NCBI GenBank assembly: GCA_046760305.1
Contig: JBHIDX010000005.1
Span: forward strand, 12,150 to 76,149
Direction of reading: 5' to 3'
Source: Candidatus Aminicenantales bacterium
Lineage (GTDB): Bacteria > Acidobacteriota > Aminicenantia > Aminicenantales > Aminicenantaceae
Length of the DNA stretch: 64,000 bases
Part shown: piece by piece, positions 1-64,000 of the stretch
How the letters are laid out: each line of letters starts with the position of its first letter
Numbering within the stretch: position 1 is the stretch's first letter
Notes under the pieces: model-generated
Told to the model about the DNA's origin: nothing
Databases searched by the model: none
The model's input: only the letters and a program-made list of their open reading frames with translations
Translations under genes and position numbers: made by a program

Positions 1-369
1 GCCAACATGAGCAGCTACTCTCACGTGGAGGAGTATGTGGCAGCCTCGGCCAGACCACTGGAGAGAGCTGACCTGGAGGTTATAGCAGCTTACAGGCATG
101 AGGCAGGGAAAAAGTACTGCCGCCTGAGCTGCAGCCAGTGTCTTTCCGCCTGTCCTTCTGGAGTTGCGGTCAATGAAGTCCTCCGCTTCAGAATGTATTT
201 TGAGGATTACAGAATGGAAAAAGAGGCTCTCCGCTATTATGCTGAGCTGGGAGAGGAGAAGAAACCTCTAAGCTGCAGCCGATGTCAGGCTCCATGTGAG
301 AGGGCATGTCCCTACGGACTCAGAGTGAGGGAAATGCTCATCACGGCTCATGAAATGCTGACTGCCTGA
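1..369 (+). CDS. C-terminal fragment of an Fe-S oxidoreductase with a 2x[4Fe-4S] ferredoxin-like domain, possibly aldo/keto-reductase-associated; truncated by the window start
   Basis: Frame is open from nt 1. Two Cys motifs, CRLSCSQCLSACP and CSRCQAPCERACP, fit CxxCxxCxxxCP-like dicluster ligands. No upstream stop inside the window. Confidence 0.5.
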   Translation, partial: ANMSSYSHVEEYVAASARPLERADLEVIAAYRHEAGKKYCRLSCSQCLSACPSGVAVNEVLRFRMYFEDYRMEKEALRYYAELGEEKKPLSCSRCQAPCERACPYGLRVREMLITAHEMLTA

Positions 370-416
370 GATAAAAAAATCTTTATCTACAATAAAGGCT
401 GAAAGGAGGTTCGGCC

Positions 417-1154
417 ATGACAAGATTACCGATAGCGGCAATGGCTGTTTTCCTCGCTGCTTTTCTTGCGCTGTACGGTCAGCAGAAGTTCGAAGAAGAT
501 GTCATTTCAACCTCTGGCGGTGAGTTAAAGATTGCTTTTATCGGTCATGCAACCCTGATTTTCGAGTTTGGAGGAAAGGTAATCCATGTTGACCCTGTAA
601 GCCGTTATGCTGATTATGGAAAGCTGCCTCGAGCAAACATCATCCTCGTCACTCATGAACACGGTGACCATTTTGACCCGCAAGCAATCTCCCTTATCCG
701 TACTGAAAAAACAGATATTATTCTAACCGAGAAATGTGCGGAGAAGATCAGAGGAGGAACCATAATCAGGAACGGAGAGAGAAGAGTCGTTCAGGGAATT
801 CCGATTGAGGCTGTTCCTGCCTACAACATCGTCCATAAGCGGAGAAGCGGCATTCCCTTTCATCCCAGGGGAGAAGGAAACGGCTACATCATCACTTTTG
901 CTGATAAAAGAGTCTATGTGGCCGGCGATACAGAAAACACCCCTGAAATGAAAAAGATAAAAGATATCGATATTGCCTTCCTGCCCATGAATCTTCCCTA
1001 TACCATGACTCCGGAAATGGTGGCCGATGCAGCTAAAGCCTTCAGGCCTAAAATCCTCTACCCCTATCACTACGGGAACACAGACACCTCCAGGCTTGTC
1101 CTCCTTCTTAAAGACGAAAGAGAGATCGAGGTTCGTATGCGGAAGATGAAATAG
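417..1154 (+). CDS. MBL-fold metallo-hydrolase with N-terminal signal/TM
   Basis: HEHGDHFD motif (HxHxDH metallo-beta-lactamase signature). Hydrophobic N-terminus. RBS-like aaaggagg upstream. Confidence 0.8.
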   Translation: MTRLPIAAMAVFLAAFLALYGQQKFEEDVISTSGGELKIAFIGHATLIFEFGGKVIHVDPVSRYADYGKLPRANIILVTHEHGDHFDPQAISLIRTEKTDIILTEKCAEKIRGGTIIRNGERRVVQGIPIEAVPAYNIVHKRRSGIPFHPRGEGNGYIITFADKRVYVAGDTENTPEMKKIKDIDIAFLPMNLPYTMTPEMVADAAKAFRPKILYPYHYGNTDTSRLVLLLKDEREIEVRMRKMK

Positions 1155-1156
1155 GC

Positions 1157-2710
1157 TCAATCGTTGAGGACTGAGGTCCACAGGTCTTCTCTTATGTAAA
1201 GAACGAGGAGTGTTTCTGGCCTGAGTCCGTAGTATTCAGGCTGATATCTTTTTCCAAGGACAAGATTCAGTTTTTCCGTAAAAGCGGTAGAGGAGATGAT
1301 GAGAGGTACGCCTCGCAGTTCTCCGGCCTCATTCACATCCTGCCAGTATCCCACCCGGCTGAATCCCCTCAGGTACCAGGGAAGAGGCCAGGCTTCATCA
1401 GGTGTGGTTATTATTTTTATCAGCATCCTTTTGCCCTCTGGGTGGTGAAGGGCGACATCATTGATTCTCCTTACCAGGTTCAGAAAATCACGGCTTGTCT
1501 GCGCATAGACATAGGGGTTGCGGGGATCGGATTCATATTTTAAGTTGGCGCGGTAACTCTGAAGGCCAAGGTGAAAAACACCCACACAGAGAGCGGAAAT
1601 AACAACGGTCTGAAAAAGGAGACTTTTTGCCGCTCTCAGAATAAAAGAAACTCCGCAGCCGGCGAGAAGGATGACCCCGAGATAGAAAGGAAGCATATTC
1701 CAGGGAGTTTTGTAAGGAATCAGAGAAAAAGAAACTGTTGTGAAGAGCGTGTAGAAGAAAAGAAACCTGGAGAGTGGGTGGCTGCTGTTTTCTTTACGAG
1801 GTCCAGTCGAGAAAGCAGCCACACATCCAGCAAGAGCCATGCCCAGGATAAGGGCTTCGCTCCACACAGGGCCTGAGCCGTATCGGGAGAGGCCGAGCAT
1901 TTTCAGGTAATAGTACCAGGGATGAGCATGAATTCCAGCCGCTGTCGTTTTCCTAAAATAGGAGAAAAATGCAAGAAAAGAATCCACGAAACCGCCCGGG
2001 TTCCGGAAAAATGATGAGTAAAAAAGAAAGGAGATAGAAAGAGCCACGGTCAAAAATACCGAGAGATGGAGAAAGGATGATTTCAGAGAAATTTTCCCCA
2101 GCGCCTCTTCTCGTGCGGAGGTAAGCCGGGTGAAAACAAGTGAGGCAATAAAGGCGGTGAAGATAATAACGCTCGTTTCTTTAGTGGCATACATCATCCC
2201 GAGGAAAAAGCCGGTGGCGGCTGCCCAACCCAGACTCCTGCTTCGGGCATAACGCCAGCCGCTGGCGATGGCGCCCAGGGCAAAGAAAAAAAGAAGCATC
2301 TCCTGGATGTAGAACCTGCTGTAAAAAACCAGAGCAGGTGAGAGGGCAGCGAAAAGTGCGGAGAAGAAAATCTCTTCTGAATTAAATCCTCCTTTAAAAA
2401 GAAGGAGGAGTAAGATTGCGCCTGTACCGAAGAAGCCTGTTACCAGACGCAGGGTTTTCTCGTTTAAAGCAGCAAATGAACTACCTGAGCTCAGCCAGGC
2501 AAAGGGAATGGTGAGGTAGTAGAGGGTAGGGCCATGGTGTTCATGCTTATCATAGCGGTATTCGCCTTTTTCCAGAAGGTTACCGAATTTGACAGCCTGG
2601 TTAGCTTCGTCGTGATGCATGGGCCGCAGGTCAAGCTTTACCAGCCTGAAAATCAGTGCGGCGCAGAGAACGAGGAGAAAAAAAAGGTAAAAAGTTGTTT
2701 TTTTCTTCAT
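1157..2710 (-). CDS. Polytopic membrane glycosyltransferase, family 39 / ArnT-like (phospholipid-carrier-dependent)
   Basis: About 12 predicted TM helices. The N-terminal loop with R..HHDEANQA..G..L and the YYLT segment is typical of GT39/PMT_2-type enzymes. ATGA start/stop overlap with the upstream discoidin gene. Confidence 0.65.
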   Translation of the reverse strand: MKKKTTFYLFFLLVLCAALIFRLVKLDLRPMHHDEANQAVKFGNLLEKGEYRYDKHEHHGPTLYYLTIPFAWLSSGSSFAALNEKTLRLVTGFFGTGAILLLLLFKGGFNSEEIFFSALFAALSPALVFYSRFYIQEMLLFFFALGAIASGWRYARSRSLGWAAATGFFLGMMYATKETSVIIFTAFIASLVFTRLTSAREEALGKISLKSSFLHLSVFLTVALSISFLFYSSFFRNPGGFVDSFLAFFSYFRKTTAAGIHAHPWYYYLKMLGLSRYGSGPVWSEALILGMALAGCVAAFSTGPRKENSSHPLSRFLFFYTLFTTVSFSLIPYKTPWNMLPFYLGVILLAGCGVSFILRAAKSLLFQTVVISALCVGVFHLGLQSYRANLKYESDPRNPYVYAQTSRDFLNLVRRINDVALHHPEGKRMLIKIITTPDEAWPLPWYLRGFSRVGYWQDVNEAGELRGVPLIISSTAFTEKLNLVLGKRYQPEYYGLRPETLLVLYIREDLWTSVLND

Positions 2711-3393
2711 CTGGCCGCTAAGCCGTAAACCTCCACTTCCACATAGTGGTTCATATCATTTGAAGTGTTTCCCCTGCTGTAGAGCCGCACATATCTTGCC
2801 TTCACTCCCCGGGCGTCGATGAGACGGCCCTCGTATGTTTCTATATATTCTTTGTCCTTTCCGATACCAAGGCCGGCAGAGTTGTCGTGGTCGTTGTTGA
2901 AGAGGGTTGTTACAGCGGTGATAAAGTCCGGATCATCAGAGACCTGGACAATTACATCCCGGTAGACACGGGCCTGGCTGTGGTAGTGCCAGACGAGAAT
3001 GACATGGAGGTTGAAAGATTGCCCGAGATCAATCTGCACCCACTGCACGCCCGGGCCGAGCTCGACGTAATATCCTTCTTCGCCCGATTTTTCCCCATCT
3101 GTCACGTATTCAAGCTCGCCGATAACGGGTTCGGTGTCGCTGGCTGTCACCCTTTTTCCCAGCGAAAGAAGCTCTGTGCCCTGGGGAACAAAGAAAGGCC
3201 CGCGGGGTTTTCCGGTTATTTTTTCAAGGTTCGGGCTTCGGATATTCCTCGGAGTGCCGACAAACATCGGCTTGGGAAGTTCCAGCTTGAGTTCTACTTT
3301 TTTCTTTTCTTCCTGGAGGCTTATTCCTCCTCCTAGAGAAAAAGAGATAAAGAAGACCACCGAAATGATAATAAACAGCATCTTTTTTCTCAT
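2707..3393 (-). CDS. Secreted discoidin (F5/8 type C) domain protein
   Basis: Signal peptide followed by a galactose-binding-like domain. The WVQIDLG...YVRLY...VEVEVYG pattern is characteristic of F5/8-C domains. Confidence 0.6.
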   Translation of the reverse strand: MRKKMLFIIISVVFFISFSLGGGISLQEEKKKVELKLELPKPMFVGTPRNIRSPNLEKITGKPRGPFFVPQGTELLSLGKRVTASDTEPVIGELEYVTDGEKSGEEGYYVELGPGVQWVQIDLGQSFNLHVILVWHYHSQARVYRDVIVQVSDDPDFITAVTTLFNNDHDNSAGLGIGKDKEYIETYEGRLIDARGVKARYVRLYSRGNTSNDMNHYVEVEVYGLAAR

Positions 3394-3403
3394 CCCTCAC
3401 TCC

Positions 3404-4315
3404 TTATTCAAAAACCTCAAACCTTTCAGGGTCGATGATAACCATGGCCCATACCTCTGGATGCTCACAGCAGAAAGCCCTAACCTCTTCGGTACTCATG
3501 GCCATGAAGGCTGTGCTCAGGGCGTCAGAGACTGCGGCCGAAGGGTGTGAGGCCCAGGCAGCAAGATGGCCTGAGGCTGTTTCTCCTTTTCTGGGATCGA
3601 AAATATGGCTTCCCTTGACCTCAGTACCTGAACCGCTCAGGGCCCTGTCCTTGAGCAGAAATTCTTTCTTCATCTTTTTAATTTTCCATTTCCCGCCCAC
3701 TCCTACCATCCATCCCTCTCTCTCAGAAGAATTATGGGCTGGAGAGCCTAGAGCAAGGGCTGTGCTCGTTCCTGCGTGGAGAAGAGCCCGCTCGAGGCCC
3801 CAGTCAGAAACTATTTCCGCTGCTCTATCGAGGGCAAACCCTTTTCCGATTCCGCCGAGGTCAATACAAGCTCCCTGGCCTTCTTCTTTTTTAAAACGAG
3901 GTGAGTACTTCAATCTGAATCCCCTCCAGGTGCGGCTGAGTTCTATTGACTGCAGACTACCAGCCTTATCAACGGGGAGGGCTTTATCTTTTTCCTCTTT
4001 GTATGTTAACAGAGAGGCGAAGGAGATATCAAAAGCTCCCCTGGTTTCAGACCAGATACTGAGTGCTGTTTTTAAACATTCGTATGTTTCGACTCCAATC
4101 ATCAGACTCTGTCCGGGTTTGAGGAGGTTTATCTGGCCTATTTCACTGCAGGGGTCAAACCTGTTGAAGAGTCTCTCGAGTCGGTCAACCTCAGCAAAGA
4201 CGGCCTGTGAAACCTGGCGTGCGTACTCCTCGTCACCGCCTGGGGTCAGGAGCTCAAATGTTGTTGCCATGGAAAAGTGGGAAAAGCGGAGAACTCTGAC
4301 CTCTTTTTTTCTCAT
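3404..4315 (-). CDS. apbE: FAD:protein FMN transferase (ApbE family)
   Basis: ApbE hallmarks MATTFEL, IDLGGIGKGFALD and SGSGTEVKGSHIFDPRKG. Length about 300 aa. Confidence 0.85.
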   Translation of the reverse strand: MRKKEVRVLRFSHFSMATTFELLTPGGDEEYARQVSQAVFAEVDRLERLFNRFDPCSEIGQINLLKPGQSLMIGVETYECLKTALSIWSETRGAFDISFASLLTYKEEKDKALPVDKAGSLQSIELSRTWRGFRLKYSPRFKKEEGQGACIDLGGIGKGFALDRAAEIVSDWGLERALLHAGTSTALALGSPAHNSSEREGWMVGVGGKWKIKKMKKEFLLKDRALSGSGTEVKGSHIFDPRKGETASGHLAAWASHPSAAVSDALSTAFMAMSTEEVRAFCCEHPEVWAMVIIDPERFEVFE

Positions 4316-4959
4316 CCGTGGTTTTCCTCAAAAAACGACAAATAGAAAAAGGCAATGGCTGAAAGCAAGGCAACAAGACCACTGTACTCGTGGGCTCTGA
4401 AAATATCAATCTCAACACTCAGAGCAAAGAGGGGAAGCATGAGGCTTAAGGCGGTTAGGATCTGGGTCAGTCCACACAGAGTAAAAATCCAGAAGGCTGC
4501 ACACAGCCTCAGGCCTGAGGTGCTGGTTTTATCGTCAGGAGACTTTTCATCGAACCTGTAGAAGCGGGCCCTGAGCACGACCACTGCCCCAAGGGAGAGA
4601 GCAAAAAGGCTGCCGAAAAAAACATGCAGCACCAGGAATATGCCTGAGAGCCTCAGACCTCCCACAGCCGGCACCATACCGCTCAGCACCAGGTAGGAGA
4701 AGCTTCCTGCCAGGGTGAAAAAAATCCATCTCTGCTCCCGAGGATAACTGAGCTTGAGCCAGTCTGAGAAGTGCCTCACCGCCTTTTTCCTGCCCTCATT
4801 TTTAAAGAGGTCCGCTGTTGTGCGCCAGAGCCAGGAGGGATAGGTGAGGAGAAAAGACCTTGAATTTCTGACAGCGGAAAATTGTCTTTTTCTGAAACGC
4901 AGGAAGGTGAGGATGAGAAGAAGTCCGAACAAAGAGGCTGCAGTGATAAGGCCGAACAT
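4312..4959 (-). CDS. Polytopic membrane protein with conserved His residues, possibly a b-type haem or quinone-interacting anchor
   Basis: Four to five TM helices with His residues in or near the membrane (LHVFFG, RAHEYSG). ATGA overlap with apbE. Lies immediately downstream of the multihaem cytochrome. Confidence 0.4.
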   Translation of the reverse strand: MFGLITAASLFGLLLILTFLRFRKRQFSAVRNSRSFLLTYPSWLWRTTADLFKNEGRKKAVRHFSDWLKLSYPREQRWIFFTLAGSFSYLVLSGMVPAVGGLRLSGIFLVLHVFFGSLFALSLGAVVVLRARFYRFDEKSPDDKTSTSGLRLCAAFWIFTLCGLTQILTALSLMLPLFALSVEIDIFRAHEYSGLVALLSAIAFFYLSFFEENHG

Positions 4960-4965
4960 GAGGGG

Positions 4966-7296
4966 CTATCTCCTTTTCTCGATGAGTCCTGATAATTTTC
5001 CGATTGACAGTAAGAAGAGGAGGAAAACAACAGTTCCGATCACAGTTGCCGAGATAAAAAGGGCTGTCTTCAGGAGAGGCCTCAGTCTGAAGGAGAGTCC
5101 GAATAATTTCTGGTAAGGTTTGCTGAGGCCCATCAGCGAATGGCCTGAGATCTTAACCGGATTCTGTATTTTAAGCGCTCCCACTGCTCTTACCTTATGA
5201 AAAAAAAACGATGAGTTTGCTGAGTGACAGTCCCTGCAGCCGCTGCTTCCCAGGGACTGCTGGGCTGGCCGCACGTGGTGAGCCAGAGGCCAGACAACAG
5301 GCCCTGCTGCCCTGTGTTTGAGTGAGATGAGATCTCCTTCAGGGCCCAGCCTGAACATCCTCCCTCCGGAGACATAGAAAAAGAAAGAGGAGGGGGAAGA
5401 AGCGCTGTTTTTTTTCTGCCGGGAAAGAGAATCGAGGATGAGTTTTACCTGTTCTTCAGTGAGCGTATATTCTGTGCCCACAGTAGAAACAACTGTCCTC
5501 ACCTGGAAATTTGAGACAAGGGGCATTGTCCCTTCTTTAACCACCCAGACCAACTCCGGGTAATCTTTTGCTTTCCTGGGCGCTGGCTTCTTTTCAAGAT
5601 AGCCATCCTTAATCACGTAGAGCACATCTCGGCACAGCAGGGCAGGAGGGCCAGGGACTTCCTCCATTTTTTCCAGAGCGTCGAGCACGCTGAGGATGAT
5701 TTCCTCCACCCCAGCCTCTGATTCCTCGCTTTTGGGGTCGAACTGAGGGATTAAAGGACTTATTTTTCCTTCTTTCTTTACTCCCCACCAGGTATCAGCT
5801 CTTAAAGGCTGCGGCACAAGAGAAGAGACGTCAAGCCTGCCATCCACATTCGGCTCGTAAGCTTTTCCCCTGGCGACAAAAACCGGGATTCCCTCAAGCT
5901 CAGCGTAGAGGGCAAGAGCAGTGAGGATACGCACCACTTGCTCCTCGGCATAAAGAATATCTCCACCAGCCTGGCGTATGTCTGAGGGTGGGAGGAGCGT
6001 AATTTTTTCCCCATCCGAGAGGCCCCAGAAAGCGGGCCACATTAATCGGTGGGGATGGATTTTACCTGAACTATCTTTTAGATAAACAGGCTCGAAGATG
6101 TAGGGCATTTCGGTCGACCAGCGGGCAATGCCGTAAATACCGAGACGATTAGCACGCGAGGTGCGCACTCTCACTGGACTCTTGGCCGGTCTGAAGCCAG
6201 CGTGGCACACAGTGCAGGATAGCCTCTCGAAATGCACAGCCGGAATTCCCCGATGACGCGGATAGGGTGCACCCAGCCGTCCGGTTTCGGAACGACTCTT
6301 CCTGGCCAAGTTCCTTCCCATGTGACATCCCTGGCAGGTGAATTCAGCCGCATCCTCCCTTCCGTAGCCAGCATATTCTGCCTCATAGCCGCGTATCATG
6401 TTATGACTTATGTCATTTCGGTGGCAGTCTACACATTCCTTTCCAGCGGCTGAATGAACATCTTCTACGGCTGTGAATTTTTTCGACCCTGCTCTTGAGA
6501 CTGAGTGACAGGTAAGGCATCGGCTGTCATCAGGTTCTCCGCTGATGTCAAAGAACACACGATGCTGGCTGTCAAAGTGCCAGGTTTTGTACCTTACATA
6601 GGGAACAACAGCCCATTCTGTATCATCAGGATTTGGCCCGTCGATTATATCCCATGTATCTGGAAGGCGGGAGGCCATGCCTCCTACCTCCCCCAGGCCT
6701 GAAGCAGCCGTTGCTGCCCAGCGGAAATTCTGGCGGAGCACCTGTTTGGCCCATTCACTGTGGCTCTGGATCCTGGAGGCGTTATGGCAGGCCATGCAGT
6801 TTATTTCAAGTTTTCCAGAAACATTCCAGCGGGATTCAGGGCTCACTTCCTCACTCGGCTCACCAACTCCACCGCCTGCCATGTGTCTTCCGAAAAGGAG
6901 AGTGAAATTCCAGGGACTCAGCCCTACATCCTCGGGATTCCATACTCCTGGCCAGTTATGGTAGGAGAGGGGAAGGATGGTTCCTGTTTTTGGCTCAACC
7001 CAGACCCATGGCTCTCCTGGCCGACCGTCCTCAGGAGAGGAAGAAGCATTGAAGTGAAGACCCTGGTTGATAAGCTCATAGTCATGACAGGGGGCACAGG
7101 TAAAGCGGGTTGAATAAGGCAGGGGGTAAGGAAGGGTGGGAACGATGAGCTGGTCAAACTCATCCCTGAGTTGAATGAGGTGAACCGGGGTGGTACGGCT
7201 TCCATCCCAAGCCTTGGTTTTCTGTTGACACAACAATGTGCTCCCATCCACAACAAGGGGAAAGAAAAGGATGAGATAAATAAATTTTTTTTTCAT
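4966..7296 (-). CDS. Multihaem c-type cytochrome (7 CxxCH) with N-terminal signal peptide and C-terminal TM anchor
   Basis: CxxCH motifs CAPCH, CMACH, CLTCH, CVDCH, CQGCH, CTVCH and CRDCH. Cleavable signal peptide. Hydrophobic C-terminal helix. Start overlaps (ATGA) the stop of the upstream Gfo/Idh/MocA gene. Confidence 0.85.
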   Translation of the reverse strand: MKKKFIYLILFFPLVVDGSTLLCQQKTKAWDGSRTTPVHLIQLRDEFDQLIVPTLPYPLPYSTRFTCAPCHDYELINQGLHFNASSSPEDGRPGEPWVWVEPKTGTILPLSYHNWPGVWNPEDVGLSPWNFTLLFGRHMAGGGVGEPSEEVSPESRWNVSGKLEINCMACHNASRIQSHSEWAKQVLRQNFRWAATAASGLGEVGGMASRLPDTWDIIDGPNPDDTEWAVVPYVRYKTWHFDSQHRVFFDISGEPDDSRCLTCHSVSRAGSKKFTAVEDVHSAAGKECVDCHRNDISHNMIRGYEAEYAGYGREDAAEFTCQGCHMGRNLARKSRSETGRLGAPYPRHRGIPAVHFERLSCTVCHAGFRPAKSPVRVRTSRANRLGIYGIARWSTEMPYIFEPVYLKDSSGKIHPHRLMWPAFWGLSDGEKITLLPPSDIRQAGGDILYAEEQVVRILTALALYAELEGIPVFVARGKAYEPNVDGRLDVSSLVPQPLRADTWWGVKKEGKISPLIPQFDPKSEESEAGVEEIILSVLDALEKMEEVPGPPALLCRDVLYVIKDGYLEKKPAPRKAKDYPELVWVVKEGTMPLVSNFQVRTVVSTVGTEYTLTEEQVKLILDSLSRQKKNSASSPSSFFFYVSGGRMFRLGPEGDLISLKHRAAGPVVWPLAHHVRPAQQSLGSSGCRDCHSANSSFFFHKVRAVGALKIQNPVKISGHSLMGLSKPYQKLFGLSFRLRPLLKTALFISATVIGTVVFLLFLLSIGKLSGLIEKRR

Positions 7297-8663
7297 GTTC
7301 GAAAATGCTCTGGCCGGAATTTAAACATGCGTCTGTTTTTAACCACCTCGTTAGCCTTAAGCACAGCTACGGCTGTTTCATACCCCACTTCAGCCGGGCA
7401 GTTCAGCGGTGTGCCGTGGATGATGGCGTTGAAGAAATTTTCAAGATGTGGCTGGTGAGGCGGCTTTGCCAGCTCCACGGGCAGAGGCCATCGTCCCGCC
7501 TCAGCCGTCACTCTCACATCGAGGAAAATGTTCTTTGTCTCCAGTTTCTGAAGAGGAGGTTTTTCGGATTTGAGAAGTCCGAGCCTCACCAGAGAATCCC
7601 ATTCAGGCGCATGTGCTTCCCGCATAGCCCAGTTTCCCCTTTGAGGCACTTCGGAAATGACGAGGGAACCGTTATCTCCCATGAAGGCTTCGTAAAAACC
7701 CCCATGCTTGGTCGTGGTCTGAACCTGGTAGAAGGCACGTACACACCGCTCACCTGTCTCAAACTCGTAGATGGTCATGACATTGTCATACCATTCCCTG
7801 TCCGGGTAGTAATCGCGTCCGCCGCTGGCTATTACTGCCGATGGGTTTTTTCTCATCACCCAGCTGAAGAGGTCTATCTGATGTGAACCGAGGTCAACCA
7901 GGGGACCTCCGCCGTATTTTTTAAACCAGCGCCAGTTTCTGAACTCAACCATGGAGCGGTAGCCGTATTTGGCGAGTTTTTCTGGGCTGATGGTGTATTT
8001 TTTCGGCCAGCCGAGCATGTCGCTCCTGGCTCGGCACCACTGGGCATAGAGGGATGTAATCTGTCCGAGAAGCTTATGTTCATGGATAAGGCGTTCGATG
8101 GCGTGGATGTAGCGGGGATTGCTGCGGCGCTGGTGCCCGATCTGGAGAAGTTTTCCTGTCCTACGAGCTGTCTCGACCATCGACCTCGCCTTTTCGAGGG
8201 AGTTGGACATCTCTTTCTCGCAGTAGACATGGAGCCCTGCTTCAAGACAGGCGTCAGTGTGTTCGGCATGCATCCAATCAGGGGTGGCGACGATGACAGC
8301 ATCGAGGTTCTTTTCGCTGGTAAGCATCTCCCTGTAGTCCTCGTAGACATTCACCTCGTAGCCGTATTTTTTGAGGTACTGACTTGCATACCTCTGGCTG
8401 TATTCCCAGATGTCGCATACAGCTACAATCTGCACCGTGGGGATGCGGAGGCATGAGTCGATTAAAACCCTGCCCTGTACCCCGGCGCCGATGATGGCCA
8501 CTGCCAGCTCGGCTGATTTCTTCTTCTGCGGAGCGCTTCCTCCCGGAGGACGGACAGCCGCCTTTCCAGCCAGGGCAACGCCAAGGCTGGCCGAGGCCGA
8601 GCTTTTGAGAAAATCCCTTCTTGTCAATTTTCTTATCTTACCCTTATTTTTTAAGCTGGACAT
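7293..8663 (-). CDS. Tat-exported Gfo/Idh/MocA family oxidoreductase (glycoside 3-dehydrogenase-like)
   Basis: Twin-arginine signal TRRDFLKSSASASLGVALA. Rossmann motif IGAGVQG. Gfo/Idh/MocA C-terminal domain. Confidence 0.85.
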   Translation of the reverse strand: MSSLKNKGKIRKLTRRDFLKSSASASLGVALAGKAAVRPPGGSAPQKKKSAELAVAIIGAGVQGRVLIDSCLRIPTVQIVAVCDIWEYSQRYASQYLKKYGYEVNVYEDYREMLTSEKNLDAVIVATPDWMHAEHTDACLEAGLHVYCEKEMSNSLEKARSMVETARRTGKLLQIGHQRRSNPRYIHAIERLIHEHKLLGQITSLYAQWCRARSDMLGWPKKYTISPEKLAKYGYRSMVEFRNWRWFKKYGGGPLVDLGSHQIDLFSWVMRKNPSAVIASGGRDYYPDREWYDNVMTIYEFETGERCVRAFYQVQTTTKHGGFYEAFMGDNGSLVISEVPQRGNWAMREAHAPEWDSLVRLGLLKSEKPPLQKLETKNIFLDVRVTAEAGRWPLPVELAKPPHQPHLENFFNAIIHGTPLNCPAEVGYETAVAVLKANEVVKNRRMFKFRPEHFRT

Positions 8664-8687
8664 TTTCCCCTTCTTTATATTTTGAGT

Positions 8688-9677
8688 TTATTTTTTCATT
8701 TCTTTATCGAAGGCAATCTCTGAAGGAGAAAAGTTTATGCTTCTTATGAATTCGAGCGATTCCTGGGCACCGAATTCACGCTCCATTCCGTTGTCTTCCC
8801 ACTCAACTGAGAGAGGGCCTTCGTATCCTATCTCATTCAGGGCCCGGATTATTTCCTCGAAGTTAACGTCACCATGTCCCAGGGAGCGGAAATTCCATCC
8901 CCGCCTTATGTCACCAAAGGGGAGATGGGAGCCGAGAATTCCAGCTTTTCCGTCCAGGTTGAGAGCCACATCCTTCATGTGGGTGTGGTAGATGCGCTCA
9001 GGGAATTCGAGGATGAAGAGATGAGGCTCCATTCCCTGCCAGAGAAGGTGGCTGGGGTCAAAGTTAAGTCCGAGTGTTGGTCTGTGGTCAAAGACCTCGA
9101 AGAGGCGCTTTGTTGTGTAGAGGTCAAAAGCAATTTCAGTCGGATGGACCTCGAGGCCGAATTTTACCCCGCAGCGCTCGAACTCATCAAGAATTGGCGT
9201 CCAGAGCTCGTGAATCTTCCTGAACCCTTCTTCGACCATTTCCTCGGTTGTGGGCGGGAAAGAATACCAGAACTTCCAGATCGGAGAGCCCATGAAACCG
9301 TTGACCACCGAACAGCCCATGTTTCTGGCAGCTCTGGCCGTATGCTTCATCTCCTCGATGGCCCATTCGCGGATCCGGTCGGGTTTACCCTTCACCTCCT
9401 CAGGCACAAACACATCCAGACGCTCGTCATACCTGTCGCCGACACACTGACCGGCAAGATGGGCGCCCAGGGCCCAGCATCTCAGATTGTTTTTTTCGAG
9501 CATCTTCTTTTTTCCCTTTACATAATCCCCGTCTTCAGATGCTTTGCGCACCTCCATGTGGTCTCCCCAGCAGGCGATTTCCAGGCCCTCATAGCCCCAG
9601 CTGCCGGCTTTCTTGCACATCTCAGTAAAAGGCAGATCCGCCCACTGGCCTGTAAATAAGGTCACAGGTCTTGCCAT
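8688..9677 (-). CDS. Sugar phosphate isomerase/epimerase (xylose-isomerase-like TIM barrel)
   Basis: AP-endonuclease-2 / xylose-isomerase-like fold signatures (GYEGLEI, HxKD, EWED). Start set at the internal ATG at 9677, which has aaggagg 7 nt upstream; the longer ORF would overlap the next gene by 46 bp. Confidence 0.8.
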   Translation of the reverse strand: MARPVTLFTGQWADLPFTEMCKKAGSWGYEGLEIACWGDHMEVRKASEDGDYVKGKKKMLEKNNLRCWALGAHLAGQCVGDRYDERLDVFVPEEVKGKPDRIREWAIEEMKHTARAARNMGCSVVNGFMGSPIWKFWYSFPPTTEEMVEEGFRKIHELWTPILDEFERCGVKFGLEVHPTEIAFDLYTTKRLFEVFDHRPTLGLNFDPSHLLWQGMEPHLFILEFPERIYHTHMKDVALNLDGKAGILGSHLPFGDIRRGWNFRSLGHGDVNFEEIIRALNEIGYEGPLSVEWEDNGMEREFGAQESLEFIRSINFSPSEIAFDKEMKK

Positions 9678-9700
9678 GGCTTCCTCCTTGGTATGAATGA

Positions 9701-10873
9701 TTAAAAATCTATCCAAACAGCGCCTTTTTTGGAACTCTCGACGCACTTTTCGATGAACTTCACACCGCGCACTCCCTCCTCGACGTGGGGATAATCCAGC
9801 TCTTCTTCGCTCAGCGATTCGCCTCTAAGCTTTTTGCTCAGAGCCTGACAGAAGGTGGAGTAAATGTTGGCGAAGGCTTCAAAATACCCCTCCGGGTGAC
9901 CGGCAGGGATGCGTGAGAAGCTCTGGGCCTGGGGGTAAAGAGTGTCGCGTCCGCGTGAAATTATTTCAGCAGGCCTTTCCAGGTAACAAATACGGGCATA
10001 ATTGGGATTTTCCTGGCACCATTCGAGCGAACCTCTGGTTCCGTAGATTCTGACTCTGAGTCCGTTGTCGTGGCCGACTGCGATCTGTGAACTCCAGTAA
10101 AGGCCTTTTGCTCCACCTTCATAGTTAACAAGAATTGAAGCGTTGTCATCCAGCACTCTACCCTCGACAAAAGTGTCAAGGCGGGCGCAGAGCGAGCTGA
10201 TCTTCAATCCGCTGAGATAAGAAACCATGTTCTCAATATGACTCCCGATGTCTCCGACACAGTTTGAGATACCCGAGCGGGAAGGGTCTGTTCTCCATTC
10301 AGCCTGCTTCTGACCTGTTTTCTCCAGCGCGGTGCTCAACCATTCCTGGGGATATTCAGCGTTAACGAACCTGATGTTTCCCAGCTCTCCCTTAGCAACC
10401 ATTTCTCTCAAATGCTTGACCAGTGGATAACCTGTGTAGGTGTAAGTGACGCAGAAAAGAAGTCCTTTTTCCCCCGAGAGACGCTCGAGCTCCTCTGCTT
10501 CCTTGCTGCTGGTAGTGAGTGGCTTATCGCATACAACGTGAAAATCATGCTCGAGAGCAAGTCTGGAGATAGAATAGTGTGAATCATTAGGGGTGACGAT
10601 GACCACGAAGTCAATCCCATCCTCCCGTCCTGCTTCTTTGCGGAACATTTCTTCAAAGGAAGAGTAAAGACGCTCCTCGTCCAGTCCAAGGCTTTTCCCG
10701 GTGGCGAGAGTGTTTTCATAATTCCTCGAAAAACAACCGGCAACCAGCTTTGCCTTGCCGTCCATGGCAATTGCCTTGCGGTGCACATCTCCGATGAAGG
10801 CACCCTGGCCGCCGCCGACCATGCCGTAGGTGAGCGTGGTCTTCCCCTTACCGCTTGCACTTGCCTCGATCAT
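9701..10873 (-). CDS. Gfo/Idh/MocA family oxidoreductase (cytoplasmic, no signal peptide)
   Basis: GMVGGGQGAFIG Rossmann motif and family-typical C-terminal domain. No Tat or Sec signal. Confidence 0.85.
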   Translation of the reverse strand: MIEASASGKGKTTLTYGMVGGGQGAFIGDVHRKAIAMDGKAKLVAGCFSRNYENTLATGKSLGLDEERLYSSFEEMFRKEAGREDGIDFVVIVTPNDSHYSISRLALEHDFHVVCDKPLTTSSKEAEELERLSGEKGLLFCVTYTYTGYPLVKHLREMVAKGELGNIRFVNAEYPQEWLSTALEKTGQKQAEWRTDPSRSGISNCVGDIGSHIENMVSYLSGLKISSLCARLDTFVEGRVLDDNASILVNYEGGAKGLYWSSQIAVGHDNGLRVRIYGTRGSLEWCQENPNYARICYLERPAEIISRGRDTLYPQAQSFSRIPAGHPEGYFEAFANIYSTFCQALSKKLRGESLSEEELDYPHVEEGVRGVKFIEKCVESSKKGAVWIDF

Positions 10874-10895
10874 GGACCACCTCCTTTTTATGTTC

Positions 10896-13721
10896 TCATT
10901 TTTTTAACTCTTTTTCTATCTTTTCCACAGCAGCTCTAGCCTCCTCCTCCACTCCTTCCTCTTCAACCAGGGAGCGGGCGAACTCAAGCGCCTCCTGGCA
11001 GGGAAAGATAGGTAGAATGCTGAGCACCAGCTTTTTTTCCTCCATCCGTGCCAATCCCATGGTGTTTTTAAGCTCCCTGACTGCATGTTGTGGCAAGCGG
11101 TAGGGCTCAAGGCCAATCATCCTGATGTAGGCTCTAAGGGCGAGGAACTTGAGGACTTTGTTTTTTAATTTCAGGCTCAACTCGAGCAGGTCTTCTTTTG
11201 GAGTGGTGGTAGGCCAGTCAGCCAGAGCACGTATGGCAGCCTCTCTTTCTTCAGGCGTCCCACTTGACACAGCCCTGCGGAGAGAGGGGAGAGAGCTCTC
11301 ATCTCCAATTCTGCCCAGAACTCTGAGCAGAGCGCAGCGGTCGCTTATGTCCGCTGTTGAATCAAGCGCTTCCACCACTGGCCGTGCGCGGCCAGGCCCT
11401 CCTTTTTGCTTTCCAGCCACAGCAGCAATTGTGTTGGCCATTTCTTCTCGTTCTTTTTCCTGAGTTGAAGCAAGCATTATATCTACCAGATGTGGAAGGT
11501 GGGCAGGAGTGGCAATGTTTTTAAGAGATTTTATGGCCTGAAGCCGGATTTCAGCCTCTGAGAAGCGAGCCCGGGAAAGAAGTAGGCTTATCCCCTCCTT
11601 AATCCGTCGTTCGCCGATGGAGCGGATAAGCTCCTGCCGAACACGTGGGTCAGGCAGTTTAATAAGGTTTAAGAGAATCGCTCTCTCAACTTCTTTCCCG
11701 GGCAGCCAGTCGAGGCTTTCCCGGGCCGCCTTCTTTTCTTCTCCAGAACTCAGCGCAGCGCCACGGGCAAGGAGTTCTACGGTGGAGTAGTCACCGAGAG
11801 TTTTAAGGGCTCTTAAGGCAGCTACCCTCACCTCCTTTTGCTTGCTCTGTGCCGCCTGGACAACGGATGAGAGCACTCCAGGTTTGCGGTAGCCGGAGAG
11901 AACTTCGAGCAGCATGACCTGGCTTGAAGGGGGGAGAGAGGGAAGCAGAGCGCTTACAGCCTCTATATTTTCGAGGTCAAAAAAATCCCTGATGAGGGTT
12001 ATAGCTGGTTGGTGCCATTCGATATTCTTTCCTTCCAGTGCTCTGATTATTATCTCCGAGGCGTTAGCGGCCGAAGATATTTTTCCTCTCATGGCAGCCT
12101 GACGAAGGTTGAGGGGAAGTTTCGAGGATATGAGTGCTTCATACATTCTTGAAGCTTCCTCGCTCTTCCCGGCTTCAAGGCGGTTCTCGGCACATTTAAG
12201 CACAGAAGAAGCAACGACTGCTTTTACTTCGCCTGAGGTTTTGTTCATATTTTTGAGGAGAAATTCTGCTGCCTGCGCAGTTCCCACCTGGCCCATCGCT
12301 CTGGCAGCAGCAGCGGCTGTCTCAGGCTGAGCGCCGCGGAGCAGCTTTGAAAGCTGAGGCAGCGAATTCTCAGACTTTCTGTTTCCCAGAGAAGAGATGA
12401 TACCCAGCCTCACTTTCCCTCTGCTTTTTGAAAGCGCCTTTATGAGTGCCTTGGCTGCATCCTGACCGGGAATTTTTTCTAGAGCATACCTTGCAATGTC
12501 AGACGTTTGGAGATGAAGCAGCATTTTCTCCAGCCAAGGAACAGAGAGCGAGGTGCCGATTTCTCTTAACTGCCGCGAGGCTGCCATTTTTGCTGCCAGG
12601 GTAGCATCTGACGCAAGAAAATGGGCAAGGCGTGTCTCACATTCTGCTCTGGATTGAGGTGAATTGCGGTGAGCTCTCACATAGTCCCTGAGCCGGGAGA
12701 GTATTTCTTCGTCCTGACCGTATTCGTAGCTGGCAAGCTCTTTTAGTATTTCCTCCAGCCTCTCAGGCCTGAAATTCTTCCATCGCCTGACATCATCAGG
12801 AGTGCCCGATTCGCGGTAGAGAGCTGGAAAATCTCCTGGTACTTTCTGGGTTACGCTGCCCGTGGCTGCCCATTCTGCACCGCGCTGGAAAGTGACGATA
12901 AAGCCCACGCATTCCATCGATGGGGGATGTTTTTCTCCCATGGCATGGCCAAGGACTGTATGGAAGATTCTCCCCTTACCATACCTGACCGTGAAAAGCA
13001 CTGGTTCATGCCTCCCTGTTCCCAGCTGAGCAGGGTCGCTGTAGGCTGTGGCCAGGACATGAACCTCTTCAGCCGGCCCGCGCAGGAGACTGTAGAGTTC
13101 GTCTCTGGCATGCATCCATCTCTCAGGCAGTCCCCTGGTGATAGGATGAGAGGAGTCACGGTTGACGACCACAAAAGCGTGCTGGTAGCCGTGGTAGCCG
13201 GCAATCCCGGGACTCTTATCCCTGACAATTCTCCCCTTTTCCCAGTAGAGATAGGGTCCGGTAGATTCATCGCGGTTTCCCCATCCCCCTAGCCCTATGA
13301 TTCTGTTGTATTCCTTCCACTGGGGGAAAGAATTGTCAGCCGCGTGGTAGACGACAACACCTCCACCCTGTCTGACATAGCGAACAAATGCCTCCTGGGT
13401 AGAAGAAGACCAGGCATCTCCGTTGTAATCGAGGACAACTACCTGGTAGGAGTCAAACTCGGGCCTGAAAAGGGACATGTCCTTTCCCCTGGGAGGGCTG
13501 GCCGCCACCTCCACCTCAAACATACCCGTCTCCTCTAATATCTTTTTAAGGATGGAGCTGCTTGTCTTCCAGTCGTGATTGTTCTGTCCCGTGACAATCA
13601 GTGCCTTAAGAGAAGAGGCTGAAAGTGGTGAAGAAAAGGATGCCCAAAAGAGAAGGGCCAGGATAATGGGGGTGAGAATGAATTTTGTTTTTTTTGCTTT
13701 TTTTATGCCCATTTTATTCAC
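10896..13721 (-). CDS. Secreted ThuA-like domain protein fused to a long HEAT/PBS-lyase repeat region
   Basis: Sec signal. N-terminal ThuA (trehalose-utilisation, GATase1-like) pattern ALIVTG..H.......VVVLDYNGD......GGGVVVYHAADNSF. C-terminal 600 aa of HEAT-like repeats (ARYALEKIPG, RVRQELIRSIG). No CxxCH. Confidence 0.75.
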   Translation of the reverse strand: MNKMGIKKAKKTKFILTPIILALLFWASFSSPLSASSLKALIVTGQNNHDWKTSSSILKKILEETGMFEVEVAASPPRGKDMSLFRPEFDSYQVVVLDYNGDAWSSSTQEAFVRYVRQGGGVVVYHAADNSFPQWKEYNRIIGLGGWGNRDESTGPYLYWEKGRIVRDKSPGIAGYHGYQHAFVVVNRDSSHPITRGLPERWMHARDELYSLLRGPAEEVHVLATAYSDPAQLGTGRHEPVLFTVRYGKGRIFHTVLGHAMGEKHPPSMECVGFIVTFQRGAEWAATGSVTQKVPGDFPALYRESGTPDDVRRWKNFRPERLEEILKELASYEYGQDEEILSRLRDYVRAHRNSPQSRAECETRLAHFLASDATLAAKMAASRQLREIGTSLSVPWLEKMLLHLQTSDIARYALEKIPGQDAAKALIKALSKSRGKVRLGIISSLGNRKSENSLPQLSKLLRGAQPETAAAAARAMGQVGTAQAAEFLLKNMNKTSGEVKAVVASSVLKCAENRLEAGKSEEASRMYEALISSKLPLNLRQAAMRGKISSAANASEIIIRALEGKNIEWHQPAITLIRDFFDLENIEAVSALLPSLPPSSQVMLLEVLSGYRKPGVLSSVVQAAQSKQKEVRVAALRALKTLGDYSTVELLARGAALSSGEEKKAARESLDWLPGKEVERAILLNLIKLPDPRVRQELIRSIGERRIKEGISLLLSRARFSEAEIRLQAIKSLKNIATPAHLPHLVDIMLASTQEKEREEMANTIAAVAGKQKGGPGRARPVVEALDSTADISDRCALLRVLGRIGDESSLPSLRRAVSSGTPEEREAAIRALADWPTTTPKEDLLELSLKLKNKVLKFLALRAYIRMIGLEPYRLPQHAVRELKNTMGLARMEEKKLVLSILPIFPCQEALEFARSLVEEEGVEEEARAAVEKIEKELKK

Positions 13722-13739
13722 CTTTTGACGCTCGTTTTC

Positions 13740-15044
13740 TCAGAGGCCGAGCTGCCAGGGACTCCTGTAGGAGCGTCCTAGCAGGCGCGCTGCCTCCGCA
13801 TCGCCGATAATTTCCTCCTTTTCCGGATTAAAACGAATCTTGCGCCCCAGTTCCATGGCTATCCCACCCAGATGACCGACACTTGCTGAGCGGTGGGCGA
13901 CTTCGATCGGAGTTATCGTCTGCCTCCTGCTTTTCACGCAGTCGAGAAAATTCTGGTAGTGGTCCCTGCTTCTGTAGAGACGAATCTCATTCGGTCCGAT
14001 TCGTTCATTGAGAATCTCCTGAGGATGAGCCTCAAGTCCTCCTCGGTTAACCCAGATCCACCCGTATTCTCCTATCCATTTTGTGCCAGGTCGAATCTCT
14101 TCGTGTCCGCCCGCAATATCCATCGGCGTGCCGTCTGCGTACCTGGCTTTAAGGTAGTAACGGGTGGGACTGTTCCACACGCCCCGCCTCGGGAATTCGC
14201 CCCAGCCCTCGATCTCAACAGGTCCGGTGAGGTCAAAACCCAGACCCCAGTGAGCAATGTCGACATGATGGCCGACCCAGTCCATGAGCTGGCCGCCGCC
14301 AAAATCCATGACCCAGCGCCAGTTCCTGTGCACCTTTGCCGGACAGTAAGGCGAATAGGGAGCAGGTCCCACCCAGAAATCATAATCGAGTTCTGAGGGA
14401 GGAGGCCCTATTTTCTCCTGCCCTTTTGTCCCGGCAAAGTCATAGTGACCTGATGGAAGTCCAACCTCGACTTTGAGAATCTTCCCCATGCGGCCGTTGC
14501 GGACGAGCTCGCAGGCGTGATGGAAGTTTTCCACTGAGCGCTGCCAGCTTCCTGTCTGCCAGATGCGGCTGTAGCGCTTTACTGCCTCACACATTGCTCG
14601 ACCCTCGAGGAGGCTGTGGGAGAGAGGCTTTTCGCCGTAAATATCAAATCCTGCGCGGGCACACTCGATAGCAGGAATGGCATGCCAGTGGTCTGGCAGA
14701 GCGATGGAGACAGCATCTATGTCAGTTCGCTGGCAGAGCTCCCTGAAATCCTTGTAGGTGGCACAGTCTCTGTTGCCGTACTTCTGGTTTACGATATCCC
14801 GGGCTTGGCGCAGGTGGTTTTCGTCCACGTCACACACTGCTACCCATTGAACCTCCTTTTTTTCCAGGAAGGCTTTCATGTTGGGAATGCCCATCATGCC
14901 AAAGCCGATGCCGGCCATGACGATGCGGTTGGAAGGAGGAACAGCCTTTCCCTTCCCCAGTACCGGAGAGGGAATGATGGCAGGAGCGGCAAAAGTTCCG
15001 GCCGCTGCCAGGGAAAGCTTTTTCAAAAAATCTCTTCTCTTCAT
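13740..15044 (-). CDS. Tat-exported Gfo/Idh/MocA family oxidoreductase
   Basis: Twin-arginine signal KRRDFLKKLSLAAAG. GIGFGMMG Rossmann motif. Gfo/Idh/MocA C-terminal domain. Confidence 0.85.
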   Translation of the reverse strand: MKRRDFLKKLSLAAAGTFAAPAIIPSPVLGKGKAVPPSNRIVMAGIGFGMMGIPNMKAFLEKKEVQWVAVCDVDENHLRQARDIVNQKYGNRDCATYKDFRELCQRTDIDAVSIALPDHWHAIPAIECARAGFDIYGEKPLSHSLLEGRAMCEAVKRYSRIWQTGSWQRSVENFHHACELVRNGRMGKILKVEVGLPSGHYDFAGTKGQEKIGPPPSELDYDFWVGPAPYSPYCPAKVHRNWRWVMDFGGGQLMDWVGHHVDIAHWGLGFDLTGPVEIEGWGEFPRRGVWNSPTRYYLKARYADGTPMDIAGGHEEIRPGTKWIGEYGWIWVNRGGLEAHPQEILNERIGPNEIRLYRSRDHYQNFLDCVKSRRQTITPIEVAHRSASVGHLGGIAMELGRKIRFNPEKEEIIGDAEAARLLGRSYRSPWQLGL

Positions 15045-15433
15045 CCCTTTCTCCTTATTCTTATTCTGCTTATTGTTGTTTGGCTAACACAACTGATTGA
15101 TAATAAATAAAATAAATCTATTTTGAGCCCTTTTTTAGCCCTTAGAATGCATTTTTTGGCCCTGAATCGGTGTTCTAACACATTTCTTCTTATCTAATGC
15201 TAATGTTTTTTCAGCTTAAGTGTCAATTCTCTTTGATGAGCATCCGCAATTCCATGACAATTATGCTCTGAAAAAGCCCCTTCCCCAGTTCATCTTTCGG
15301 TGTTTGTGCAGAGGACGGAGCCTCACCCCGCCCCATGCACTTATTTTATTCATTATAATGGATTTGAGATGTTTGGGTATCTTTGTTATATGCGGATCAG
15401 GCAGCGAAAAGGAACGGAATTATGAGAGAGCTT

Positions 15434-17866
15434 TTAGTGCCATTCTCTGGAGAGAGCTTTGAGTTCAACAGCTTCCACTTTCCTGTATACTTTGTTGAAA
15501 GGAAGCCTTTTCCCCCTGACACTGAGCAGGCGGTCAACAGATATTGAGAAAAGTCTTTGGTTCTCTTTAAGGTAAGGGAGGATGAGCTCCCAGTCTTTTT
15601 CCCCTAGCTCAGTAAATTTTCCTCCGTTGAGCTGCCCCTCTTCGACCACGCGGTGTGGGTCTCTGAAGTAGATGGCCCCGCCTGAGGCGAGTGAGAAAAG
15701 GTTTCCTCCCGGGTAAGGGGTCTCCAGGTCAACGATTTCGCCTCTTTCATTGAAGGTGAGACCATTGAGGATGATGAATCCGCCTCCGTTGAAGGGGTCT
15801 CCTGCCATGAATGATTCTGCCAGATAATCAAGGCATGTACCGTTGATGACAACCCTTGGATGTCCGACTGCATTAATGAGCGGCCTTCCAGCAGCATTGC
15901 CGAGGACATAGGCCTCTCCTCCTTTTGCGCCGTACATGAAAGTCTGCCCAACATCGCCGTAAATTACCAGCTTGCCGCTCTTCATTATCTGAGCTACCTG
16001 ATCCTGAGCATTCTCGTGGACGTAGATTTCAGCCCCGTCCATCCCTGAGGCGAGATAGTCACCCGAACTGCCGTAGACATCAATCCGCACCCCATCTGAA
16101 CCGGGCCCGAGTCCGCACCCGCAGAACCTCTGTCCTCTCCAATTGAGAGTAATGAAATTTTTCCATCCCATCTCATAAGCAGTAACGATGAATCTCGATA
16201 TTGAGTCCTCGCCTTCGCTTGGAAATTCCTGACTGTCAATGACCAGAACCTCTCCCTCTTTTCGAGGTGGCCTAAGCGAACCTCTCCTCTTCCACTCCAG
16301 AAGATGATAGAGAGATTCATCTCTTCCCCCCGCCAAAGATGAGAAAAGCTCATTCAGTGAATTTTCACAGTCGTGCATGAGACGCGCCCTGTCTTTTACT
16401 GGCAGCCGCCACCTGCGGTCAATTACTTCTGTGAGGCTGCGAATCCTGTCCGAGATTTTCTCATCTGAACGGTATTCTCCTCCAGGTAGGACACTCACCG
16501 GGCAGTCGTGTTCGCGGCTGGTTGAGATCTTTTTCCCGAATTTATCTTTCACAATCAGGTCATTGTCTCTCACGGTGAAGACAAAAGCTCCTCCATCAGT
16601 GTAGCTACCACCCCGGGCATTCCAGTAAATGTCAGCGTAGGGCATGAACCTTTTGTCCTCTCGGTGAAGGCTGCGCAGGGTGGCATCAATGGCCTGCTTT
16701 TCGCTGGCCACAAGACCCACTCTGACGCCGTTTTCATAAAGGGCAAACACCTGAGGCCTGAGCATAGAGGTATCCGTTATTCCGATGAGCTGAAATCCCT
16801 GGCTGCCAGCAAGAGTTCTCCCGATGATAAAAAACCAAGGCCCGTCAGGAGAGCTGTGAATGTGAGAAGCCTGCAGGAGGCGGTAGATTCTTCTTTTCTC
16901 TTCAGGAAGAAGAGTAAAATCTCTCTCTGTAGTGGGGGCCATGGCTTCGATAGTATATTCAAGCGGGTATTCGTATACTCTGTTGTAGAGGTCGAAAAGG
17001 AGTACAGAGACCTCGGTGTCGGTCAGGAAAAGGGGATGGATATTTCTCTGGCCGAGATATTCGGTTATCGAATGATAGTTGGCAAAGTCGCCGTTATGCA
17101 CCAGCGCCTCATCCATGCCCGCAAAAGGATGCGCTCCTCCAGGATGCCATACTTTTCCTTTGGTGGGATAGCGCTGATGGCCTATCCAGATATGAGCCTT
17201 AAGCTCCTCGAGAAGATAATAGTGGATGGCCTGTTCCGCATAGCCCACGATCTTGAGGATGAACATGTTTCTCCCATGGGAGAGAACAAAAGCTCTCTTT
17301 TCCCCGAGCGAGGTGTAAAATTTTCTGTTCAGCCTGTAGGAGTTCTGGTAGATAAACTCATCTTCCACTTTCTCCTTCGGCAGCCCATTCAGTCCGTTTT
17401 CTTTCCTGAATTTGCGAAGATTTGCTTCCTTTACCCGGGAGAAATACCTCCACACCTCAGGCGGTTTCATCTCCAGCCCGGGAATGCCTTTCCAGTCCTT
17501 TACTGTGGGAAGCCTGTGATAGGCATGGACTTCGAGCGAGTCAAATATAAACTCTTTCTCAACCTCTTTTCTCGAGGCAGGATCGAGATAAGCAACCTGG
17601 ATAAGGTAGTCGTTCTCGAGTATTTCTCTGCTCACTCCGAGCTGAGAAGGTTCGAGCCCGAAGGCAGCCATGCCCCCGCCCTTGCTGTTTCCCCGGTTAT
17701 GCATCTGGATGCAGGCCTGCAGGATGTGCCTGCCGGCAATCTTCTCGCTGCAGGCGAGGCCGACCACCCCGCAGCCCCCTTCGGTTGCTTCTTTACGGAG
17801 CTCACCGCCTGAAGGGAGGAGGTTCCGGCGCGAATCGATGAGCTTTATACTCAGTTCATTTTCCAT
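15434..17866 (-). CDS. Glutamate-synthase-like protein: class-II glutamine amidotransferase domain fused to a GXGXG (GltB C-terminal) domain
   Basis: N-terminal CGVVG...NRGNSKGGGMAAFG (Ntn-type GATase; catalytic Cys follows a roughly 31-aa propeptide). C-terminal WRGQRFCGCGLGPG...YGDVGQTFMYGAKGGEAYVLGNAAGRP GXGXG repeats. Confidence 0.8.
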   Translation of the reverse strand: MENELSIKLIDSRRNLLPSGGELRKEATEGGCGVVGLACSEKIAGRHILQACIQMHNRGNSKGGGMAAFGLEPSQLGVSREILENDYLIQVAYLDPASRKEVEKEFIFDSLEVHAYHRLPTVKDWKGIPGLEMKPPEVWRYFSRVKEANLRKFRKENGLNGLPKEKVEDEFIYQNSYRLNRKFYTSLGEKRAFVLSHGRNMFILKIVGYAEQAIHYYLLEELKAHIWIGHQRYPTKGKVWHPGGAHPFAGMDEALVHNGDFANYHSITEYLGQRNIHPLFLTDTEVSVLLFDLYNRVYEYPLEYTIEAMAPTTERDFTLLPEEKRRIYRLLQASHIHSSPDGPWFFIIGRTLAGSQGFQLIGITDTSMLRPQVFALYENGVRVGLVASEKQAIDATLRSLHREDKRFMPYADIYWNARGGSYTDGGAFVFTVRDNDLIVKDKFGKKISTSREHDCPVSVLPGGEYRSDEKISDRIRSLTEVIDRRWRLPVKDRARLMHDCENSLNELFSSLAGGRDESLYHLLEWKRRGSLRPPRKEGEVLVIDSQEFPSEGEDSISRFIVTAYEMGWKNFITLNWRGQRFCGCGLGPGSDGVRIDVYGSSGDYLASGMDGAEIYVHENAQDQVAQIMKSGKLVIYGDVGQTFMYGAKGGEAYVLGNAAGRPLINAVGHPRVVINGTCLDYLAESFMAGDPFNGGGFIILNGLTFNERGEIVDLETPYPGGNLFSLASGGAIYFRDPHRVVEEGQLNGGKFTELGEKDWELILPYLKENQRLFSISVDRLLSVRGKRLPFNKVYRKVEAVELKALSREWH

Positions 17867-19322
17867 CTTTATACCTCAAGAGGTCAGTCCTTCCCCTCAA
17901 CTCGCCGATATTTTTTAAACCGAGTCGGTAAAGTATAAGCTTTAGCTGCTTCTGCCAGGAAGCATAGAGATTGATGATGCGCTGTGCACCCCACGAGGGC
18001 TCTATCTGTGTTTCGAGTTCAGAGTCAGTGGTGGCAATTCCCCGCGGACATCCCTTGCCGCTCTCACAGTTTCCGCAGCGAACGCAGCCCAGGGCTACAA
18101 GTTCCGCTGTTCCGATTATCACCCCGTCTGCTCCGAGCGCGATTGATTTGGCGATATCGTAGGCATTCCGGATTCCTCCGCTGGCCATGAGAACCACCTC
18201 GTCGCGCACTCCCTCTTCGATGAGGAATCTGTGTACCTTGGTAATGGCGTATTCGATGGGCATGGCGATATTCTTTTTGGCAATCTCAGGTGCAGCTCCA
18301 GTTCCTCCGTATCCTCCGTCAAGGTTGATGATGTTTGCTCCAGCGTAGTAGCTTCCCACAGCCACCATGTCAACGTCGACTGGAGTTGAAACTTTGACCG
18401 AGATTATGGCATCGGGATTGATTGTTTTTACCCAGTCAAGATGCTTTTTGTGGTCTTCAACTGAGTAGACACTGTGAAAGGGAAAAGGAGAAAAAAGGGA
18501 GGTCCAGGCAACTGCCTCTCTCATCCCGGCGACAACAGGCGTATTTTTATCTCCGAGTAAATGGCCTCCCAACCCCGGCTTTGCTCCCTGTGCGTACTTG
18601 AACTCGATAATCCTTGCTCTTTTTATTGTCTCCTCCCGCACTCCGAACATACCGGTGGCTATCTGGGTGATGATATGGTTCTGGTAGGGAACCAATTCTT
18701 CAGGATAGCCGCCTTCACCCGTTGAGGTAAAAGTTCCCCAGCTCTTGGCAGCTTCTGCCCGTGAAAGCATGGTGGGCAGGCTTATCGAGCCAAAGGACAT
18801 GCCAGCACCATACCAGGGGATGGGGATAACAATTTTCGCTCCTTCTTCTCTTCTGTTTAGAGAGAGTGAAGTGTCAACCGCAGAAAGGTCTTCTTCAGCT
18901 TCTCGAGCGTTCCATTTAAAATCGAAAACATCAAATCCCCCTCCTGAGTCGCCGAAACGATGTTCGAAACAGTCAGGGGGCAGTTCCCCTCTTTCTGCTT
19001 CAAGCCAGGTACTGAGAATGAGATCCTGCGTCCAGCGGTAGTCTCCGAGCGACTTCCACTGGGGATCAGCTTCGATGGAAATGGCATCCACAGGGCATTT
19101 TCTCCTGCAGAAGTAGGCACCAGACGCACAGTCAGCTCCCCTGCAGAAAGAAGAGCGGAGGGGAAGGACAAAGTTTGTACCTTCTGTTCTTTCGAAAACA
19201 CGATGGGGACAGATGTCAACACAGAGCCCGCAGTGAAAGCATTCAGGACTGAGGGAGACTTTATATTTCCCGATTTGGTAAAGAAAACGGGAAGGACAGT
19301 AGCTTGCTCTGGCTTCCTTCAT
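17856..19322 (-). CDS. Glutamate-synthase FMN-binding (GltB central) domain protein with N-terminal 2x[4Fe-4S] ferredoxin domain (archaeal-type)
   Basis: CGLCVDICP and CRRKCP cluster motifs. LDGGYGGTGAAP FMN/substrate signature. C-terminal CVRCGNCESGKGCP. Confidence 0.8.
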   Translation of the reverse strand: MKEARASYCPSRFLYQIGKYKVSLSPECFHCGLCVDICPHRVFERTEGTNFVLPLRSSFCRGADCASGAYFCRRKCPVDAISIEADPQWKSLGDYRWTQDLILSTWLEAERGELPPDCFEHRFGDSGGGFDVFDFKWNAREAEEDLSAVDTSLSLNRREEGAKIVIPIPWYGAGMSFGSISLPTMLSRAEAAKSWGTFTSTGEGGYPEELVPYQNHIITQIATGMFGVREETIKRARIIEFKYAQGAKPGLGGHLLGDKNTPVVAGMREAVAWTSLFSPFPFHSVYSVEDHKKHLDWVKTINPDAIISVKVSTPVDVDMVAVGSYYAGANIINLDGGYGGTGAAPEIAKKNIAMPIEYAITKVHRFLIEEGVRDEVVLMASGGIRNAYDIAKSIALGADGVIIGTAELVALGCVRCGNCESGKGCPRGIATTDSELETQIEPSWGAQRIINLYASWQKQLKLILYRLGLKNIGELRGRTDLLRYKDGK

Positions 19323-20719
19323 CTTCTTTTTTCTCCGTTGTTGAATATAAATTCGAATGATTTTCTTTCTATCTCTTCGTAGAACATTGCCCTGCCAACT
19401 TCACCCCTAAGGCGCCTCACATCCTTTATCCCCATGGCGCTCAGAATCTCTAGAAGCTGGTCTCTCCAGGAGGAAATCATATTCACCATGCGCTGTGCGG
19501 CAAGGTTCTGGTCAAGAGTTTTTATACCAGCCGGGCAGGTATCGAAATCGCACTCACGACAGACCCTACATCCCAGAGCCACAAGAAGAGCGATATCCAG
19601 CACCACAGCATCCGCTCCGCAGATGATGAGCTTCGGCACATGCTCAGCTGCGGCGATGCCGCCTCCACCGATGAGAGTTATTTCGTCCCTTATCCTCTCT
19701 TTGACGAAGGCAAGGTGGAGAGAGCGTATGGACTCGGAGATGAAGTGACCGGTTTCAGCGTTTCGGCCGTGGCTGTCAGCGGTGCAAGTGAGTACATCTG
19801 CCTTTCCTGCTTTAAAGTGCTCTAAGAATTCGCCTGGAAGAGCTGGTGTTGAGGTTGTAAGAGAAATAACCGCGCCCGGATTTCCGACTCTAAGCGTCCG
19901 AAGTACCTCTTCAAGCCAGGAAGTTTCTGTTTTTTTAGCTACGATTATCTCCACAAAGCCTACTTTCCTCCAGGGAACTTTCTCAAGCTCTGATGTTTTC
20001 TCAAGCCTTAACCTGAGAGCGAGAAACGGAAGATAGGGAATAAGTTCATCCCGCCAATCCTCGATGTCGAGCAGGGCAAGCGTTCCTGTTATCTGGGCTG
20101 TCTTGATGACAGGCATGAGGATGCTCTCAGAGCGCAGGCCCAAGGGTCTTGTCTCGAGGAGCATCGGAATCTTTATTTCGGCCACAGGGAGTGAAGAGGG
20201 ATGTTCGAAATTGCTGATAAAGGGAAGTTTTCTTCCAATGTCCACAGCAGTGGCAATGTATTCTCTGCCGTGGATTCCATCCCTTGTCGGCCTCACAATT
20301 TCTGACATATCAGTCCATATGTCATCAAACCCCAATCCCCTGAACCGACCCCGGTAGCCAGCACCGTAGACAGGAATCATTCCCTCTTCTGCCTCATTCC
20401 AGATGGTCCAGATTTTATGGGGAGTCCAGTAGGAATCGCCCAGGTTTTCGTACTCCTCATTTTTGACCATTTTCAGAGCCTGCCGGGGGCAGTTCTGGAT
20501 GCAGGAGAAGCAGTTTTTACAGAGGTGGTTGAGAGGTTCCGCCATCAGGCGCGGGTCTCTGGAGTCGCGCCTGTGAACTCCGTAGATGCACCACTCGGCA
20601 CACTGACCGCAGTTAGCACACTCGTCGCTGCGGATGATAGTGAATTTGCCAATCCGCATCGATTCGAGCTCGGCTGTAGCTGTCTTAATCTGATATCTTT
20701 TATACATTTTTCTTTCCAT
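19319..20719 (-). CDS. Paralogous glutamate-synthase-domain-2-like Fe-S protein (degenerate FMN site)
   Basis: Same architecture as the upstream gene (CANCGQCAEWC, CKNCFSCIQNCP, IGGGGIAAAEHVP...CRVCRECDFDTCP), but the GGTGAAP signature is absent. 4-bp overlaps on both sides. Confidence 0.6.
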   Translation of the reverse strand: MERKMYKRYQIKTATAELESMRIGKFTIIRSDECANCGQCAEWCIYGVHRRDSRDPRLMAEPLNHLCKNCFSCIQNCPRQALKMVKNEEYENLGDSYWTPHKIWTIWNEAEEGMIPVYGAGYRGRFRGLGFDDIWTDMSEIVRPTRDGIHGREYIATAVDIGRKLPFISNFEHPSSLPVAEIKIPMLLETRPLGLRSESILMPVIKTAQITGTLALLDIEDWRDELIPYLPFLALRLRLEKTSELEKVPWRKVGFVEIIVAKKTETSWLEEVLRTLRVGNPGAVISLTTSTPALPGEFLEHFKAGKADVLTCTADSHGRNAETGHFISESIRSLHLAFVKERIRDEITLIGGGGIAAAEHVPKLIICGADAVVLDIALLVALGCRVCRECDFDTCPAGIKTLDQNLAAQRMVNMISSWRDQLLEILSAMGIKDVRRLRGEVGRAMFYEEIERKSFEFIFNNGEKRR

Positions 20720-22505
20720 TTGTGTTTTTAGGGATTGATAAAGAGAAGGCTGTGAAGAGCTCTTTACACCGAGGATTACTTTCGACTTCTTTCACAAAAG
20801 CTTCTATCTCTTCTTCTTTCGGCTTTCCGTATTTTTTCTCCACCCTTGATTCAAGTCTTTCCCAGAGGGACATTAAGCTGAGCTTACTCTGACAGACGAG
20901 CTCGCAGAGATGGCAGTGAAGGCAGAAGAAAATTTTCCTCGCTGTCTCCGGGGGAAGAAATGAGCCTTTTTTAAAATGCTTTATCAGGAAGAGTTTTCCT
21001 TTGGCAGTGATAATTTCATTCCTCTTCATGAGGTAGGCCGGGCAGGCGGCGGTGCAGGCACCGCAGCTTGAACAGGCCTCAGGTTCAGAGAGTGGACGGT
21101 GATTGTTCTTGCCGTTGGAAGAGGCAAAAATTCCGATTTTCCTGAAAAAAGAGCTTTTCTCGGGGAAAAGGCCGCTCATCCTGTAGGTGAACTTAAGCAG
21201 CCTCCCCGTGGGGTGAGTTGGAGAGAAAGATTTCGAGGTGTTCATCAGATTGTGTGGGTCAACGGATTTCTTGAATCGGGAATATTCTGCGAGCGCTGGG
21301 GGAGAGTATTTTTTCTCGAGCAGAGGCAGGTTCCACAACCCGATGTTGTAAGGCACCCCTCCTGACTTAACTGCGATTCGGGCCAGAGAGTAAGTCAGGA
21401 AGAGGTGGAGAAGATGCGTAAGCCCTCTGCTCGCTGAAGGGAAAAGAGTAAAAACAACAGCTTCTTTTCTGTTTATAAGACTTGCTTCAGAGGAAAGGCT
21501 AAGACCGTAGCTGGCAGCAAACTCTCTGGCACGCGCAATGTAGGAACTGAGTTTTTCAACAGGGAGTATTGTTTCGCAGCCGAGAAGCGAAGGATAGCGT
21601 TTTTTCACAGAGAAGGGGAAGTAGCGTTCGTTCCAGAGGAAAGAAGTGAGGTAGTCTTCAGCAGGAAACCCTCCTCTTTTTTCGGTCAGATTCAGGAGCT
21701 CTTTCTCGAGTGATTCAGATTTGTCGAAGACGACAAAAACACCTTCCATTTCAGGGAAAGAAAGGCCTCCTTTGAGGAGATAACCTTTTTCTTTGAGCCT
21801 GTACCTGTCCAGGAAAAGGGCAGTTAGAGGCGCAATTTTGAGGCGGACTAGCTCGCCGATGAAGTTCTCCGCCTCCCGGACAGAGTTAAAAAAGAGAAGA
21901 TATGGTTTTAAGGGTTTTTTTTCTCTAAGAGCGAGTTTAATCCTGGTGATTATGCCCATCTGGCCTTCAGAGCCCATGAAGTATTTAAAACCAGGATCAT
22001 GACGGAGGAGAAGTTTTTTTCCGGAAGGAGTCACGACTTCAATCGAGATAACCGAATTTGCCACATGACCGTACTTAAGGCTGTTAAGTCCGTAGCCGCC
22101 AGTTGCCAGCCATCCACCCACAGTAGAAAAGAGGCTTGTAGGGCAGGTATAAAGGTCGAGGCCGAAGTCGGCAAGTGTCTTTTTTAATTCCCACCAGCGC
22201 GTGCCTGCCTCGAGAAGCACTGTTCTTTTTTTGCTCTCGATATCGAGGATTCTGTTCAGAGATGTTGTGTCCACCATCAGAGATTTGCGGAGAGGAATGA
22301 GAGATCCTGTGCCTGATGTTGCCGCTCCTCTGGGGATTACCGAGAGATTGTTTTTTTTTGAGTAAGAAAAAATCTTCTCCACATCATCTTCATTTTCAGG
22401 CTGAATTACTTCTTTTACTCCGGGTAGAAAGCCGGTGATGAACTCCGGCACTTCAATTGTTTCCTTCATATAAAGTTTGACTTCAAGGGGTGAATCAATT
22501 ATCAT
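20700..22505 (-). CDS. FAD-linked oxidase (FAD_binding_4 / GlcD-like) fused to a C-terminal 2x[4Fe-4S] ferredoxin domain
   Basis: VIPRGAATSGTGS FAD-binding pattern. C-terminal CSSCGACTAACP and CLHCHLCELVCQ motifs. About 600 aa. Confidence 0.75.
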   Translation of the reverse strand: MIIDSPLEVKLYMKETIEVPEFITGFLPGVKEVIQPENEDDVEKIFSYSKKNNLSVIPRGAATSGTGSLIPLRKSLMVDTTSLNRILDIESKKRTVLLEAGTRWWELKKTLADFGLDLYTCPTSLFSTVGGWLATGGYGLNSLKYGHVANSVISIEVVTPSGKKLLLRHDPGFKYFMGSEGQMGIITRIKLALREKKPLKPYLLFFNSVREAENFIGELVRLKIAPLTALFLDRYRLKEKGYLLKGGLSFPEMEGVFVVFDKSESLEKELLNLTEKRGGFPAEDYLTSFLWNERYFPFSVKKRYPSLLGCETILPVEKLSSYIARAREFAASYGLSLSSEASLINRKEAVVFTLFPSASRGLTHLLHLFLTYSLARIAVKSGGVPYNIGLWNLPLLEKKYSPPALAEYSRFKKSVDPHNLMNTSKSFSPTHPTGRLLKFTYRMSGLFPEKSSFFRKIGIFASSNGKNNHRPLSEPEACSSCGACTAACPAYLMKRNEIITAKGKLFLIKHFKKGSFLPPETARKIFFCLHCHLCELVCQSKLSLMSLWERLESRVEKKYGKPKEEEIEAFVKEVESNPRCKELFTAFSLSIPKNTNGKKNV

Positions 22506-22645
22506 TTTTTTATCTCTTAAGGGAGTATATTTTCATAGGTAAATATTTTAGAGAAAAATATTTCCATTTGTCAAGATTTATATTATAATTAATTACAAAA
22601 ACATTTATTAAAGACTATTTTTATTACAGCTAGCAGGAGGCGAAA

Positions 22646-23089
22646 ATGGCTGAAGACATAGAACGGAAGATTATCAGAGCACTTAACCAGAATGCGCGCA
22701 AGAGTTTCAGGGAGATTGCCAAAGAGATTGGCTCCTCCACCCCGGCCGTGATAAACAACATAAAAAAACTGGAAAAGTCTGGAGCTATAAAGGGATACAT
22801 TCCTGTAGTTGACCCTGGATATTTCGGCTATGAACTGACTGCGGTCATTGCACTCAGGATTTCTCACGGGAAGCTGATCGAGACTCAGGAGAAAATTGCC
22901 GAAGACCCTCATGTGACTACCATCTATGATGTCACTGGAGATTGGGATTCACTGGTGATTGCTTATTTTAAAGGCAGAGAGGAACTCAACACCTTCATAA
23001 AGAATTTACTCTCTCAGAAATACGTGGACAGAACAATAACCCACATTGTGCTTAACACAGTTAAAGATGAACGGCGGATAAAGGTGTAG
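22646..23089 (+). CDS. Lrp/AsnC family transcriptional regulator
   Basis: N-terminal HTH (RKSFREIAKEIGSSTPAVINNIKKLEKSGAI) plus a RAM-like C-terminal domain. Divergent to the GOGAT-like operon. Confidence 0.85.
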   Translation: MAEDIERKIIRALNQNARKSFREIAKEIGSSTPAVINNIKKLEKSGAIKGYIPVVDPGYFGYELTAVIALRISHGKLIETQEKIAEDPHVTTIYDVTGDWDSLVIAYFKGREELNTFIKNLLSQKYVDRTITHIVLNTVKDERRIKV

Positions 23090-23151
23090 TAATTGTTTCT
23101 TTTCTTGACAAAGGATTCTGGCTGGTTACAATCGTGAGTCGGGAATGAAAA

Positions 23152-24966
23152 ATGTGCGGAATTTTTGGCATTGTTTTCAGAGACTACAGGAAAGACCTGG
23201 GACAGATTCTTCTTAAAGCGGGCAGGAAGCTTACCTACAGGGGCTATGATTCAGTGGGTATGGCAGCTTTCAACTCTGATGCCATTGAGCTGAGAAAGAA
23301 TGTTGGGGAGATTGAAGAGGTGAATGAGAAGCTCCGCTTTGATAGGCTCCAAGGAGTGAAGGGAATTGTCCAGCTCCGCTGGGCAACTTTCGGACCTCCT
23401 TCCCCGAAAAACTCACAGCCTCACCTTGACTGCAGCGGCAAAATGGCGGGAGCCCATAACGGTAATATCATTAACACCAAAGAACTGATTTACGAGCTCA
23501 GCCGCAAGGAGCATAATTTCCAGGGAGAAAATGACGGAGAAGTGGTTCTCCATGTGGTCGAACACTGTTTCAGGAAGACTCAGGACATGAACGCCGCCAT
23601 CCAGGAGGCGGATTCCATCCTCAAAGGAGATTATGCTTATGTCGTATCCAGAGCAGAGGAGGAGAGGATGTTCTGCGTAAAGAAGTACTCCTCCCTCTTT
23701 CTCGGCGTGGGAGACGGCTTTATCTGCTCTTCCTCAGACCTGCCTTCAATCATCCAGTTTACGAAGATGATTGTTCCTCTCTACGATGGAGAGTACGTTG
23801 AGTATACCTGGAAAGATTACAGGATAAGAAAGCTCTCCAGTGGAGAGGAGGTAGAGAGAGAGCCGTATGAGTGCAGTCTCGATATCGAGGAAGCGCGCAA
23901 AGGGGAGTTTCCCCACTTCATGCTCAAGGAAATCTATGAGCAGCCTGAGAAATCAAAAGCGTTGATTGAATTCCTGAAGGAATCTGGGCAGGCAGAGGAA
24001 TTCTGCCGCTCACTGAAGGATGAAAAAAGGATATATCTTGTCGGCTCAGGCTCTTCCTACAATGCCTGTGTCATAGGTTCCTACTACCTGAATAAAATAG
24101 CGGGCCGGGAAGCCGTGCCCGTCATAGCCGGCGCTTTTAAGGAGTTTATGGGCCGGGGTGAACTATCTCAGGGAGCCTACATTCTTGTTTCCCAGAGCGG
24201 TGAGACAAAGGATGTGATTAGCGCGCTCAATTATCTCGAGGAAAGAAAGGCAAGAAAAATATTTGCCGTGGTAAACGTGCTTGGTTCTTCACTTCAGCTC
24301 AGGGTGGAAAATTTCCTACCCCTTCTCTCAAACATTGAAATCAGCGTCCCAGCCACTAAAACTTTTACCAACCAGGTGATTATTTTTCTTTTTCTGGCGC
24401 TCAGTCTCGCCAGAAAGAGAGGTGGAGAATACAGGGCTCTGGAGGATGAATTCAACACCCTGCCTGATTTGATTGGAAAAACCCTCTCCACCACTTCTGA
24501 TAAATGCCGGGCAGTTTCGAGGGAGCTTTCTGCGAGGGATTATCTCTATTATCTCGGCTACGGAATATGTTATGGCGCCTGCCTTGAAGCGGCACTGAAA
24601 ATGAAAGAGATTACCTACATACCCTGTGAAGGCATGTATTCATCCGAGTTCAAACACGGGCCTCTGGCGATCATAAACAAGGGGGATTGGGTGCTTTTTC
24701 TTTCCACCCTCGAGGACTCTTCCATAACTCTCTCTCACATAAACGAAGTGAGCTGCCGCTGGGGAAAAATCTGCACCATTTCCCCGCCCGACGAATCGCT
24801 TTCTCTCAACTCTGACGAGCTAATCGCCCTTCCCAGTCGAAACTACTTTCTAACTCCCCTGCTCGAAGTTATTGTTGCCCAGCAGATTGCTTACTATGTG
24901 AGTCAGGAGAAAGGGATTAATCCTGATCAGCCCCGAAACATCAGCAAGACCCTGACCGTAGATTAG
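23152..24966 (+). CDS. glmS: Glutamine--fructose-6-phosphate aminotransferase (isomerising)
   Basis: MCGIFG N-terminal nucleophile. Two SIS domains. 604 aa. TTGACA-16-TACAAT promoter about 35 nt upstream. Confidence 0.8.
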   Translation: MCGIFGIVFRDYRKDLGQILLKAGRKLTYRGYDSVGMAAFNSDAIELRKNVGEIEEVNEKLRFDRLQGVKGIVQLRWATFGPPSPKNSQPHLDCSGKMAGAHNGNIINTKELIYELSRKEHNFQGENDGEVVLHVVEHCFRKTQDMNAAIQEADSILKGDYAYVVSRAEEERMFCVKKYSSLFLGVGDGFICSSSDLPSIIQFTKMIVPLYDGEYVEYTWKDYRIRKLSSGEEVEREPYECSLDIEEARKGEFPHFMLKEIYEQPEKSKALIEFLKESGQAEEFCRSLKDEKRIYLVGSGSSYNACVIGSYYLNKIAGREAVPVIAGAFKEFMGRGELSQGAYILVSQSGETKDVISALNYLEERKARKIFAVVNVLGSSLQLRVENFLPLLSNIEISVPATKTFTNQVIIFLFLALSLARKRGGEYRALEDEFNTLPDLIGKTLSTTSDKCRAVSRELSARDYLYYLGYGICYGACLEAALKMKEITYIPCEGMYSSEFKHGPLAIINKGDWVLFLSTLEDSSITLSHINEVSCRWGKICTISPPDESLSLNSDELIALPSRNYFLTPLLEVIVAQQIAYYVSQEKGINPDQPRNISKTLTVD

Positions 24967-25166
24967 TTTTTTTCTGCCTTCCTTTTTTTCTTCCAGAGCC
25001 AGGCAAGGATAACAGCCGGGAGCTGGTAGAAAGGGAACATAACTGGGGCCAGAATGTACATGTAGACATTGAAGTTGGAAAGGATGACAAAGATGAAGGC
25101 TGCAGTTCCGGCCAGAGAAGCGATGATGATTCCCGTTATCCAGAGCAGAGACTGTGCTTTATTCAT
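24963..25166 (-). CDS. Small two-TM membrane protein (hypothetical)
   Basis: 67 aa with two hydrophobic helices and a basic C-terminus. No recognisable domain. Confidence 0.3.
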   Translation of the reverse strand: MNKAQSLLWITGIIIASLAGTAAFIFVILSNFNVYMYILAPVMFPFYQLPAVILAWLWKKKRKAEKN

Positions 25167-25193
25167 CCAGTAAATTATACAGTTTTTTTTCGT

Positions 25194-25967
25194 TTATTCG
25201 AACCGGTAGACAAACCCATCAAACTCTGGTTTTTTATAGTGTTTGATTGCTCTCTCGACAACTGAAAAGAAGACATTCTTGCTTTTTTTTATGTTCTTCT
25301 CGAGTACTTCCAGCGGTGTCGGTACATCTTTTATGCCGTTACCATAGTCAACTCCGAAGCCCAGAAGCGCGTAGGGTATTTCCAGCTCACCCGCAAGTAC
25401 GATTTCAGGGCCAGCGGTCTGGCTGATGAAAGATGCGTGGGTACGGAGCATTGAAATCTCTGATTTTGAGTTGAAGCGGGGACCGTTGACGTGAGCGTAG
25501 ACTGCATCTGTTATCGCTTCTTTTGTAGCACCAATAATCAGGCTGCGGAGAGATTCTGAGAAAGGGGAGCTGAACATGTAGTGGCCTCTCCTTTTATCTC
25601 CTGCTCTCTCGTAAACAGTACACAGTTCGCCTCCGGGCAGTCTGTTCTCAGGGAAGTAGAGGTCGCTGAAGACGACCAGTTTCCCCAGCGGGATGTCAGG
25701 GTCGAGCACTCCGCAGACTGTGGTGCCGATTATGGCCTTGGTCTCGAGCGCTTTAAGAGCGAGGATGTTTGCTCTGTAATTAATCATGTTGGGCAGGATT
25801 TTGTGATGCTTTCCGTGACGGGCAAGGTGGATTATTTTTCTTCCCAATAGAGTACCTGTCTTTACACTTACTTTTCCAAACCGGGTTTTTATCTCTTTAA
25901 CTTCTCCTTTTTCCAGGCTGGGAAAATCGTAAAATCCTGTTCCCGAGATTACGGCAAGGTCTATCAT
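25194..25967 (-). CDS. Purine nucleoside phosphorylase family-2 / 5'-methylthioadenosine phosphorylase-like
   Basis: N-terminal LAVISGTGFYD resembles the IIGGSGLYD motif of MTAP. Length about 257 aa. PNP_UDP_1-like C-terminus. Confidence 0.6.
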   Translation of the reverse strand: MIDLAVISGTGFYDFPSLEKGEVKEIKTRFGKVSVKTGTLLGRKIIHLARHGKHHKILPNMINYRANILALKALETKAIIGTTVCGVLDPDIPLGKLVVFSDLYFPENRLPGGELCTVYERAGDKRRGHYMFSSPFSESLRSLIIGATKEAITDAVYAHVNGPRFNSKSEISMLRTHASFISQTAGPEIVLAGELEIPYALLGFGVDYGNGIKDVPTPLEVLEKNIKKSKNVFFSVVERAIKHYKKPEFDGFVYRFE

Positions 25968-26305
25968 CTCACCCTCCTTTTTTTCCTTGGCAGAAAGCAG
26001 AAGAGTAAATAGTCGAAGCCTGCCAGAAAAACTATTACCCCTATTTCGATGAGAAAGAGTTTTGTGTTAAGGCGATTAGTCTCCAGACGGGTTTCTGTAT
26101 ATGATGATTCAAATGGTTTTGATGAAAATAGCTTGGCTAAAAAGGCATAACCACTCTTGGTGGTGGTTGTTTTCGATTTGATGCCAGAATAAGGACCGTA
26201 TGTATTTTTAATCCGGGTATGGGTGGATTTATATGGAACGAATAAAAGAGCAATAATAAGAAGCATTCCGAAAAAGAGAAAGATTCTTTTGCCGCAGGAA
26301 TTCAT
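25964..26305 (-). CDS. Small membrane protein (hypothetical)
   Basis: Start trimmed to the ATG at 26305, which makes an ATGA overlap with the stop of the upstream glycosyltransferase. Contains an N-terminal TM helix and a C-terminal TM helix. Confidence 0.35.
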   Translation of the reverse strand: MNSCGKRIFLFFGMLLIIALLFVPYKSTHTRIKNTYGPYSGIKSKTTTTKSGYAFLAKLFSSKPFESSYTETRLETNRLNTKLFLIEIGVIVFLAGFDYLLFCFLPRKKRRVR

Positions 26306-27534
26306 GGTTTTTCTTTTAAAAGACAACAGCATTCGATTGCCCTGCGGGCGACCCTGGCTGAGCTGAAAAACTCCATAAGCTTCTCCCAGTCTTTCTGCAG
26401 TTGAATGAGATGGAGGAAAGGATTGAAGCTGGGTATGGCCTTTGTGCGGGCAAGATAGATATTGTTCATGCATTCAGAGGCGCCTTCAAACTCTCCCTTG
26501 AGAAGATAATCGAGAGCCAGCATCAGGTTGGAGCGAAAAATCTTCTGTTCGAGGTCATCCTTTAGGAATTCCCCAGGATAGGGATTGAGCTCTTCTGCTT
26601 TCACGACACTCATCTCCTCCCGGGGCTCCTGAGTTTTGAGTTTTTCCCTTTCATACACAAAGCGAAAGATGTCTTCCCGCACACGCTCCCAGGTGGGTGA
26701 GGTTTTTGGGGGGGCTTCATGCTCGATGGCAAGTTGATTATCGAGATAGATGTTGAATCCGAACATACGGGCATTGATCAGAAAATCAATATCCTCTCCC
26801 CTGGTAATCGAAGGGTCAAAGGGAATCCTTGTAAACAGATCCCGGTGAATCACCAAGTTTCCTCCAAAAGCAAAAGGCGTCACTTTGAGCCTTGGTTCCA
26901 GGCCGATAATCTCTTTAAATGCCCTGTTCATGCAGTCAATCTTATTCCAGTATGTCATCCAGGGCTGTGTTTCTCTTTTGAGGAGAAAATCGTTGTCAGG
27001 GTTGAGGTAAAAGCCGGCCACAGCCAGCACCTTCTGACCTTTCTTCCTGCCGGCTATGAATTCAAGAGCTTTGTCCATAAAACCCGGGTCCTCGAATATC
27101 TCGTCATCATCGACCAACACCGCCACCTCAGAGCCTAGAAGATGGGGTAGAAAAAGGCACAGATTGCGGACATTGGAGTAACCATCAAGGCTGAGAAGAG
27201 GAATGAAGTCTTTTTTTCCCTCTTTTTCCAGGTAGCGATAAATCTTCTCAAGGTGAGAATAGGAGAAGAGGAAGGTGGACACAACCCGAGGTGCTTTTTT
27301 AATTACAGCACGGAGTTTCTGTTCCACTTCCTGAATTATCTCTCTTGATGTTGCCGCTCCGATGATGACGAGGCTGAAATCTCTGTTCTCAAGGATGGCA
27401 AGGCTTCGTAGGAGGCGAAGGAGAGTTCCTTCCTCATCTAGGGGAGTGGGGTGGTCGTAGATTATATCTCCCTCTTTACGGCCTTCCTCTTTTCTACGGC
27501 CCCAGTAACTGGGAATGACCATCGTTACCTTCAT
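26302..27534 (-). CDS. Putative GT-A-fold glycosyltransferase-like protein
   Basis: MVIPSYW N-terminus, acidic DDDE and EDID motifs, about 410 aa. Co-transcribed with a GT4 gene. The family assignment is tentative. Confidence 0.45.
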   Translation of the reverse strand: MKVTMVIPSYWGRRKEEGRKEGDIIYDHPTPLDEEGTLLRLLRSLAILENRDFSLVIIGAATSREIIQEVEQKLRAVIKKAPRVVSTFLFSYSHLEKIYRYLEKEGKKDFIPLLSLDGYSNVRNLCLFLPHLLGSEVAVLVDDDEIFEDPGFMDKALEFIAGRKKGQKVLAVAGFYLNPDNDFLLKRETQPWMTYWNKIDCMNRAFKEIIGLEPRLKVTPFAFGGNLVIHRDLFTRIPFDPSITRGEDIDFLINARMFGFNIYLDNQLAIEHEAPPKTSPTWERVREDIFRFVYEREKLKTQEPREEMSVVKAEELNPYPGEFLKDDLEQKIFRSNLMLALDYLLKGEFEGASECMNNIYLARTKAIPSFNPFLHLIQLQKDWEKLMEFFSSARVARRAIECCCLLKEKP

Positions 27535-28763
27535 GGTTTCCTCCTTTTTCTTTTTCCTTCAGGAGGATGCTGCATCATCTCCTCCAGAATCTTTTCAAGA
27601 AGGGCTGCTCCTTTCTCCCAGGCGTATTTCTCCTCCATCAAGTGACGTGCATTCTTCTGGATTTTCAGGTAGAGTTCCTTATCGTTTATGAGTTCAGCCA
27701 CTCCCTGGGCAAAATCCCCGGGGGTGTCAGCAATGATGATGTTTTCTCTGGAAGAGGCTGGGATACCCTCTGCTCCCAGAGAGGTGGAGACCACCGGACG
27801 GCCAAGACTCATGGCTTCGAGTATTTTGCCCCTGAAACCCCCTCCAAGCCTCACCGGATTGACGAATATCTCTGCCTTTCTGAGATAGGGCACAACGTCC
27901 TCAACAGTTCCTGTCACAATAATGGATTTATCTCGAGCAAGTTTCCTAATCTCTTCAGGCGGAGATTGGCCAACGACATAAAATTTTATCTCTGGAACGT
28001 ATTTTTTTAAAAGGGGCCAGATTTGATGATGAAAATAAAGAACTGCATCAACATTCGGATAATGAAGGTAATTTCCGACAAAGACAACACATTTTTCTTC
28101 TTCAGCCCGGGGAGTGAAAGAAAAGGCATTAACATCAACGCCGTGAGGAACAACGGAGACATCAAGGTCAGGAGCAATGCTGAGCAGCTCTTCTTTACCT
28201 TGGGGAGTAAGGGTCAGTACTTTATCCGCATCCCGATAGATGCCAAATTCGTACTTTTTCAGGCCCATGAGGTTTAATGCTTCCTCCAGCTTTGCTTTTC
28301 CCGGTTTGTGAAGGCGAAAGCTTTTGAGGCGCGCCAGATAATAGCATTCATGAACAGAGATTACCTTTCGCACAGGAGGGAGCCAGGGGTTTTTGTACAC
28401 AAACTGACCCATGACCGAATATTCAGCAATCACGAAATCGTATTTTTCTCTTCTTACCATTTCCGCGAGCGTGCATCTCATCTCCTCTGAGCCGTGGTTT
28501 TTCAAAAAATAATGGGGAAGAGACGAAAAGACGATATCCCAGGCAGTTTTAAACACTGAGCGGGGGAGAGGAAAGGGAATCAGCTTCAGCTCGTGGCAGA
28601 AGGGGATGAGGGAGGAGGCGTATTTTTCTTCGCCCGGATGGTAGAAGGCAGCCAGCGAGACCGTATGTTTCCGGGAAAGGTATTTAATCCGGTTGTAGAC
28701 GATGATTGGCCCGCCGATTATTCGGGAATGAGGAAGTTCCTTGCAGGTAAAAAGAATTTTCAT
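27531..28763 (-). CDS. Glycosyltransferase family 4 (GT-B, 'glycosyl transferases group 1')
   Basis: C-terminal VNPVRLGGGFRGKILEAMSLGRPVVST with the EX7E-type motif. Confidence 0.85.
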   Translation of the reverse strand: MKILFTCKELPHSRIIGGPIIVYNRIKYLSRKHTVSLAAFYHPGEEKYASSLIPFCHELKLIPFPLPRSVFKTAWDIVFSSLPHYFLKNHGSEEMRCTLAEMVRREKYDFVIAEYSVMGQFVYKNPWLPPVRKVISVHECYYLARLKSFRLHKPGKAKLEEALNLMGLKKYEFGIYRDADKVLTLTPQGKEELLSIAPDLDVSVVPHGVDVNAFSFTPRAEEEKCVVFVGNYLHYPNVDAVLYFHHQIWPLLKKYVPEIKFYVVGQSPPEEIRKLARDKSIIVTGTVEDVVPYLRKAEIFVNPVRLGGGFRGKILEAMSLGRPVVSTSLGAEGIPASSRENIIIADTPGDFAQGVAELINDKELYLKIQKNARHLMEEKYAWEKGAALLEKILEEMMQHPPEGKRKRRKP

Positions 28764-29072
28764 CTTTCGGCCTTTGATTTTATCAGGAAAAGCCGCTGAA
28801 GAAAAATGTTTGTCTTTACCCTATTTGCATTTTTTAAAAATGTGTTATAATAAATGTAGCTCTCTTTAGCCGGCTGGGGAGAGCTCCCACCTTTCAGTTC
28901 CCATCATTAACCCCCCTTTTGCTAAAGACAGCCGGCGCCTTCTAGTCCAAACTGGATTATTCACAAATAATCCAGTCTGAATCTTGCTCTCTAAATTATC
29001 TTTTGAGTATTACACTCCTAGGGGAATTCTCATCACATGACCGGCTGCAGAAGAAGGTTTAAATTTTCTCCA

Positions 29073-29813
29073 CTAAAGGGCAAGAGAGATACCGAACCAT
29101 ACTTCGTTGTTCTCGTTTACAGATTCAAGAAAGACTATGGTGTAGTTGATAAAGGGCGAAATTGTAGTGCTGCCAAGCTTAATGGGTGAAGAAACTCCGA
29201 AGTTTAGGTCGCTGAATCCTGAAGTGTCAATCCACATCTTGGCATTGTAGCCGAGGGAGGCAGAAAAATTAAGAGTTATAAAATTCCGCATCTCAAGGGA
29301 ATACTCACCCTGGAGGAGGACGTATGTTCCCTTCCCGAGTTTAAAATCATGAAAAACAGTAATACTTGGTGCGAAGAGAAGCTTTGTTAATTTTGCCGAG
29401 ACAAACAGTTCCCACGTTGTTGAATCCTTGAAGCTAAAATTATCCTCCCAGTACCATCCATAATGAATGACTCCGGCTTCGATTGAAAACTCATCAGAGA
29501 GCTGAAAATTGGAGGAGAGGGTTACGTCGATCTCGTCAAGCGGCCTGAGCGAGTCCCTTTCCTCGAGGGCAAAACTTCCCCACACGTTGAGGTAAAGCCC
29601 AAAAAGGTCGAATGAGATAGAGGGCTGGAGGGCAGGTTTGTCATCGAGAACGTCAAATCCTCTCCAGATATACTTGGAGGTAAAATCAAGTTGCAGAGCT
29701 TCCTGACCGTTTATCCGAAGTGTCAAGGCATAAAAAATTAAGATGCAAAAGAGTGCGTATTTTTTCGTCCTGTGCCGATTCAAGTATATACCCCATGCTT
29801 TCTTCACTAACAC
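29073..29813 (-). CDS. Putative outer-membrane beta-barrel protein (Gcw_chp / TIGR02001-like)
   Basis: Signal peptide. Alternating hydrophobic beta-strand pattern. YIWRGFD motif near the N-terminus. C-terminal aromatic residue. Confidence 0.4.
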   Translation of the reverse strand: MLVKKAWGIYLNRHRTKKYALFCILIFYALTLRINGQEALQLDFTSKYIWRGFDVLDDKPALQPSISFDLFGLYLNVWGSFALEERDSLRPLDEIDVTLSSNFQLSDEFSIEAGVIHYGWYWEDNFSFKDSTTWELFVSAKLTKLLFAPSITVFHDFKLGKGTYVLLQGEYSLEMRNFITLNFSASLGYNAKMWIDTSGFSDLNFGVSSPIKLGSTTISPFINYTIVFLESVNENNEVWFGISLAL

Positions 29814-30003
29814 AGAGGACCTCCTCTCAGGAGAAGTTTTCGAAAATTTTATTCCACTGCATATATGAAATCAAGCAGAAGATGGTGCACTTAACCTTAA
29901 TAAAGGTAAGCATCACATCTTCGGTGATGATGAGTGTCGTTAAGGCTGGAGAAGACAAAATTGTGGATAATTATTATGGATGTAAAGGCTAGAACTTTTA
30001 TAA

Positions 30004-30075
30004 TGGGCGGTACTGGGTTCGAACCAGTGACCCCCGGTTTGTAAGACCGGTACTCTACCACTGAGCTAACCGCCC
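30004..30075 (-). tRNA. tRNA-Val (anticodon TAC)
   Basis: Minus-strand cloverleaf: acceptor GGGCGGT/ACCGCCC; D arm GCTCAGTGGTAGAGT; anticodon stem CCGGT/ACCGG with loop CTTACAA; T arm ACTGGTTCGAACCCAGT; discriminator A. Confidence 0.85.
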
Positions 30076-30196
30076 GATTTTCTTCCTCAGAGGCGATACC
30101 TAAATTAGAGAAAAGCTTGAGTTTTGTCAATCCCTGATTGACACAAATCATGCCCTATGTTAAATTTAGAATCCCTAACAGAGTGAGGTAAGAAAG

Positions 30197-30718
30197 ATGT
30201 TTGCGGTCATAAAGACAGGAGGAAAACAGTACAGAGTTCAAGCCGGAGATATTATTGAGGTGGAAAAATTAGACATTGAAGAGGGGAATAAAGTTACCTT
30301 TAGTCAGGTTCTCCTCGTGGATGAAGGCGGAAAGACAATGATCGGTACTCCCTATGTTAAGGATGCAAGAGTGAAAGCTGAAGTTATCGAGAATTTTAAG
30401 GGTGAGAAAGTAATCATTTTCAAGAAAAAAAGGAGAAAGCAGTACCGGAAAAAAATCGGCCACAGACAGGAACTTACCAGGGTAAGAATTGAGGAAATTG
30501 TAACCGGAGCGAGAGCAGTTTCAAAGAAGGCGGCAGCAAAGCCTGCTCCGGAAAAAAAGCCTGCCACAAAGCTCACCAAAGAAGCGGCAAAGAAAGAAAC
30601 CAAACCACAAACATCCAGGAAAAAGGTTTCTGGGGCTAAAAAGGAAAAAGCAGGAGCTCGAACCGCTTCCAAGGCCGTGAAATCAAAACAGGTGGGGGAA
30701 AGGAAAAATGGCTCATAA
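30197..30718 (+). CDS. rplU: 50S ribosomal protein L21 with a roughly 70-aa Lys/Ala-rich C-terminal extension
   Basis: [14 protein letters not shown] canonical N-terminus. TTGACA-17-TAAATT promoter upstream. Tail [13 protein letters not shown]... Confidence 0.9.
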
Positions 30719-30962
30719 GAAATCAGGAGGAAGTGCCCGTAACGGAAGAGACAGTCACTCGAAGAGGCTGGGAGTAAAAAGATTTGGAGGTCAATACGTT
30801 AATGCAGGCTCGATTATTATCAGGCAGAGAGGAACACCCTTCAAACCCGGACACAACGTAGGAAGAGGAAGAGACGATACCCTTTATGCCAAGACAAGCG
30901 GGTTTGTCCACTTTGTGACAAAAGGAAAAAAATCCAAGTATGTCTCCGTTATTCCTGCCTAG
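30708..30962 (+). CDS. rpmA: 50S ribosomal protein L27
   Basis: [16 protein letters not shown]... Confidence 0.9.
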
Positions 30963-30983
30963 GAGGTCTACGCTCTTCTGAGT

Positions 30984-32006
30984 ATGTTTGTTGACCAGGT
31001 TGAAGTATATCTCAAAGCGGGAAAGGGAGGGAATGGTTGTGTTAGTTTCAGGCGGGAAAAGGGTGTTCCCCGAGGAGGGCCGGATGGAGGCAGGGGAGGA
31101 GACGGAGGGAGCATTTACCTTGTCTCTGAAGAGGGATTGAACACACTCGCCTATTTCCGCTTTCATCCTCTAAATAAGAGCAAAAACGGTGCTCATGGAG
31201 AGGGGGGTAATCGTCAGGGCAAAAAGGGCGAGGACTTAATTCTCCGCGTTCCTGTGGGTACAGTTGTCAGAGAAAAGGGAAAGGATAAGATTCTTTTCGA
31301 TTTTGTCAAAGGGGGGCAGAAATTTCTGGCAGCGAGAGGCGGAAAGGGCGGAAGAGGTAATGCCTCGTTTGCCTCCTCCACCCATCAGGCACCCCGGGAG
31401 TTCGAGCCCGGCCAGGAGGGTGAAGAAAAAAAATTCGTGCTCGAACTCAAACTCATCGCGGATGTAGGACTGGTGGGATTTCCAAACGTAGGAAAATCCA
31501 CCTTGATTTCAAGAATTTCCGCTGCCAGACCGGTTATCGCTGATTATCCCTTCACAACCCTTATCCCCAATCTTGGTGTGGTTGATGTTGATGAGGTGCG
31601 AAGCTTTGTCGTGGCAGATATTCCGGGTTTGATCAAAGGAGCCCATCTGGGGCATGGCCTGGGAGTGAAATTTCTGAGGCACATCGAGCGGACAAAAATC
31701 CTTGTCCATATTCTTGATGTTTCTCCTCTCACAGGAAGAGACCCTGTTGAAGATTATTTAGCTGTCAGAGAAGAGCTGGATGCATTTGACTCAAGTCTTT
31801 TAATGAGGCCTCAGATACTGGTGGCGAATAAAATTGACCTGGTGAGTGAAGATGATACCAGGCTGATGAAAGCACGCCAACTGGCAGAAGAGGAAGGAGT
31901 GCCTTTTTTTGCCATCTCTGCCAGAGAAAAAAGGGGTCTTGCTCCCCTTGTTTTAGCCATGACCGAGGCGCTTGAAAGAGAGAAAGAAAAGGAGAGTGAA
32001 GATTAG
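30984..32006 (+). CDS. obg: GTPase Obg/CgtA
   Basis: Glycine-rich Obg fold N-terminus (GGDGG repeats). G1 motif GFPNVGKST. Confidence 0.9.
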   Translation: MFVDQVEVYLKAGKGGNGCVSFRREKGVPRGGPDGGRGGDGGSIYLVSEEGLNTLAYFRFHPLNKSKNGAHGEGGNRQGKKGEDLILRVPVGTVVREKGKDKILFDFVKGGQKFLAARGGKGGRGNASFASSTHQAPREFEPGQEGEEKKFVLELKLIADVGLVGFPNVGKSTLISRISAARPVIADYPFTTLIPNLGVVDVDEVRSFVVADIPGLIKGAHLGHGLGVKFLRHIERTKILVHILDVSPLTGRDPVEDYLAVREELDAFDSSLLMRPQILVANKIDLVSEDDTRLMKARQLAEEEGVPFFAISAREKRGLAPLVLAMTEALEREKEKESED

Positions 32007-32676
32007 AAAGCTCGTTAAGTCAAGAATAGGACTTTTCGGAGGGACTTTTAATCCTGTGCACTCCGGTCATCTAAAAGCAGCTTCTCAAGTCAGGGAAAGG
32101 TTTTTTCTTGGAAAAGTGTTCTTCATCCCTTCTTACATCCCTCCCCATAAGGAGTCGGGAGAGATTGCCTCTCCTGAGCATCGTTTGAAGATGGTAGAAC
32201 TTGCCTGTGCCCCTTATGAGAAATTCATTGTTTCTCAGATTGAGATTGAGGCCAGAGGAACATCCTATTCAGTCGACACCCTGAGGAAATTTGAAAGGCT
32301 GTATCCAGATGCGCTTGTCTTTTTCATTCTGGGGATAGATGCATTCCTGGAGATAGAAACATGGAAGGATTATCGTGAGCTCCTTGAAAGCTGTTTTTTT
32401 ATTGTTATGAGCAGGCCCGGATATTCTCTTGACGAAGCTGGGGGAGTTCTGGGGGGAAGCTACAGGGAGAAGATTGTTGAGGTAGCTGAACCTGAGCAGC
32501 TGGAGATGCTTTTTTCTGAGTACAGGGTATTTCTCTTCGAGATTGATGCTCTGGATGTTTCATCTTCTGAAATCCGGCAGAGAGTGAAACAGGGGCTGCC
32601 TATAAAGGGCCTTGTCCCTGAAAGCGTTGAGAAATATATTAAAGAACACAAGGTTTATCACAGTGAAAATGAGTGA
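31972..32676 (+). CDS. nadD: Nicotinate-nucleotide adenylyltransferase
   Basis: GLFGGTFNPVHSGH (HxGH) motif. The ORF opens on TTG inside the obg 3' end; the true start is probably a few codons downstream. Confidence 0.8.
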   Translation: MKERKKRRVKIRKLVKSRIGLFGGTFNPVHSGHLKAASQVRERFFLGKVFFIPSYIPPHKESGEIASPEHRLKMVELACAPYEKFIVSQIEIEARGTSYSVDTLRKFERLYPDALVFFILGIDAFLEIETWKDYRELLESCFFIVMSRPGYSLDEAGGVLGGSYREKIVEVAEPEQLEMLFSEYRVFLFEIDALDVSSSEIRQRVKQGLPIKGLVPESVEKYIKEHKVYHSENE

Positions 32677-33052
32677 GAAAAAAGTAAATAGATCCGAAAG
32701 CAAGCCTGACAAAAGACGTCTTCCCTCAGAGGTTAAGATTTCTATTAAAGCCGGACAGAATAAAAAGGGGGAAGACCTTATTGTTCTTGATTTGAAGGGT
32801 ATTGCCTCGTTCACAGACTACTTCATCATCATGCACGGCAATTCGCCCCGCCAGAATATTGCCCTTTACGAAAGCATTGAAGAAGAGTTGAAGAGGAAAA
32901 ATGTTTATCCGCTGAGTGTCGAAGGCAAGGAGAATGCTGAATGGATACTCATGGATTACGGCAGTTTCATCGTCCATATCTTCTCCAAAAGAGCAAGGGA
33001 ATATTATCTTCTGGAAAAGCTGTGGGGTGATGCTGTCAAGTACGCCTTCTGA
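32669..33052 (+). CDS. rsfS: Ribosomal silencing factor RsfS (Iojap)
   Basis: DYFIIMHGNSPRQ...WILMDYGSFIVHIF motif. Start placed at the ATG at 32669, giving an ATGAGTGA overlap with the nadD stop. Confidence 0.85.
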   Translation: MSEKKVNRSESKPDKRRLPSEVKISIKAGQNKKGEDLIVLDLKGIASFTDYFIIMHGNSPRQNIALYESIEEELKRKNVYPLSVEGKENAEWILMDYGSFIVHIFSKRAREYYLLEKLWGDAVKYAF

Positions 33053-33155
33053 TTTATTATTTATTTTCTTTTTATACCAAAAAAAATAAAAAAAGTATTG
33101 ACATTTTGGCCTTCAGTCATTATTTTTTTATGACAAATTTAAAATCCGCATTTGT

Positions 33156-33623
33156 ATGAAATATCGGATCCTCTGGCCAGGGAAGACAAAGAATCAGGAA
33201 ATAAAGAGACTCCAGGAGTTTTACCTGGAGAGGATAAATCATCTGGAGAGATGTGAGATTGTACAGACTAAAGAAGCCAGAGGAATTGATGAGAGGTTTG
33301 CTCGCAGGATTAAAGAAGTTGAAGCAGAAGCTATCAAGAGGCACTTAAAAGATGATTATCTCATCTGTCTTTCAGAAAGAGGAAAAGAAATGAGCTCTGT
33401 GGAGTTTGCGCGCTTTTTAGGCCAGCTTTCCTCAAGCTCAACGCGGGGTGTTACTTTTGTCCTTGGCGGCTTTCTCGGACTATCAGAGGAGATGTTGAAA
33501 AGAGCTGATTTTATTCTTTCTCTTTCCAGGATGACATTCTCGCACGAGATGAGCAGAATAGTACTCCTCGAGCAGATTTACAGGGCATTAACTCTTTTGA
33601 AAGGTAGGCAATACGCCAAGTAA
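33156..33623 (+). CDS. rlmH: 23S rRNA (pseudouridine1915-N3)-methyltransferase RlmH (SPOUT)
   Basis: 155 aa. YLER/VLGGFLG SPOUT-type motifs. Conserved obg-nadD-rsfS-rlmH order. TTGACA-17-TATTTT promoter upstream. Confidence 0.85.
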   Translation: MKYRILWPGKTKNQEIKRLQEFYLERINHLERCEIVQTKEARGIDERFARRIKEVEAEAIKRHLKDDYLICLSERGKEMSSVEFARFLGQLSSSSTRGVTFVLGGFLGLSEEMLKRADFILSLSRMTFSHEMSRIVLLEQIYRALTLLKGRQYAK

Positions 33624-33634
33624 GGGGGGCTTCA

Positions 33635-33988
33635 TTGGATAAAAAAGAAAAAGAAAGATATAGAAAAAAGCTTTTAAGAAAAAAGAAAGAAATAATAGAG
33701 AAATTAAGCGAGGCATACAACACCAGCAAGGAAGTAGAAACCGGGATTGCCCAGGACATTGTGGATAAGGCCGAAAGCTCATACACCAAGGAATTCCTGC
33801 TGAGTCTTTCAAATACAGAAAGAAAGCAGCTTTCCATGATCGATGGGGCCTTGAAAAGGATAGAGAGCTGTGAGTTTGGAACCTGTGAGATGTGCGGGGA
33901 GAAGATAAGCAAGAAGAGACTCGATGCCGTTCCCTGGACCCCTTTCTGTATAAATTGTCAGGAGAAGGCAGAGGAAGAGCCTTATTGA
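33635..33988 (+). CDS. DksA/TraR family C4-type zinc-finger protein
   Basis: C-terminal CEFGTCEMCGEKI...FCINC four-Cys finger. Coiled-coil N-terminus. Confidence 0.75.
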   Translation: MDKKEKERYRKKLLRKKKEIIEKLSEAYNTSKEVETGIAQDIVDKAESSYTKEFLLSLSNTERKQLSMIDGALKRIESCEFGTCEMCGEKISKKRLDAVPWTPFCINCQEKAEEEPY

Positions 33989-34728
33989 TTTCATCTCTTA
34001 AAAGGAGCATCCTGGCTTTCACTAGGCTGGGTGAGTTACTTTTTTTCCCCTCTTTCTGCAAGCTGTGTTCCGCGCTGCTTGAAGTGCCGGAAGAGAACGT
34101 TGTCTGCCGCACCTGTTTGGAGAGGATGAGAACACGCCTTCCCTCACATTGTGTCTGCTGCGGGAAGTTTTTCAGTGGAGTAGAGGAGTCTCACTTTTGT
34201 TCCCACTGTTTGAAGGTTCGACCTCCTTTTTCCATCCATCGCTCCTGCGGCAGATACGAAGGGGTATTGAAGGATGTTATTCTTCTTTTTAAATACGGCA
34301 GGTACAGCCTGCTGGGAAAAGAGCTGGCTAGATTCGCCCAGGCAGTGATGAAGGACGAGCTTGAACTGTGGTGGAAAGTTGAGGCCCTGGTGCCAGTGCC
34401 TCTTCATCCGAAACGAAGACGAGAACGGGGTTTTAACCAGGCTCAGGTTATCGCCCGTGAACTGGGCAGGTTGACGGGAATAAAGCTGGTTGATGATTTC
34501 CTGGTGAAAGTGAAACATGTCTTACCACAGACCTCTCTAGAGGCAGGAGAGAGAGCGAGAAACGTTAAAGGTGCTTTTGCGGTCAAGAAAGGCAGGCAGG
34601 CTGAGTGGGAGACGATGCTTCTCGTGGATGATGTATACACTACCGGAGCAACTGTCAGAGAGTGCAGCCACGTCTTGAAGAGAGCAGGAGTGAGTGAAGT
34701 GAGAGTTCTGACACTCGCTCGCGCCTGA
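33892..34728 (+). CDS. comF: ComF family protein (phosphoribosyltransferase-type, ComFC-like)
   Basis: N-terminal Cys-rich zinc ribbon. C-terminal PRTase motif LLVDDVYTTGAT. The listed start overlaps the dksA-family gene by 97 bp; the real start is probably near 34012 after the aaggag RBS. Confidence 0.7.
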   Translation: MRGEDKQEETRCRSLDPFLYKLSGEGRGRALLISSLKRSILAFTRLGELLFFPSFCKLCSALLEVPEENVVCRTCLERMRTRLPSHCVCCGKFFSGVEESHFCSHCLKVRPPFSIHRSCGRYEGVLKDVILLFKYGRYSLLGKELARFAQAVMKDELELWWKVEALVPVPLHPKRRRERGFNQAQVIARELGRLTGIKLVDDFLVKVKHVLPQTSLEAGERARNVKGAFAVKKGRQAEWETMLLVDDVYTTGATVRECSHVLKRAGVSEVRVLTLARA

Positions 34729-34908
34729 GCAATTTGATGTCCAAGAGGGAATAGAGCCAAATCAACCCTTTTTCATTAAGAAGCTGAATGGGTTTGTGTC
34801 ACCTAGCAAAGACATTTGTCCTTTTATATGCTCATTCGGTGATAAAAAAATAAAGCTGTTCTTCTGTATCAGCCTGGCATAAAATGTGCAGGGAAAGAAG
34901 GAGGATAT

Positions 34909-36141
34909 ATGTTAAAAACAAGGAAAATTATTTTTTTTATCTCCCTGGTGTTAATCACTACTTATCTTGTTGCTCAAGAGGAAGCGCATGAGGTCAGGGT
35001 TGTAAACATTGAAGTTCCTGTGCGGGTTTTTAAGGGACACACATTTGTGGACAACTTGACCCTAGATGATTTCGAGGTTTTTGAAGATGGCGAGCCCCAG
35101 AAAGTTGTAGCTGTTTATCTCATCAAAAAGGCAAGTGTAGAGAGGAAGCAGGAAAAGAAAAAATTCACGCCCAAAACCGAAAGGAATTTTTACCTTGTTT
35201 TTGAAATATCTGATTATACGCCTCGGATTGAAGAGGCTCTTCGTTTTTTCTTTGAGAATGTTTTGATTCCTGATGATAACCTGAGCGTTATCACGCCTTT
35301 GAAAACATACAAAATGAAGAATGAAGCCTTGAAGACTCTTCCCCCGGAAAAAATCGTGCACCAGCTTAAAGAGATTCTGAGAGAAGATGCACTCAAGGCC
35401 AATACCGGATACAGGAGCGCGTTAAAAGAGCTCGCAGGTCTCGCTAAAGCTCTCACAGGCGGAATGGGTGAGACAGGGGAGGTGGGAGCTATTAGTGGGA
35501 TTTCAGGAGCTGAGTTCGAGGGCCTGGGACTTGATGAGCTTCTTAATCTGTATCTAGTTACTCTGGAAAAGCTTGAGAATTTAAGAAAGATCGATGAGCA
35601 AGAACTTTTGAACTTCTCAAATTACCTCAAAGGTTTGAAAGGTCAAAAGTATGTCTTTCTTTTCTACCAGAGAGAATTTATTCCTCAGATAGAGCGAAGG
35701 ATAATAGACCAAAAGCTGGAAATGTATCAGGATCGTTTTGATATCATCCTCAAAGTTAATGAAATATTTAAATACTCTAAAAGAGAGATTTCTTTCAATG
35801 TTGAGCGCGTGAAACAGGCCTACGCAGACTCGTCCATATCTATTCATTTTTTATTCTTCACCAAACCGGCTGAATATATCAGAGGGGTACAGATGGAAGA
35901 ACGATCAGAAGATATTTTCAGTGCTTTCAGAGAGCTAGCTATCTCCACTGGAGGCTCTGTGGAAAGTTCTGCCAACCCGGAATTCTTATTTCAAAAAGCT
36001 TCTCATGCTTCCGAGAACTATTATCTTCTTTACTATTCTCCTTCAAATTACAGGCCAGATGGAAGGTTCAGAAAAATAGAAGTAAAAATTAAGGGAAAAA
36101 AATACCGTATCTTCCACCGTGCCGGTTACTTCGCCAACTAA
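34909..36141 (+). CDS. VWFA-related Acidobacterial domain protein (secreted)
   Basis: Signal peptide. N-terminal VRVVNIEVPVRVFKGHTFVDNLTLDDFEVFEDGEPQKVVAV matches the conserved N-terminal block of the TIGR03436-type family. Confidence 0.55.
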   Translation: MLKTRKIIFFISLVLITTYLVAQEEAHEVRVVNIEVPVRVFKGHTFVDNLTLDDFEVFEDGEPQKVVAVYLIKKASVERKQEKKKFTPKTERNFYLVFEISDYTPRIEEALRFFFENVLIPDDNLSVITPLKTYKMKNEALKTLPPEKIVHQLKEILREDALKANTGYRSALKELAGLAKALTGGMGETGEVGAISGISGAEFEGLGLDELLNLYLVTLEKLENLRKIDEQELLNFSNYLKGLKGQKYVFLFYQREFIPQIERRIIDQKLEMYQDRFDIILKVNEIFKYSKREISFNVERVKQAYADSSISIHFLFFTKPAEYIRGVQMEERSEDIFSAFRELAISTGGSVESSANPEFLFQKASHASENYYLLYYSPSNYRPDGRFRKIEVKIKGKKYRIFHRAGYFAN

Positions 36142-36143
36142 AA

Positions 36144-36178
36144 AAGACGGCTCTCTTTCAGTTTAAGAGAGCCGTCTT
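36144..36178. terminator. Bidirectional rho-independent terminator between convergent genes
   Basis: Perfect 13-bp stem AAGACGGCTCTCT / AGAGAGCCGTCTT with a 9-nt loop. Flanked by AAAAA on one side and TCGGCTTT on the other. Confidence 0.6.
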
Positions 36179-36196
36179 CGGCTTTATGAGGACAAC

Positions 36197-36661
36197 TTAT
36201 TTTTTAGACGCCTTTGAAGCCTTGAGGATTTTCACCTTGCGGGGCTTCAGCTCAGGCTTCTTGGGCATGGTGATCTTAAGGACGCCGTTCTCATGCTCTG
36301 CCTTGATTTTGTCGTGGTCAATGTAGTGAGGAAGAGTAAAGGACCTGCTGAAACTACCGTAGGCGCGCTCTATTCTATGGTAATTTTCTTCTTTCGTCTC
36401 TTTTTCGAATTTTCTTTCGCCGGAGAGCATGAGGGTGTTATCTTCGATCTTGATCTCGATATCGTTTTCATCAATTCCCGGCAATTCAGCGGTGAGAACA
36501 AGGTCGTTTTCGCTCTCGTAGATGTCTACAGATGGAGTCCAGCTTCCTGAAATCAGGTCTCTCTCTTCCCCTCTGGCAGTGAAGACGTCCTCAAAAAGCC
36601 TGTTCATTCTTTCTCTTAAAGTCATAAGGTCTCTGAAAGGATCCCATCTGATAACAGCCAT
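36197..36661 (-). CDS. Hsp20/alpha-crystallin family small heat-shock protein
   Basis: Alpha-crystallin domain. N-terminal MAVIRWDPFRDL. About 154 aa. Confidence 0.85.
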   Translation of the reverse strand: MAVIRWDPFRDLMTLRERMNRLFEDVFTARGEERDLISGSWTPSVDIYESENDLVLTAELPGIDENDIEIKIEDNTLMLSGERKFEKETKEENYHRIERAYGSFSRSFTLPHYIDHDKIKAEHENGVLKITMPKKPELKPRKVKILKASKASKK

Positions 36662-36741
36662 CTCTAACCTCCTTTAAATTTGAGTCCAATAATAATATAA
36701 TATCTGAGTCTATTTTTGTCAAGTATTTTTAAAAAATTTTT

Positions 36742-37464
36742 TTAGCTTCGGCCATTTCCAGGAAGATTCGTTTTTTTCTCCTTCTTTTTTCTACCACTCA
36801 GGAGAAGAGTAACCTCACCTTTGGGAACCCCTTCCTTTAAAATCTCAATCAAAGCCCCTGTCTCTCCTCTCAGGAATTCTTCGTGGATTTTGGTCATTTC
36901 TCTGGCAATGACTGCTTGTCTTGCACCCAGTGTGTCCTGAATTAGTTCGAGAAAAGCAAGCAATCTGTTGGCCGGCAAGAAAAAAACAAGAGTTGATTCT
37001 TCATCCTTGAGAACTTTTATCATTTTCTTTAATTTTTCTTTTTTCCGTGGTGGAAACCCGATGAACAGAAATCTGTCTGTAGGAAGACCCGAGGCGGTAA
37101 GTGCCGAGGTTATGGCCGACGCCCCAGGAACAGGAACGACTTCAATCCTCTCCTTAATGGCTTCTCTTATGAGCGGAAAACCAGGATCAGAGATACCCGG
37201 TGTTCCTGAATCTGAGACCAGTGCTACATCTTTTCCTTCTTTAAGGGAGCGGATTATGTACGGGATTCTCTCTTTTTCCCTTGGTTGGTAGTAGCTGATG
37301 AGTTTTTTCCTTATCTCAAACCTCGTAAGCAGCTTTCTCGTCTGGCGGGTATCTTCGCATGCTATGAGCTCCACTTCTTTAAGTATCCTGATTGCGCGGA
37401 GGGTAATATCTTCGAGATTACCAATGGGTGTGGCAACAATGTAGAGTGTTCCGCTTTTTTTCAT
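36742..37464 (-). CDS. rsmI: 16S rRNA (cytidine1402-2'-O)-methyltransferase RsmI
   Basis: LYIVATPIGNLEDIT...IACEDTR tetrapyrrole-methylase-fold signature. Confidence 0.85.
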   Translation of the reverse strand: MKKSGTLYIVATPIGNLEDITLRAIRILKEVELIACEDTRQTRKLLTRFEIRKKLISYYQPREKERIPYIIRSLKEGKDVALVSDSGTPGISDPGFPLIREAIKERIEVVPVPGASAITSALTASGLPTDRFLFIGFPPRKKEKLKKMIKVLKDEESTLVFFLPANRLLAFLELIQDTLGARQAVIAREMTKIHEEFLRGETGALIEILKEGVPKGEVTLLLSGRKKKEKKTNLPGNGRS

Positions 37465-37481
37465 TTTTATCAGGAAGAGAG

Positions 37482-38306
37482 CTATTTATCCCAGTCGTAG
37501 GGGTAAAGGAAATCGTGGCCAACTGTTCGCTGGGATATTTTCGGGATAGGAGGCAGCTTTCTTTTAAACTCGGAACTTTTTATGAGGCTGATGATTCTCT
37601 CTACTTTTTCCTTCTCATACCCCTGGGCAATTACTTCCAGGGCTGAAAGACGTTTGTCAACCAGCCTGAAGAGAATATTGTCTGCTTCTTCATAGGTAAA
37701 TCCCAGTTCGCCTTCATCAGTCTGTCCTTCCCAGAGGCCGGCAGTGGGAACTTTTTTCCGGATATTCTCTGGTATTCGGAGATAGTCTCCCATCTGCAGG
37801 ACCTGTGTTTTGTACAGGTCTCCCAGAGGCATTAAAGCACAGGCAAGGTCCCCATGAATGGTGCCGTAGCCCAGCAGAAGCTCTGTTTTGTTGCTTGTGC
37901 CGAGGATGAGTGCTTTCTCGCGCGCCGAAAAATCGTAGAGGATGGACATCCTCTCGCGTGCCATTTTGTTACCTCTTAGCACCCTGTCTTGTGTGGGAAA
38001 AAGAGAGAAATAGGCATCCACCATGGGCGAGATGTCGATAGTTTTCCCCTTGATTTTGAGAAGGCGCACAACTTTAACTGCATCCTCTACGTCCTGCTTG
38101 AAACTTTTACCGTAGGGCATGATAAGCCCCACAACATTTTTTGCCCCCAGTGCTCCGACTGCAAGGAAAGCACAGACAGTAGAATCCATTCCTCCCGAGA
38201 GGCCGACTATTCCCTTTTCAAACCCGAACTTAGATAGTTCTTCCCTTATAAAGGAAGTAATGACACGCTCGACGAAAGAGCAGTTAATCTTCACGTGCGC
38301 TGACAA
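37482..38306 (-). CDS. nadE: NH3-dependent NAD+ synthetase
   Basis: PP-loop GLSGGMDS. 274 aa. Confidence 0.85.
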   Translation of the reverse strand: MSAHVKINCSFVERVITSFIREELSKFGFEKGIVGLSGGMDSTVCAFLAVGALGAKNVVGLIMPYGKSFKQDVEDAVKVVRLLKIKGKTIDISPMVDAYFSLFPTQDRVLRGNKMARERMSILYDFSAREKALILGTSNKTELLLGYGTIHGDLACALMPLGDLYKTQVLQMGDYLRIPENIRKKVPTAGLWEGQTDEGELGFTYEEADNILFRLVDKRLSALEVIAQGYEKEKVERIISLIKSSEFKRKLPPIPKISQRTVGHDFLYPYDWDK

Positions 38307-39186
38307 CTCTTTTTAATGCTTCGAGGATGATTTCCGGTTTATCATCTCTTTTATAGGTCCACTTCCTCCGGACTTCCCTTATTTCGTTGAGGTCGATATC
38401 TTCAACGAGAAAGTCTTCTTCGATGTAGTTGGCTCTGGCCAAAAGCTTACCGCTGGGGTTGTAGATGAATGAGCCTCCGGCAAAAATTTTTCCATCCTCA
38501 CTGCCGATGCGATTGCAGTAGATAAGAAAAACAGTGGAAAACCTGGACATGGTCTCTCCCATCAACTCCCACATGTGGCTGGTCTCAAAGCGCTCAGCCT
38601 CAGAGGCTCCACGTCCGGGAGCTGCACTGATGACGATAATCATCTCCGCCCCACCGGCAAAGAGGAGATAGCTTGCTCCATAGTGAAGGAAATCTCTGCA
38701 TATCATCATTCCTGTGGGAGCAAAAGAGGTGGCGAATGTTCTGAAATATTTTCCCTGCGCATAGAATTTTCCTTCTTCGAACATTCCGAAAGTGGGAAGA
38801 AAAACTTTGCGGTGAATATGAAGTATTTTTTCCTTCGACATATACGCTGCCGAGTTGTAGAAAACACCTCTTTCCTTCTCTTCGATGAAACCGACGACAA
38901 GGGAGATTTCCCGGCTGATTTTTTTGAATTCTCTGAAGTATTTATTTTTTTCCGGAGAGAGGGCAACCTCTCCGACTAGATCTTTGAGAGTGTAACCGGT
39001 GAGGCTGAGCTCTGGGAAGACAAGTAGGTCGAGTTTCTCCTTTTTTGCCCTCTCTATCCATTCCAGATGGAGGTCGAAGTTTTTCTCCACATTTCCCAGA
39101 TGAGGGGAGATTTGAGCCAGCCCGATTTTCATGTGAGCAAAATTACCACAAATTCTCACTCTTTTCAACGATAGAGAAGCAAGCAA
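38284..39186 (-). CDS. Carbon-nitrogen hydrolase (nitrilase superfamily), likely glutaminase partner of NadE
   Basis: CN-hydrolase fold with catalytic E (FPEL), K and C (MICRD). Overlaps the nadE start by 23 bp. Confidence 0.8.
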   Translation of the reverse strand: MLASLSLKRVRICGNFAHMKIGLAQISPHLGNVEKNFDLHLEWIERAKKEKLDLLVFPELSLTGYTLKDLVGEVALSPEKNKYFREFKKISREISLVVGFIEEKERGVFYNSAAYMSKEKILHIHRKVFLPTFGMFEEGKFYAQGKYFRTFATSFAPTGMMICRDFLHYGASYLLFAGGAEMIIVISAAPGRGASEAERFETSHMWELMGETMSRFSTVFLIYCNRIGSEDGKIFAGGSFIYNPSGKLLARANYIEEDFLVEDIDLNEIREVRRKWTYKRDDKPEIILEALKRVVSARED

Positions 39187-39245
39187 AGGTTTCTAGAGAT
39201 TTGAAAAATTAGTGTTTTTCGGATATATTTTTTTAAGAGCAAGCA

Positions 39246-40685
39246 ATGAATCACATATCCTATCATCTCAGAGACATTCATTTTAACAGGAAGAGTGGAC
39301 TTCTTACCTTTAGAAGAAACGGCATCGAGAAGACCCTCTGTTTTCAGGAGGGTAATCTGATATTTGCCAAGACCAATCAGGCTGAAGAGAGGCTGGGAGC
39401 CATCCTCCATAAGCTGGGCAAGATTTCTGATGATGTATATTCAAGGATTGATGAGTACATTAAACCCGGCCAAAAAATTGGAGAAACCCTTGTCAAGAGC
39501 GGAGTTATCTCCAAAAAGGACCTCTACGACGGATGGATATCCCAGATGAGAGAGATTGCTCTCAGTATTTTTTCCTATTTTGACGGCGAATTCTCATTCG
39601 AGGAAATGGAGACTTTCCTTGACCAGGAGTTCGAGTCAAGAATAAGCATTCCCTTTCTCATCGAGGACGGAATCAGGCGCATGAAGTTCCACTCCTCTCT
39701 CCTTTCTTTCCTGGAAGGGAAGGTTCCTGTGAAGAAAGGGAAGGTCTATTTTTACCTTCTCACTGAAGTGGAAAAAGAAATCCTCGCTTTAATCGATGGT
39801 AAAACCCCGGCAGATAATATCCTGAGCACTACTGGCTACAGTCCTGAGCTTTTCTGGAAGAGCCTCTACCTCTTTTACTGCCTGGATCTTGTCGATTTAC
39901 TCCCCGGGCGAGAAGAAATTTCCTTTGAAGAAAAGCCAGCAGTTGCTGAGTCCGGGAAGGGAGTCTCAAACGACAGGCTGGCTGGACTGGAAAAAGTCTG
40001 GAGCAGGTTGAGCATCATGGACTATTACCAGCTGCTGAATGTATCACCCACCGCCTCCGAAGAAGAGATAAAGAGAAGTTATTTTGATCTTGCCCGCAAA
40101 TACCATCCTGACTCCTTCGGTCCGGAACTTACACCGGAGCTGAAGGTCAAGGTGGAGCAGGTCTTTGACCACATCACCAAGGCTTATCAGACTCTCACTG
40201 ACAGGAAGAAGAGGGAAGAGTATGAGGCCGCAGCCATGAGAGAACCTGAAGAAGAAGAGCAGGACCTTTCAAGGAAAGCAGATATTAAATTTCGTAAGGC
40301 AAAAACGCTCTATCAGCAGAGGAGATATGAAGATGCTCTTATTCTTCTTGAAGAGGCAGTAAGAATAATCAGAGATAAGGGAAGCTATTTCCTCCTTCTT
40401 GCTCTGGTTGAGTCGAAGCTTCCCAACATGCGCAAGAAAGCCGAGCAAGATTTTTTAAAAGCTATAGAGCTTGAGCCCTGGAATCCTGAGTGCTACGTTG
40501 GGCTTGGGCTTTTCTACAAGAAAGAAGGCCTTAAAGCAAGGTCAATGAAGCAGTTTAAGAAAGCACTCGAACTTGATCCGGAACACACTCTTGCTCTCAA
40601 AGAAATGGAAGAGGCTGGCATGATTAAAAAGAAGAAAGGAATAATGGACATTCTCACCACAGACCTTTTTTCCAGGAAAAAATAA
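39246..40685 (+). CDS. DnaJ (J-domain) protein with N-terminal DUF4388-like domain and C-terminal TPR repeats
   Basis: J domain DYYQLLNVSPTASEEEIKRSYFDLARKYHPD. TPR-like repeats at the C-terminus. No DnaJ zinc finger or C-terminal client domain. Confidence 0.65.
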   Translation: MNHISYHLRDIHFNRKSGLLTFRRNGIEKTLCFQEGNLIFAKTNQAEERLGAILHKLGKISDDVYSRIDEYIKPGQKIGETLVKSGVISKKDLYDGWISQMREIALSIFSYFDGEFSFEEMETFLDQEFESRISIPFLIEDGIRRMKFHSSLLSFLEGKVPVKKGKVYFYLLTEVEKEILALIDGKTPADNILSTTGYSPELFWKSLYLFYCLDLVDLLPGREEISFEEKPAVAESGKGVSNDRLAGLEKVWSRLSIMDYYQLLNVSPTASEEEIKRSYFDLARKYHPDSFGPELTPELKVKVEQVFDHITKAYQTLTDRKKREEYEAAAMREPEEEEQDLSRKADIKFRKAKTLYQQRRYEDALILLEEAVRIIRDKGSYFLLLALVESKLPNMRKKAEQDFLKAIELEPWNPECYVGLGLFYKKEGLKARSMKQFKKALELDPEHTLALKEMEEAGMIKKKKGIMDILTTDLFSRKK

Positions 40686-40692
40686 GGCCGGA

Positions 40693-42714
<2,022 letters not shown>

Positions 42715-42769
42715 CTAAAAATATTGACGCTTATGAATAATTCAGGTTGATATTTTTTCAGGAGGAAAT

Positions 42770-43960
42770 CTAGCTAATTCCCAGTCTGCTCTTTGCTTTT
42801 TCTAGAAGTCTGTTAAAAGCATCCACGTACTTCTGCTGTTTTTCCTTGAGTTTTTCTATTTCAGCCTGTGATTTCTCGATATCTGCCGCGAAATCATTGA
42901 GTATTTTTTGCTGTTTCTTGGTCAGCTCTTTTCCCTCGTTCTCCTCGACTTTCAAGTTGTAGATGTCGATGAGCTCTTCCAGCTTTTTGTTTTTATCAAC
43001 GATTTCTTTGGCCAGTTTGTTGTATTCTCTGTTTTCCGGCATGTTGAAGAATAAGCTTTCTGCATACTCCCTTGCTTTTTGGGAATGAGCTGGCGAGAGA
43101 AAGCTGGCTTCAAGCAGGTAGATGATAGCTTCTTCGGTCAGGGATGAGTCTGATTTTGCGTCTTGGGCAAGGATGATGCCGATGTTGTAGGCAATCTCTC
43201 CGCTTTTTTTCTTTTCGTAGGCTTTTTTGAAGTAAGTCAGCGCATCGTCTTTCTTACCGTTCTTGTAGAGGCTCTTGGCATAGAAGGCATAGCTGTCAAA
43301 GTCCCTGAGATACATGCTTGCGAACTGGAATGCTTCCTCAGCTTCCTTGTAAAACTTGAAATCATACAGTGCTTTCCCTGCTTTTTTCAGGTCTTTGAGT
43401 ATTTGAGGGTTCTTGAGTATCTCGTAGGATTTTTTGTAAGAGCTGACAGCACCTTTATGCTGCTTCGCCTTTTCCTGGGCTTGGGCATGCGTGTAGTAGG
43501 CAGCTCCCATGAGTTGTTTCCACTGGGTGGGGGGGGTTGTTGAGGATTCTTTACTCATATTGACACGCGCAATGTCGATAGCCTGCATAGCATAGTTTTT
43601 CGCTTTTTCCAGATTCTTTCCCATTTTGGTGTAGATGGAGGCAAGAGTGATGTAGAGCTGAATTCTGGTGGCATCATCCAAGCCTCCTACTGTTAGGGCT
43701 GTTTCTCCATAATCCACGGCTTCGCTGAGTTTATTCGTCTGGGAGCTGAAGAGACAGAGATAAGCATAGACGTAGTTTTCGTGTTCGGTTCCCTGTCCTT
43801 TGTATCGGGCGAGGTAGTCCTTGAGGAGCTGAATTTTTTGCTGAATCGAAGGAGCGGACATGGCCTTAATGTAGTCCTGGTAGGCTGAGTTTTCCTGGCC
43901 GAAGACGAAAATGCAGAGGAGAAGGAATAGAATTAGTGAAATTAACACGATTTTTTTCAT
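42770..43960 (-). CDS. Secreted TPR-repeat protein with C-terminal coiled coil
   Basis: Signal peptide. Multiple TPR-like repeats. KE-rich coiled-coil tail. Confidence 0.55.
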   Translation of the reverse strand: MKKIVLISLILFLLLCIFVFGQENSAYQDYIKAMSAPSIQQKIQLLKDYLARYKGQGTEHENYVYAYLCLFSSQTNKLSEAVDYGETALTVGGLDDATRIQLYITLASIYTKMGKNLEKAKNYAMQAIDIARVNMSKESSTTPPTQWKQLMGAAYYTHAQAQEKAKQHKGAVSSYKKSYEILKNPQILKDLKKAGKALYDFKFYKEAEEAFQFASMYLRDFDSYAFYAKSLYKNGKKDDALTYFKKAYEKKKSGEIAYNIGIILAQDAKSDSSLTEEAIIYLLEASFLSPAHSQKAREYAESLFFNMPENREYNKLAKEIVDKNKKLEELIDIYNLKVEENEGKELTKKQQKILNDFAADIEKSQAEIEKLKEKQQKYVDAFNRLLEKAKSRLGIS

Positions 43961-44100
43961 CTCTTACCTCTTTGAGAATTTTTTTTGCATCATAGCTTCC
44001 ATGAATTTTAATGTCAACATCTCTTCTTATTATATTATAAAATAAAATTTATAAGTAAACTATAATTCACCATTGTTGAGAGCAAAATTCATGCCAATTT

Positions 44101-44292
44101 AAGTGGGACATGATACCTATTTCCTAATTTTTTTCCTATCTTTTGAGAATTCCCGAAAACCATCTGCATCTCATCGCACTCGACTTCTCCTCCAACAAGA
44201 AAGATGCGGGCGGCCGATGATAAAAAGAAAACCTGGGAGACCGAGAAAGGAAACCACAGAGAAAAATAGGAAATAGGTATCATGTCCCACTT
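44101..44292. repeat. 192-bp element bounded by perfect 24-bp inverted repeats (MITE-like or large-hairpin element)
   Basis: AAGTGGGACATGATACCTATTTCC at 44101-44124 and its exact reverse complement at 44269-44292, separated by 144 bp. Lies in the divergent intergenic region upstream of murB. Confidence 0.5.
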
Positions 44293-44331
44293 TTTTTTAT
44301 TTGGGCTATCCGGTAGAATAAGAAAAACCAG

Positions 44332-45270
44332 ATGAACATAAGAGATTTTTGTTCCGACTTTGAGAAGAAGATCGGAAGGCCCGTGGAGAAGGGAGTTCTA
44401 CTCAGCCGATACTCGAATTTTCGTATTGGAGGGGAAGCGGATTTATTTTTTGAGGCTGGATCTCTTTTCCAGCTCAAAAAGTCAATCGAGCTTGCCCGCC
44501 AGCATTCTATTCCTTTTTACCTCATCGGAGGCGGGTATAATCTTCTTTTTGATGATCAAGGCTTTCGCGGCCTTATCATCAAGAACAGTGTGAAGGGAAT
44601 TAAGCTTCTCTCGAGCAATGAAGTGGAGGTTCTCGCAGGCACTTCTCTTGAGGGGTTTTTAACCTTCCTTGAAGAACACAGTTTTTCGGGCTTCGAGTTT
44701 TTGGCAGGGATTCCTGGTTCAGTCGGTGGTGCCCTCTTCGGCAATGCCGGTGCTTTTAACAGGAGTGTTGGAGAATTCATGCTCCGGGCTGTTGTTCTTG
44801 ATAGAGAAGGCAGGGAGAGGACTGTTGATAGAGACTCCTTCAGGTTTCAGTACAGGAAGAGTATTCTCCAGGAAAAACACGAGACACTCCTTGTAGCGGT
44901 TTTTTCTCTACACAAAGGAGAGCGGCAGAGAATAAGGGAAAGGATCGAGCGTAATTTAAAAAAAAGAGTGTCGAAGCACCCACCCCCTGGTACTGCCTGT
45001 GCTGGAAGCTATTTCAAAAATCCTGTGCTTCCTGATGGCAGAAAGCTGGCAGCTGGTGAACTTCTCGAGCGAGCAGGGGCAAAAGGGCTCAGGGTAGGGG
45101 GAGCCACAGTCTTCCCCGGCCATGCAAATTTTATCGTTAATCAGGGTGGAGCCACGGCCCGGGATGTCCTCGAGCTTGCTCGTCTCCTCAAGGAGAAGGT
45201 GAGGGAGGAATTCGGAATACAACTGGAGGAGGAAGTTATTTTCCTTCCAGCAACTTCCTCAATGCCTTAA
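44332..45270 (+). CDS. murB: UDP-N-acetylenolpyruvoylglucosamine reductase
   Basis: FAD-binding PCMH domain (RIGGEADLF, LIGGGYNLL). C-terminal MurB domain. Confidence 0.85.
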   Translation: MNIRDFCSDFEKKIGRPVEKGVLLSRYSNFRIGGEADLFFEAGSLFQLKKSIELARQHSIPFYLIGGGYNLLFDDQGFRGLIIKNSVKGIKLLSSNEVEVLAGTSLEGFLTFLEEHSFSGFEFLAGIPGSVGGALFGNAGAFNRSVGEFMLRAVVLDREGRERTVDRDSFRFQYRKSILQEKHETLLVAVFSLHKGERQRIRERIERNLKKRVSKHPPPGTACAGSYFKNPVLPDGRKLAAGELLERAGAKGLRVGGATVFPGHANFIVNQGGATARDVLELARLLKEKVREEFGIQLEEEVIFLPATSSMP

Positions 45271-46102
45271 TTTTTTTCGAGGGTATTTTCCTCTCTTCGG
45301 TGATATTAAGGGCATAGAGAGCAAGTCTACGGTAAAGTTCGGATAATTTAGGGAATTTTTTGAGTGCCTCGAGGTGGCTGCGGACAGATTCTGTGTCACC
45401 GCGGACAACAGGCCCTGTAAGGGCGCCGCGAATGTCAAAATCTTTTACATTCTGTAAAGTTCCTTCGACCAGGGGGGTGAGGAGGCTGGTTGCCTGGCCA
45501 GGTGCAATGCCCGCACTTTCCAGCAGGGAAGAGGCCATATCCAGAAGAACAACGAAGAAATTTGATGCCAGGCTGCAGGCAAGATGATAGAGTACTTTAT
45601 CCTCAGCTCTCAGGACGAGCGGACTCCCTCCCAGTTCACTGGCAATTTTACACGCTCTATCCACGGCTTTTTCATTTCCTTCGAGAGCAAAAAATATTCC
45701 TCTGAAAAGCTTATCATCGGCCTTCCTTGAGGAGAAAGATTGGGCGGGATGAAAAGTGCCGGTCAGGGCACCTTTCTCCTCCAGCTTGTCCAGGAGGGCT
45801 GCGGGAAGAAGGCCGCTGCAGTGGTAGACATATCTATCTTTCCACTCGAGCTCTGAGGAGGCAAGTTCAGCTCCCACGCTCGGGATTTCATTATCCGGCA
45901 CACAGATAAAAATGAGCTTGCCCCTGGAAGCGGCCAGGATATTGTCGGTAAGAGCTTCCCCTTGTCTGATTATCCGCCTGCTTTTCCTCACAGAGGAGAG
46001 GCTGCGGCAGGTCAGAGCTCTGATGGTGTATCCCTTCCTGGATAGAGCATATCCGAGAGATGTACCAAGATTACCGGCACCGATGATAACGACATTATTC
46101 AT
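45236..46102 (-). CDS. Rossmann-fold NAD(P)-binding protein with DUF2520-like C-terminal domain
   Basis: VVIIGAGNLG dinucleotide motif. ProC/F420-dependent-reductase-like N-terminus. 35-bp convergent overlap with murB. Confidence 0.6.
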   Translation of the reverse strand: MNNVVIIGAGNLGTSLGYALSRKGYTIRALTCRSLSSVRKSRRIIRQGEALTDNILAASRGKLIFICVPDNEIPSVGAELASSELEWKDRYVYHCSGLLPAALLDKLEEKGALTGTFHPAQSFSSRKADDKLFRGIFFALEGNEKAVDRACKIASELGGSPLVLRAEDKVLYHLACSLASNFFVVLLDMASSLLESAGIAPGQATSLLTPLVEGTLQNVKDFDIRGALTGPVVRGDTESVRSHLEALKKFPKLSELYRRLALYALNITEERKIPSKKIKALRKLLEGK

Positions 46103-46578
46103 CGTTTCTTTTTGAACACTTCCAGCCAGTGAGCTGTTTCCAGGCGCGTGGGAGAAGGGAAGTTCTTTTTCTCATCCAGCTTATTTCTGTAGACCTTCAG
46201 GGCTTTTCTCAGTTCGCGGTTAAATTCTTCACAGCGGAGTGATCTAGCTCCTTTTGATTGAGTGTAACTGCGGATAGCTCGGTCCGAGCTCACCACGTAA
46301 AACCTCCTCAGATCACTCTCTCTGGAGATTATCTCTTTTATCCTCTCGTCAGCATTTTCACCCGGATGAGGGAAGAGGAGGTTGAACCTCCTGGTTCTCA
46401 GTTTTTGGGATATCAGTTCAAGCTGAGGAGCACCATCAAAAACAAGGATAATTCTTGTGTTTTTTATCTCCTGAAACTTGAGGAGTTTGGCGATAAGATT
46501 CTGCCTTGTTCTGAGGCTGTTCCTGGTTGAAGGGGAAGTGTATCCCAGGAAATTATTGCCATCGATGAGATAAGCCAC
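46099..46578 (-). CDS. NYN-domain (YacP-like) predicted RNA-binding/ribonuclease protein
   Basis: N-terminal AYLIDGNNFLG and VVFDG motifs of the YacP/NYN family. GTG start. Confidence 0.6.
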   Translation of the reverse strand: MAYLIDGNNFLGYTSPSTRNSLRTRQNLIAKLLKFQEIKNTRIILVFDGAPQLELISQKLRTRRFNLLFPHPGENADERIKEIISRESDLRRFYVVSSDRAIRSYTQSKGARSLRCEEFNRELRKALKVYRNKLDEKKNFPSPTRLETAHWLEVFKKKR

Positions 46579-46766
46579 TAGCCTGAACTATTCATAAAAA
46601 ATGCCCCATGTCATTGCGAGCGACCGAAGGAAGCGCGGCAATCCCATCATATCCGCTATAAGGCAGATGATTGCCACCTCGCTTAATGCAGGGGATTGCC
46701 TCCTCTCTCTTTTCCCCGCATGACAACGTGGATGAAATTCGAAGTCCTGTCACTTTGGGACAAAGC

Positions 46767-47420
46767 CTAAAGATTGTAGGATTCTCCAGGCTTAAGGATT
46801 ACTACCTCTGCCTTGTCCCCCACTCTGTGCTTGAATTCCTGAGGGTCAGTGTTGATAATGGGAAATGTTCCAAAGTGAACTGGAATGACAACCTTTGAGT
46901 TAATGAGTTCAACGGCCTTTACAGCCGAGGGAATCCCCATTGTGTAGCGGTCTCCGATGGGTAAAAAACTCAGATCAGGTTTGAAAAATTCGCCGATGAG
47001 TTTCATGTCATAAGTAAGGCCGGTGTCTCCGGCGTGGTAGATTGTCTTGCCGTCGAGTTGGACAACAACACCCGCCGGATCTCCTTTCTCAGCAGAGTGG
47101 AGGGCAGTGACCATGTGAATTTTAATTCCTTTTACCTCAACAGTGCCTCCCACGTTCATCCCTTCGGCAGTGATGCCTTCTTGCTCGGCTTCGACTGCAA
47201 TCTCGTGTATTCCTACGAGTGTGGCTCCGGTTTTCTTGCAGATGGCAAATGCATCTCCGAGGTGATCGCTGTGATAATGGGTGACGATGACCACGTCAGC
47301 CTCCTCTATCTCATCGGGTGCTGTGGAGGCTGCAGGGTTTCCGGTGAGAAAGGGGTCGAGGAAGATTGTCTTTGTGCCCTTAATCTTTACGCCAGAATGT
47401 CCAAGCCAGGTAATCTCCAT
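46767..47420 (-). CDS. MBL-fold metallo-hydrolase
   Basis: VTHYHSDHLGD motif. 217 aa. Confidence 0.8.
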   Translation of the reverse strand: MEITWLGHSGVKIKGTKTIFLDPFLTGNPAASTAPDEIEEADVVIVTHYHSDHLGDAFAICKKTGATLVGIHEIAVEAEQEGITAEGMNVGGTVEVKGIKIHMVTALHSAEKGDPAGVVVQLDGKTIYHAGDTGLTYDMKLIGEFFKPDLSFLPIGDRYTMGIPSAVKAVELINSKVVIPVHFGTFPIINTDPQEFKHRVGDKAEVVILKPGESYNL

Positions 47421-47490
47421 TATCTTTCCTCCTTTGAATTTCTTCCTTGAGAATGAATGTTAAATGTATTAATTTTTTTCTTTTATCAGC

Positions 47491-47835
47491 TTATCCGGGA
47501 GGCCATTGCATCCTTCTTCCCCCAAGAAGGTGGAAATGTATGTGGAAGACTGCCTGTCCGGAGTCTTTTCCAGTGTTGAGCACTATTCTGAAACCATTTT
47601 CTGAAATGCCTTTCTCCTCGGCAATCTTTCTTGCCTGGAGGAGGATTTCTGCCAGAATATCCTTTTTCTCCTCAGGAATTTCCTTGAGTGAATCAAAGTG
47701 TCCTTTGGGAATGAGGAGGATGTGGACCGGGGCCTGAGGGTTGATGTCTTCAAAAGCAAGCAGTCTTTCATTCTCAAAGACAACTTTTGTCGGTATTTCT
47801 CTTTTCACCATTTTACAGAAAAGGCAGTTTTGCAT
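47491..47835 (-). CDS. HIT family protein (histidine triad nucleotide-binding)
   Basis: CLFCKM N-terminus. HIHFHLLGG histidine triad. Confidence 0.85.
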   Translation of the reverse strand: MQNCLFCKMVKREIPTKVVFENERLLAFEDINPQAPVHILLIPKGHFDSLKEIPEEKKDILAEILLQARKIAEEKGISENGFRIVLNTGKDSGQAVFHIHFHLLGGRRMQWPPG

Positions 47836-49108
47836 GTTGTGAATTCTCCTCTTTTATTCTTTCTATCTTGGCTCCTAGAGATTTAAGTTTCTTTTCCAGC
47901 TTCTCATAACCTCTGTCCAGATGTTCAGCCTCATTGATTACTGTTTCTCCGCTAGCAATAAGACCGGCCAGCACGAGTGAGGCAGAGGCTCGCAGGTCTG
48001 TGGCCATTATTTCCGCCCCTGAGAGCGGTGTTTTACCTTTGACCACAGCTTTATCTCCCCTGACTTCGATATCCGCGCCCAGGCGCAGTAATTCATTCAC
48101 GTGGGAAAATCTTCGGTCAAAAATTGTTTCGGTTATGATTGAGCGTCCATAGGCCTGGGTCATGAGGACCATGAACTGAGCCTGCATATCAGTGGGGAAA
48201 CCAGGGTAGGAGGAGGTGGTAATATCCTGGGGCCTGATTTCCTGAGTCCCTGTTACTCGGAGGGAGTTATTTCCTGTTTGGGTAATTTTTGCTCCAGAGT
48301 AGCGGAGCTTTTCTATGATTGTCTCGAGATGAGCTGGTTCGACCTGTTTCAGTTCGATTTCACCGCAGGTCAGGGCTCCTCCGACAAGGAAAGTGCCGGC
48401 CTCTATCCGATCAGGAATAATATCGTGGCTGGCTCCCCCCAGTTCCTTCACTCCTTTGATGCGAATTGTTTCCTGCCCGATTCCCTCGATTTTCGCTCCC
48501 ATTTTCACCAGGAGTGAACAGAGGTTGGGAATCTCGGGTTCCAGGGCACAGTTTTTTAGGACTGTCTCTCCCTTGGCAAGAGCGGCAGCCATGATAAGGT
48601 TTTCTGTTCCTCCGACTGTCCTTTTCTCGAATGTTATTTCCTTTCCGCAGAGGCTTGATGCCTCAGCCTTAATGTAGCCGTGTTCGAGTCTTATTCGAGC
48701 CCCGAGTTTTTCCAGTCCATGTATGTGGAGGTCAATCGGCCGCGAGCCGATAGCACACCCTCCAGGAAGGGCAACCACTGCTTTACCGTAGCGGGCAAGA
48801 AGGGGTCCCAGGACGAGGATAGAAGCCCTCATCGCTCTTACCAGGCCGTACGAGGCTTCATAAGAGGAGATTCTTTTCGTCTGGATGGTCAAGGAATTGC
48901 CGCTGATTTTGTATTCAGACCCGAGTTCTTTCATCAGGGTAAGCATGGTGTAAACATCTTTAACCAGAGGGATGTTTTTAAGGTAGATTTTTTCGCTCGT
49001 GAGCAATGAGGCAGCTATGGTGGGCAGGACTGCATTCTTAGCCCCGCTGATCCTCACTTTTCCTCGGAGAGGGTCGTGGTTATCTCTTACAATACGGATT
49101 TTTTCCAT
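47813..49108 (-). CDS. murA: UDP-N-acetylglucosamine 1-carboxyvinyltransferase
   Basis: GAKNAVLP motif near the N-terminus. EPSP-synthase-like fold length (431 aa). Catalytic Cys region ALPGGCAIG. Confidence 0.9.
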   Translation of the reverse strand: MEKIRIVRDNHDPLRGKVRISGAKNAVLPTIAASLLTSEKIYLKNIPLVKDVYTMLTLMKELGSEYKISGNSLTIQTKRISSYEASYGLVRAMRASILVLGPLLARYGKAVVALPGGCAIGSRPIDLHIHGLEKLGARIRLEHGYIKAEASSLCGKEITFEKRTVGGTENLIMAAALAKGETVLKNCALEPEIPNLCSLLVKMGAKIEGIGQETIRIKGVKELGGASHDIIPDRIEAGTFLVGGALTCGEIELKQVEPAHLETIIEKLRYSGAKITQTGNNSLRVTGTQEIRPQDITTSSYPGFPTDMQAQFMVLMTQAYGRSIITETIFDRRFSHVNELLRLGADIEVRGDKAVVKGKTPLSGAEIMATDLRASASLVLAGLIASGETVINEAEHLDRGYEKLEKKLKSLGAKIERIKEENSQHAKLPFL

Positions 49109-49277
49109 TGCTCACATTCTAGAATAATAGCCGTAAAAATTCAACCAAACGCTGGGACAAAAAGGTGAGCTTGACTTAGTTCGGCACTTCCTTTATACAT
49201 CTGAAAAGGAAATCGACCAGGGGCATTTTTCGTGATTTCCGGCTGATGCTAAACAAATTTTTCAGGGAGGGAAGAAA

Positions 49278-50690
49278 ATGAAAATGTTAATAGGCGAAAA
49301 GTGGGTGGATAAAGATGAAAAGATAGAAGTAAGAAACCCCTTTGATAACTCTTTCATCGATACTGTGCCCTCAGCTCAGAAGGAGGACGTGGAAGCTGCC
49401 TTTGAGGCGGCTGAAGAAGGATTTAGAATCTGCCGCGACTTGCCTGTGCACAGGAGGATATCCATTCTTTACACAACAGCTGAAATAATCAGGGATAACC
49501 TCGAAGAATTTGCGCGGACAATAGCCACCGAGGGCAGCAAAACCATCCGCGAGGCACGAAAGGAAGTAAGCCGCTGTGTTGATACCGTCACCATCTCTGC
49601 CGAGGAAGCCAGGCGACTCGTAGGTGAGACAATCCCTTTTGACTCCCGGGAAGGTTCTGAAAACAGAATGGGACACTACTACCGGGTTCCGATTGGAACC
49701 ATCGTCGCCATCACGCCTTTTAATGATCCGCTCAATTTGGTAGCCCATAAGGTCGGGCCAGCCATCGCTGGCGGAAATTCAGTTGTCCTCAAGCCTGCCA
49801 CTGTTACCCCCCTCTCAGCCCTGAAACTCGGGGAAGCCTTCACTGAAGCAGGTCTTCCCTGGAAAGTCCTCAACATCGTCACCGGCAGGGCCTCAGATAT
49901 AGGTGATGCTCTGGTTGAAGACCCGAGAGCGAGGATGATTTCTTTTACGGGTGGAACAGAGGCAGGGCTGGAAATTACCAGAAAAGCAGGGCTGAAGAAA
50001 ATAGGGATGGAGCTGGGTTCAAACTCTCCGGTTATTGTCATGGATGATGCTGACCTCGAACAGGCTGTTGAGCTTTCTGTTTCAGGCGCTTTCTGGGCTG
50101 TTGGCCAGAACTGCATCGGGGTGCAGCGCATTTACATCCACCATAACATCTACGATGAATTCGAGAAGAGATTCGTGGAGAGAACAAAGAAGATTAGGGT
50201 CGGTTACCAGCTTGATGAGGAAACAGATATGGGGCCGATGATTACCGAAGGAGAAGCGGCCAGGGTGGAGGCCTGGGTCAAGGAGGCGGTTGAACTCGGT
50301 GCTGAACTCCTCACTGGGGGGAGCAGGAAGGGAACCCTTTTCGAACCGACTGTCTTCAGAAACATGCCCCAGGCAGCAAAACTTAACTGTGAGGAGGTTT
50401 TCGGACCGGTTGTCAATCTCTACAGGGTAAGCTCACTCGAAGAGGCTATAGCTTGCGCCAACAGCGTAAAATACGGACTTCACGGCGCCATCTTTACCCG
50501 CTCCCTGGCTCACGCTTTTAAGGCTCTGAAAGAGCTTGAAGTGGGAGGACTTATGGTCAATGACTCGACAGATTACAGGATAGATATGATGCCTTTTGGC
50601 GGAGTGAAATGGAGCGGACTTGGCCGGGAAGGAATAAAGTTTGCCCTTCAGGAAATGACAGAGCCCAAGCTGGTCTGCTTTAACCTCTAG
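49278..50690 (+). CDS. Aldehyde dehydrogenase family protein
   Basis: ALDH signatures ELGSNSP (Glu active site) and GQNCIGVQR (Cys active site). TTGACT-17-TATACA promoter upstream. Confidence 0.85.
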   Translation: MKMLIGEKWVDKDEKIEVRNPFDNSFIDTVPSAQKEDVEAAFEAAEEGFRICRDLPVHRRISILYTTAEIIRDNLEEFARTIATEGSKTIREARKEVSRCVDTVTISAEEARRLVGETIPFDSREGSENRMGHYYRVPIGTIVAITPFNDPLNLVAHKVGPAIAGGNSVVLKPATVTPLSALKLGEAFTEAGLPWKVLNIVTGRASDIGDALVEDPRARMISFTGGTEAGLEITRKAGLKKIGMELGSNSPVIVMDDADLEQAVELSVSGAFWAVGQNCIGVQRIYIHHNIYDEFEKRFVERTKKIRVGYQLDEETDMGPMITEGEAARVEAWVKEAVELGAELLTGGSRKGTLFEPTVFRNMPQAAKLNCEEVFGPVVNLYRVSSLEEAIACANSVKYGLHGAIFTRSLAHAFKALKELEVGGLMVNDSTDYRIDMMPFGGVKWSGLGREGIKFALQEMTEPKLVCFNL

Positions 50691-50758
50691 GGAGAACTTC
50701 AGAGCATGAGGGTAATCTTTCCCTGGATGAAATTTCTATCTTCACCGCTTTTTGCCTT

Positions 50759-52165
50759 TCAGAGCGAGTTGAGAGCAGTGTCGAGGTCCTCGATGATATC
50801 ATCCGGGTCTTCTCCACCCACACAGAGGCGTATCATATGGGGAGGAATGTCAGCTTTTTCGCGTGCTTCTTCTCCCTGCTGGAGATGAGTGGAGATGGCC
50901 GGAATGGTGGCCATACTCTTGATGCGACCTAGGTCTCCGGCTCTGAATATTATCCTGAAGCTGTCAAAGACCCTGCGTGCATTCTCAGGTGGACCCTCGA
51001 CGCGAAAGCTGAGGAGATGACCGTAACGGTTAACTTCATTTCCCTCGCCGTCATCAGAATCGACAAGCTTCATGTATTTTCTCGCCACATTGTGGAAATG
51101 GAAGCCTGGGAGGCCAAGATAATCAACCTGATAGACACGGGGATGCTTTTCCAGGAACTCAGCCACCTTATGGCAGTTCTGGCTCAGGAGGTCCATTTTA
51201 ATACGGAGAGTCCTCAGGTCATTAAGGGTAAAGAGGGCGTTTAGAGGGGAAGCTGCCGGACCATTATCTCTATAAGGAAGGAATTTTATGTATTCAGCAA
51301 AGCTTTCCTTAAAAAGAGGGTTTTCGTTTTTCAACTTGGAGACAATCGGCTTGCGGCTTATCAGCGCTCCTCCCACTGCCAGACCGCCTGCTGTCATCGA
51401 CTTGGTGAGAGAGTGGATAACTATGTCTGCTCCGTAAGCTATGGGCCTCATCAGGGCAGGTGTGGCACAGGTGGAGTCAAAGAGAAGCGGAATTTCCCAG
51501 GAATGTGCCACTTCTGCCAGTTGTCTGACATCGCAGAATGCCTGCTGGGGATTGCTCGGAGCTTCCATGTAGAGGAAGCGGGTATGCTCGTCAATATTCC
51601 TTTTCCATTCCTCAATATCATCTGGATGATGAACCCAACGAACTTCGATGCCCCTTTCCTTCATCTTCCTCACAGAAAAATGCTGGTAGGTGCCGCCATA
51701 AACCTGGATTGAGGAGACAAAGTTTATCCTCTCCTCATCCTTTTTCTGTTTGGCCAGAAGGGCATCCACGGCCAGCATGATGGCTGACATTCCAGAGGAG
51801 GTAACCACGCACGAAGTGTCTGCCCCCGTCTGGTAGCCTTCGAGCAGGGCAAGAACCCATTCTAGATAATAGGTGGTGGGGTTGGCGAAGCGGGTGTAGC
51901 ACCAGGTGGGTATGAGATAGGAGAGAGCTGCTTCCATCTCGTCTGCATCCCTGTAGGCCTGGGCTGTGGAAAGGTAGAGGGGTTCAATGGTCGCCCCCTG
52001 GTTCTGGTCAAGGGCCTCTTCCATAGTGTAGAGGCCGTGGACAGCGATGGTGTCGAATTTGAGCCTTTTTACTCTTCTGAGCTCTACTTCTCTTTCAGCC
52101 AGGTATTTCTTCGCCCTCTCAATGTATCTTTTGATGCCTTTTCCATGGTCTTTATGGTCACTCAT
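50759..52165 (-). CDS. Cys/Met-metabolism PLP-dependent enzyme (O-acetylhomoserine sulfhydrylase / cystathionine synthase family)
   Basis: Trans-sulfuration fold with HSLTKSMTAGG containing the PLP-lysine. About 30-aa N-terminal extension. Confidence 0.75.
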   Translation of the reverse strand: MSDHKDHGKGIKRYIERAKKYLAEREVELRRVKRLKFDTIAVHGLYTMEEALDQNQGATIEPLYLSTAQAYRDADEMEAALSYLIPTWCYTRFANPTTYYLEWVLALLEGYQTGADTSCVVTSSGMSAIMLAVDALLAKQKKDEERINFVSSIQVYGGTYQHFSVRKMKERGIEVRWVHHPDDIEEWKRNIDEHTRFLYMEAPSNPQQAFCDVRQLAEVAHSWEIPLLFDSTCATPALMRPIAYGADIVIHSLTKSMTAGGLAVGGALISRKPIVSKLKNENPLFKESFAEYIKFLPYRDNGPAASPLNALFTLNDLRTLRIKMDLLSQNCHKVAEFLEKHPRVYQVDYLGLPGFHFHNVARKYMKLVDSDDGEGNEVNRYGHLLSFRVEGPPENARRVFDSFRIIFRAGDLGRIKSMATIPAISTHLQQGEEAREKADIPPHMIRLCVGGEDPDDIIEDLDTALNSL

Positions 52166-52212
52166 GGCTTCTCCTAAATGTGGTCTTTATCTTTAATTTT
52201 GGGGGAAAACTC

Positions 52213-53433
52213 TTACTGCTTTTTTCCTGACATGTATTTTCTTATGGCTGCGCCCAGCCTTTTCACGCCTTCGAGAATCTGGTCCTTGGTGGGAAAAGAA
52301 AAGTTTATCCTCATCGTGTTGTAGCGGCGGTAGCCTTGAGGATAAAAAACTTCTCCGGGAACAAAGGCCACTTTCTCTTCGATAGCCTTGTGGAAGAGGT
52401 CAAGAGTGTTTATCTCCGTGGGGGTAGTGATCCAGAGGAAGAGGCCGCCTTCTGGTTTTGTCCAGCTTACTCCAAGGTCATGAGGAAAATATGTGTCCAT
52501 GGCCTCAAGAAAGAAATTCAGTTTTTCAGAATAGTATTTTACCGCTCTCCTGAAATGGGCTTCAAGGTTGTATTCCCGGAGAAAAGCGGTGCAGATATCT
52601 TGGTTGAGCTTGGGGGTGTTGAGGATATTCGCTCCTTTGATGAACGAGAATTTCTGTATTACCTGAGGAGGACCGATGTTGAAGCCGACACGCAATCCCG
52701 GGCAGAGAATCTTAGAAAAAGTGTAAACACCAATCACATTTCCCTGGTTTTTGTCTAGGGAATAAATGGAAGGAATTGCCTCGCCCCTGTATCGTAGCTC
52801 CCTGTAAGGGCTGTCCTCAACGATTGGGATACGGTAGCGGATACTCAGCTCGAGGAGAGCCTTTCTTTTCTCGAGCGACATGGTGATACCCGAAGGATTC
52901 TGGAAATCGGGCACGATGTAGAAAAACTTCGGTTTTTTTCCCTTTTCCAGGGCCTTTTTTATTCCCTCTTCCATGCCTTTGACGTCGCTGCCGTCTTCTT
53001 CGATATCGAGGGCAATGTAACGGGCGCCTTCCATCTCAAAAGAAGCCAGGGCCCCGCCAAAAGTGGGAAGGTCAGCTACGATCAGGTCTCCGGGTTCGAG
53101 AAAAAGCCTGCCCACAAGGTCAAGCCCGTGCTGCCCTGAAGTTGTAATCATGATGTTTTCCGGACCGATGTAGATGTTGTCGTGCTTAAGGTAGTCTATG
53201 ATGGCTTCCATCAGATCTTTCTCCCCTCTGATGGGAGAGTACTGGAGCACATGTTCAGCGTCTTTCTTCAGAGCTCTCTCAGCTGACTTCAAGATAAATT
53301 CGCGGGGGAAAAGGTCGGTGCTCGGCAGACCACCGGCAAAAGAGATGATTTCAGGGTCAGTAATGTACTGGAGGGTTTTGCCTATGGCATAACCATCGAA
53401 ATCTTTCATGATTTCGCTGAAGAGTGACTTCAT
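52213..53433 (-). CDS. PLP-dependent aminotransferase (class I/II, AAT/2-aminoadipate-type)
   Basis: ISFAGGLP and YTFSKILCPGLRVG motifs. Confidence 0.75.
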   Translation of the reverse strand: MKSLFSEIMKDFDGYAIGKTLQYITDPEIISFAGGLPSTDLFPREFILKSAERALKKDAEHVLQYSPIRGEKDLMEAIIDYLKHDNIYIGPENIMITTSGQHGLDLVGRLFLEPGDLIVADLPTFGGALASFEMEGARYIALDIEEDGSDVKGMEEGIKKALEKGKKPKFFYIVPDFQNPSGITMSLEKRKALLELSIRYRIPIVEDSPYRELRYRGEAIPSIYSLDKNQGNVIGVYTFSKILCPGLRVGFNIGPPQVIQKFSFIKGANILNTPKLNQDICTAFLREYNLEAHFRRAVKYYSEKLNFFLEAMDTYFPHDLGVSWTKPEGGLFLWITTPTEINTLDLFHKAIEEKVAFVPGEVFYPQGYRRYNTMRINFSFPTKDQILEGVKRLGAAIRKYMSGKKQ

Positions 53434-53793
53434 TTAGGATTTCACCTTGTAGCGATCTGGGGCGTCGAAGACATCTATGGCGTTGACCCTTGTCAGGAAA
53501 AAGGCCGAATGTTCTATTCCCTCTGGTATGTAATACCAGTCCCCTTTCTCAAAGACCTTTGTTTCCTCTCCGATGGTAAGCGACATCCTTCCCTCGAGCA
53601 CTATTCCCCATTGAGCGCAGTGCGTGTGGGGAGGGACTTTGCCGATGGGCTCGATATCGAAGAAGACTACCTGATGGCTTCCTCCCTGGATGAGCCAGCC
53701 TCTGAGTCCCTTAAAGGGAACATTAATCTCGGGTAGTTTCCTTATCATTTCTGGATACGGTGTTCCTTCCCAGCCTTTCATTAATTCTTTCAT
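53434..53793 (-). CDS. Cupin domain protein
   Basis: Two cupin motifs (PPHTHCAQWGIVLEG and GDWYYIPEGIEH). 119 aa. Confidence 0.6.
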   Translation of the reverse strand: MKELMKGWEGTPYPEMIRKLPEINVPFKGLRGWLIQGGSHQVVFFDIEPIGKVPPHTHCAQWGIVLEGRMSLTIGEETKVFEKGDWYYIPEGIEHSAFFLTRVNAIDVFDAPDRYKVKS

Positions 53794-53852
53794 CTTCTCC
53801 TTCCTTTAAAGCAGCTAACCTGACTTATTCATAAAGAATGCCGGCAATCAGG

Positions 53853-54644
53853 TTAGTAAAGAGCTTTAATATAGCCTCCGTCTACCTGGAGGGCAACGCC
53901 TGTGATGTAAGCCGCACCTTCTGAGGCGAGGAAGGCCACGGCACTGGCAATCTCTTCCGGTTTGCCGAGTCGTCCGAGCGGAATATCTTTTTCTATCTTG
54001 CGGTAAAAATCGTCGATTGTTCCCCTGCCTTTTTCCTCGAAGTCCTGTGCCAGCTCCTCCACTCTTTCTGTTTTTGTGTAGCCGGGGCAGACAGAATTTA
54101 CAGTTATACCAAAACGTCCGAGCTGGTTGGAGAGAGATTTTGAAAATCCGAGTACACCGGCGCGGGCTGTGTTGGAAAGGATGAGATTATCTATGGGTTG
54201 CTTGGCAGAGATGGAGGTCATGATGATTATCCTTCCCCATCGCCTTTCTTTCATGATGGAGATTACTTCATAGCAGAGGTTAATGGTACTCATCAGGTTG
54301 AGCTCAAGCGCCTGGCGGTAGTCCTGGGGAGAGAAATCTTCTATCAGTCCTGCTGGCGGTCCTCCTGCATTGGTGACCAGAATGTCGATAGCTCCGTACT
54401 CTCTTACTGTTTCCTCGACCATACTTTTAACCTGATCTCTGTCCCTGACATCGACTGCGAACGCTTTTACCTCCTTTCCGGTTTCGGCCGAGATTTCTTC
54501 CTTCGTCTTCATCAGTTTTTCTTTCCCTCTGGCGCAGATGACGGCATTCGCTCCTTCGCTGGAAAGCTTATAAGCTATGGCTTTGCCCAGACCCCTGCTC
54601 GAGGCTGCCACAAGGGCGGTTTTTTCATCTAGGCCTAAGTCCAT
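53853..54644 (-). CDS. SDR family oxidoreductase (3-oxoacyl-ACP-reductase-like)
   Basis: TALVAASSRGLGKAIA Rossmann motif and YxxxK catalytic motif region. 263 aa. Confidence 0.85.
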   Translation of the reverse strand: MDLGLDEKTALVAASSRGLGKAIAYKLSSEGANAVICARGKEKLMKTKEEISAETGKEVKAFAVDVRDRDQVKSMVEETVREYGAIDILVTNAGGPPAGLIEDFSPQDYRQALELNLMSTINLCYEVISIMKERRWGRIIIMTSISAKQPIDNLILSNTARAGVLGFSKSLSNQLGRFGITVNSVCPGYTKTERVEELAQDFEEKGRGTIDDFYRKIEKDIPLGRLGKPEEIASAVAFLASEGAAYITGVALQVDGGYIKALY

Positions 54645-54705
54645 TTTCCTCTCCTCTTTTTGGTCCCTGAAATCTAAGTTTCTTTACTGCTTGAGGCTGA
54701 TTGTT

Positions 54706-55947
54706 TTAGACATTCTCTTTGTAGCTTATCCTGGCAAATCTTGCTTCGTGGCCTCTTTTCATAATCTCCTTGGCGTCTTTATCGCACCGGACACATTTAT
54801 GGTAGATGACATCTCCAATAATTTCTCCTTTTTCGTTTCTCTCTTCGTCTGAAAGGAAGTAGGCTTCCATGGTATCGTAGGCACGGGAGGTTCCGTCACT
54901 TTCGTACTTAATGGTCAGGTCTGTGCCTGAATCAAGGACTTTAAAAGCGCTTTCTGTCCAGTTAAAGTCAGCCATGCCCAGGTCAGGGTTTATCCTCAGG
55001 TGGGCGGCAAGATAGATTCGTGGAAGAGCTGAGGCCTTCAGCTCCTCCGAGCACTGGATGAATGTTTCGGCAGTGGCCGCATTTCCGATGTTGATTTCAT
55101 AGATGGGTGAAGTGCAGTCCTCACGCAGATATTCTTTTATTATGTTCATCAGCATGCGGAGCATGATAACATTCTGGGTGGAGAGCAGCATCGAGATTTT
55201 GAAGGAAAGGTTGGGAATTTCCCTGGCATAATAGCAGGCAGCAACGATGGTTGACCAGCTCGGGTTGAGAAAAAAATTGTTTCCGGTGGCAAGAGCTGTT
55301 CTTGTCACTCCATCCAGGTAGACGAGGTGATTGTTGTTGCCGACTTCAACCCCACCCAGATTTCCGTAAGGAGTACCCATGTTTTTAAGGATTATCTGAC
55401 TCAGTCCCCCACCCAGATCTTTTCTCTCGAATTTTTCCCCTGTTACTTTCTCCACCCTGGCAAATCTTTCTTCAGGTAGGGGCGTGGTAAGCAGGTTGGT
55501 GGAGCAGAATTTACTCGCTCCCAGTATATTTTCGGCCATGGCAAGAGTGGCCAGGAGCTCACCCTCGTAGACATAGCGGTCAGTGAGTCCGACGACAGAA
55601 ATCATTTCTGCCGGGAAAAGCAGATCACCGTTTTCAGCTATTTTTTCGATACAGTAAAAGGTCGGCCGGGCTCCCTGGAATCCTGAGACCTGGGTGGTGC
55701 AGGTTCCTTTTTTTATGAATTTTATGTTGTTTCTCTCGATGAAATCTTCAACTTTGGAGAATCTTTTGCTGAGCTCTTCTGCCTTTTCCAGCATCTCGCT
55801 GTAACCTTTTTCTCCTGCCTTTTTCTTCCTCGTCTGGTAATCTCTCATTTTCTCTATCTGTTTTGAAATTTCTTTGGCTCCTCCATAAGAATCGAGGAGG
55901 GCGTCCATGGCCTTGAGGTCGTTTTTACTCAGAAGCTTAAAGTGCAT
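54706..55947 (-). CDS. Conserved hypothetical protein (413 aa, no confident family assignment)
   Basis: Soluble. No Rossmann or Fe-S motif apart from a single C-terminal CVRC pair. Lies inside a hom / metY-like / aminotransferase cluster. Confidence 0.4.
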   Translation of the reverse strand: MHFKLLSKNDLKAMDALLDSYGGAKEISKQIEKMRDYQTRKKKAGEKGYSEMLEKAEELSKRFSKVEDFIERNNIKFIKKGTCTTQVSGFQGARPTFYCIEKIAENGDLLFPAEMISVVGLTDRYVYEGELLATLAMAENILGASKFCSTNLLTTPLPEERFARVEKVTGEKFERKDLGGGLSQIILKNMGTPYGNLGGVEVGNNNHLVYLDGVTRTALATGNNFFLNPSWSTIVAACYYAREIPNLSFKISMLLSTQNVIMLRMLMNIIKEYLREDCTSPIYEINIGNAATAETFIQCSEELKASALPRIYLAAHLRINPDLGMADFNWTESAFKVLDSGTDLTIKYESDGTSRAYDTMEAYFLSDEERNEKGEIIGDVIYHKCVRCDKDAKEIMKRGHEARFARISYKENV

Positions 55948-56000
55948 ATTTTACCTCCTCTAAAAATGGTGACAGTACTAAGTATATTAAAAATTACTCC

Positions 56001-57050
56001 TTAATGTCTGAGGCTGCGGTGGATGGCGAGGATATCAGCCAGGAGAGAATATCCTGTCTCTAATTTCCCCGCACCAGGCCCCTGAATGGTAACTCTGCCT
56101 ATTAAGTCGAGGTCAAAGGTAAGCGCATTTTCAGCTCCCATCACCCCTGCTAGAGGGTTTGAGAGAGGGAGCTTTTGAGGAGCGACAGAGGCCTTGACAC
56201 CCCCGGCCTTTTTTTTTGTCGAAGCAATGAGCTTGTAGCGCATTCCCTCAGCCTTTGCCTCTTTTACCATTTCCTTAGAAATCCAGCTTATGCCCTGGCA
56301 AGGAACCTCTGTGGGCGTTATGTCCCCGTCGAGCAGCACGTTAGAAAGGATCAAAACCTTGGCCAGGGCATCGTGACCCTCGACATCAGCCGTGGGGTCA
56401 GCCTCAGCATAACCCAGCTTTTGAGCGAGCGTAAGTGCCTCATCATATTCCATGTTTTCCTCTTCCATTTTGGAGAGGATGAAGTTTGTTGTTCCGTTCA
56501 GGATGCCTGTTATCTCTTTTATCTCGTTTCCTGCCAGGGAAGTCTCGAAAAGGTTAAAAACAGGCGTTCCGCTCATCACTGTGCCCTCAAACCTGAAAAA
56601 AACATCGTTTTCCTCTGCCAGGTTCTTAAGCTCCTTGTAGAAAAGGGCAGCAGGTCCTTTGTTAGAGGATACAACGTGTTTTCCGCTCTGGAGAGCTCGC
56701 CGGATATGGCTTGTGGCAGGTTCCCCAGTCTTGATATCCGTGTAAGTTAATTCGGCCACGATTGAGGCTTCGCAGGCCTCGATTATCTCCAGAGCATCCA
56801 TTCCCTCAGCCGCGTTTTTTGCGCCTTCGAGATATTTCTCGATTCTTTTTTCCTCGTTGAGGAGGCTGAGGAGTTTCTCAATCTTAATTCCTTCAGGAAC
56901 GAGAATTGAACCTTTAAGTCTGTCACTGATAGCCACCACCCTGGCTTCGAAATCGTAATTCTTCTTGAGAAAGTCTTTTTTACGGACAAGGATCTCGAGC
57001 AGGCCCTGACCCACAGTTCCACATCCGATAAGGGCCAGCTTGTGTTCCAT
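56001..57050 (-). CDS. hom: Homoserine dehydrogenase
   Basis: LIGCGTVGQG NAD-binding motif. Homoserine dehydrogenase catalytic domain. 349 aa (no ACT domain). Confidence 0.85.
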   Translation of the reverse strand: MEHKLALIGCGTVGQGLLEILVRKKDFLKKNYDFEARVVAISDRLKGSILVPEGIKIEKLLSLLNEEKRIEKYLEGAKNAAEGMDALEIIEACEASIVAELTYTDIKTGEPATSHIRRALQSGKHVVSSNKGPAALFYKELKNLAEENDVFFRFEGTVMSGTPVFNLFETSLAGNEIKEITGILNGTTNFILSKMEEENMEYDEALTLAQKLGYAEADPTADVEGHDALAKVLILSNVLLDGDITPTEVPCQGISWISKEMVKEAKAEGMRYKLIASTKKKAGGVKASVAPQKLPLSNPLAGVMGAENALTFDLDLIGRVTIQGPGAGKLETGYSLLADILAIHRSLRH

Positions 57051-57192
57051 TCCACCCTCCTCAGGTGATTGTAGTTTTTCTGCCTGGCTGGCAGGCGATT
57101 CAATTTACCATATATTCAGCTAAAAGTGAAATATCAATTGAATCCGGGAAGGGGAAATCGCTCGCTTCGGGTATTTAACGCCATTGCCGGAT

Positions 57193-58308
57193 TCATTCTA
57201 AGTATTTTCTGAAGCGAAGGGAGCTGAAGGTGCTGGCAGCGAAACCGAAGATAAAAAGCACCACGATTTCAGGCCAAAGCTGGGAGAAACCATTGCCTTT
57301 AAGCAGAATCCCTCTCACAGCATAAACATAGTAGCGCAGCGGATTGAGGTAGGTAAGATACTGGATAATCCTGGGCATGCTTTCGAGAGGTGAGAATATG
57401 CCAGAAAGGAGCATGGCGGGCATGATAAAGAAAAAAGTAGTCATCATCGCCTGCTGCTGGGTGCGGGAGATGGTGGAGATGTATGTTCCTGTGCTCAGGG
57501 TGGTGAGGATGAAGATGAAAGAAACGAAAAGCAGAAAGACAATGCTTCCTTTTATGGGCAGGTTGAAGATGAGCTTTCCTGCGATGAGGATGAGGATGAC
57601 ATCAATGAAACCGATGATGATAAAAGGTACAGTCTTACCAATGATAAGCTCCATGGGCTTTATGGGCGAAACGATAAGCTGTTCCAGAGTGCCCATTTCC
57701 CTTTCCTTGGTGATGGCCATCGAGGTGAGAATCAATGTCGACATGAGAAGGATAAGGCAGATTACGCCCGGAACCATAAAGTGAGAACTCTTGAGGGCTG
57801 GGTTGTACCAGACTCTCGGCTGAGGGGTAATGGTGGCCAGAGGGTAGGTTTTTCTGACTTCAGCTTTTATATTGCTGAGATACTCTGCCGTCAGCTTTTG
57901 AATGTAGCTCTGAATAATGGTGGCCGTGTTAGCATCAGTTCCATCGAGGATAACCTGGAGAGAGGTTTGCTTCATTTTCTTTATATTTCTGGAAAAATTT
58001 GCTGGAACAACGACTGCTGCCTTCACCCGGCCTGTCTGGACCAGCCTGTCTATCTCATCGGGAGCGGTGAGAGTGTAGTCCACACTAAAATATTCAGAGC
58101 TTTCAAAGAGGGATATTAGAGTCCTGCTCTCCTGAGTTCTGTCAAGGTCAAGGACTGCCAGATGAATGTTTTTGATGTCAGTTGTAACCGCGTAGCCAAA
58201 GAGGATAAGCTGAAGGACCGGAACAATGAAAAGGGGAAAGAGCATTCTCCTGTCCCTGAAGGTCTGTATAAATTCTTTCTTTACGATATGTGTTATTGTT
58301 TGAAACAT
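57193..58308 (-). CDS. ABC-2 type transporter permease
   Basis: N-terminal cytoplasmic segment, large periplasmic loop, then five TM helices, which is the YbhR/YbhS-like topology. Confidence 0.8.
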   Translation of the reverse strand: MFQTITHIVKKEFIQTFRDRRMLFPLFIVPVLQLILFGYAVTTDIKNIHLAVLDLDRTQESRTLISLFESSEYFSVDYTLTAPDEIDRLVQTGRVKAAVVVPANFSRNIKKMKQTSLQVILDGTDANTATIIQSYIQKLTAEYLSNIKAEVRKTYPLATITPQPRVWYNPALKSSHFMVPGVICLILLMSTLILTSMAITKEREMGTLEQLIVSPIKPMELIIGKTVPFIIIGFIDVILILIAGKLIFNLPIKGSIVFLLFVSFIFILTTLSTGTYISTISRTQQQAMMTTFFFIMPAMLLSGIFSPLESMPRIIQYLTYLNPLRYYVYAVRGILLKGNGFSQLWPEIVVLFIFGFAASTFSSLRFRKYLE

Positions 58309-58309
58309 T

Positions 58310-59446
58310 TTACTCCAGGCTGAGTTTGAGTCTTATTGAACAGGCAAGGAAGATAACTGTTCCGATGATGAGGAGGGGAATAAGTTCGAAAAAATGATAG
58401 TGAAAAGTGTTTCCTTTGAGGAATATACCTCTGAGGATTACAAGGAAATATTTTGCCGGCACGAGAAAGGTGAAGAGCTGAATGATACGGGGCATACTGG
58501 CCACAGGAAAGATAAATCCGGAGAGGATGAATGACGGCAGCAGGCTTGAGAGGACAGAAAACATGAAAGCGAGCTGCTGAGATTTGGCTATGGTAGAGAT
58601 GAGAAGTCCAATGCCCAGGCCGCAGATAAGAAATATGAAGGTGGCAGTGATTAAAAGAAGGAGGCTTCCTTTGATGTGAATTTTGAAAAGGAGCATTCCA
58701 GTGGCAACGACGAGTATCATCTGGATTATGCCCAGAAAAAAATAAGGAAGAAGTTTTCCGATTATGATTTCAAAGGGTTTCACTGGAGTCGAGATTAGCT
58801 GCTCCATTGTTCCCACTTCCCATTCGCGGGCTATAGTGAGGGAGGTGAGCATTGAAGCGAGAATCATCATTACCACGGCAATCAGCCCGGGCACGATGAA
58901 AAACGTGCTGTTCAGGGCAGGGTTAAACCAGGCTCTTGTCCTTAGCTCGACAGGTGGGAGTTGAGCTGCAGCCTGCATGTTTCTGCCCCCAGGTGTTTTT
59001 ATGCTAATGATTGATGAGAAATTATAGATAATCCTCGATAGATAGCCAAGTGCTATAAGGGCTGTGTTATTGTCTGTGCCGTCTAAAAGGAGCTGAAGAG
59101 AGACATCTTTTCCCCTTGAGATATCACGGGAAAAGTGAGCAGGGATAACGACAACAATCCTTGCTTTTCCCCTCTCCAGAATCCTCTCCACACCTGAGTA
59201 GTTGTTTGAATGATGAACAATGTCAAAGTACTCATTCGAGCCCAGGATTGAGATGAGTTCCCGGCTGAGGCTTGTTGAGTCAAGGTCGATTACGCTGATT
59301 GGGATATGCTTTATGTTAAAGGTGATGGCATAGCCAAAGAGGATAATGAGAAGAATTGGAATTCCGACTGCAATGTAAAGGCTCCTGGGGTCTCTCAGGA
59401 TGTGTATCATTTCCTTCCTCATGAGGGGGAAAATTCTGCTTCTCAC
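58310..59446 (-). CDS. ABC-2 type transporter permease (second subunit)
   Basis: Paralogous to the adjacent permease with the same topology. Confidence 0.8.
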   Translation of the reverse strand: MRSRIFPLMRKEMIHILRDPRSLYIAVGIPILLIILFGYAITFNIKHIPISVIDLDSTSLSRELISILGSNEYFDIVHHSNNYSGVERILERGKARIVVVIPAHFSRDISRGKDVSLQLLLDGTDNNTALIALGYLSRIIYNFSSIISIKTPGGRNMQAAAQLPPVELRTRAWFNPALNSTFFIVPGLIAVVMMILASMLTSLTIAREWEVGTMEQLISTPVKPFEIIIGKLLPYFFLGIIQMILVVATGMLLFKIHIKGSLLLLITATFIFLICGLGIGLLISTIAKSQQLAFMFSVLSSLLPSFILSGFIFPVASMPRIIQLFTFLVPAKYFLVILRGIFLKGNTFHYHFFELIPLLIIGTVIFLACSIRLKLSLE

Positions 59447-59448
59447 TC

Positions 59449-60183
59449 TTATTCTCCTCTTCTGACTGCAGAGATAAAAACATCCTCAAGAGAAGAGTCA
59501 TCCTTTCCAGTCAGTTCTGTTTTGAGTTCTTTGGGAGAACCGATAGCCATTATCCTCCCTTTGTGGATTATTCCTATCCTATGGCAGCGTTCAACTTCGT
59601 CCATGTAATGGGAGGTGACAAAGACCGTTGTCCCTTGCCCGGCTAGACTGTAGATTAAATCCCAGAAGTCTCTCCTGGATACTGGGTCAACACTTGCTGT
59701 CGGCTCGTCAAGAAAAAGAATTTCCGGCCGGTGGAGTATGGCGCATCCGAGCGAGAGACGCTGCTTCCATCCACCAGAAAGGTCTTTGGCCATTTGATTT
59801 TCTCTTCCCTTAAGGTCAGCCATCTCCAGCACCCACCTTTTCCTCTCTGTCAGCATTCTCCTGGGAAGCTGATGTATTCCTGCATGAAAATCGATGTTTT
59901 CCTCCACAGTGAGGTCCGGGTAGAGCGTAAATTTCTGGGACATGTAGCCGATGATTCTTTTTATCTTTTCAGGCTCGGTGTCAATCCTGTGTCCTCCGAC
60001 AAAAGCCTCACCTGATGTCTGTCTGATTATGCCGCACAGCATCCTGATGGTGGTTGATTTTCCTGCTCCATTCGGGCCCAGGAAACCGAATATCTCTCCT
60101 TTTCTTACCGAAAACGAGATGCTATCTACAGCCGTAAATTTCCCGAATGTTTTGCTCAGTTCTCTGGTAACAATCGCCTCCAC
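59449..60183 (-). CDS. ABC transporter ATP-binding protein
   Basis: Walker A GPNGAGKST. Signature LSGGWKQR. Walker B LFLDEPT. Confidence 0.9.
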   Translation of the reverse strand: MEAIVTRELSKTFGKFTAVDSISFSVRKGEIFGFLGPNGAGKSTTIRMLCGIIRQTSGEAFVGGHRIDTEPEKIKRIIGYMSQKFTLYPDLTVEENIDFHAGIHQLPRRMLTERKRWVLEMADLKGRENQMAKDLSGGWKQRLSLGCAILHRPEILFLDEPTASVDPVSRRDFWDLIYSLAGQGTTVFVTSHYMDEVERCHRIGIIHKGRIMAIGSPKELKTELTGKDDSSLEDVFISAVRRGE

Positions 60184-60185
60184 AG

Positions 60186-61139
60186 CTATTTTCCTTTCTG
60201 ATTGCTTTTCTCGTCGTAAAGGATGGCCAGAAAAACATCTTCAAAAGAAGGAGAAATCTTCCTTGCACTCTTCATCGCTATTCCCTTCTGACTCAAAACC
60301 TCTTTTATGTCTGACAGGGCTAGACTTTCTTTTTCTACCAGGAGGTGAAGTGCCTCGCCAAAAGGGTAAATGCTTTTTACCTCTTTGAGTTCCTGGAGTG
60401 CGCTCCTGGCTTTCTCCTGCTCAGTGATAATTTCTATGACTTCATCTTCCATCCCTTCGATGAGAGCCCTGGGTGTTTCACAGGCAATGATCCGGCCCCT
60501 GTGGATAAGGCCCACCTTGTGGCACTTCTGAGCTTCGTCCATGTAGGGAGTGGTGAAGATAATCGTTACTCCCTGCTGGTTGAGGTTTGAGAGAATCTGC
60601 CACAGTTCTTTTCGCGAGATGGGGTCTACCCCTGTGGTCGGCTCATCAAGGAGTAGAATCTCAGGGGTGTGAAAGAGGTTGCAGGCCAAGGCGAGCTTTT
60701 TCTGCATTCCGCCAGAAAGGTTTCGGGCAAGCCTTTTTTCAAAAGGTGCCAGCTGGCTGAAGTGGAGAAGTTCTCTTTTCCTCTCTTCGAGCTGTGCTTC
60801 TGGAACAAGGTATATGTCAGCGAAAAACTTAAGATTCTCTCCCACTGTAAGGTCTCCGTAAAGGCTGAAATGCTGAGGCATGTACCCGATTTTTGTTTTA
60901 ATTCTTTGGGGCTCTTTGACGACATCAATTCCAGCCACAAGAAGGGAGCCTTTTTCAGGGCGTAGCAGTCCGGCTATCAGGCGGAGAAGGGTGGTTTTGC
61001 CCGCTCCATCAGGCCCAATAAGGCCGAACACTTTTCCCTTCTCAACCTCAAGACTCACATTGTTCACAGCTTTTACGGTCTCAAATGTTTTTGTCAGGTT
61101 TTTGATGATGAGTGCTTGTTCGTCCATAACTCCCCACAC
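60186..61139 (-). CDS. ABC transporter ATP-binding protein (with C-terminal extension)
   Basis: Walker A GPDGAGKTT. Signature LSGGMQKK. Walker B LLLDEPT. Confidence 0.9.
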   Translation of the reverse strand: MWGVMDEQALIIKNLTKTFETVKAVNNVSLEVEKGKVFGLIGPDGAGKTTLLRLIAGLLRPEKGSLLVAGIDVVKEPQRIKTKIGYMPQHFSLYGDLTVGENLKFFADIYLVPEAQLEERKRELLHFSQLAPFEKRLARNLSGGMQKKLALACNLFHTPEILLLDEPTTGVDPISRKELWQILSNLNQQGVTIIFTTPYMDEAQKCHKVGLIHRGRIIACETPRALIEGMEDEVIEIITEQEKARSALQELKEVKSIYPFGEALHLLVEKESLALSDIKEVLSQKGIAMKSARKISPSFEDVFLAILYDEKSNQKGK

Positions 61140-61142
61140 AGT

Positions 61143-62156
61143 TTACTTCGAGGAGAGATCGAGTTTTATTTCCACATCTACCGGCATCCCTGGTTTCAGC
61201 TCTCTCAGGGGGTTATCAAGGTAGGACTTGACCATGAAGACCAGCTTCAGCCTCTCTTCTCTGGTCTGGATGTCTTTGGGGGCAAATTCTGCTTTGTCTG
61301 AGATAAAATCAATTTTTCCCCTGAACACTTTCTCGGGGAAAGAGTCTGTGAGAACTCTCACTTCATCCCCTGTTTTCAATTTTCCGATATATTTTTCAGG
61401 CACATAAGCCTTGACGTAGGTTCGGGTGGGGTCAATCAGGCTGAAGAGGAGAGTCCCGGGCAGGGCCAACTCGCCGAGTTCAATGTGGCGAATCTCAACA
61501 TAACCTGAAGAAGGAGCCCTGACTTCAGTATCCTTAATCTGACGGAGAAGAATGTTTTCTTTTGCCACCAGATTGCTGATTTCTGCCTTCACCATTTCAA
61601 CCTCTTCCTTTTCGCTTCCTCTTTTTGCCAGCTCATAGTTTTCCCTTGCACTCTCATACTGTTCCACTGCCAGCTTGAGCTTAAGGTCTGCCTCTTCTTT
61701 TTGAGTTTTTGATATTGCTCCCTCTTTGAACAGTCTTTCCATCCTTTCCTGGTTTTTGCTGGCTATTTCCATCTGTTTTTCGGCACTTTCAAGCTGATTT
61801 TTGGCCACAGCAATCAGTTCTTTTTTGGTTCCTTTTTCTACCAGCCTGAGCTTTGCTCTAGCGCCCTGGAGGGCTGCTCTCACCTGGTTGAGCTGGAGAT
61901 GAAGTTTTTCGCTCTCAAGAAGACAGAGCATCTGTCCCTGATTCACATCCTGGCCTTCCTCGACAAAAATACGCTTCACTTCTCCCTGACTCTGAGCCCT
62001 GATTTCTGTCTCCACAGCTTCGATAATACCCGAAACCTCGATTATTCCTTCTCCTTCCGCCTGTTTTTTTAATCCAGGCAGGATCCTGAGGATGAGGAGA
62101 GTAGAGGCAGAGATGAGGATAATGACCACAGAGAAAATAATTATGAATTTCTTCAT
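61143..62156 (-). CDS. HlyD-family membrane fusion protein (efflux periplasmic adaptor)
   Basis: N-terminal TM helix. Long coiled-coil. Beta-barrel / lipoyl-like C-terminal domain. Confidence 0.8.
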   Translation of the reverse strand: MKKFIIIFSVVIILISASTLLILRILPGLKKQAEGEGIIEVSGIIEAVETEIRAQSQGEVKRIFVEEGQDVNQGQMLCLLESEKLHLQLNQVRAALQGARAKLRLVEKGTKKELIAVAKNQLESAEKQMEIASKNQERMERLFKEGAISKTQKEEADLKLKLAVEQYESARENYELAKRGSEKEEVEMVKAEISNLVAKENILLRQIKDTEVRAPSSGYVEIRHIELGELALPGTLLFSLIDPTRTYVKAYVPEKYIGKLKTGDEVRVLTDSFPEKVFRGKIDFISDKAEFAPKDIQTREERLKLVFMVKSYLDNPLRELKPGMPVDVEIKLDLSSK

Positions 62157-62776
62157 TATTTCTCCTCTTTTGACCTCGATTGTTTTTCGTCCTTGACCAG
62201 TCCCTGCTCGAGGAGCTTTATGAGCTCCTTTTTTTTCTTGGCGATTTTTTCCTCCGAGAGTGGGTCTTCGTCCCAGATGAGCGAGAACAGGGGGCTGGCC
62301 ACAAAATAGAAAACGATTCCACCTACCACCGTGGTGCTGACGTTTTTAAAATCGAGGTCGTTGAAATATCCGTTTTCTTTTCCCTCCTGGAAAAGAGAGA
62401 ATGCCTTCTGGTAAAGGGGAACAACTATTTCCTTGAGAGCGTTCAAAACCTGTTTTTTACCTGAAAGAAAGCAGTGGAGGATGAAGGGAGGCATGTCTCT
62501 GTTTTTTGAAATAATATCTATGTATTCGGAGATGAATATTTTAAATTTTTCGGGTGGGTTGAGTTCGAGAGAGGAGACGTCAGAGAAACTGGAGGAAATT
62601 TTCCCAAAAAAATTCTTCAGGACTTCAAGGTAGAGTTCTTCTTTATTCTTAAAATAGTAATAAATCATTGCTTTGTTAATCTTTGCCTTCTCTGCAATTT
62701 CCTTCGTCGTTGCAGCCTTGAATCCTTTCTTGGCAAAAATTTTTTGGGCTGTGTGTAAGATTTTTTCGCGGCTCAT
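62156..62776 (-). CDS. TetR/AcrR family transcriptional regulator
   Basis: N-terminal HTH AKKGFKAATTKEIAEKAKINKAMIYYYF. First gene of the efflux operon. Confidence 0.85.
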   Translation of the reverse strand: MSREKILHTAQKIFAKKGFKAATTKEIAEKAKINKAMIYYYFKNKEELYLEVLKNFFGKISSSFSDVSSLELNPPEKFKIFISEYIDIISKNRDMPPFILHCFLSGKKQVLNALKEIVVPLYQKAFSLFQEGKENGYFNDLDFKNVSTTVVGGIVFYFVASPLFSLIWDEDPLSEEKIAKKKKELIKLLEQGLVKDEKQSRSKEEK

Positions 62777-62946
62777 TCGTCACCTTCCTTTAACCTGAAT
62801 CGTTATTTCGAAAATACATGATTAATCAAAATTAACTAAATGGTTAGTTAATTATTGTTTATTTTATTCTCTATGTCAAGTTTGCCCTTTTGTGGGCTGT
62901 CGAAATTTGATATATAGAGAAGAAACTATATCCAGAAGGAGGTCAG

Positions 62947-63831
62947 ATGGGCAGAAAAGTTTTAACTCTTTTCTTGGGATTTATGTTTCTCGGGTTTTCG
63001 GTCCTCTTGCGCGCGGATGAAGCTCAGAAAGAGCTCAAGGTTTTTATTTCAGTTGACATGGAAGGAGTTTGCGGAGTGGTTAACTGGGAAGATGTGAGCC
63101 GCAACGGGAAGGATTACGGACTCTTCCGCAGGCTGATGACTGAGGAAGCAAACGCGGCTGTTCTCGGAGCGCTTGATGCAGGGGCGACTGAGATTGTTGT
63201 CCGCGACTCTCACGGCAGCGCACGTAACATCCTTCCCGGCCTCCTCCACGAGAATGCACAGCTTATCCGCGATTGGTCCGGTGGCCCGCTGAGCATGATG
63301 GAGGGCATTGACCGCACCTTTGACGCTGTAATCTTCATCGGCTACCATGCCCGAGCACAAACACCCGATGCTGTGCTCAAACACACCATGACAGGTTCGA
63401 TTTTTAATGTTGCGCTCAACGGGCTGAGGATGCCCGAATGTGGGATTAATGCTTTTATTGCCGGGAATTATAATGTTCCCCTTGTCTTGGTTGCCGGCGA
63501 CCTGGCAGTCTGCAAACAGGCAAAAGAGCTCTTTGGAGATGTTGAGACTGTGGCCGTGAAAGAAGGTATTGGCAAGGCAGCAAAAATGCTCCATCCGAAA
63601 AAAGCTCAGGAACTGATCAGGGAAAAGACTGCAAAAGCTCTCAGGCGGCTTGATGACTTTAAGCCCTTCAAGCTTAAACCTCCCTATACGATGGAAGTCA
63701 CTTTCAAGGACGAGGAGAATGCCGAGAGTGCCTCCTGGATTCCCGGGGCAAAGAGGACAGGAGAGTGTTCTGTTTCGTTTACAAGTTCGGATTTTATGGA
63801 AGTACTCAAATTTTTCAGGCTGGCTCGCTAG
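62947..63831 (+). CDS. D-aminopeptidase DppA-like (peptidase M55 family), with signal peptide
   Basis: KVFISVDMEGVCGV N-terminal block typical of M55/DppA. About 290 aa. Confidence 0.65.
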   Translation: MGRKVLTLFLGFMFLGFSVLLRADEAQKELKVFISVDMEGVCGVVNWEDVSRNGKDYGLFRRLMTEEANAAVLGALDAGATEIVVRDSHGSARNILPGLLHENAQLIRDWSGGPLSMMEGIDRTFDAVIFIGYHARAQTPDAVLKHTMTGSIFNVALNGLRMPECGINAFIAGNYNVPLVLVAGDLAVCKQAKELFGDVETVAVKEGIGKAAKMLHPKKAQELIREKTAKALRRLDDFKPFKLKPPYTMEVTFKDEENAESASWIPGAKRTGECSVSFTSSDFMEVLKFFRLAR

Positions 63832-63905
63832 CTGGAAAAGAGTGCCAAGGGGGAGCGAATCTTATCTCACTCCCCCTTATCCTTTGTGCTGGTTAGAGTT
63901 ATTAC

Positions 63906-64000
63906 TTACTTCTTTACGTATTCTTCAATCCACTCGGTGGTCACACTCTTGGGTCTCTCTATTGCCAGTCCCAGAGCCCTGTCCCAGATGAGAGAAGAGA
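63906..64000 (-). CDS. 3' end of an unidentified gene running off the window edge
   Basis: Open minus-strand frame ending ...[11 protein letters not shown]-stop at 63906-63908. Only 30 codons are visible. Confidence 0.2.

Follow-up and report, generated by a model that had tools for sequence, protein, structure and literature searches.

Do NAD-binding dehydrogenases exported to the periplasm hand their electrons to a dedicated cytochrome chain? This coupling was proposed in a sequence-only reading of ten neighboring genes in the window, a 64-kb stretch of DNA from an uncultured sediment bacterium (Aminicenantes). Open reading frames and Pfam/NCBIfam domain searches confirmed the ten co-directional minus-strand genes, with the coordinates, order, and domain assignments that had been given (Table 1). 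The junctions from G1 to G10 measured, in gene order, +18, +22, +23, +24, −4, +6, −4, +10, and −4 bp, in agreement with the intergenic gaps of at most 24 bp previously claimed. Of the four ATGA overlaps described, three are real: 7296/7293 (G5/G6), 4315/4312 (G7/G8), and 2710/2707 (G9/G10). The fourth, between the G3 Gfo (stop 9701) and the G4 TIM barrel, becomes a 23-bp gap once the start of G4 is corrected to ATG 9677, 6 nt after a strong ribosome-binding site (AAGGAGG); a 24-bp gap separates G4 from G5. The true start of G2 is probably ATG 13712, preceded by an SD-like AAGGTG, in which case the G1-G2 gap would be 27 bp. Upstream of G1 the block ends at an AT-rich spacer of 389 bp with a sigma-70-like site, and downstream at a convergent MBL-fold gene; GC content over 15001-16000 is 0.455. 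A long plus-strand open reading frame opposite ApbE (3435-4400) was rejected as a gene and regarded as a shadow, because the Pfam ApbE match sits on the minus strand.

Table 1. Genes of the array and the promoter match upstream of them, with positions in the window.
Feature	Coordinates	Strand	Basis
Sigma-70-like promoter match	15197..15226	-	TTGACA-18-TAGCAT, 10/12 matches; best in region; consensus match alone
G1, Tat-exported Gfo/Idh/MocA, C2-type C-terminal domain (GH109 / BT2158-like)	13740..15044	-	PF01408, PF19051; RRDFLK twin-arginine motif
G2, Sec-exported ThuA domain and long HEAT-repeat region	10896..13721	-	PF06283 103 bits, PF13646; N-terminal hydrophobic signal
G3, cytoplasmic Gfo/Idh/MocA oxidoreductase, without signal peptide	9701..10873	-	PF01408, PF02894, PF22725
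G4, cytoplasmic xylose-isomerase-like TIM barrel (AP_endonuc_2)	8688..9677	-	PF01261 E = 1.7e-41
G5, Tat-exported Gfo/Idh/MocA NAD-dependent dehydrogenase, proposed catalytic subunit	7293..8663	-	PF01408, PF22725
G6, Sec-exported heptaheme c-type cytochrome	4966..7296	-	seven CxxCH; N-terminal signal peptide; C-terminal membrane helix
G7, small polytopic FdnI/HyaC-like cytochrome b, proposed quinone-reactive subunit	4312..4959	-	polytopic; family profile
G8, ApbE-family flavin transferase, without signal peptide	3404..4315	-	PF02424 E = 1e-36
G9, secreted or anchored discoidin-like (F5/8 type C) protein	2707..3393	-	PF00754 30.8 bits
G10, GT-C-fold membrane glycosyltransferase-like protein (PMT_2 / TIGR03663, Agl23-like)	1157..2710	-	TIGR03663 208.7 bits vs cut-off 126; PF13231 28.1

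The same neighbors were found again in 171 related loci, which places the arrangement far beyond chance. The array is modular and not one fixed operon: its four sub-modules (G1-G2, G3-G4, G5-G6-G7, and G8-G9-G10) are reshuffled, set apart from each other by unrelated genes in certain genomes (L070), or absent. The invariant core is G5-G6-G7. The gene just upstream of the cytochrome is a G5-type Tat-Gfo in 136 of the 137 evaluable loci, which were drawn from Aminicenantes, Sumerlaeota, Kiritimatiellota, Omnitrophota, and further lineages; this adjacency holds in 61 of 61 species-level genomes and in 57 of 58 metagenome loci. It is kept in the lineages beyond Aminicenantes at a cytochrome identity of 37-43%, and overlapping stop and start codons of the two genes were seen repeatedly among the loci. 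In one case, a Phycisphaerae cytochrome (L089), there is no adjoining Gfo, and G9 is present next to the cytochrome. Strict linkage to the cytochrome is a property of one of the two Tat-Gfo genes, G5, and not of G1, which was found in only 10 of 45 genome loci.

The G5 orthologs make up a distinct, well-conserved subfamily, with invariant GxGxxG, D84, EKEM-type, and DLGSHQ features at 43-57% identity across phyla and the TRRDFLK Tat motif kept in 37 of 40 orthologs. NCBIfam and PDB comparisons gave no close match to a characterized enzyme: G5 scores 100 bits against the BT_2158 family, far below equivalog level (cut-off 750), and its similarity to DgpA is confined to the Rossmann domain. GH109 enzymes share the fold and Tat export with Gfo proteins, and 2ixa and 6t2b are among the structure matches.

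Exactly seven CxxCH motifs were counted in G6, as had been reported, and an alpha/beta insert of ~270 aa lies in the interval between heme 6 and heme 7. In 44 of 124 complete representative clusters, the cytochrome continues into a fused domain with four or more transmembrane helices; the other 80 retain the C-terminal anchor, and none is soluble. When the G7 family was aligned with the fused membrane domain using hhalign, the match reached 99.8% (E = 5e-29). Adjacency and these natural fusions indicate that G6 and G7 form one unit. FdnI was the sole PDB match of the G7 family profile, and PF01292 was matched by 26 of 43 family members, with the window copy scoring under the Pfam cut-off.

On balance, and by a narrow measure, we favor the view that the core is a sugar:quinone oxidoreductase resembling formate dehydrogenase-N, in which a Gfo/Idh/MocA protein is the catalytic subunit, and that the flanking modules serve the same pathway. 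Its plan would be that of the three-subunit, periplasm-facing dehydrogenases formate dehydrogenase-N and hydrogenase-1. G5, with tightly bound NAD, would oxidize a hydroxyl group on a sugar or glycoside in the periplasm, most likely yielding a 3-keto-glycoside. The seven hemes of G6, presumably bis-His, would serve as an electron wire held to the membrane by the C-terminal helix, and G7 would hand the electrons on to menaquinone. This flow would be downhill, since the secondary alcohol/ketone couple lies near the potential of NAD and well below that of menaquinone, as judged from established values. A chain from a periplasmic NAD-dehydrogenase to the cytochrome is the best-supported reading because G5 and G6 are syntenic across phyla and G6 is tied to an FdnI-like cytochrome b. 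The sequence-only reading is partly confirmed in its observation, of which one overlap fails, and partly supported in its interpretation: the dehydrogenase-cytochrome link stands, but for G5 and not for G1, and the ten genes are not one fixed unit; the electron hand-off itself is what we infer.

Two pieces of background count against this reading. NADH is an obligate hydride donor, and we know of no precedent for the direct reduction of heme c by bound nicotinamide. Furthermore, Aminicenantes are usually described as fermenters. Our guess for the first is that ApbE may install a covalent flavin, bridging two-electron hydride chemistry to the one-electron hemes. The canonical flavinylation motif D..[ST]GA[ST] was absent from all window ORFs of at least 150 aa, a search among the window ORFs identified no flavin-carrying subunit, and no export signal was found on ApbE. 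No quinone-biosynthesis or terminal-reductase genes were found in the 64-kb window. These negative results also weigh against the reading, as do the lack of a close characterized match for G5, the two invariant His of the G7 family together with the low Pfam score of the window copy, and the Phycisphaerae cytochrome that lacks an adjoining Gfo.

The alternative that survives best, although we consider it unlikely, is that G5 and the cytochrome b/c pair lie side by side but function independently. The Gfo could then be a redox-neutral NAD-dependent glycosidase like GH109 or GH4, the first of which has the same fold and Tat export, or it could work by ping-pong with a second sugar. The latter is the case for GFOR of Zymomonas mobilis, a member of the G5 superfamily (PDB matches 1ofg and 1h6a) that is exported through the Tat pathway with its nicotinamide cofactor tightly bound (cited in PMC8121099), recycles this cofactor by reducing the second sugar and, unlike the array, has no cytochrome partner. 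A GFOR-like ping-pong, with another sugar as acceptor, was also proposed by Liu et al. for the Tat-exported BT2158, whose acceptor is unknown (PMC8121099). The cytochrome pair, in turn, could be a CbcL-like quinol:periplasm electron gate for other partners, or could only rescue NADH-trapped enzyme. Independence agrees with the Phycisphaerae cytochrome and with the lack of a flavin adaptor in the window. However, the adjacency outlasts the reshuffling of every other neighbor, spans phyla, and often involves overlapping codons, and a direct functional or physical link between G5 and G6 is therefore hard to avoid.

The genes flanking the proposed oxidoreductase point to 3-keto-glycoside metabolism. 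G1 scores best in NCBIfam against the BT_2158 glycoside 3-dehydrogenase family, but its 155 bits are far short of the cut-off (750) and do not make it an equivalog; the solved structures closest to it are 8tdf and 8tdh ("dehydrogenase"). G1 is followed by G2 in 29 of 33 loci, and the ThuA domain of G2 matches PDB 4e5v (E = 8e-102). The same pairing of a Gfo/Idh/MocA protein with a ThuA domain is found in ThuAB of rhizobia and Agrobacterium, for 3-keto-disaccharide formation (PMC8121099); in contrast, G1 and G2 both have export signals, and the HEAT-repeat extension of G2 (~600 aa) is absent from ThuA. G1-G2 may be a second periplasmic dehydrogenase pair, ThuB/ThuA-like. G3, which matches 3v5n_A (E = 1e-118), precedes G4 in 73 of 73 loci, and G4 matches the 2-hydroxy-3-keto-glucal hydratase 8ro4_A (E = 2.6e-48) and 2zds_A (E = 1e-109); the two could be a cytoplasmic reductase and a hydratase-like TIM barrel that salvage the keto-sugar. 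Related loci contain DUF1080 3-keto-disaccharide hydrolases, sugar transporters, GH5, GH95, and FGGY kinase. Bacteroides BT2156-BT2160 and the Agrobacterium non-hydrolytic glucoside pathway likewise combine a Tat-exported Gfo-type dehydrogenase, xylose-isomerase-like TIM barrels, and a second Gfo reductase (PMC8121099), and share the DUF1080 hydrolases with the related loci. These pathways have no cytochrome partner, and G1 and G5 fall far under the NCBIfam equivalog cut-offs.

The same complex could also run in reverse, from menaquinol through cytochrome b and the seven hemes to the Gfo, which would reduce a periplasmic keto-sugar or other acceptor. This would provide a fermenter with an electron sink, like thiosulfate reductase PhsABC with its PF01292-type subunit. 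The sequence does not dictate the direction of flow, and PF01292-type cytochromes are generally known to work both ways, FdnI and HyaC reducing quinone and PhsC oxidizing quinol. Moreover, a quinol oxidase role has been described for b/c fusions of the CbcL type (PMC6295460). Reverse flow nevertheless appears quite unlikely, given that menaquinol would have to reduce the ketone/alcohol couple or bound NAD+ uphill by ~100-250 mV (from standard potentials) and that the neighboring genes (hydratase, 3-keto-disaccharide hydrolases, transporters, and glycoside hydrolases) are catabolic.

Among solved structures, G8 is nearest to TM1553 (1vrm), followed by FAD:protein FMN transferases, and its orthologs start about 15 aa ahead of the AMGT motif. 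G9 is the most conserved member of the set (48-58% identity across phyla, 73-86% within Aminicenantes) and is followed by G10 in 73 of 76 loci. G10 has an HHDE motif after TM1; its previous label, GT39, is approximate, and envelope glycosylation is a putative role. A GT-C–ApbE fusion occurs in one case (L083:15625-18255). That the three genes form an unrelated envelope-modification unit, beside the redox genes by position alone in this genome, is very unlikely: some Aminicenantes genomes have 7-9 kb of housekeeping genes (glutamate dehydrogenase and a PPDK-like gene) between G7 and G8-G10, and no flavinylation target was found in the cluster, but the trio accompanies the core in shuffled orders and on different strands in distant lineages (L083, L084, L087, L090, and L092), ApbE lies within 10 kb of the cytochrome in 53 of 55 metagenome loci (G9 in 40 of 48 and G10 in 34 of 42), and the ApbE stop overlaps the cytochrome start in L087. 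G8-G10 may instead travel with the cytochrome as a set of maturation or accessory genes.

With respect to FdnGHI and HyaABC of Escherichia coli, the proposed sugar:quinone oxidoreductase has a Gfo/Idh/MocA NAD enzyme where these have a Mo-bisPGD or NiFe catalytic protein, and seven c-type hemes where they have iron-sulfur clusters; sequence homology is restricted to the b subunit, and G7 has only two invariant His, whereas FdnI has four. The flavoprotein or PQQ sugar dehydrogenase-cytochrome c complexes of acetic acid bacteria take electrons from periplasmic sugar oxidation through c-type hemes to the respiratory chain, as do FAD-dependent glucoside 3-dehydrogenases with a cytochrome c subunit (LacABC type) and as is proposed here. 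Their FAD or PQQ is one-electron competent, whereas the array has an NAD-binding Rossmann fold, and the subunit families are unrelated. LacABC is called cytochrome c-dependent by Liu et al. (PMC8121099). CbcL of Geobacter sulfurreducens (CbcL/MtoC/MtrH group) also has a multiheme c domain and a HydC/FdnI-like b-type membrane domain (PMC6295460), the architecture of the fused clusters described above. CbcL, however, has nine hemes, and its described role is to oxidize quinol for extracellular electron transfer; the present family has seven hemes, is split into two genes in the window, and is tied to a Tat-Gfo dehydrogenase. The likeness is one of architecture.

No published description of such a Gfo-cytochrome system was found in the literature. 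If the proposed direction and partners are correct, this would be a new respiratory enzyme, through which electrons of sugars oxidized outside the cytoplasm would reach the membrane, and it would answer what accepts the electrons from the Tat-exported BT2158.

Pfam and NCBIfam searches upheld the ten consecutive minus-strand ORFs and the labels given to them in the sequence-only reading (G1 to G10 in gene order), and three of the four ATGA overlaps that it had claimed were found at the junctions. The fourth, between the TIM barrel and Gfo genes, is refuted because G4 begins at an ATG, preceded by AAGGAGG, that leaves a 23-bp gap after G3. Upstream of G1, a 389-bp AT-rich spacer contains the best promoter-like site of the region; no Rfam element was detected within positions 1-23200 of the window, this spacer included. 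The end of the array faces a convergent MBL-fold gene with a signal-like N-terminus, one of two Lactamase_B_3/MBL-fold genes in the window, and in the related locus L070 an MBL-fold gene lies upstream of the Gfo-cytochrome pair. An ORF of 321 aa on the plus strand was rejected as a gene: it is a shadow ORF without family support, antisense to ApbE, which is encoded on the opposite strand. GC and AT skew flip sign in 3001-4000. Four genes of the same orientation, with ends that overlap, lie immediately upstream of the array and encode an FAD_binding_4/FAD-oxidase protein with a 4Fe-4S domain, a GATase/GXGXG protein, and two Glu_synthase-domain proteins with ferredoxin-like N-termini. This quartet resembles a split, archaeal-type glutamate-synthase-like complex and is unrelated to the array.

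Coordinates of the array genes and associated features. Gap, base pairs to the next gene of the array (negative, overlap). Adjacency, loci in which the gene adjoins the next one over evaluable loci, where the genome and metagenome sets may overlap and tblastn under-detects G7.
Feature	Position	Strand	Basis	Gap	Adjacency
G1, Tat-Gfo with C2-type domain	15044-13740	-	Pfam/NCBIfam	+18	29/33
G2, ThuA + HEAT	13721-10896	-	Pfam/NCBIfam	+22	
G3, Gfo	10873-9701	-	Pfam/NCBIfam	+23	73/73
G4, xylose-isomerase-like TIM barrel	9677-8688	-	Pfam/NCBIfam	+24	
G5, Tat-Gfo	8663-7293	-	Pfam/NCBIfam	-4	136/137
G6, cytochrome with seven CxxCH	7296-4966	-	Pfam/NCBIfam and motif count	+6	118/148 (limited by low identity and fusions)
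G7, polytopic membrane protein	4959-4312	-	sub-threshold PF01292 match	-4	84/104
G8, ApbE	4315-3404	-	Pfam/NCBIfam	+10	75/92
G9, F5/8 type C protein	3393-2707	-	Pfam/NCBIfam	-4	73/76
G10, PMT_2/TIGR03663 GT-C protein	2710-1157	-	Pfam/NCBIfam		
MBL-fold gene, convergent	417-1154	+			
MBL-fold gene	46767-47420	-			
Shadow ORF	3435-4400	+			
Glutamate-synthase-like quartet	15434-22505	-			
Insertion in L001	L001:2817-6188				
MBL-fold gene of L070	L070:4989-5807				
G9-type region of L083	L083:14090-15617				
G9-type gene of L089	L089:12952-13509				
GT-C-ApbE fusion of L083	L083:15625-18255				

Synteny was explored with tblastn, the ten proteins being mapped onto 80 loci from genomes, 80 from metagenomes, and 10 from distant homologues; the 80 species-level genome loci are nearly all from Aminicenantes or Acidobacteriota MAGs. 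Conservation of the ten genes as a syntenic block, which had been put forward as a check on the array, holds for the G5-G6 pair and fails for a single ten-gene block: the array is modular. G1-G2 was found in only about a quarter of the genome loci, and in some genomes housekeeping genes part G7 from G8-G10, so that the invariant core is G5-G6-G7. In the complete Aminicenantes genome CP070750.1 (L001), a PhdYeFM/ParE toxin-antitoxin pair and a DUF5916 gene stand between the ThuA-HEAT and cytoplasmic Gfo genes, which shows that the array tolerates inserts at module boundaries.

An exhaustive profile-free search for relatives of the cytochrome returned 738 clusters at 50% identity, 335 of them with E <= 1e-30. 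An exact look-up of the window cytochrome gave no entry; a protein identical to it is present in the homology database (P0001), homologues carry the name Candidatus Aminicenantes, and named family members come from Kiritimatiellaeota, Sumerlaeota, Omnitrophota, and several Planctomycetota lineages. Loci of homologues that are only 37-43% identical contain the same gene set in shuffled order. L083 has Gfo, TIM barrel, Gfo-C2, ThuA-HEAT, Gfo, cytochrome, two G9 copies, and a G10-ApbE fusion; L084 has Gfo-C2, HEAT, Gfo, cytochrome, a small membrane protein, and an MFS transporter, then G9, PMT, ApbE, two DUF1080 3-keto-disaccharide hydrolases, and GH5. L086 begins with a TIM barrel fused to a 3-keto-hydrolase, Gfo, cytochrome, and a clear PF01292 protein, followed by a sugar transporter, Tat-Gfo-C2, ThuA-HEAT, TIM barrel, and Gfo; the order in L087 is 3-keto-hydrolase, G9, Gfo, ApbE, cytochrome, small membrane protein, PMT_2, GT2, and FGGY kinase. 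The Sumerlaeota locus runs Gfo, cytochrome, PF01292 protein, and then G9, with PMT_2 nearby, the Kiritimatiellaeota locus Gfo-C2, HEAT, Gfo, cytochrome, and PMT_2, and the Omnitrophota locus Gfo, cytochrome, small membrane protein, and ApbE. In one Phycisphaerae locus, cytochrome and G9 genes occur without an adjacent Gfo gene. Many MAG records with a clearly Aminicenantes-like cytochrome and neighbours (L006, L007, L009, L011, and others) bear the title "uncultured Eubacteriales bacterium," and single records read "Clostridiales" and "Candidatus Desulfaltia"; the taxonomy given in these public records is probably a placeholder or mistaken.

G6 has the seven CxxCH motifs and the N-terminal signal of a multihaem c-type cytochrome. 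The seven motifs and seven further histidines are invariant in 11 cross-phylum sequences, and exactly seven CxxCH occur in 346 of the 372 long family members collected, a pattern that fits seven predicted bis-His electron-transfer haems. Simple hydropathy scans, used for all transmembrane predictions, revealed a C-terminal membrane helix in G6, and a membrane segment follows the last haem in every one of the 124 complete representative clusters. The Aminicenantes protein contains an extra alpha/beta insert (residues ~395-670) that is confidently modelled and for which no fold match was found in the PDB; haems 6 and 7 are similarly far apart in 27/124 clusters.

The membrane partner G7 is more divergent: it matches PF01292 under the gathering cut-off of 30.1 bits, and G7, when used alone as a homology query, retrieved nothing but itself. 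We rebuilt the family from syntenic genes, giving 43 members in which H112, H190, and W157 are invariant and 26 of which match PF01292. Against the whole PDB, the only match of this family profile was FdnI (E = 1.4e-4). In a Foldseek comparison with the PDB, no E-value was significant. The four haem-ligating membrane histidines expected of two b haems in the PF01292 type were not found in G7, where H112 and H190 are the only invariant ones; some distant orthologues (L086) have additional histidines in TM1 and TM2. One b haem is thus the safer expectation for the window G7, judging from these residues. The cytochrome carries a fused C-terminal domain with four or more TM helices in 44/124 clusters, and this domain is homologous to the G7 family (hhalign 99.8%, E = 5e-29). 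These fusions, together with the homology, indicate that G6 and G7 form one b/c-type membrane redox unit.

G1, G3, and G5 belong to the Gfo/Idh/MocA family, with PF01408 scores of 55-78 bits (cut-off, 24) and the C-terminal domains PF19051, PF22725, and PF02894 among them. G3 is cytoplasmic, and twin-arginine motifs are present in G1 (MKRRDFLKK) and G5 (TRRDFLKS). The match of the twin-arginine peptide to Pfam TAT_signal is weak (21.4 bits, cut-off 22.7); a motif of the RRxF[LI] type was found in 37/40 G5 orthologues, and all nine cross-phylum orthologues have it. G5 orthologues of different phyla are 43-57% identical, and all retain GxGxxG and an acidic residue after beta-2, typical of NAD binding. 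The solved structures nearest to G5 are sugar and C-glycoside 3-oxidoreductases (DgpA), inositol dehydrogenases, and GFOR, mostly through Rossmann-domain similarity, and G1 is closest to BT2158-type dehydrogenases. Both proteins score far below the cut-off of 750 bits of the BT_2158 glycoside 3-dehydrogenase equivalog NF058561 (G1, 155; G5, 100), with alignment limited to the N-terminal ~280 residues, and by these scores they are relatives of that family and not members.

The N-terminal ThuA domain of G2 scores 103 bits against PF06283 (cut-off, 33.4) and matches PDB 4e5v with E = 8e-102, and G4 is a putative hydratase that matches the 2-hydroxy-3-keto-glucal hydratase 8ro4_A (E = 2.6e-48, residues 20-325). 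DUF1080 3-keto-disaccharide hydrolases, sugar transporters, and glycoside hydrolases occur as well in related loci. Together these genes make up the vocabulary of 3-keto-glycoside catabolism (PMC8121099; Kastner et al. 2024, as cited in PMC13273386). For the Tat-exported Bacteroides BT2158, the electron acceptor is explicitly described as unknown (PMC8121099).

Known periplasmic sugar dehydrogenases that feed c-type cytochromes use FAD or PQQ, and formate and hydrogen are the known substrates of Tat dehydrogenases that sit on PF01292 cytochromes. The plan of FdnGHI and HyaABC, with a catalytic subunit exported by Tat, a wire anchored by its tail, and a cytochrome b of the PF01292 type, is the layout that signals, transmembrane predictions, adjacency, and fusions give for G5-G6-G7. 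FdnGHI has molybdopterin catalytic and four-cluster ferredoxin subunits, whereas molybdopterin and 4Fe-4S domains are absent from all ten proteins; G5-G6-G7 is an analogue of FdnGHI and not a member. Fusions of b and c type are known from Geobacter, where CbcL joins nine CxxCH motifs to a six-helix HydC/FdnI-like domain (PMC6295460). The window has seven haems and separate genes, and in the fused relatives seven haems are combined with about five helices. The likeness of G6 plus G7 to CbcL is one of architecture. Literature searches on Gfo/Idh/MocA, Tat, and cytochrome c, on ThuAB, and on multihaem proteins of Aminicenantes turned up no description of such a system. What is new is the combination: the catalytic subunit belongs to Gfo/Idh/MocA, the wire is a conserved heptahaem cytochrome, the b subunit is FdnI-like, and an ApbE/discoidin/GT-C set travels with them.

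Comparative genomics and structure prediction suggest how these proteins could work together. Tat-exported, NAD-loaded G5 would oxidise a periplasmic sugar hydroxyl, and the electrons would pass through the seven haems of G6 and the b haem of G7 to menaquinone. Because the layout copies that of FdnGHI and HyaABC, G5-G6-G7 could act as a redox loop, and thermodynamics would be expected to favour flow from sugar to quinone. The bound nicotinamide donates a hydride and haems accept single electrons; this mismatch is the chemical weak point of the step from G5 to G6. A covalent flavin adaptor could convert hydride to one-electron transfer, and ApbE would be the obvious candidate to supply it.

The ApbE domain of G8 is clear (PF02424, 127.4 bits against a cut-off of 25.6), its PDB relatives are FAD:protein FMN transferases, and ApbE is present in 53/55 metagenome loci. 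G8 scores 27.5 bits against the E. coli-type ApbE equivalog NF007774 (cut-off, 498). Against a flavin role stand the lack of a canonical motif in the window, the lack of an ApbE signal peptide, and the topology of a fusion protein in L083. The patterns [ST]G[AS][ST] and [DN]..[ST]G[AS][ST] gave nothing relevant in the ten proteins or in window ORFs of >=150 aa; the sole loose match, "SSGSS" in G10, is non-canonical and was discarded as a flavinylation site. A missing flavoprotein was also sought in the 8-kb inserts that separate G7 and ApbE in some genomes; this idea was dropped because the inserts encode glutamate dehydrogenase and a PPDK-like protein. No signal peptide was found in any ApbE orthologue examined, and by the features that mark extracytosolic flavinylation (a signal peptide or lipobox on ApbE or its target, and a nearby target with FMN-bind, DUF2271, DUF3570, or [ST]GA[ST]) the array does not qualify. 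Cytosolic ApbEs are known (PMC12052999), and the flavinylation survey of Meheust et al. 2021 left out clusters without export signals (PMC8238504), so that it would have missed the present ApbE set.

In the L083 fusion, a full-length G10-type GT-C protein (37% identical) is joined to a full ApbE domain (35% identical), which follows the GT-C C-terminal domain after a linker of ~40 aa with no membrane helix between. By a manual count of 11 helices, this ApbE would lie in the periplasm, a placement that contradicts the missing signal peptides of the ApbE orthologues. To our knowledge, GT-C and ApbE are not families known to cooperate, and the fusion is a Rosetta-stone link between them.

G9 is the most conserved member of the set, with 48-58% identity across phyla, and together with G10 it stays with the cytochrome in every rearrangement. 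Several loci contain G9 in duplicate (G9-type genes occur also in L163 and L166), and it is found beside the cytochrome even without an adjacent Gfo gene. Rather than being a glycosylation factor, G9 may serve the cytochrome as a structural partner. G10 is a GT-C protein (TIGR03663, 208.7 against 126.25 bits; PF13231, 28.1 against 26.1) with an HHDE motif straight after TM1; the earlier label GT39 applies in the strict CAZy sense (PF02366) to some orthologues only, G10 itself being PMT_2/TIGR03663. GT2 enzymes lie beside G10 in L001, L086, and L087. The two proteins may serve in glycosylation or assembly of a periplasmic subunit, or in substrate binding.

Taken as a whole, it is possible, though short of probable, that these genes encode a widespread but undescribed respiratory class of "nicotinoprotein" dehydrogenase, in which a permanently NAD-bound Tat-Gfo enzyme is re-oxidised by a heptahaem cytochrome c and an FdnI-like b subunit in a proton-motive loop from extracytoplasmic sugar or glycoside to menaquinone, with a signal-less ApbE supplying a covalent flavin as adaptor from hydride to single electrons and the GT-C and discoidin proteins required for assembly. 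Tat-exported Gfo/Idh/MocA enzymes are abundant in polysaccharide-degrading bacteria, and the periplasmic re-oxidation of their bound nicotinamide is an open question. If true, this proposal answers how periplasmic Gfo-type glycoside 3-dehydrogenases are recycled: a dedicated cytochrome c/b partner, in at least four or five phyla and >700 clusters (50% identity), provides a concrete and testable route. G5-G6-G7 would define a new input module for anaerobic respiratory chains. The finding poses the chemical puzzle of how a hydride donor feeds haems, and it suggests that signal-less ApbE proteins and the GT-C/discoidin pair have a task not recognised before. Sediment phyla regarded as "fermentative" (Aminicenantes, Sumerlaeota, Omnitrophota, Kiritimatiellota, and Planctomycetota) would conserve energy from sugars before import and, because these lineages dominate anoxic sediments, such a module would alter models of their energy metabolism.

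Follow-up and report, generated by a model that had tools for sequence, protein, structure and literature searches.

Gene string and conserved module

The window, meaning the whole 64,000-nucleotide stretch of Candidatus Aminicenantales DNA analysed here, carries on its reverse strand a tightly spaced string of ten genes, listed below in the direction of transcription.

13740–15044, reverse strand: second Tat-signal Gfo/Idh/MocA protein, 434 aa, upstream within the string
10896–13721, reverse strand: secreted ThuA-HEAT protein, 941 aa, upstream within the string
9701–10873, reverse strand: cytoplasmic Gfo/Idh/MocA oxidoreductase, 390 aa, often an upstream operon member
8688–9677, reverse strand: cytoplasmic xylose-isomerase-like TIM-barrel protein (Pfam AP_endonuc_2, E 1.7e-41)
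7293–8663, reverse strand: Tat-exported Gfo/Idh/MocA NAD(P)-type dehydrogenase, 456 aa, presumed catalytic subunit (hereafter Gfo)
4966–7296, reverse strand: heptahaem cytochrome c, 776 aa, with signal peptide, seven CxxCH motifs and C-terminal TM anchor
4312–4959, reverse strand: FdnI/HydC-like membrane cytochrome b relative, 215 aa, five predicted TM helices, H112/H190 pair near the periplasmic face
3404–4315, reverse strand: ApbE-family FAD:protein FMN transferase, 303 aa (Pfam ApbE)
2707–3393, reverse strand: secreted CBM32/F5-8 type C-like protein, 228 aa (Pfam F5_F8_type_C)
1157–2710, reverse strand: GT-C-type polytopic membrane protein, 517 aa (PMT_2; TIGR03663, Agl23-like)

From Gfo to the GT-C gene, the intergenic gaps are −4, +6, −4, +10 and −4 nt. 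The cytochrome ATG and the Gfo stop share the ATGA at 7293–7296, an overlap already reported in the preliminary description and in agreement with the ORF coordinates; the cytochrome and membrane-protein genes lie 6 nt apart, and further ATGA overlaps join the membrane-protein stop to the apbE start and the CBM32-like stop to the GT-C start. That description had drawn the unit at 3404–7296, and the genes it listed are there, but the boundary cuts the unit short, as the two downstream genes at 2707–3393 and 1157–2710 share the conserved module. Upstream, the second Tat-Gfo and the ThuA-HEAT gene, with gaps of 18 and 22 nt, form a pair that recurs at many related loci. The TIM-barrel gene lies upstream of Gfo in most Aminicenantes-type loci; its homologues measure 329–330 aa, and its true start is probably an internal ATG (MARPVTL, ~329 aa).

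The order Gfo–cytochrome–cytochrome b–ApbE–CBM32-like–GT-C is shared by Aminicenantes, Planctomycetota and Lentisphaerota. The concern that the cytochrome homologues might adjoin unrelated genes did not materialise, with a Gfo gene directly upstream at 57 of 60 loci. The membrane protein follows the cytochrome at 83/87 loci, ApbE is present at 60/69, and the CBM32-like and GT-C proteins are each present at 45/53. A single polypeptide combines cytochrome c and cytochrome b in 45 of the 150 family representatives, and the two are likewise fused at L008, L014 and L030. The pattern has exceptions: the cytochrome homologues that branch deepest, L014 and L015, have no adjacent Gfo gene; L048, L062 and L076 have Gfo, cytochrome and cytochrome b with no ApbE nearby; and L002 and L037 keep ApbE with both cytochromes although the CBM32 and GT-C genes are absent. 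The neighbourhood contains no outer-membrane conduit and no additional cytochrome genes. The probable role of this tightly packed and widely conserved gene set is to connect an enzyme that oxidises sugars in the periplasm with a seven-haem cytochrome and a membrane anchor carrying one haem. The purpose-built electron-exit route proposed at the outset thus stands insofar as dehydrogenase, cytochrome c and membrane protein act as one unit, on the strength of both adjacency counts, the spread over three phyla and the fusions; its ApbE and flavinylated-partner part does not.

Dehydrogenase, heptahaem cytochrome and membrane partner

Gfo matches the GFO_IDH_MocA N-terminal domain (PF01408, E 1.3e-21) and the C-terminal domains PF22725 and PF02894, and carries the motifs GAGVQG, CEKEM and DLGSHQID. 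Its predicted Tat export is borne out by a twin-arginine motif, TRRDFLK, followed by an Ala-rich hydrophobic stretch; the Tat models score just below their cut-offs (Pfam TAT_signal, 21.4 vs 22.7; TIGR01409, 16.6 vs 16.7). Among solved proteins it comes closest to DgpA, which is a C-glycoside 3-oxidase (E 2e-21), and to the glucuronide 3-dehydrogenase 8tdi. NCBIfam's BT_2158_fam glycoside 3-dehydrogenase model (NF058561) gives a partial match over profile positions 1–266 of 487, and we rejected the equivalog identity on its score, 100.5 bits, far below the cut-off of 750. Gfo is like GFOR, BT2158 and DgpA in fold, NAD(P) motifs and Tat signal, and in being paired with a gene for a xylose-isomerase-like TIM-barrel protein; none of the three has been described with a dedicated cytochrome partner. 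For Tat-exported Gfo-type glycoside dehydrogenases, BT2158 included, the electron acceptor is stated to be unknown (PMC8121099).

The cytochrome agrees with its first description in every sequence feature: a signal peptide (hydrophobic N-terminus, residues 4–24), a C-terminal TM segment (residues 740–774) and, over 776 aa, exactly seven CxxCH motifs, at residues 67, 167, 260, 288, 321, 361 and 687. These motifs are not there by chance, because they are invariant in 27 diverse homologues and number exactly seven in 124 of 150 cluster representatives. The same 27 homologues share exactly seven invariant non-motif His residues, and CxxCK is absent from the sequence; one such His for each haem, with no CxxCK, suggests that all seven are bis-His wire haems and argues against an open catalytic haem. 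The sole structural relative is the octahaem reductase-type cytochrome 1sp3, and the family profile matches NrfA, the haem-core fold being common to NrfA/OTR-type multihaem cytochromes. Compared with NrfA and the Shewanella octahaem tetrathionate reductase type, the window cytochrome differs in having seven haems rather than five or eight, all in CxxCH motifs, seven invariant distal-type His residues, a C-terminal TM anchor and a large, lineage-specific, haem-free alpha/beta insertion (~residues 445–600). A PDB sequence search returned no relative, Foldseek returned no significant match for the whole chain, and the NCBIfam scan gave three weak, far sub-threshold matches alone (nanowire_3heme, ExtO, ExtN). 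The cytochrome family is previously undescribed.

The membrane protein, earlier called His-rich, has four His in 215 residues, of which H112 and H190 alone are conserved (68/68 homologues). Among solved proteins, its family profile finds one match, FdnI, the gamma subunit of formate dehydrogenase-N (1kqf_C, E 7e-5). PF01292, the FdnI family, is matched by 12 of 26 members (best E 1.6e-20), while the window protein alone scores 21.7 bits (E 1.9e-4) against a cut-off of 30.1. Planctomycete members keep all four His of FdnI, among them the final-helix pair with its 14-residue spacing; family-wide, all four are present in 6/71 sequences, the H112/H190 pair being kept in 69/71 and the cytoplasm-side pair complete in 6/71. 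In the window protein, the cytoplasm-side ligand positions are Phe. The expectation of conserved His pairs therefore holds for H112/H190 and fails for the second pair; the window protein is not a dihaem anchor, and we read it as a degenerate FdnI/HydC-type cytochrome b that has kept the predicted periplasm-side haem ligands alone. In contrast to FdnI, neither ligand of the cytoplasm-side haem survives in the window protein or in most of its family; with that haem goes the FdnI-type menaquinone site, so that coupling to quinone is uncertain. The window family also differs from FdnI in an extra N-terminal TM helix, a basic cytoplasmic loop and the nature of the partner, which is a multihaem cytochrome here and an Fe-S subunit for FdnI.

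By architecture, the closest comparison is with the CbcL/MtrH/MtoC proteins of Geobacter and others, which join a periplasmic multihaem c domain to an FdnI/HydC-like b domain of about six TM helices and are found in 15 phyla, Planctomycetes and Lentisphaerae among them (PMC6295460). The TM count is similar, one helix in the cytochrome plus five in the membrane protein, but in the window the c and b parts are separate genes. The seven haems are widely spaced over a core of ~620 aa, whereas the nine haem motifs of CbcL are confined to its N-terminal half; the b domain has one His pair, unlike that of CbcL; and the genes are linked to that of a Tat-exported sugar dehydrogenase, not to conduits for extracellular electron transfer.

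ApbE and the search for a flavinylated partner

The ApbE assignment is strong (PF02424, E 9.6e-37, 127 bits vs a cut-off of 25.6), with TM1553 (1vrm, E 1.2e-12) as the best solved relative. Its GGIGKG, SHIFDP and SDALSTA motifs are at least 95% conserved across 57 module ApbEs; following published ApbE work, we take GGxxKG to be the FAD loop, SHxxDP to hold the motif's His and DAxxT to be the metal site. The protein has neither signal peptide nor lipobox: the domain starts at about residue 10, there is no hydrophobic segment, and the ORF cannot be extended upstream. Homologues from the three phyla and 120 close homologues (293–322 aa) likewise have no signal peptide. ApbE is thus cytoplasmic in every lineage, and it cannot act on already exported proteins, the role of FMN installer in which it had been cast.

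Nor did the motif search yield the flavinylated partner that had been envisaged. The Dxx[ST]G[AS][ST] site occurs in none of the ten operon proteins of the window and, in ORFs of at least 100 aa from 95 related loci, in three scattered chance matches alone; no consistent flavinylation site was found in 150 cytochrome representatives. The locus resembles the flavinylation systems surveyed by Meheust et al. in placing apbE in an operon with extracytosolic redox proteins and a transmembrane electron carrier (PMC8238504), but differs from them in that ApbE has no export signal and no [S/T]GA[S/T] substrate is encoded (PMC8238504). FMN_bind, DUF2271, DUF3570 and NqrB/RnfD-like proteins are all absent as substrates, and in the terms of that survey (PMC8238504) this is an orphan ApbE. 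The enzyme is on the wrong face of the membrane, and no target for it can be recognised; it may supply a missing flavin adaptor by some route, or it may serve something else.

Proposed electron route and alternatives

We put at about one half the probability that the region encodes a membrane-anchored periplasmic dehydrogenase:cytochrome c/b complex draining electrons from glycoside oxidation. Such a complex would work as follows:

(i) The Tat-exported Gfo, with bound NAD(P), would oxidise a glycoside or sugar in the periplasm, perhaps at a ring hydroxyl in the style of the 3-keto-glycoside pathways, to which its relatives point.

(ii) Electrons would pass from Gfo to the heptahaem cytochrome, a step in which we infer that the hydride of NAD(P)H is split into single electrons. 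Two elements would anchor the cytochrome in the membrane, its C-terminal helix and the FdnI/HydC-derived cytochrome b partner.

(iii) The partner, which in this lineage would bind the periplasm-side haem only, would hand the electrons to the membrane carrier pool, with quinone as the presumed acceptor; an external acceptor was the other destination first suggested.

The analysis shows directly that the genes are linked, that cytochromes c and b are fused in relatives, how haem motifs and His ligands are arranged, and to which families the proteins belong; the sense of electron flow, the sugar and quinone as acceptor are inferred.

The membrane-bound flavoprotein–cytochrome c enzymes fructose dehydrogenase, glucoside 3-dehydrogenase and LacABC oxidise sugars in the periplasm and feed the electrons into respiration via a haem c subunit, and the proposed route would work in a like manner. 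In those enzymes the catalytic subunit is FAD-dependent, which takes care of the step from two electrons to one; Gfo, by contrast, belongs to the nicotinamide-dependent Rossmann enzymes and has no flavin site. We found no flavin, quinone or Fe-S site for the transfer from two-electron hydride to one-electron haem. In favour of the complex are the tight packing, the conserved order in three phyla, the c/b fusions, the haem and His pattern, the FdnI affinity of the b part, the likeness of Gfo to DgpA and to the glycoside and glucuronide 3-dehydrogenases, and the unknown acceptor acknowledged for such enzymes (PMC8121099). The lack of a two-to-one-electron site weighs against the complex, as do the missing canonical flavinylation motif, the cytoplasmic ApbE, the redox-neutral chemistry of GFOR, the two loci with no adjacent Gfo and the loss of the quinone site.

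A different reading, which we hold to be unlikely, leaves Gfo merely co-regulated and makes the cytochrome pair a CbcL/MtoC-like quinol oxidase or quinone reductase, passing electrons from or to the menaquinone pool with a partner in the periplasm or outside the cell at the other end, or makes the OTR-like cytochrome c itself a terminal reductase of a small molecule. The multihaem c plus FdnI/HydC-like b architecture, the frequent c/b fusions, the relationship to 1sp3 and NrfA, and L014 and L015 with no adjacent Gfo all fit such a reading. The near-constant adjacency of Gfo, with its 4-nt start/stop overlap, the His pattern together with the absence of CxxCK, and a neighbourhood devoid of conduit or further cytochrome genes speak against it.

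Still less probable, in our view, is that Gfo is redox-neutral and needs no acceptor, the cytochromes, ApbE, CBM32-like and GT-C proteins being a separate envelope module (redox-dependent or glycosylation-linked, for example) that shares the operon. Other 3-keto-glycoside pathways are redox-neutral and need no external acceptor. GFOR likewise runs a ping-pong cycle in which one sugar is oxidised and another reduced (cited in PMC8121099), and such bound-NADP turnover, established for GFOR, has been proposed for BT2158 (PMC8121099). The CBM32-like, GT-C and often GT2 proteins moreover suggest glycosylation, with no obvious tie to electron transfer; yet, unless they have a common function, it is difficult to account for the conserved 4-nt overlap of the Gfo and cytochrome genes and for their adjacency over three phyla.

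Almost equally improbable is that the cytoplasmic ApbE flavinylates a non-canonical site, on Gfo or on a membrane-protein loop facing the cytoplasm, either ahead of export or independently of it, to create an NAD(P)H–flavin–haem adaptor. Tat passengers fold and load their cofactors in the cytoplasm, ApbE keeps its catalytic motifs and is co-conserved with both cytochromes even where CBM32 and GT-C are absent, and a flavin is the chemically obvious missing adaptor; against this, we know of no flavinylated Tat passenger, every module protein lacks the [ST]G[AS][ST] site, the conserved Ser/Thr of Gfo sit in ordinary Rossmann and catalytic motifs, and three loci have Gfo and both cytochromes with no ApbE nearby. 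According to Meheust et al. (PMC8238504), there are ApbE substrates still to be identified, which counts in favour of such a site.

The two downstream proteins are themselves well conserved. The CBM32-like protein (Pfam F5_F8_type_C, 30.8 bits; weak profile match to the AlyQ CBM32) is the most conserved of the module, with a mean column identity of 58% in its alignment and 54–57% identity to the Planctomycete and Lentisphaerota versions. The GT-C protein matches TIGR03663 (E 1.6e-61, 208 bits vs a cut-off of 126) as well as Pfam PMT_2 and has a conserved HHDEA motif in its first loop; in about 18 of 48 related loci, the window not among them, a GT2 gene follows it.

The gene string and its conservation

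The heptahaem cytochrome lies in a string of ten minus-strand genes with almost no spacing between them:

13740-15044, minus strand: Tat-signal Gfo/Idh/MocA protein, 434 aa, of the GFO_IDH_MocA_C2 type and ThuB-like
10896-13721, minus strand: secreted ThuA-HEAT protein, 941 aa, a ThuA domain fused to ~600 aa of HEAT repeats
9701-10873, minus strand: cytoplasmic Gfo/Idh/MocA protein, 390 aa
8688 to about 9677, minus strand: xylose-isomerase-like TIM barrel
7293-8663, minus strand: second Tat-signal Gfo/Idh/MocA protein, 456 aa (hereafter Gfo)
4966-7296, minus strand: cytochrome, 776 aa
4312-4959, minus strand: membrane protein, 215 aa (hereafter also cyt b)
3404-4315, minus strand: ApbE, 303 aa
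2707-3393, minus strand: secreted F5/8-type-C (CBM32-like) protein, 228 aa
1157-2710, minus strand: GT-C-type membrane protein (TIGR03663 Agl23-like, PMT_2), 517 aa

From Gfo to the GT-C gene, the successive intergenic gaps measure -4, +6, -4, +10, and -4 nt, and the ATGA at 7293-7296 by which the preliminary description had joined the stop of Gfo to the start of the cytochrome is borne out. The longest reading frame of the TIM-barrel gene (8688-9746, minus strand), with 352 aa from a GTG start, runs 46 nt into the preceding gene; because its homologues are 329-330 aa long, the true start is probably an internal ATG (MARPVTL, about 9677). Scans for promoters and terminators gave hints at the level of consensus only: a -35/-10 match (15226-15197) precedes the first gene, and the last gene has a hairpin (1175-1156) at its end. 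Near-identical database proteins bear names that assign the window to Candidatus Aminicenantes/Aminicenantales. Upstream of the string (15434-22505, minus strand) is a split glutamate-synthase-like set of mutually overlapping genes, which encode an 810-aa amidotransferase-plus-GXGXG protein, two Glu_synthase FMN-domain proteins (488 and 466 aa) with N-terminal 4Fe-4S motifs, and a 601-aa FAD_binding_4/FAD-oxidase protein with an Fe-S domain at its C-terminus.

We classed the ORFs of 95 related loci (numbered from L001, which lies in the complete Aminicenantes genome CP070750.1) by comparison with the window proteins. The conserved unit is larger than was reported before, since the CBM32-like (2707-3393, minus strand) and GT-C (1157-2710, minus strand) genes belong to it. 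A gene of the 456-aa Gfo type directly precedes the cytochrome in 57 of the 60 loci with enough sequence, and in 83 of 87 loci a membrane-protein homologue comes next after it. Of the four exceptions, L008, L014, and L030 are fusions, and L006 has no such homologue between cytochrome and ApbE. ApbE was found in 60 of 69 loci, and 45 of 53 have the CBM32-like gene and the GT-C gene. Genomes of Lentisphaerota, Sedimentisphaerales, and Pirellulales, with cytochrome identity of 41-43%, likewise show the order Gfo, cytochrome, cyt b, (ApbE), CBM32-like, GT-C, (ApbE). Some loci carry ApbE without the CBM32-like and GT-C genes (L002, L037), and the latter two were seen only alongside ApbE in every locus with sufficient downstream sequence.

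The pair of Tat-signal Gfo/Idh/MocA and ThuA-HEAT genes that heads the string (10896-15044, minus strand) recurs in many related loci. In CP070750.1 (L001 2817-6188), the ThuA-HEAT gene is parted from that of the cytoplasmic Gfo by an inserted PhdYeFM/ParE toxin-antitoxin pair and a DUF5916 protein of 880 aa, so the upstream genes of the string can be separated from the core module. In our literature searches, neither the module nor this type of Aminicenantes cytochrome was found described.

The cytochrome and its probable b-type partner

As had been read from the sequence, the cytochrome contains exactly seven CxxCH motifs (residues 67, 167, 260, 288, 321, 361, and 687), a hydrophobic N-terminus, and a C-terminal transmembrane segment (residues 740-774). 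Its family is sizeable and unannotated, and holds no solved or curated relative: more than 1,400 matches in the 90%-identity collection are all named "cytochrome c3 family" or "hypothetical", and 738 clusters at 50% identity match it, 335 of those at E <1e-30. Exactly seven CxxCH motifs occur in 124 of the 150 best cluster representatives. An alignment of 27 diverse members shows these seven to be invariant, together with exactly seven further histidines (39, 81, 281, 298, 348, 355, and 673), for which the simplest reading is that the seven haems would be bis-His electron-transfer haems. The family core spans ~620 positions; the Planctomycete versions lack an alpha/beta insertion made up of residues about 445-600. 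The haem core is a distant relative of the NrfA/OTR superfamily, whose hallmark CxxCK the window cytochrome lacks, and a Foldseek search of its model against the PDB returned no significant match.

The membrane protein is not "His-rich", as it had been called: it has four histidines, of which H112 and H190 alone are conserved (68 of 68 homologues). Homologues were collected from neighbouring genes in the fetched loci, the word-indexed search with the 215-aa query having matched itself only. On its own, the protein reaches Pfam PF01292 ("prokaryotic cytochrome b561") at a sub-threshold E of 1.9e-4, and 12 of 26 family members match that model individually (best E 1.6e-20); the only PDB family that the 26-member profile matches is that of FdnI from formate dehydrogenase-N (E 7e-5). 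The H112/H190 pair, which corresponds to the periplasm-side haem, is present in 69 of 71 family sequences, and both ligands of the cytoplasm-side haem in just six of the 71. Both of these positions are Phe in the window protein, whereas Planctomycete loci L011 and L013 keep all four FdnI-type histidines, including the last-helix pair 14 residues apart. Judged by charge distribution and the positive-inside rule, the long basic loop (13 K+R) would be cytoplasmic, with H112 and H190 near the periplasmic face.

Split and fused forms occur in one family: cytochrome c and FdnI-like membrane domain share one polypeptide in L008 (4537-7500), L014 (3008-5314), and L030 (406-3201) and in 45 of the 150 cluster representatives. 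This fusion in relatives is strong evidence that the two proteins act as one unit. CbcL, MtrH, and MtoC share this architecture, in which an FdnI/HydC-like b domain carries a multihaem c domain (PMC6295460).

The dehydrogenase and a proposed route of electrons

Gfo carries a Tat motif (TRRDFLK), a Rossmann motif (GAGVQG), and the family-typical CEKEM and DLGSHQID. Among solved proteins, it is closest to the C-glycoside 3-oxidase DgpA and to 3-dehydrogenases of glucuronides and glycosides; the NCBIfam BT_2158 glycoside 3-dehydrogenase model matches it only partially. From what is established for DgpA/DgpBC and ThuAB, the neighbouring TIM-barrel and ThuA-type genes would fit a pathway of the 3-keto-glycoside type. 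Tat-exported Gfo/Idh/MocA proteins are very common in polysaccharide degraders, among them Bacteroidota, Planctomycetota, Verrucomicrobiota, and Aminicenantes. The periplasmic re-oxidation of their tightly bound NAD(P)H is an acknowledged gap, and the authors of the BT2158 work state that they do not know what oxidises its bound cofactor (PMC8121099).

The reading we favour, with a probability of about 0.5, is a membrane-anchored Gfo dehydrogenase:cytochrome c/b complex that drains periplasmic glycoside oxidation. Tat-exported Gfo would oxidise a periplasmic glycoside and deliver electrons, by way of a hydride-to-electron step, to the heptahaem cytochrome, which would be docked via its own helix and a monohaem cyt b partner; the latter would pass the electrons into the membrane pool. 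In this scheme, gene linkage, c/b fusion, haem ligands, and family kinship are shown, and the substrate, flow direction, acceptor, and hydride-to-electron step are inferred. If true, a dedicated cytochrome c/b partner kept in three phyla would offer a concrete, testable answer to the re-oxidation gap, and these anaerobes could then conserve energy by oxidising sugars outside their cytoplasm.

Two other readings bear on the role of Gfo. The cytochrome and cyt b may work as a quinol oxidase resembling CbcL, or as an OTR-like reductase, and be just co-regulated with the Gfo gene, which we consider unlikely. For this reading speak the shared architecture, the NrfA/OTR kinship, and the two most divergent cytochrome homologues, L014 and L015, which adjoin no Gfo gene; against it speak the missing CxxCK and the near-constant Gfo neighbour. 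It is more doubtful that Gfo is a redox-neutral enzyme next to an unrelated envelope module. The CBM32-like and GT-C genes accompany the redox genes in most loci; in a minority, L048, L062, and L076 (~52% cytochrome identity), the operon ends after the membrane protein, and genes for ApbE, the CBM32-like protein, and GT-C are all missing nearby.

The coupling of a periplasmic dehydrogenase to cytochrome c and b subunits is of an already known kind, and five features are new here: (i) a nicotinamide-dependent Gfo/Idh/MocA protein as the catalytic subunit; (ii) a cytochrome family in which no relative is solved or curated; (iii) an apparent FdnI derivative cut down to one haem; (iv) a co-conserved cytoplasmic ApbE with no recognisable substrate; and (v) a CBM32-like and GT-C pair co-conserved with the module.

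ApbE and the downstream genes

ApbE had been taken to act on extracytoplasmic proteins, possibly a flavinylated partner in the neighbourhood. The protein has neither signal peptide nor hydrophobic stretch and is hence cytoplasmic: its domain begins at ~residue 10, there is no room to lengthen the ORF upstream, and the module ApbEs of Aminicenantes, Lentisphaerota, and Planctomycetota share the same N-terminal beginning. The homologue search returned close Aminicenantes orthologues only, the closest 120 being 293-322 aa long. With GGIGKG, SHIFDP, and SDALSTA conserved, the enzyme looks active. A 321-aa ORF antisense to it (3435-4400, plus strand), with a low-complexity Ser/Pro/Arg-rich translation, is most likely spurious.

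The canonical motif Dxx[ST]G[AS][ST] is absent from the ten operon proteins and, three scattered chance matches aside, from the ORFs of at least 100 aa in the 95 loci. Scanning the operon proteins and all window ORFs with this pattern and with [ST]G[AS][ST] gave nothing consistent, the 150 cytochrome representatives have no consistent flavinylation site, and the conserved Ser/Thr of the Gfo, GT-C, CBM32, and cyt b families include no ApbE-like site or context. The preliminary description had named a neighbourhood free of such motifs as half of what would speak against it, and together with the cytoplasmic ApbE this leaves its flavinylated partner unsupported.

In the terms of Meheust et al. 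(PMC8238504), the window ApbE is an orphan ApbE. A flavin would be chemically attractive because NAD(P)H gives hydride and haems take single electrons, and it is conceivable, if improbable, that cytoplasmic ApbE places covalent FMN at a non-canonical site on the Tat-exported Gfo, before export, or on the cytoplasmic face of the cyt b complex. Such flavinylation would complement the proposed complex, not replace it. If true, it would give the periplasm a chain from NAD(P)H through FMN to haem, yield the first Tat passenger to be flavinylated, add a new recognition motif for ApbE, and supply the missing link by which nicotinamide-dependent periplasmic sugar dehydrogenases feed a respiratory chain; the orphan ApbE is in any case a clean test case for undiscovered flavinylation substrates.

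We dropped the idea that ApbE makes a polyprenyl-phospho-flavin donor for GT-C, since a ribityl phosphate ester is no activated glycosyl donor and since the usual partner of GT-C is an ordinary GT2, a pairing that speaks for conventional glycosylation. In about 18 of 48 related loci (L001 16490-17230, a PF00535 match; L004 16163-16903), the gene after GT-C encodes a GT2 of ~240 aa, which by its N-terminal motifs may be a polyprenyl-phosphate sugar synthase. A 470-aa protein occupies this position in about 11 other loci; in the window, where no GT2 follows GT-C, the position is taken by a divergently oriented metallo-beta-lactamase-fold gene (417-1154, plus strand). The CBM32-like protein is the most conserved member of the module (54-57% identity between phyla). 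Its extended N-terminal stretch (LxLPKPMFxGTP) is invariant, and so are His, Asp, and Glu residues that cluster in WHxH, NNDxD, and NHYxExE, features that suggest a ligand or metal site.

Follow-up and report, generated by a model that had tools for sequence, protein, structure and literature searches.

Ten genes in the window, that is, the whole stretch of 64,000 nucleotides of Candidatus Aminicenantales DNA analysed here, form a unit on the minus strand that runs from 15044 to 1157 and, judging from the sequences, looks like a respiration-linked variant of a recently described 3-keto-sugar route. Our preferred reading, held tentatively and short of even confidence, is that the operon oxidises a periplasmic sugar, passes the electrons through cytochromes to the membrane and salvages the keto-sugar by means of a cytoplasmic enzyme pair. 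The product of the oxidation would be a keto-sugar derived from a sugar or a glycoside, probably oxidised at C3. An earlier, sequence-only reading recognized the five genes at 7293-15044, namely, two Tat-exported and one cytoplasmic Gfo/Idh/MocA oxidoreductases (GFO), a TIM barrel and a ThuA protein, and took them for a complete 3-keto-glycoside pathway. All five are present on the minus strand within these borders, but that reading missed the downstream half of the operon, where the run continues for five more genes to 1157. This half, which encodes a multihaem cytochrome, a cytochrome b, ApbE, a lectin-like protein and a GT-C protein, makes electron export, in place of redox-neutral cleavage, the more probable logic of the operon. 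The features are as follows.

15197-15226, minus strand: best sigma-70-like promoter match (TTGACA-18-TAGCAT), putative operon start, consensus match only
13740-15044, minus strand: TatGFO-A, Tat-exported Gfo/Idh/MocA oxidoreductase, 434 aa (Pfam PF01408 and PF19051)
10896-13721, minus strand: secreted ThuA and HEAT-repeat protein, 941 aa (Sec-type signal peptide, Pfam domains)
12939-13607, minus strand: ThuA domain of this protein (103 bits against a cutoff of 33.4)
10896-12791, minus strand: HEAT-repeat part of this protein (HEAT_2, 130 bits)
9701-10873, minus strand: cytoplasmic Gfo/Idh/MocA oxidoreductase of the 3V5N type, 390 aa (profile and structure matches)
8688-9677, minus strand: cytoplasmic xylose-isomerase-fold TIM barrel, 2ZDS clade (PF01261, 143 bits)
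7293-8663, minus strand: TatGFO-B, Tat-exported Gfo/Idh/MocA oxidoreductase, 456 aa (N-terminus LTRRDFLKS)
4966-7296, minus strand: seven-haem c-type cytochrome (MHC), 776 aa (signal peptide, seven CxxCH motifs)
4312-4959, minus strand: small polytopic membrane protein, weakly cytochrome-b561/Ni-hydrogenase-cytb-like (PF01292, E 1.9e-4, below cutoff)
3404-4315, minus strand: ApbE-family (flavin transferase) protein (PF02424, 127 bits)
2707-3393, minus strand: membrane-anchored or secreted F5/8-type-C (discoidin, galactose-binding-like) protein (PF00754, 30.8 bits; PF22633, 29.2 bits)
1157-2710, minus strand: Agl23-like/PMT_2 GT-C-type membrane protein, last operon gene (TIGR03663, 208.7 bits against a cutoff of 126; PMT_2)
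1156-1175, minus strand: terminator-like hairpin at the end of the last gene, pattern match only

The unit is defined by its open reading frames and by the gaps between the ten genes, which range from -4 to +24 nt: 18-24 nt among the first five (once the start of the TIM barrel is corrected, 23 nt separate it from the cytoplasmic GFO) and -4 to +10 nt in the uninterrupted run of five that follows TatGFO-B. The promoter match (10/12 positions) has the top score within 900-15600 and lies inside the 390-nt gap 5' of TatGFO-A; no other promoter-like site was found in the operon region. The surrounding genes are of the housekeeping type, and neither the operon nor the 64-kb window encodes a sugar transporter, a regulator, a glycoside hydrolase, a DUF1080 protein or a secreted lyase. 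Nothing in either identifies the substrate or the means by which a glycosidic bond would be cut.

The comparative data were all drawn from metagenome-assembled genomes (MAGs) and metagenomes, and consist of TatGFO-A loci from 80 species-level genomes and 80 independent metagenome loci centred on the cytochrome, with testable loci as denominators. The grouping is not due to chance: the genes recur together in the species-level genomes, and their order is found again in the 80 metagenome loci. In the metagenome set, the neighbours of the cytochrome recur in 89-99% of the testable cases: TatGFO-B directly upstream (58/61), the cytochrome-b-like gene downstream (71/72), ApbE (57/60), the TIM barrel (45/47), the cytoplasmic GFO (37/39), the F5/8-C protein (46/52, median identity 73%) and GT-C (43/48). 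In the species-level set, all 70 testable loci have the HEAT gene after TatGFO-A, and in roughly two thirds the cytoplasmic GFO and the TIM barrel come after TatGFO-A as well. Approximately 60% of the TatGFO-A and HEAT loci lack the cytochrome, and the block from the cytoplasmic GFO through the TIM barrel, TatGFO-B, the cytochrome and the cytochrome-b-like gene to ApbE is also found alone, apart from TatGFO-A. The operon enzymes are very strongly conserved (median identities 70-76%). The gene content, the localisation signals, the homologies and the tight, conserved linkage are thus matters of observation.

TatGFO-B is, by the arrangement of the two genes, translationally coupled to the cytochrome: its stop codon overlaps the cytochrome start by 4 nt (ATGA) in the window's operon and in 49 of 61 related loci. 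The RR-x-F of its Tat signal is invariant in 22 homologues. All seven CxxCH motifs of the cytochrome are invariant in 15 homologues; the protein has transmembrane segments at residues 5-23 and 745-763, the latter being a C-terminal membrane helix, belongs to a family of 881 clusters at 50% identity and has no sequence relative in the PDB. Neither TatGFO-B (pLDDT 48.6) nor the cytochrome's haem domain gave a usable structure prediction. The small membrane protein encoded next has about five hydrophobic segments, with two conserved His in membrane segments; its assignment as a cytochrome b is weak.

TatGFO-A (N-terminus MKRRDFLKK, with the Tat signal KRRDFLK) appears to be a distant sibling of the BT2158/AL3 glycoside 3-dehydrogenases. 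Its best family match is the BT_2158 glycoside 3-dehydrogenase (155 bits against a cutoff of 750), and its best PDB match is AL3 (8tdf, E 2e-26, residues 36-279). Compared with AL3, it keeps the EKP motif, the NAD-contacting Gln and the catalytic Asp...His pair, with the substrate-contact residues Arg192 and Trp195 aligned to Ser and Tyr, given an inferred numbering offset. Its orthologues are 66-83% identical. TatGFO-B also matches BT_2158 best, but it scores almost equally for the inositol dehydrogenase IolG (100.5 and 89.6 bits). Profile searches bear out the proposed kinship with glycoside 3-dehydrogenases at the level of best matches but not of scores, 155 and 100 bits being far below 750. 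For three of the four enzymes, the best match is to neither inositol dehydrogenases nor unrelated isomerases.

The HEAT protein is an obligate partner of TatGFO-A, whereas ThuA is dispensable, because it is fused to the HEAT protein in only 15 of 63 orthologous loci and is missing from 48, with the HEAT protein always there. The signal peptide is retained in HEAT-only orthologues, and the ThuA and HEAT protein contains neither CxxCH nor a flavinylation motif. As in the rhizobial ThuA/ThuB trehalose 3-dehydrogenase, a ThuA-domain protein is encoded beside a GFO. However, the window's ThuA is secreted, belongs to the secreted Bacteroidota-type 4e5v subfamily (E 8e-102), carries 630 aa of HEAT repeats in the same chain and has only 27% identity to a rhizobial ThuA. 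The GFO that accompanies this rhizobial ThuA is not similar by BLASTP to any of the three GFOs. The ThuA/ThuB logic invoked by the sequence-only reading is thus not supported.

The cytoplasmic pair has relatives in a characterised pathway. The GFO lacks a signal peptide, matches the uncharacterised structure 3v5n (E 1e-118), has levoglucosan 3-dehydrogenase as its top NCBIfam match and shares 47.7% identity, end to end, with a GFO of Agrobacterium sp. T29, whose gene lies 22 nt downstream of an AtHYD orthologue (72.6% identical to 8ro4). We propose that it is a keto-sugar reductase, and the product-reducing role assigned to it earlier fits at the family level. The TIM barrel, also without a signal peptide, starts at the ATG at 9677, after an AAGGAGG ribosome-binding site, and not at 9746 (listed reading frame 8688-9746). 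It aligns end to end with 2zds (E 1e-109), from an uncharacterised clade, and with the 2-hydroxy-3-keto-glucal hydratase AtHYD (8ro4; E 2.7e-48, 168 bits, about 33% identity), its only strong characterised relative, with which it shares the E/D/H/E metal-site motifs (EVHP, DPSH, HxKD, EWE). Its top NCBIfam match is IolE, at just 43.5 bits. No lyase or C-deglycosidase of the PDB or NCBIfam is matched, and at E<=1e-3 there is no match to AtOGE, AL1/BT1, CarBC or DgpBC. The barrel is accordingly a candidate AtHYD-like hydratase/isomerase, by homology, and the suggestion that it is the bond-breaking lyase finds no support. Homologous GFO and TIM pairs occur in sugar ABC-transporter, LacI or ROK clusters of Agrobacterium, Azospirillum and Phaeobacter, and in Gemmatirosa next to a sugar-binding regulator and a GH78 enzyme. 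The Agrobacterium pair has been assigned the roles of hydratase and 3-ketoglucose reductase, the latter NADH-dependent (Bitter et al. 2023, PMC10628242).

Two known pathways resemble the operon in part. The oxidise-eliminate-hydrate glycoside pathway of Bacteroides thetaiotaomicron BT2156-BT2160 and Alistipes AL1-AL5 (PMC8121099; bioRxiv 10.1101/2024.03.25.586180) likewise employs a Tat-exported GFO as the periplasmic oxidant, with non-exchanging NAD, a second, cytoplasmic GFO and a xylose-isomerase-fold TIM barrel. However, only the N-terminal ~245 residues align with BT2158/AL3; the window's operon lacks the DUF1080 protein, the secreted TIM-barrel lyase and the SusR-type regulator, its TIM barrel is cytoplasmic, and it adds the multihaem cytochrome, cytochrome b, ApbE, HEAT, lectin-like and GT-C proteins. 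The Agrobacterium tumefaciens GlycDH-AtOGE-AtHYD-Gfo pathway (PMC10628242; 8ro4) shares the order of events, periplasmic oxidation followed by a cytoplasmic hydratase and reductase. There, in contrast, the periplasmic oxidation falls not to a GFO but to an FAD-dependent GMC enzyme paired with a Tat hitch-hiker subunit, and the pathway includes a distinct beta-eliminase, AtOGE, as well as sugar ABC transporters, all of which the window's operon lacks.

Under the preferred reading, the Tat system would export TatGFO-A, together with its HEAT/ThuA partner, and TatGFO-B in folded form with NAD(P) bound, and both would dehydrogenate a sugar hydroxyl in the periplasm. TatGFO-B would then give its electrons to the co-translated, membrane-anchored seven-haem cytochrome, in contrast to BT2158, for which a second sugar is the proposed re-oxidant, and from there they would pass through the small cytochrome-b-like protein to the quinone pool. 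The keto-sugar, or a 2-hydroxy-3-keto-glycal, would enter the cell, where the TIM barrel would hydrate or isomerise it and the 3V5N-type GFO would reduce the product back to an ordinary sugar. The substrate, the oxidised position, the transfer of electrons from GFO to haem and its direction are what we infer from these comparisons. If correct, this scheme bears on how the Tat-GFO glycoside 3-dehydrogenase returns its tightly bound cofactor to the oxidised state, a question left unresolved by Nasseri et al. (bioRxiv 10.1101/2024.03.25.586180), who named cytochromes as one possible re-oxidant, and by Liu et al. (PMC8121099).

The periplasm has no free NAD pool, and the glucose-fructose oxidoreductase (GFOR) of Zymomonas mobilis, a Tat-exported GFO with tightly bound NADP, operates there. 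To regenerate its cofactor, GFOR reduces a second sugar in a ping-pong cycle, whereas here the multihaem cytochrome is the candidate acceptor; the sequence similarity to GFOR is low (E about 1e-6 to 1e-12) and confined to the Rossmann domain. In architecture only, the system resembles formate dehydrogenase-N and periplasmic [NiFe] hydrogenases, with a Tat-exported catalytic subunit, an electron-transfer subunit anchored by a C-terminal helix and a small cytochrome-b subunit; the catalytic and electron-transfer subunits are not homologous, and the window has haems c in place of Fe-S clusters and NAD(P) in place of the metal centre. Passage of a hydride from bound NAD(P)H to haems, which accept one electron at a time, usually requires a flavin or a comparable converter. 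None was identified among the operon proteins: ApbE, like its orthologues, lacks a signal peptide, and no operon protein contains the canonical flavinylation target motif [S/T]GA[S/T].

The last genes of the operon invite a different, rather unlikely explanation, namely, that the operon builds or remodels a glycan of the cell envelope. In this scheme, the small GT2 of relatives would attach a sugar to polyprenyl phosphate, and this lipid-linked sugar, or one at the surface, would be oxidised or epimerised by the Tat-GFOs in the periplasm. As with DprE1, the electrons would reach quinone, here by way of the cytochrome and cytochrome b, and the Agl23-like GT-C would then pass the sugar to an acceptor bound by the lectin-like F5/8-C protein (N-terminal hydrophobic segment 6-24). 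The operon is indeed closed by F5/8-C and GT-C in most loci, these two directly follow TatGFO-A and HEAT where the cytochrome module is absent (L043, L060, L084), and at least 31 relatives have after GT-C a small GT2 gene resembling PpgS, AglJ and Dol-P-hexose transferase; the housekeeping surroundings, the absence of any transporter, regulator or glycoside hydrolase and the very high conservation of the enzymes point the same way. Mycobacterial DprE1/DprE2, an analogy that bears on this explanation only, similarly oxidise a sugar hydroxyl, pass electrons to menaquinone and couple this to reduction and to polyprenyl-phosphate-sugar GT-C transferases, in that case arabinosyltransferases, but these two, a flavoenzyme (DprE1) and an SDR (DprE2), have no homology to the operon's proteins. 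Against a glycan role, the GFO and TIM homologues of cultured bacteria lie in catabolic sugar-uptake clusters, the Agrobacterium pair works on free keto-sugars, the GT2 is missing from the window's own operon and nucleotide-sugar enzymes are not linked to it; moreover, GT-C and GT2 might merely glycosylate the secreted proteins of the complex. ApbE, F5/8-C, GT-C and the relatives' GT2 have no role in the electron-export model.

Redox-neutral 3-keto-glycoside cleavage of the BT2156-2160 or ThuAB type, as originally put forward, would have a Tat-GFO and ThuA make the 3-keto-glycoside, the TIM barrel act as the lyase, and a second or the same GFO reduce the 3-keto-sugar, with the cytochrome genes as bystanders. 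The family-level homologies behind it stand: both Tat-GFOs match BT_2158 best, the top PDB match of TatGFO-A is AL3, TIM-barrel lyases and hydratases overlap in activity in the BT/AL system, and ThuA is physically fused to the obligate partner of TatGFO-A in the window. Nevertheless, the scores are far below the family cutoffs, the sole TIM barrel is cytoplasmic and hydratase-like while the Tat-GFOs are periplasmic, ThuA is non-rhizobial and mostly absent, and the coupling of the cytochrome to TatGFO-B is hard to square with a bystander. We regard this version as quite unlikely.

A periplasmic dehydrogenase system for free monosaccharides or inositol-like cyclitols instead of glycosides, with the TIM barrel as an IolE-like dehydratase/isomerase and the cytoplasmic GFO as a second dehydrogenase, would account for the near-equal IolG score of TatGFO-B, the IolE match, the lack of a lyase and the grouping of the 3V5N clade with scyllo-inositol/L-glucose dehydrogenase (PMC5969746). 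Yet the TIM barrel scores 168 bits to AtHYD against 43 to IolE, no further iol genes were found nearby and every score is far under the equivalog cutoff, making this improbable.

Finally, the cytochrome, cytochrome b and ApbE might carry out electron transfer on their own, for instance to the outside of the cell or within the periplasm, and have no more than a transcript in common with the sugar oxidoreductases, in line with the recombination of the modules, the cytochrome-less and TatGFO-A-less loci and the missing NAD(P)H-to-haem bridge, but this is most improbable given that TatGFO-B, the TIM barrel and the cytoplasmic GFO accompany cytochrome homologues that are 50-63% identical, a linkage typical of the subunits of one system.

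The sequence-only reading placed five genes at 7293-15044, and its coordinates match five minus-strand genes exactly, but this interval is half of the unit: five further genes lie downstream of TatGFO-B, spaced at -4 to +10 nt. The complete operon, which comes from a metagenome-assembled genome (MAG) labelled Candidatus Aminicenantales, consists of the following ten genes, among them three Gfo/Idh/MocA family proteins (GFOs), two of which carry Tat signals (TatGFO-A and TatGFO-B).

Genes of the operon, in the direction of transcription
13740-15044, minus strand: TatGFO-A, 434 aa; N-terminus MKRRDFLKK; PF01408 and PF19051
10896-13721, minus strand: ThuA+HEAT protein, 941 aa; Sec-type signal peptide, ThuA domain (residues 39-261) and HEAT/PBS-lyase-like repeats spanning about 630 residues
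9701-10873, minus strand: cytoplasmic GFO, 390 aa
start at 9677, minus strand: xylose-isomerase-like TIM barrel; PF01261, 143 bits
7293-8663, minus strand: TatGFO-B, 456 aa; LTRRDFLKS
4966-7296, minus strand: c-type cytochrome, 776 aa; seven CxxCH motifs, signal peptide and C-terminal membrane helix
4312-4959, minus strand: cytochrome-b-like polytopic membrane protein, 215 aa; weak, below-cutoff similarity (E 1.9e-4) to cytochrome b561/Ni-hydrogenase cytochrome b
3404-4315, minus strand: ApbE-family protein, without signal peptide
2707-3393, minus strand: F5/8-type-C protein with an N-terminal anchor
1157-2710, minus strand: Agl23-like GT-C membrane protein; TIGR03663 above cutoff

The start of the TIM barrel gene is the ATG at 9677, which is preceded by an AAGGAGG ribosome-binding site and from which the protein aligns with residue 1 of the Streptomyces protein 2zds. 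By pattern matching alone, the top promoter-like match of the region falls in the 390-nt gap upstream of TatGFO-A, and a terminator-like hairpin follows the last gene of the operon, the Agl23-like GT-C. Upstream of the operon, an Rfam search of positions 1-24000 detected neither a riboswitch nor any other RNA element. A plus-strand gene at 417-1154, encoding a secreted metallo-beta-lactamase-fold protein of 245 aa, converges on the operon end, its stop codon lying 2 nt from that of the Agl23-like gene.

Conservation of the gene order was assessed in two sets of loci. A scan with TatGFO-A, taking one genome per species, yielded 80 loci with proteins 66-83% identical, nearly all from Aminicenantes/Acidobacteriota MAGs; only loci on contigs reaching far enough (testable loci) were counted. 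A scan of metagenomes with a cytochrome profile yielded 80 further loci, 50-63% identical. The HEAT gene immediately follows TatGFO-A in all 70 testable loci of the first set, and a ThuA domain is fused to it in 15 of 63. Within 9 kb after TatGFO-A, the cytoplasmic GFO is present in 31 of 45 testable loci, the TIM barrel in 29 of 45 and TatGFO-B in 18 of 45. The surroundings of the cytochrome hardly vary. Among testable metagenome loci, TatGFO-B is immediately upstream in 58/61, and the cytochrome-b-like gene is a neighbour in 71/72 and the ApbE gene in 57/60; the F5/8-type-C protein (46/52), GT-C (43/48), TIM barrel (45/47) and cytoplasmic GFO (37/39) are found nearby, as are TatGFO-A (15/26) and HEAT (16/26). 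In 49 of the 61 loci, the stop codon of TatGFO-B and the start codon of the cytochrome overlap by 4 nt, and in 57 the two genes are no more than 13 nt apart.

The block running from the cytoplasmic GFO through the TIM barrel, TatGFO-B, the cytochrome and the cytochrome-b-like protein to ApbE also occurs alone, 6 kb from TatGFO-A, and one version lacks both TatGFO-A and the cytoplasmic GFO. In three loci of relatives (L043, L060 and L084) the cytochrome module is missing, and the F5/8-type-C and GT-C genes directly follow TatGFO-A and HEAT. This recombination among relatives shows that the operon is modular. It has four modules: TatGFO-A and HEAT with or without ThuA; cytoplasmic GFO and TIM barrel; TatGFO-B, cytochrome, cytochrome-b-like protein and ApbE; and F5/8-type-C protein and GT-C with or without a family 2 glycosyltransferase (GT2). 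Three relatives (L008, L009 and L010; for example, L009 9802-12444) carry, between ThuA+HEAT and the cytoplasmic GFO, a secreted protein of 857-880 aa that by eye has a CBM9-like N-terminus and a C-terminus resembling an outer-membrane barrel, with no NCBIfam match.

The Tat motifs (KRRDFLK in TatGFO-A and TRRDFLK in TatGFO-B, the latter with a Pfam TAT_signal match and with R15, R16 and F18 invariant) imply a predicted periplasmic location with pre-bound NAD for both proteins. The best family match of TatGFO-A is the BT_2158 glycoside 3-dehydrogenase family (NF058561), at 155.2 bits over profile positions 1-265 only; its best structures are 8tdf and 8tdh (E 2e-26), entries for AL3, the Alistipes Tat-exported glycoside 3-dehydrogenase. 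TatGFO-B is more remote, scoring 100.5 bits against NF058561 (positions 1-266), 90 against IolG and 87 against UDP-GlcNAc 3-dehydrogenase; its match to DgpA (E 2e-21) covers the Rossmann part only, and its AlphaFold model, from a shallow alignment, has a mean pLDDT of 48.6. The NF058561 equivalog has a 487-position profile with a whole-protein cutoff of 750 bits, which neither TatGFO-A nor TatGFO-B reaches. The active site of AL3 comprises Gln161, Arg192, Trp195, Asp248, His252 and Tyr349 (Nasseri 2024). TatGFO-A keeps the EKP motif and, aligned with 8tdf at an inferred numbering offset of +29, has the NAD-contacting Gln and the Asp...His identical, with Ser opposite Arg192 and Tyr opposite Trp195; the region of AL3 Tyr349 does not align. 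TatGFO-B could act on cyclitols.

Many sister genomes have two extra genes directly upstream of TatGFO-A (L001 7364-9789; also L007-L010, L028, L030, L038, L042, L048 and others), encoding a Tat-signal TIM barrel (310 aa) and a third Tat-signal GFO (438 aa), both absent from the window. The former was considered as a secreted lyase and rejected, as it resembles hydroxypyruvate isomerases or keto-sugar epimerases and not AL1/BT1, the secreted TIM-barrel lyases of Alistipes and Bacteroides.

The TIM barrel of the operon aligns end to end with the uncharacterised 2zds (E 1e-109) and, over residues 20-326, with residues 26-332 of 8ro4 (168 bits, E 2.4e-48), the structure of AtHYD, the Agrobacterium 2-hydroxy-3-keto-glucal hydratase. 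The three proteins have in common the metal-site motifs EVHP/ELHP, DPSH, HxKD and EWE. This full-length homology and conserved metal site make the TIM barrel a candidate AtHYD-type hydratase; its IolE score is only 43 bits. The sequence-only reading had cast it as the lyase or hydrolase that breaks the glycosidic bond, a role from which its likeness to AtHYD, the searches for lyases and its location all point away. A PDB-wide phmmer search (E<=1e-3) retrieved, besides 2zds and 8ro4, three unrelated TIM barrels and no characterised lyase, NCBIfam gave no lyase family at E<=0.01, and AtOGE, AL1/BT1, CarBC and DgpBC were not among the matches. No signal peptide or hydrophobic segment was found in the protein (which starts MARPVTLF), so that, in contrast to the secreted AL1/BT1 lyases, it would not share a compartment with the oxidising enzyme.

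The best structures for the cytoplasmic GFO are the uncharacterised 3v5n, 3dty and 7d5m, the first two being described as such in the literature; a search by enzyme name and PDB code found no paper on 8ro4, 2zds or 7d5m. Its best NCBIfam match is levoglucosan dehydrogenase (97 bits vs a cutoff of 650). On a plasmid of Agrobacterium sp. T29, an AtHYD orthologue (72.6% identical to 8ro4 and 32.5% to the TIM barrel) is followed 22 nt downstream by a GFO that is 47.7% identical to the cytoplasmic GFO; the genes around the pair encode a LacI regulator and a sugar ABC transporter, along with another TIM barrel-GFO pair. The same pairing occurs in Azospirillum, Phaeobacter and Gemmatirosa; in Gemmatirosa the two proteins are 49% and 52% identical and adjoin a sugar-binding regulator and a GH78 rhamnosidase. 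AtHYD is reported to be a hydratase, and the Gfo of its operon an NADH-dependent 3-ketoglucose reductase (Bitter et al. 2023, PMC10628242). Given the homology to AtHYD and its partner Gfo, and no lyase match, the cytoplasmic GFO and TIM barrel are best read as a putative hydratase/reductase back end, not a lyase. The proposal that a second GFO reduces the product thus fits at the family level, as judged from the identity to the AtHYD-adjacent GFO. Even if the cytochrome coupling considered below is false, an AtHYD-like TIM barrel and a 3V5N-type GFO form a conserved two-gene module across four phyla.

The ThuA domain (PF06283, 103 bits vs a cutoff of 33.4, residues 39-261) has its closest match in the secreted Bacteroidota protein 4e5v (E 8e-102) and shares 57% and 48% identity with stand-alone genes of Parabacteroides and Runella that are not adjacent to GFOs. 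The suggestion that it acts with a ThuB-like GFO is not supported: the domain is 26.7% identical to a cytoplasmic rhizobial ThuA-domain protein (the reference pair being a putative ThuAB), is a fusion in the minority of loci counted above, and BLASTP finds no significant similarity of any of the three GFOs to the GFO partner of that protein. The subfamily of TatGFO-A can dispense with ThuA, whereas the HEAT protein is obligatory for it, which stands even if the cytochrome coupling is false.

The seven CxxCH motifs of the cytochrome are invariant in 15 homologues, and Pfam assigns Cytochrome_C7 (30.9 bits vs a cutoff of 24.8). Its 1443 close homologues are named only 'cytochrome c3 family' or 'hypothetical', and a profile search extends the family to 881 clusters at 50% identity that have the N-terminal haem domain in common, conservation across the wider family being limited to this domain. 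AlphaFold models the haem domain with pLDDT below 50 and the non-haem C-terminal domain (residues 420-665) with pLDDT of about 90, predicting repeated beta-hairpin/helix units; Foldseek of residues 420-665 against the PDB gave no match at E<=1e-3, and a sequence search of the PDB gave no relatives of the cytochrome. The cytochrome-b assignment of the small membrane protein is weak and putative. The ApbE domain of the 3404-4315 protein scores 127 bits. Extracytosolic flavinylation combines a secreted or lipidated ApbE with a substrate bearing an [S/T]GA[S/T] motif (Meheust 2021, PMC8238504), whereas the operon has the ApbE domain without signal peptide or target motif: neither this protein nor seven orthologues show a signal peptide or lipobox, and the canonical motif is absent from the ten operon proteins. 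No two-electron to one-electron converter was identified in the operon. The operon is built from known families, of which that of the cytochrome is uncharacterised.

The oxidise-eliminate-hydrate route for sugars was elucidated as recently as 2021-2024 (Liu, PMC8121099; Nasseri, bioRxiv 10.1101/2024.03.25.586180). AL3 and its Bacteroides counterpart BT2158 are Tat-exported, do not exchange their NAD and stall in vitro until a 3-keto-sugar re-oxidant is added; how the bound NAD becomes re-oxidised in a compartment where free NAD is lacking is a question left by the authors, and Liu et al. propose a second, unidentified sugar as re-oxidant (PMC8121099; Nasseri 2024). The operon offers a concrete candidate answer, namely, a dedicated seven-haem cytochrome whose gene is translationally coupled to that of a Tat-GFO and precedes the one for the cytochrome-b-like protein. 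In the best-supported model, periplasmic Tat-GFOs would oxidise a sugar hydroxyl, probably at C3, and electrons would travel through the cytochrome and then the cytochrome-b-like protein to the quinone pool; after uptake of the keto-sugar or glycal, the TIM barrel would hydrate or isomerise it and the cytoplasmic GFO would reduce it. The genes present, their localisation signals, homologies and linkage are observed, and from these we infer the substrate, the regiochemistry, GFO-to-haem electron transfer and uptake; we give the model as a whole somewhat less than an even chance of being correct.

Formate dehydrogenase-N and periplasmic hydrogenases follow a three-part plan to which a Tat-GFO, a membrane-anchored seven-haem cytochrome and a cytochrome-b-like protein correspond by analogy. 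That TatGFO-B joins the cytochrome and cytochrome-b-like protein in a hitherto undescribed respiratory complex, in which the dedicated multihaem cytochrome would re-oxidise the permanently bound NAD(P)H of a Tat-exported 'nicotinoprotein' sugar dehydrogenase, possibly via a flavin that the signal-less ApbE would attach in the cytoplasm, appears unlikely to us as yet. Should such a complex exist, it would account for recycling of periplasmic GFO glycoside 3-dehydrogenases in vivo, and periplasmic sugar oxidation would let anaerobic Aminicenantes conserve energy. The coupling, if real, would connect sugar oxidation to the electron-transport chain in a new way, give the uncharacterised cytochrome family, with its roughly 880 sequence clusters, a function, and revise the view that the widespread sediment and subsurface Aminicenantes use sugars by fermentation alone. 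An incomplete literature search found no paper on this operon or on a Tat-GFO linked to a multihaem cytochrome.

A serious alternative, drawn by analogy with DprE1/DprE2 and a GT-C, is that the operon modifies a lipid-linked or envelope glycan. It would accommodate the conserved lectin-like, GT-C and GT2 module, which has no role in the periplasmic oxidation model. The Agl23-like GT-C scores 208.7 bits for TIGR03663 (cutoff 126.25) over profile positions 4-431 of 435, and in relatives the GT-C gene is directly succeeded by that of a small GT2 (246 aa) in at least 31 of the loci L091-L170 and in L088 (16163-16903). This GT2 has below-cutoff similarity to polyprenyl-phosphate sugar synthases (PpgS, AglJ, Dol-P-hexose transferase) and has no counterpart anywhere in the 64-kb window. 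Electron flow in the reverse direction, from quinol through the cytochrome to bound NAD+, was rejected on standard redox potentials because the reducing power of menaquinol falls far short of what NAD+ requires.

The chemistry implied by the original 3-keto-glycoside label is partly right; several role assignments were wrong and the extent was incomplete. At the family level, the expected kinship with 3-keto enzymes is supported by the AtHYD homology of the TIM barrel and by BT_2158/AL3 ranking first for TatGFO-A; the scores fall below the family cutoffs, and CarBC did not appear.

A polysaccharide-utilisation locus was rejected because housekeeping genes fill the other 49 kb of the window, which include split glutamate-synthase-like genes, glmS, nadE, ligA, murB, aroA and an ABC-2 exporter; genes for glycoside hydrolases, sugar transporters, DUF1080 proteins and regulators were not found there, and the operon has no lyase, transporter or regulator. 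Three ORFs of 410-413 aa (26302-27534, 34909-36141 and 54706-55947) match no Pfam family at E<=1e-4. Four minus-strand genes immediately upstream of the operon (15434-22505) encode an 810-aa fusion of glutamine-amidotransferase and GXGXG domains, two paralogues that each combine a 4Fe-4S ferredoxin module at the N-terminus with a glutamate-synthase FMN domain, and a 601-aa FAD-linked oxidase whose C-terminus carries an Fe-S domain; the set resembles a split glutamate synthase of archaeal style, accompanied by an additional, unusual flavoprotein. The G+C content is 0.50-0.53 over the operon and the glutamate-synthase-like genes (1-20000) and mostly 0.42-0.48 in 22000-64000, except for about 0.50-0.51 at 48-52 kb, and the GC skew changes sign near 20 kb.
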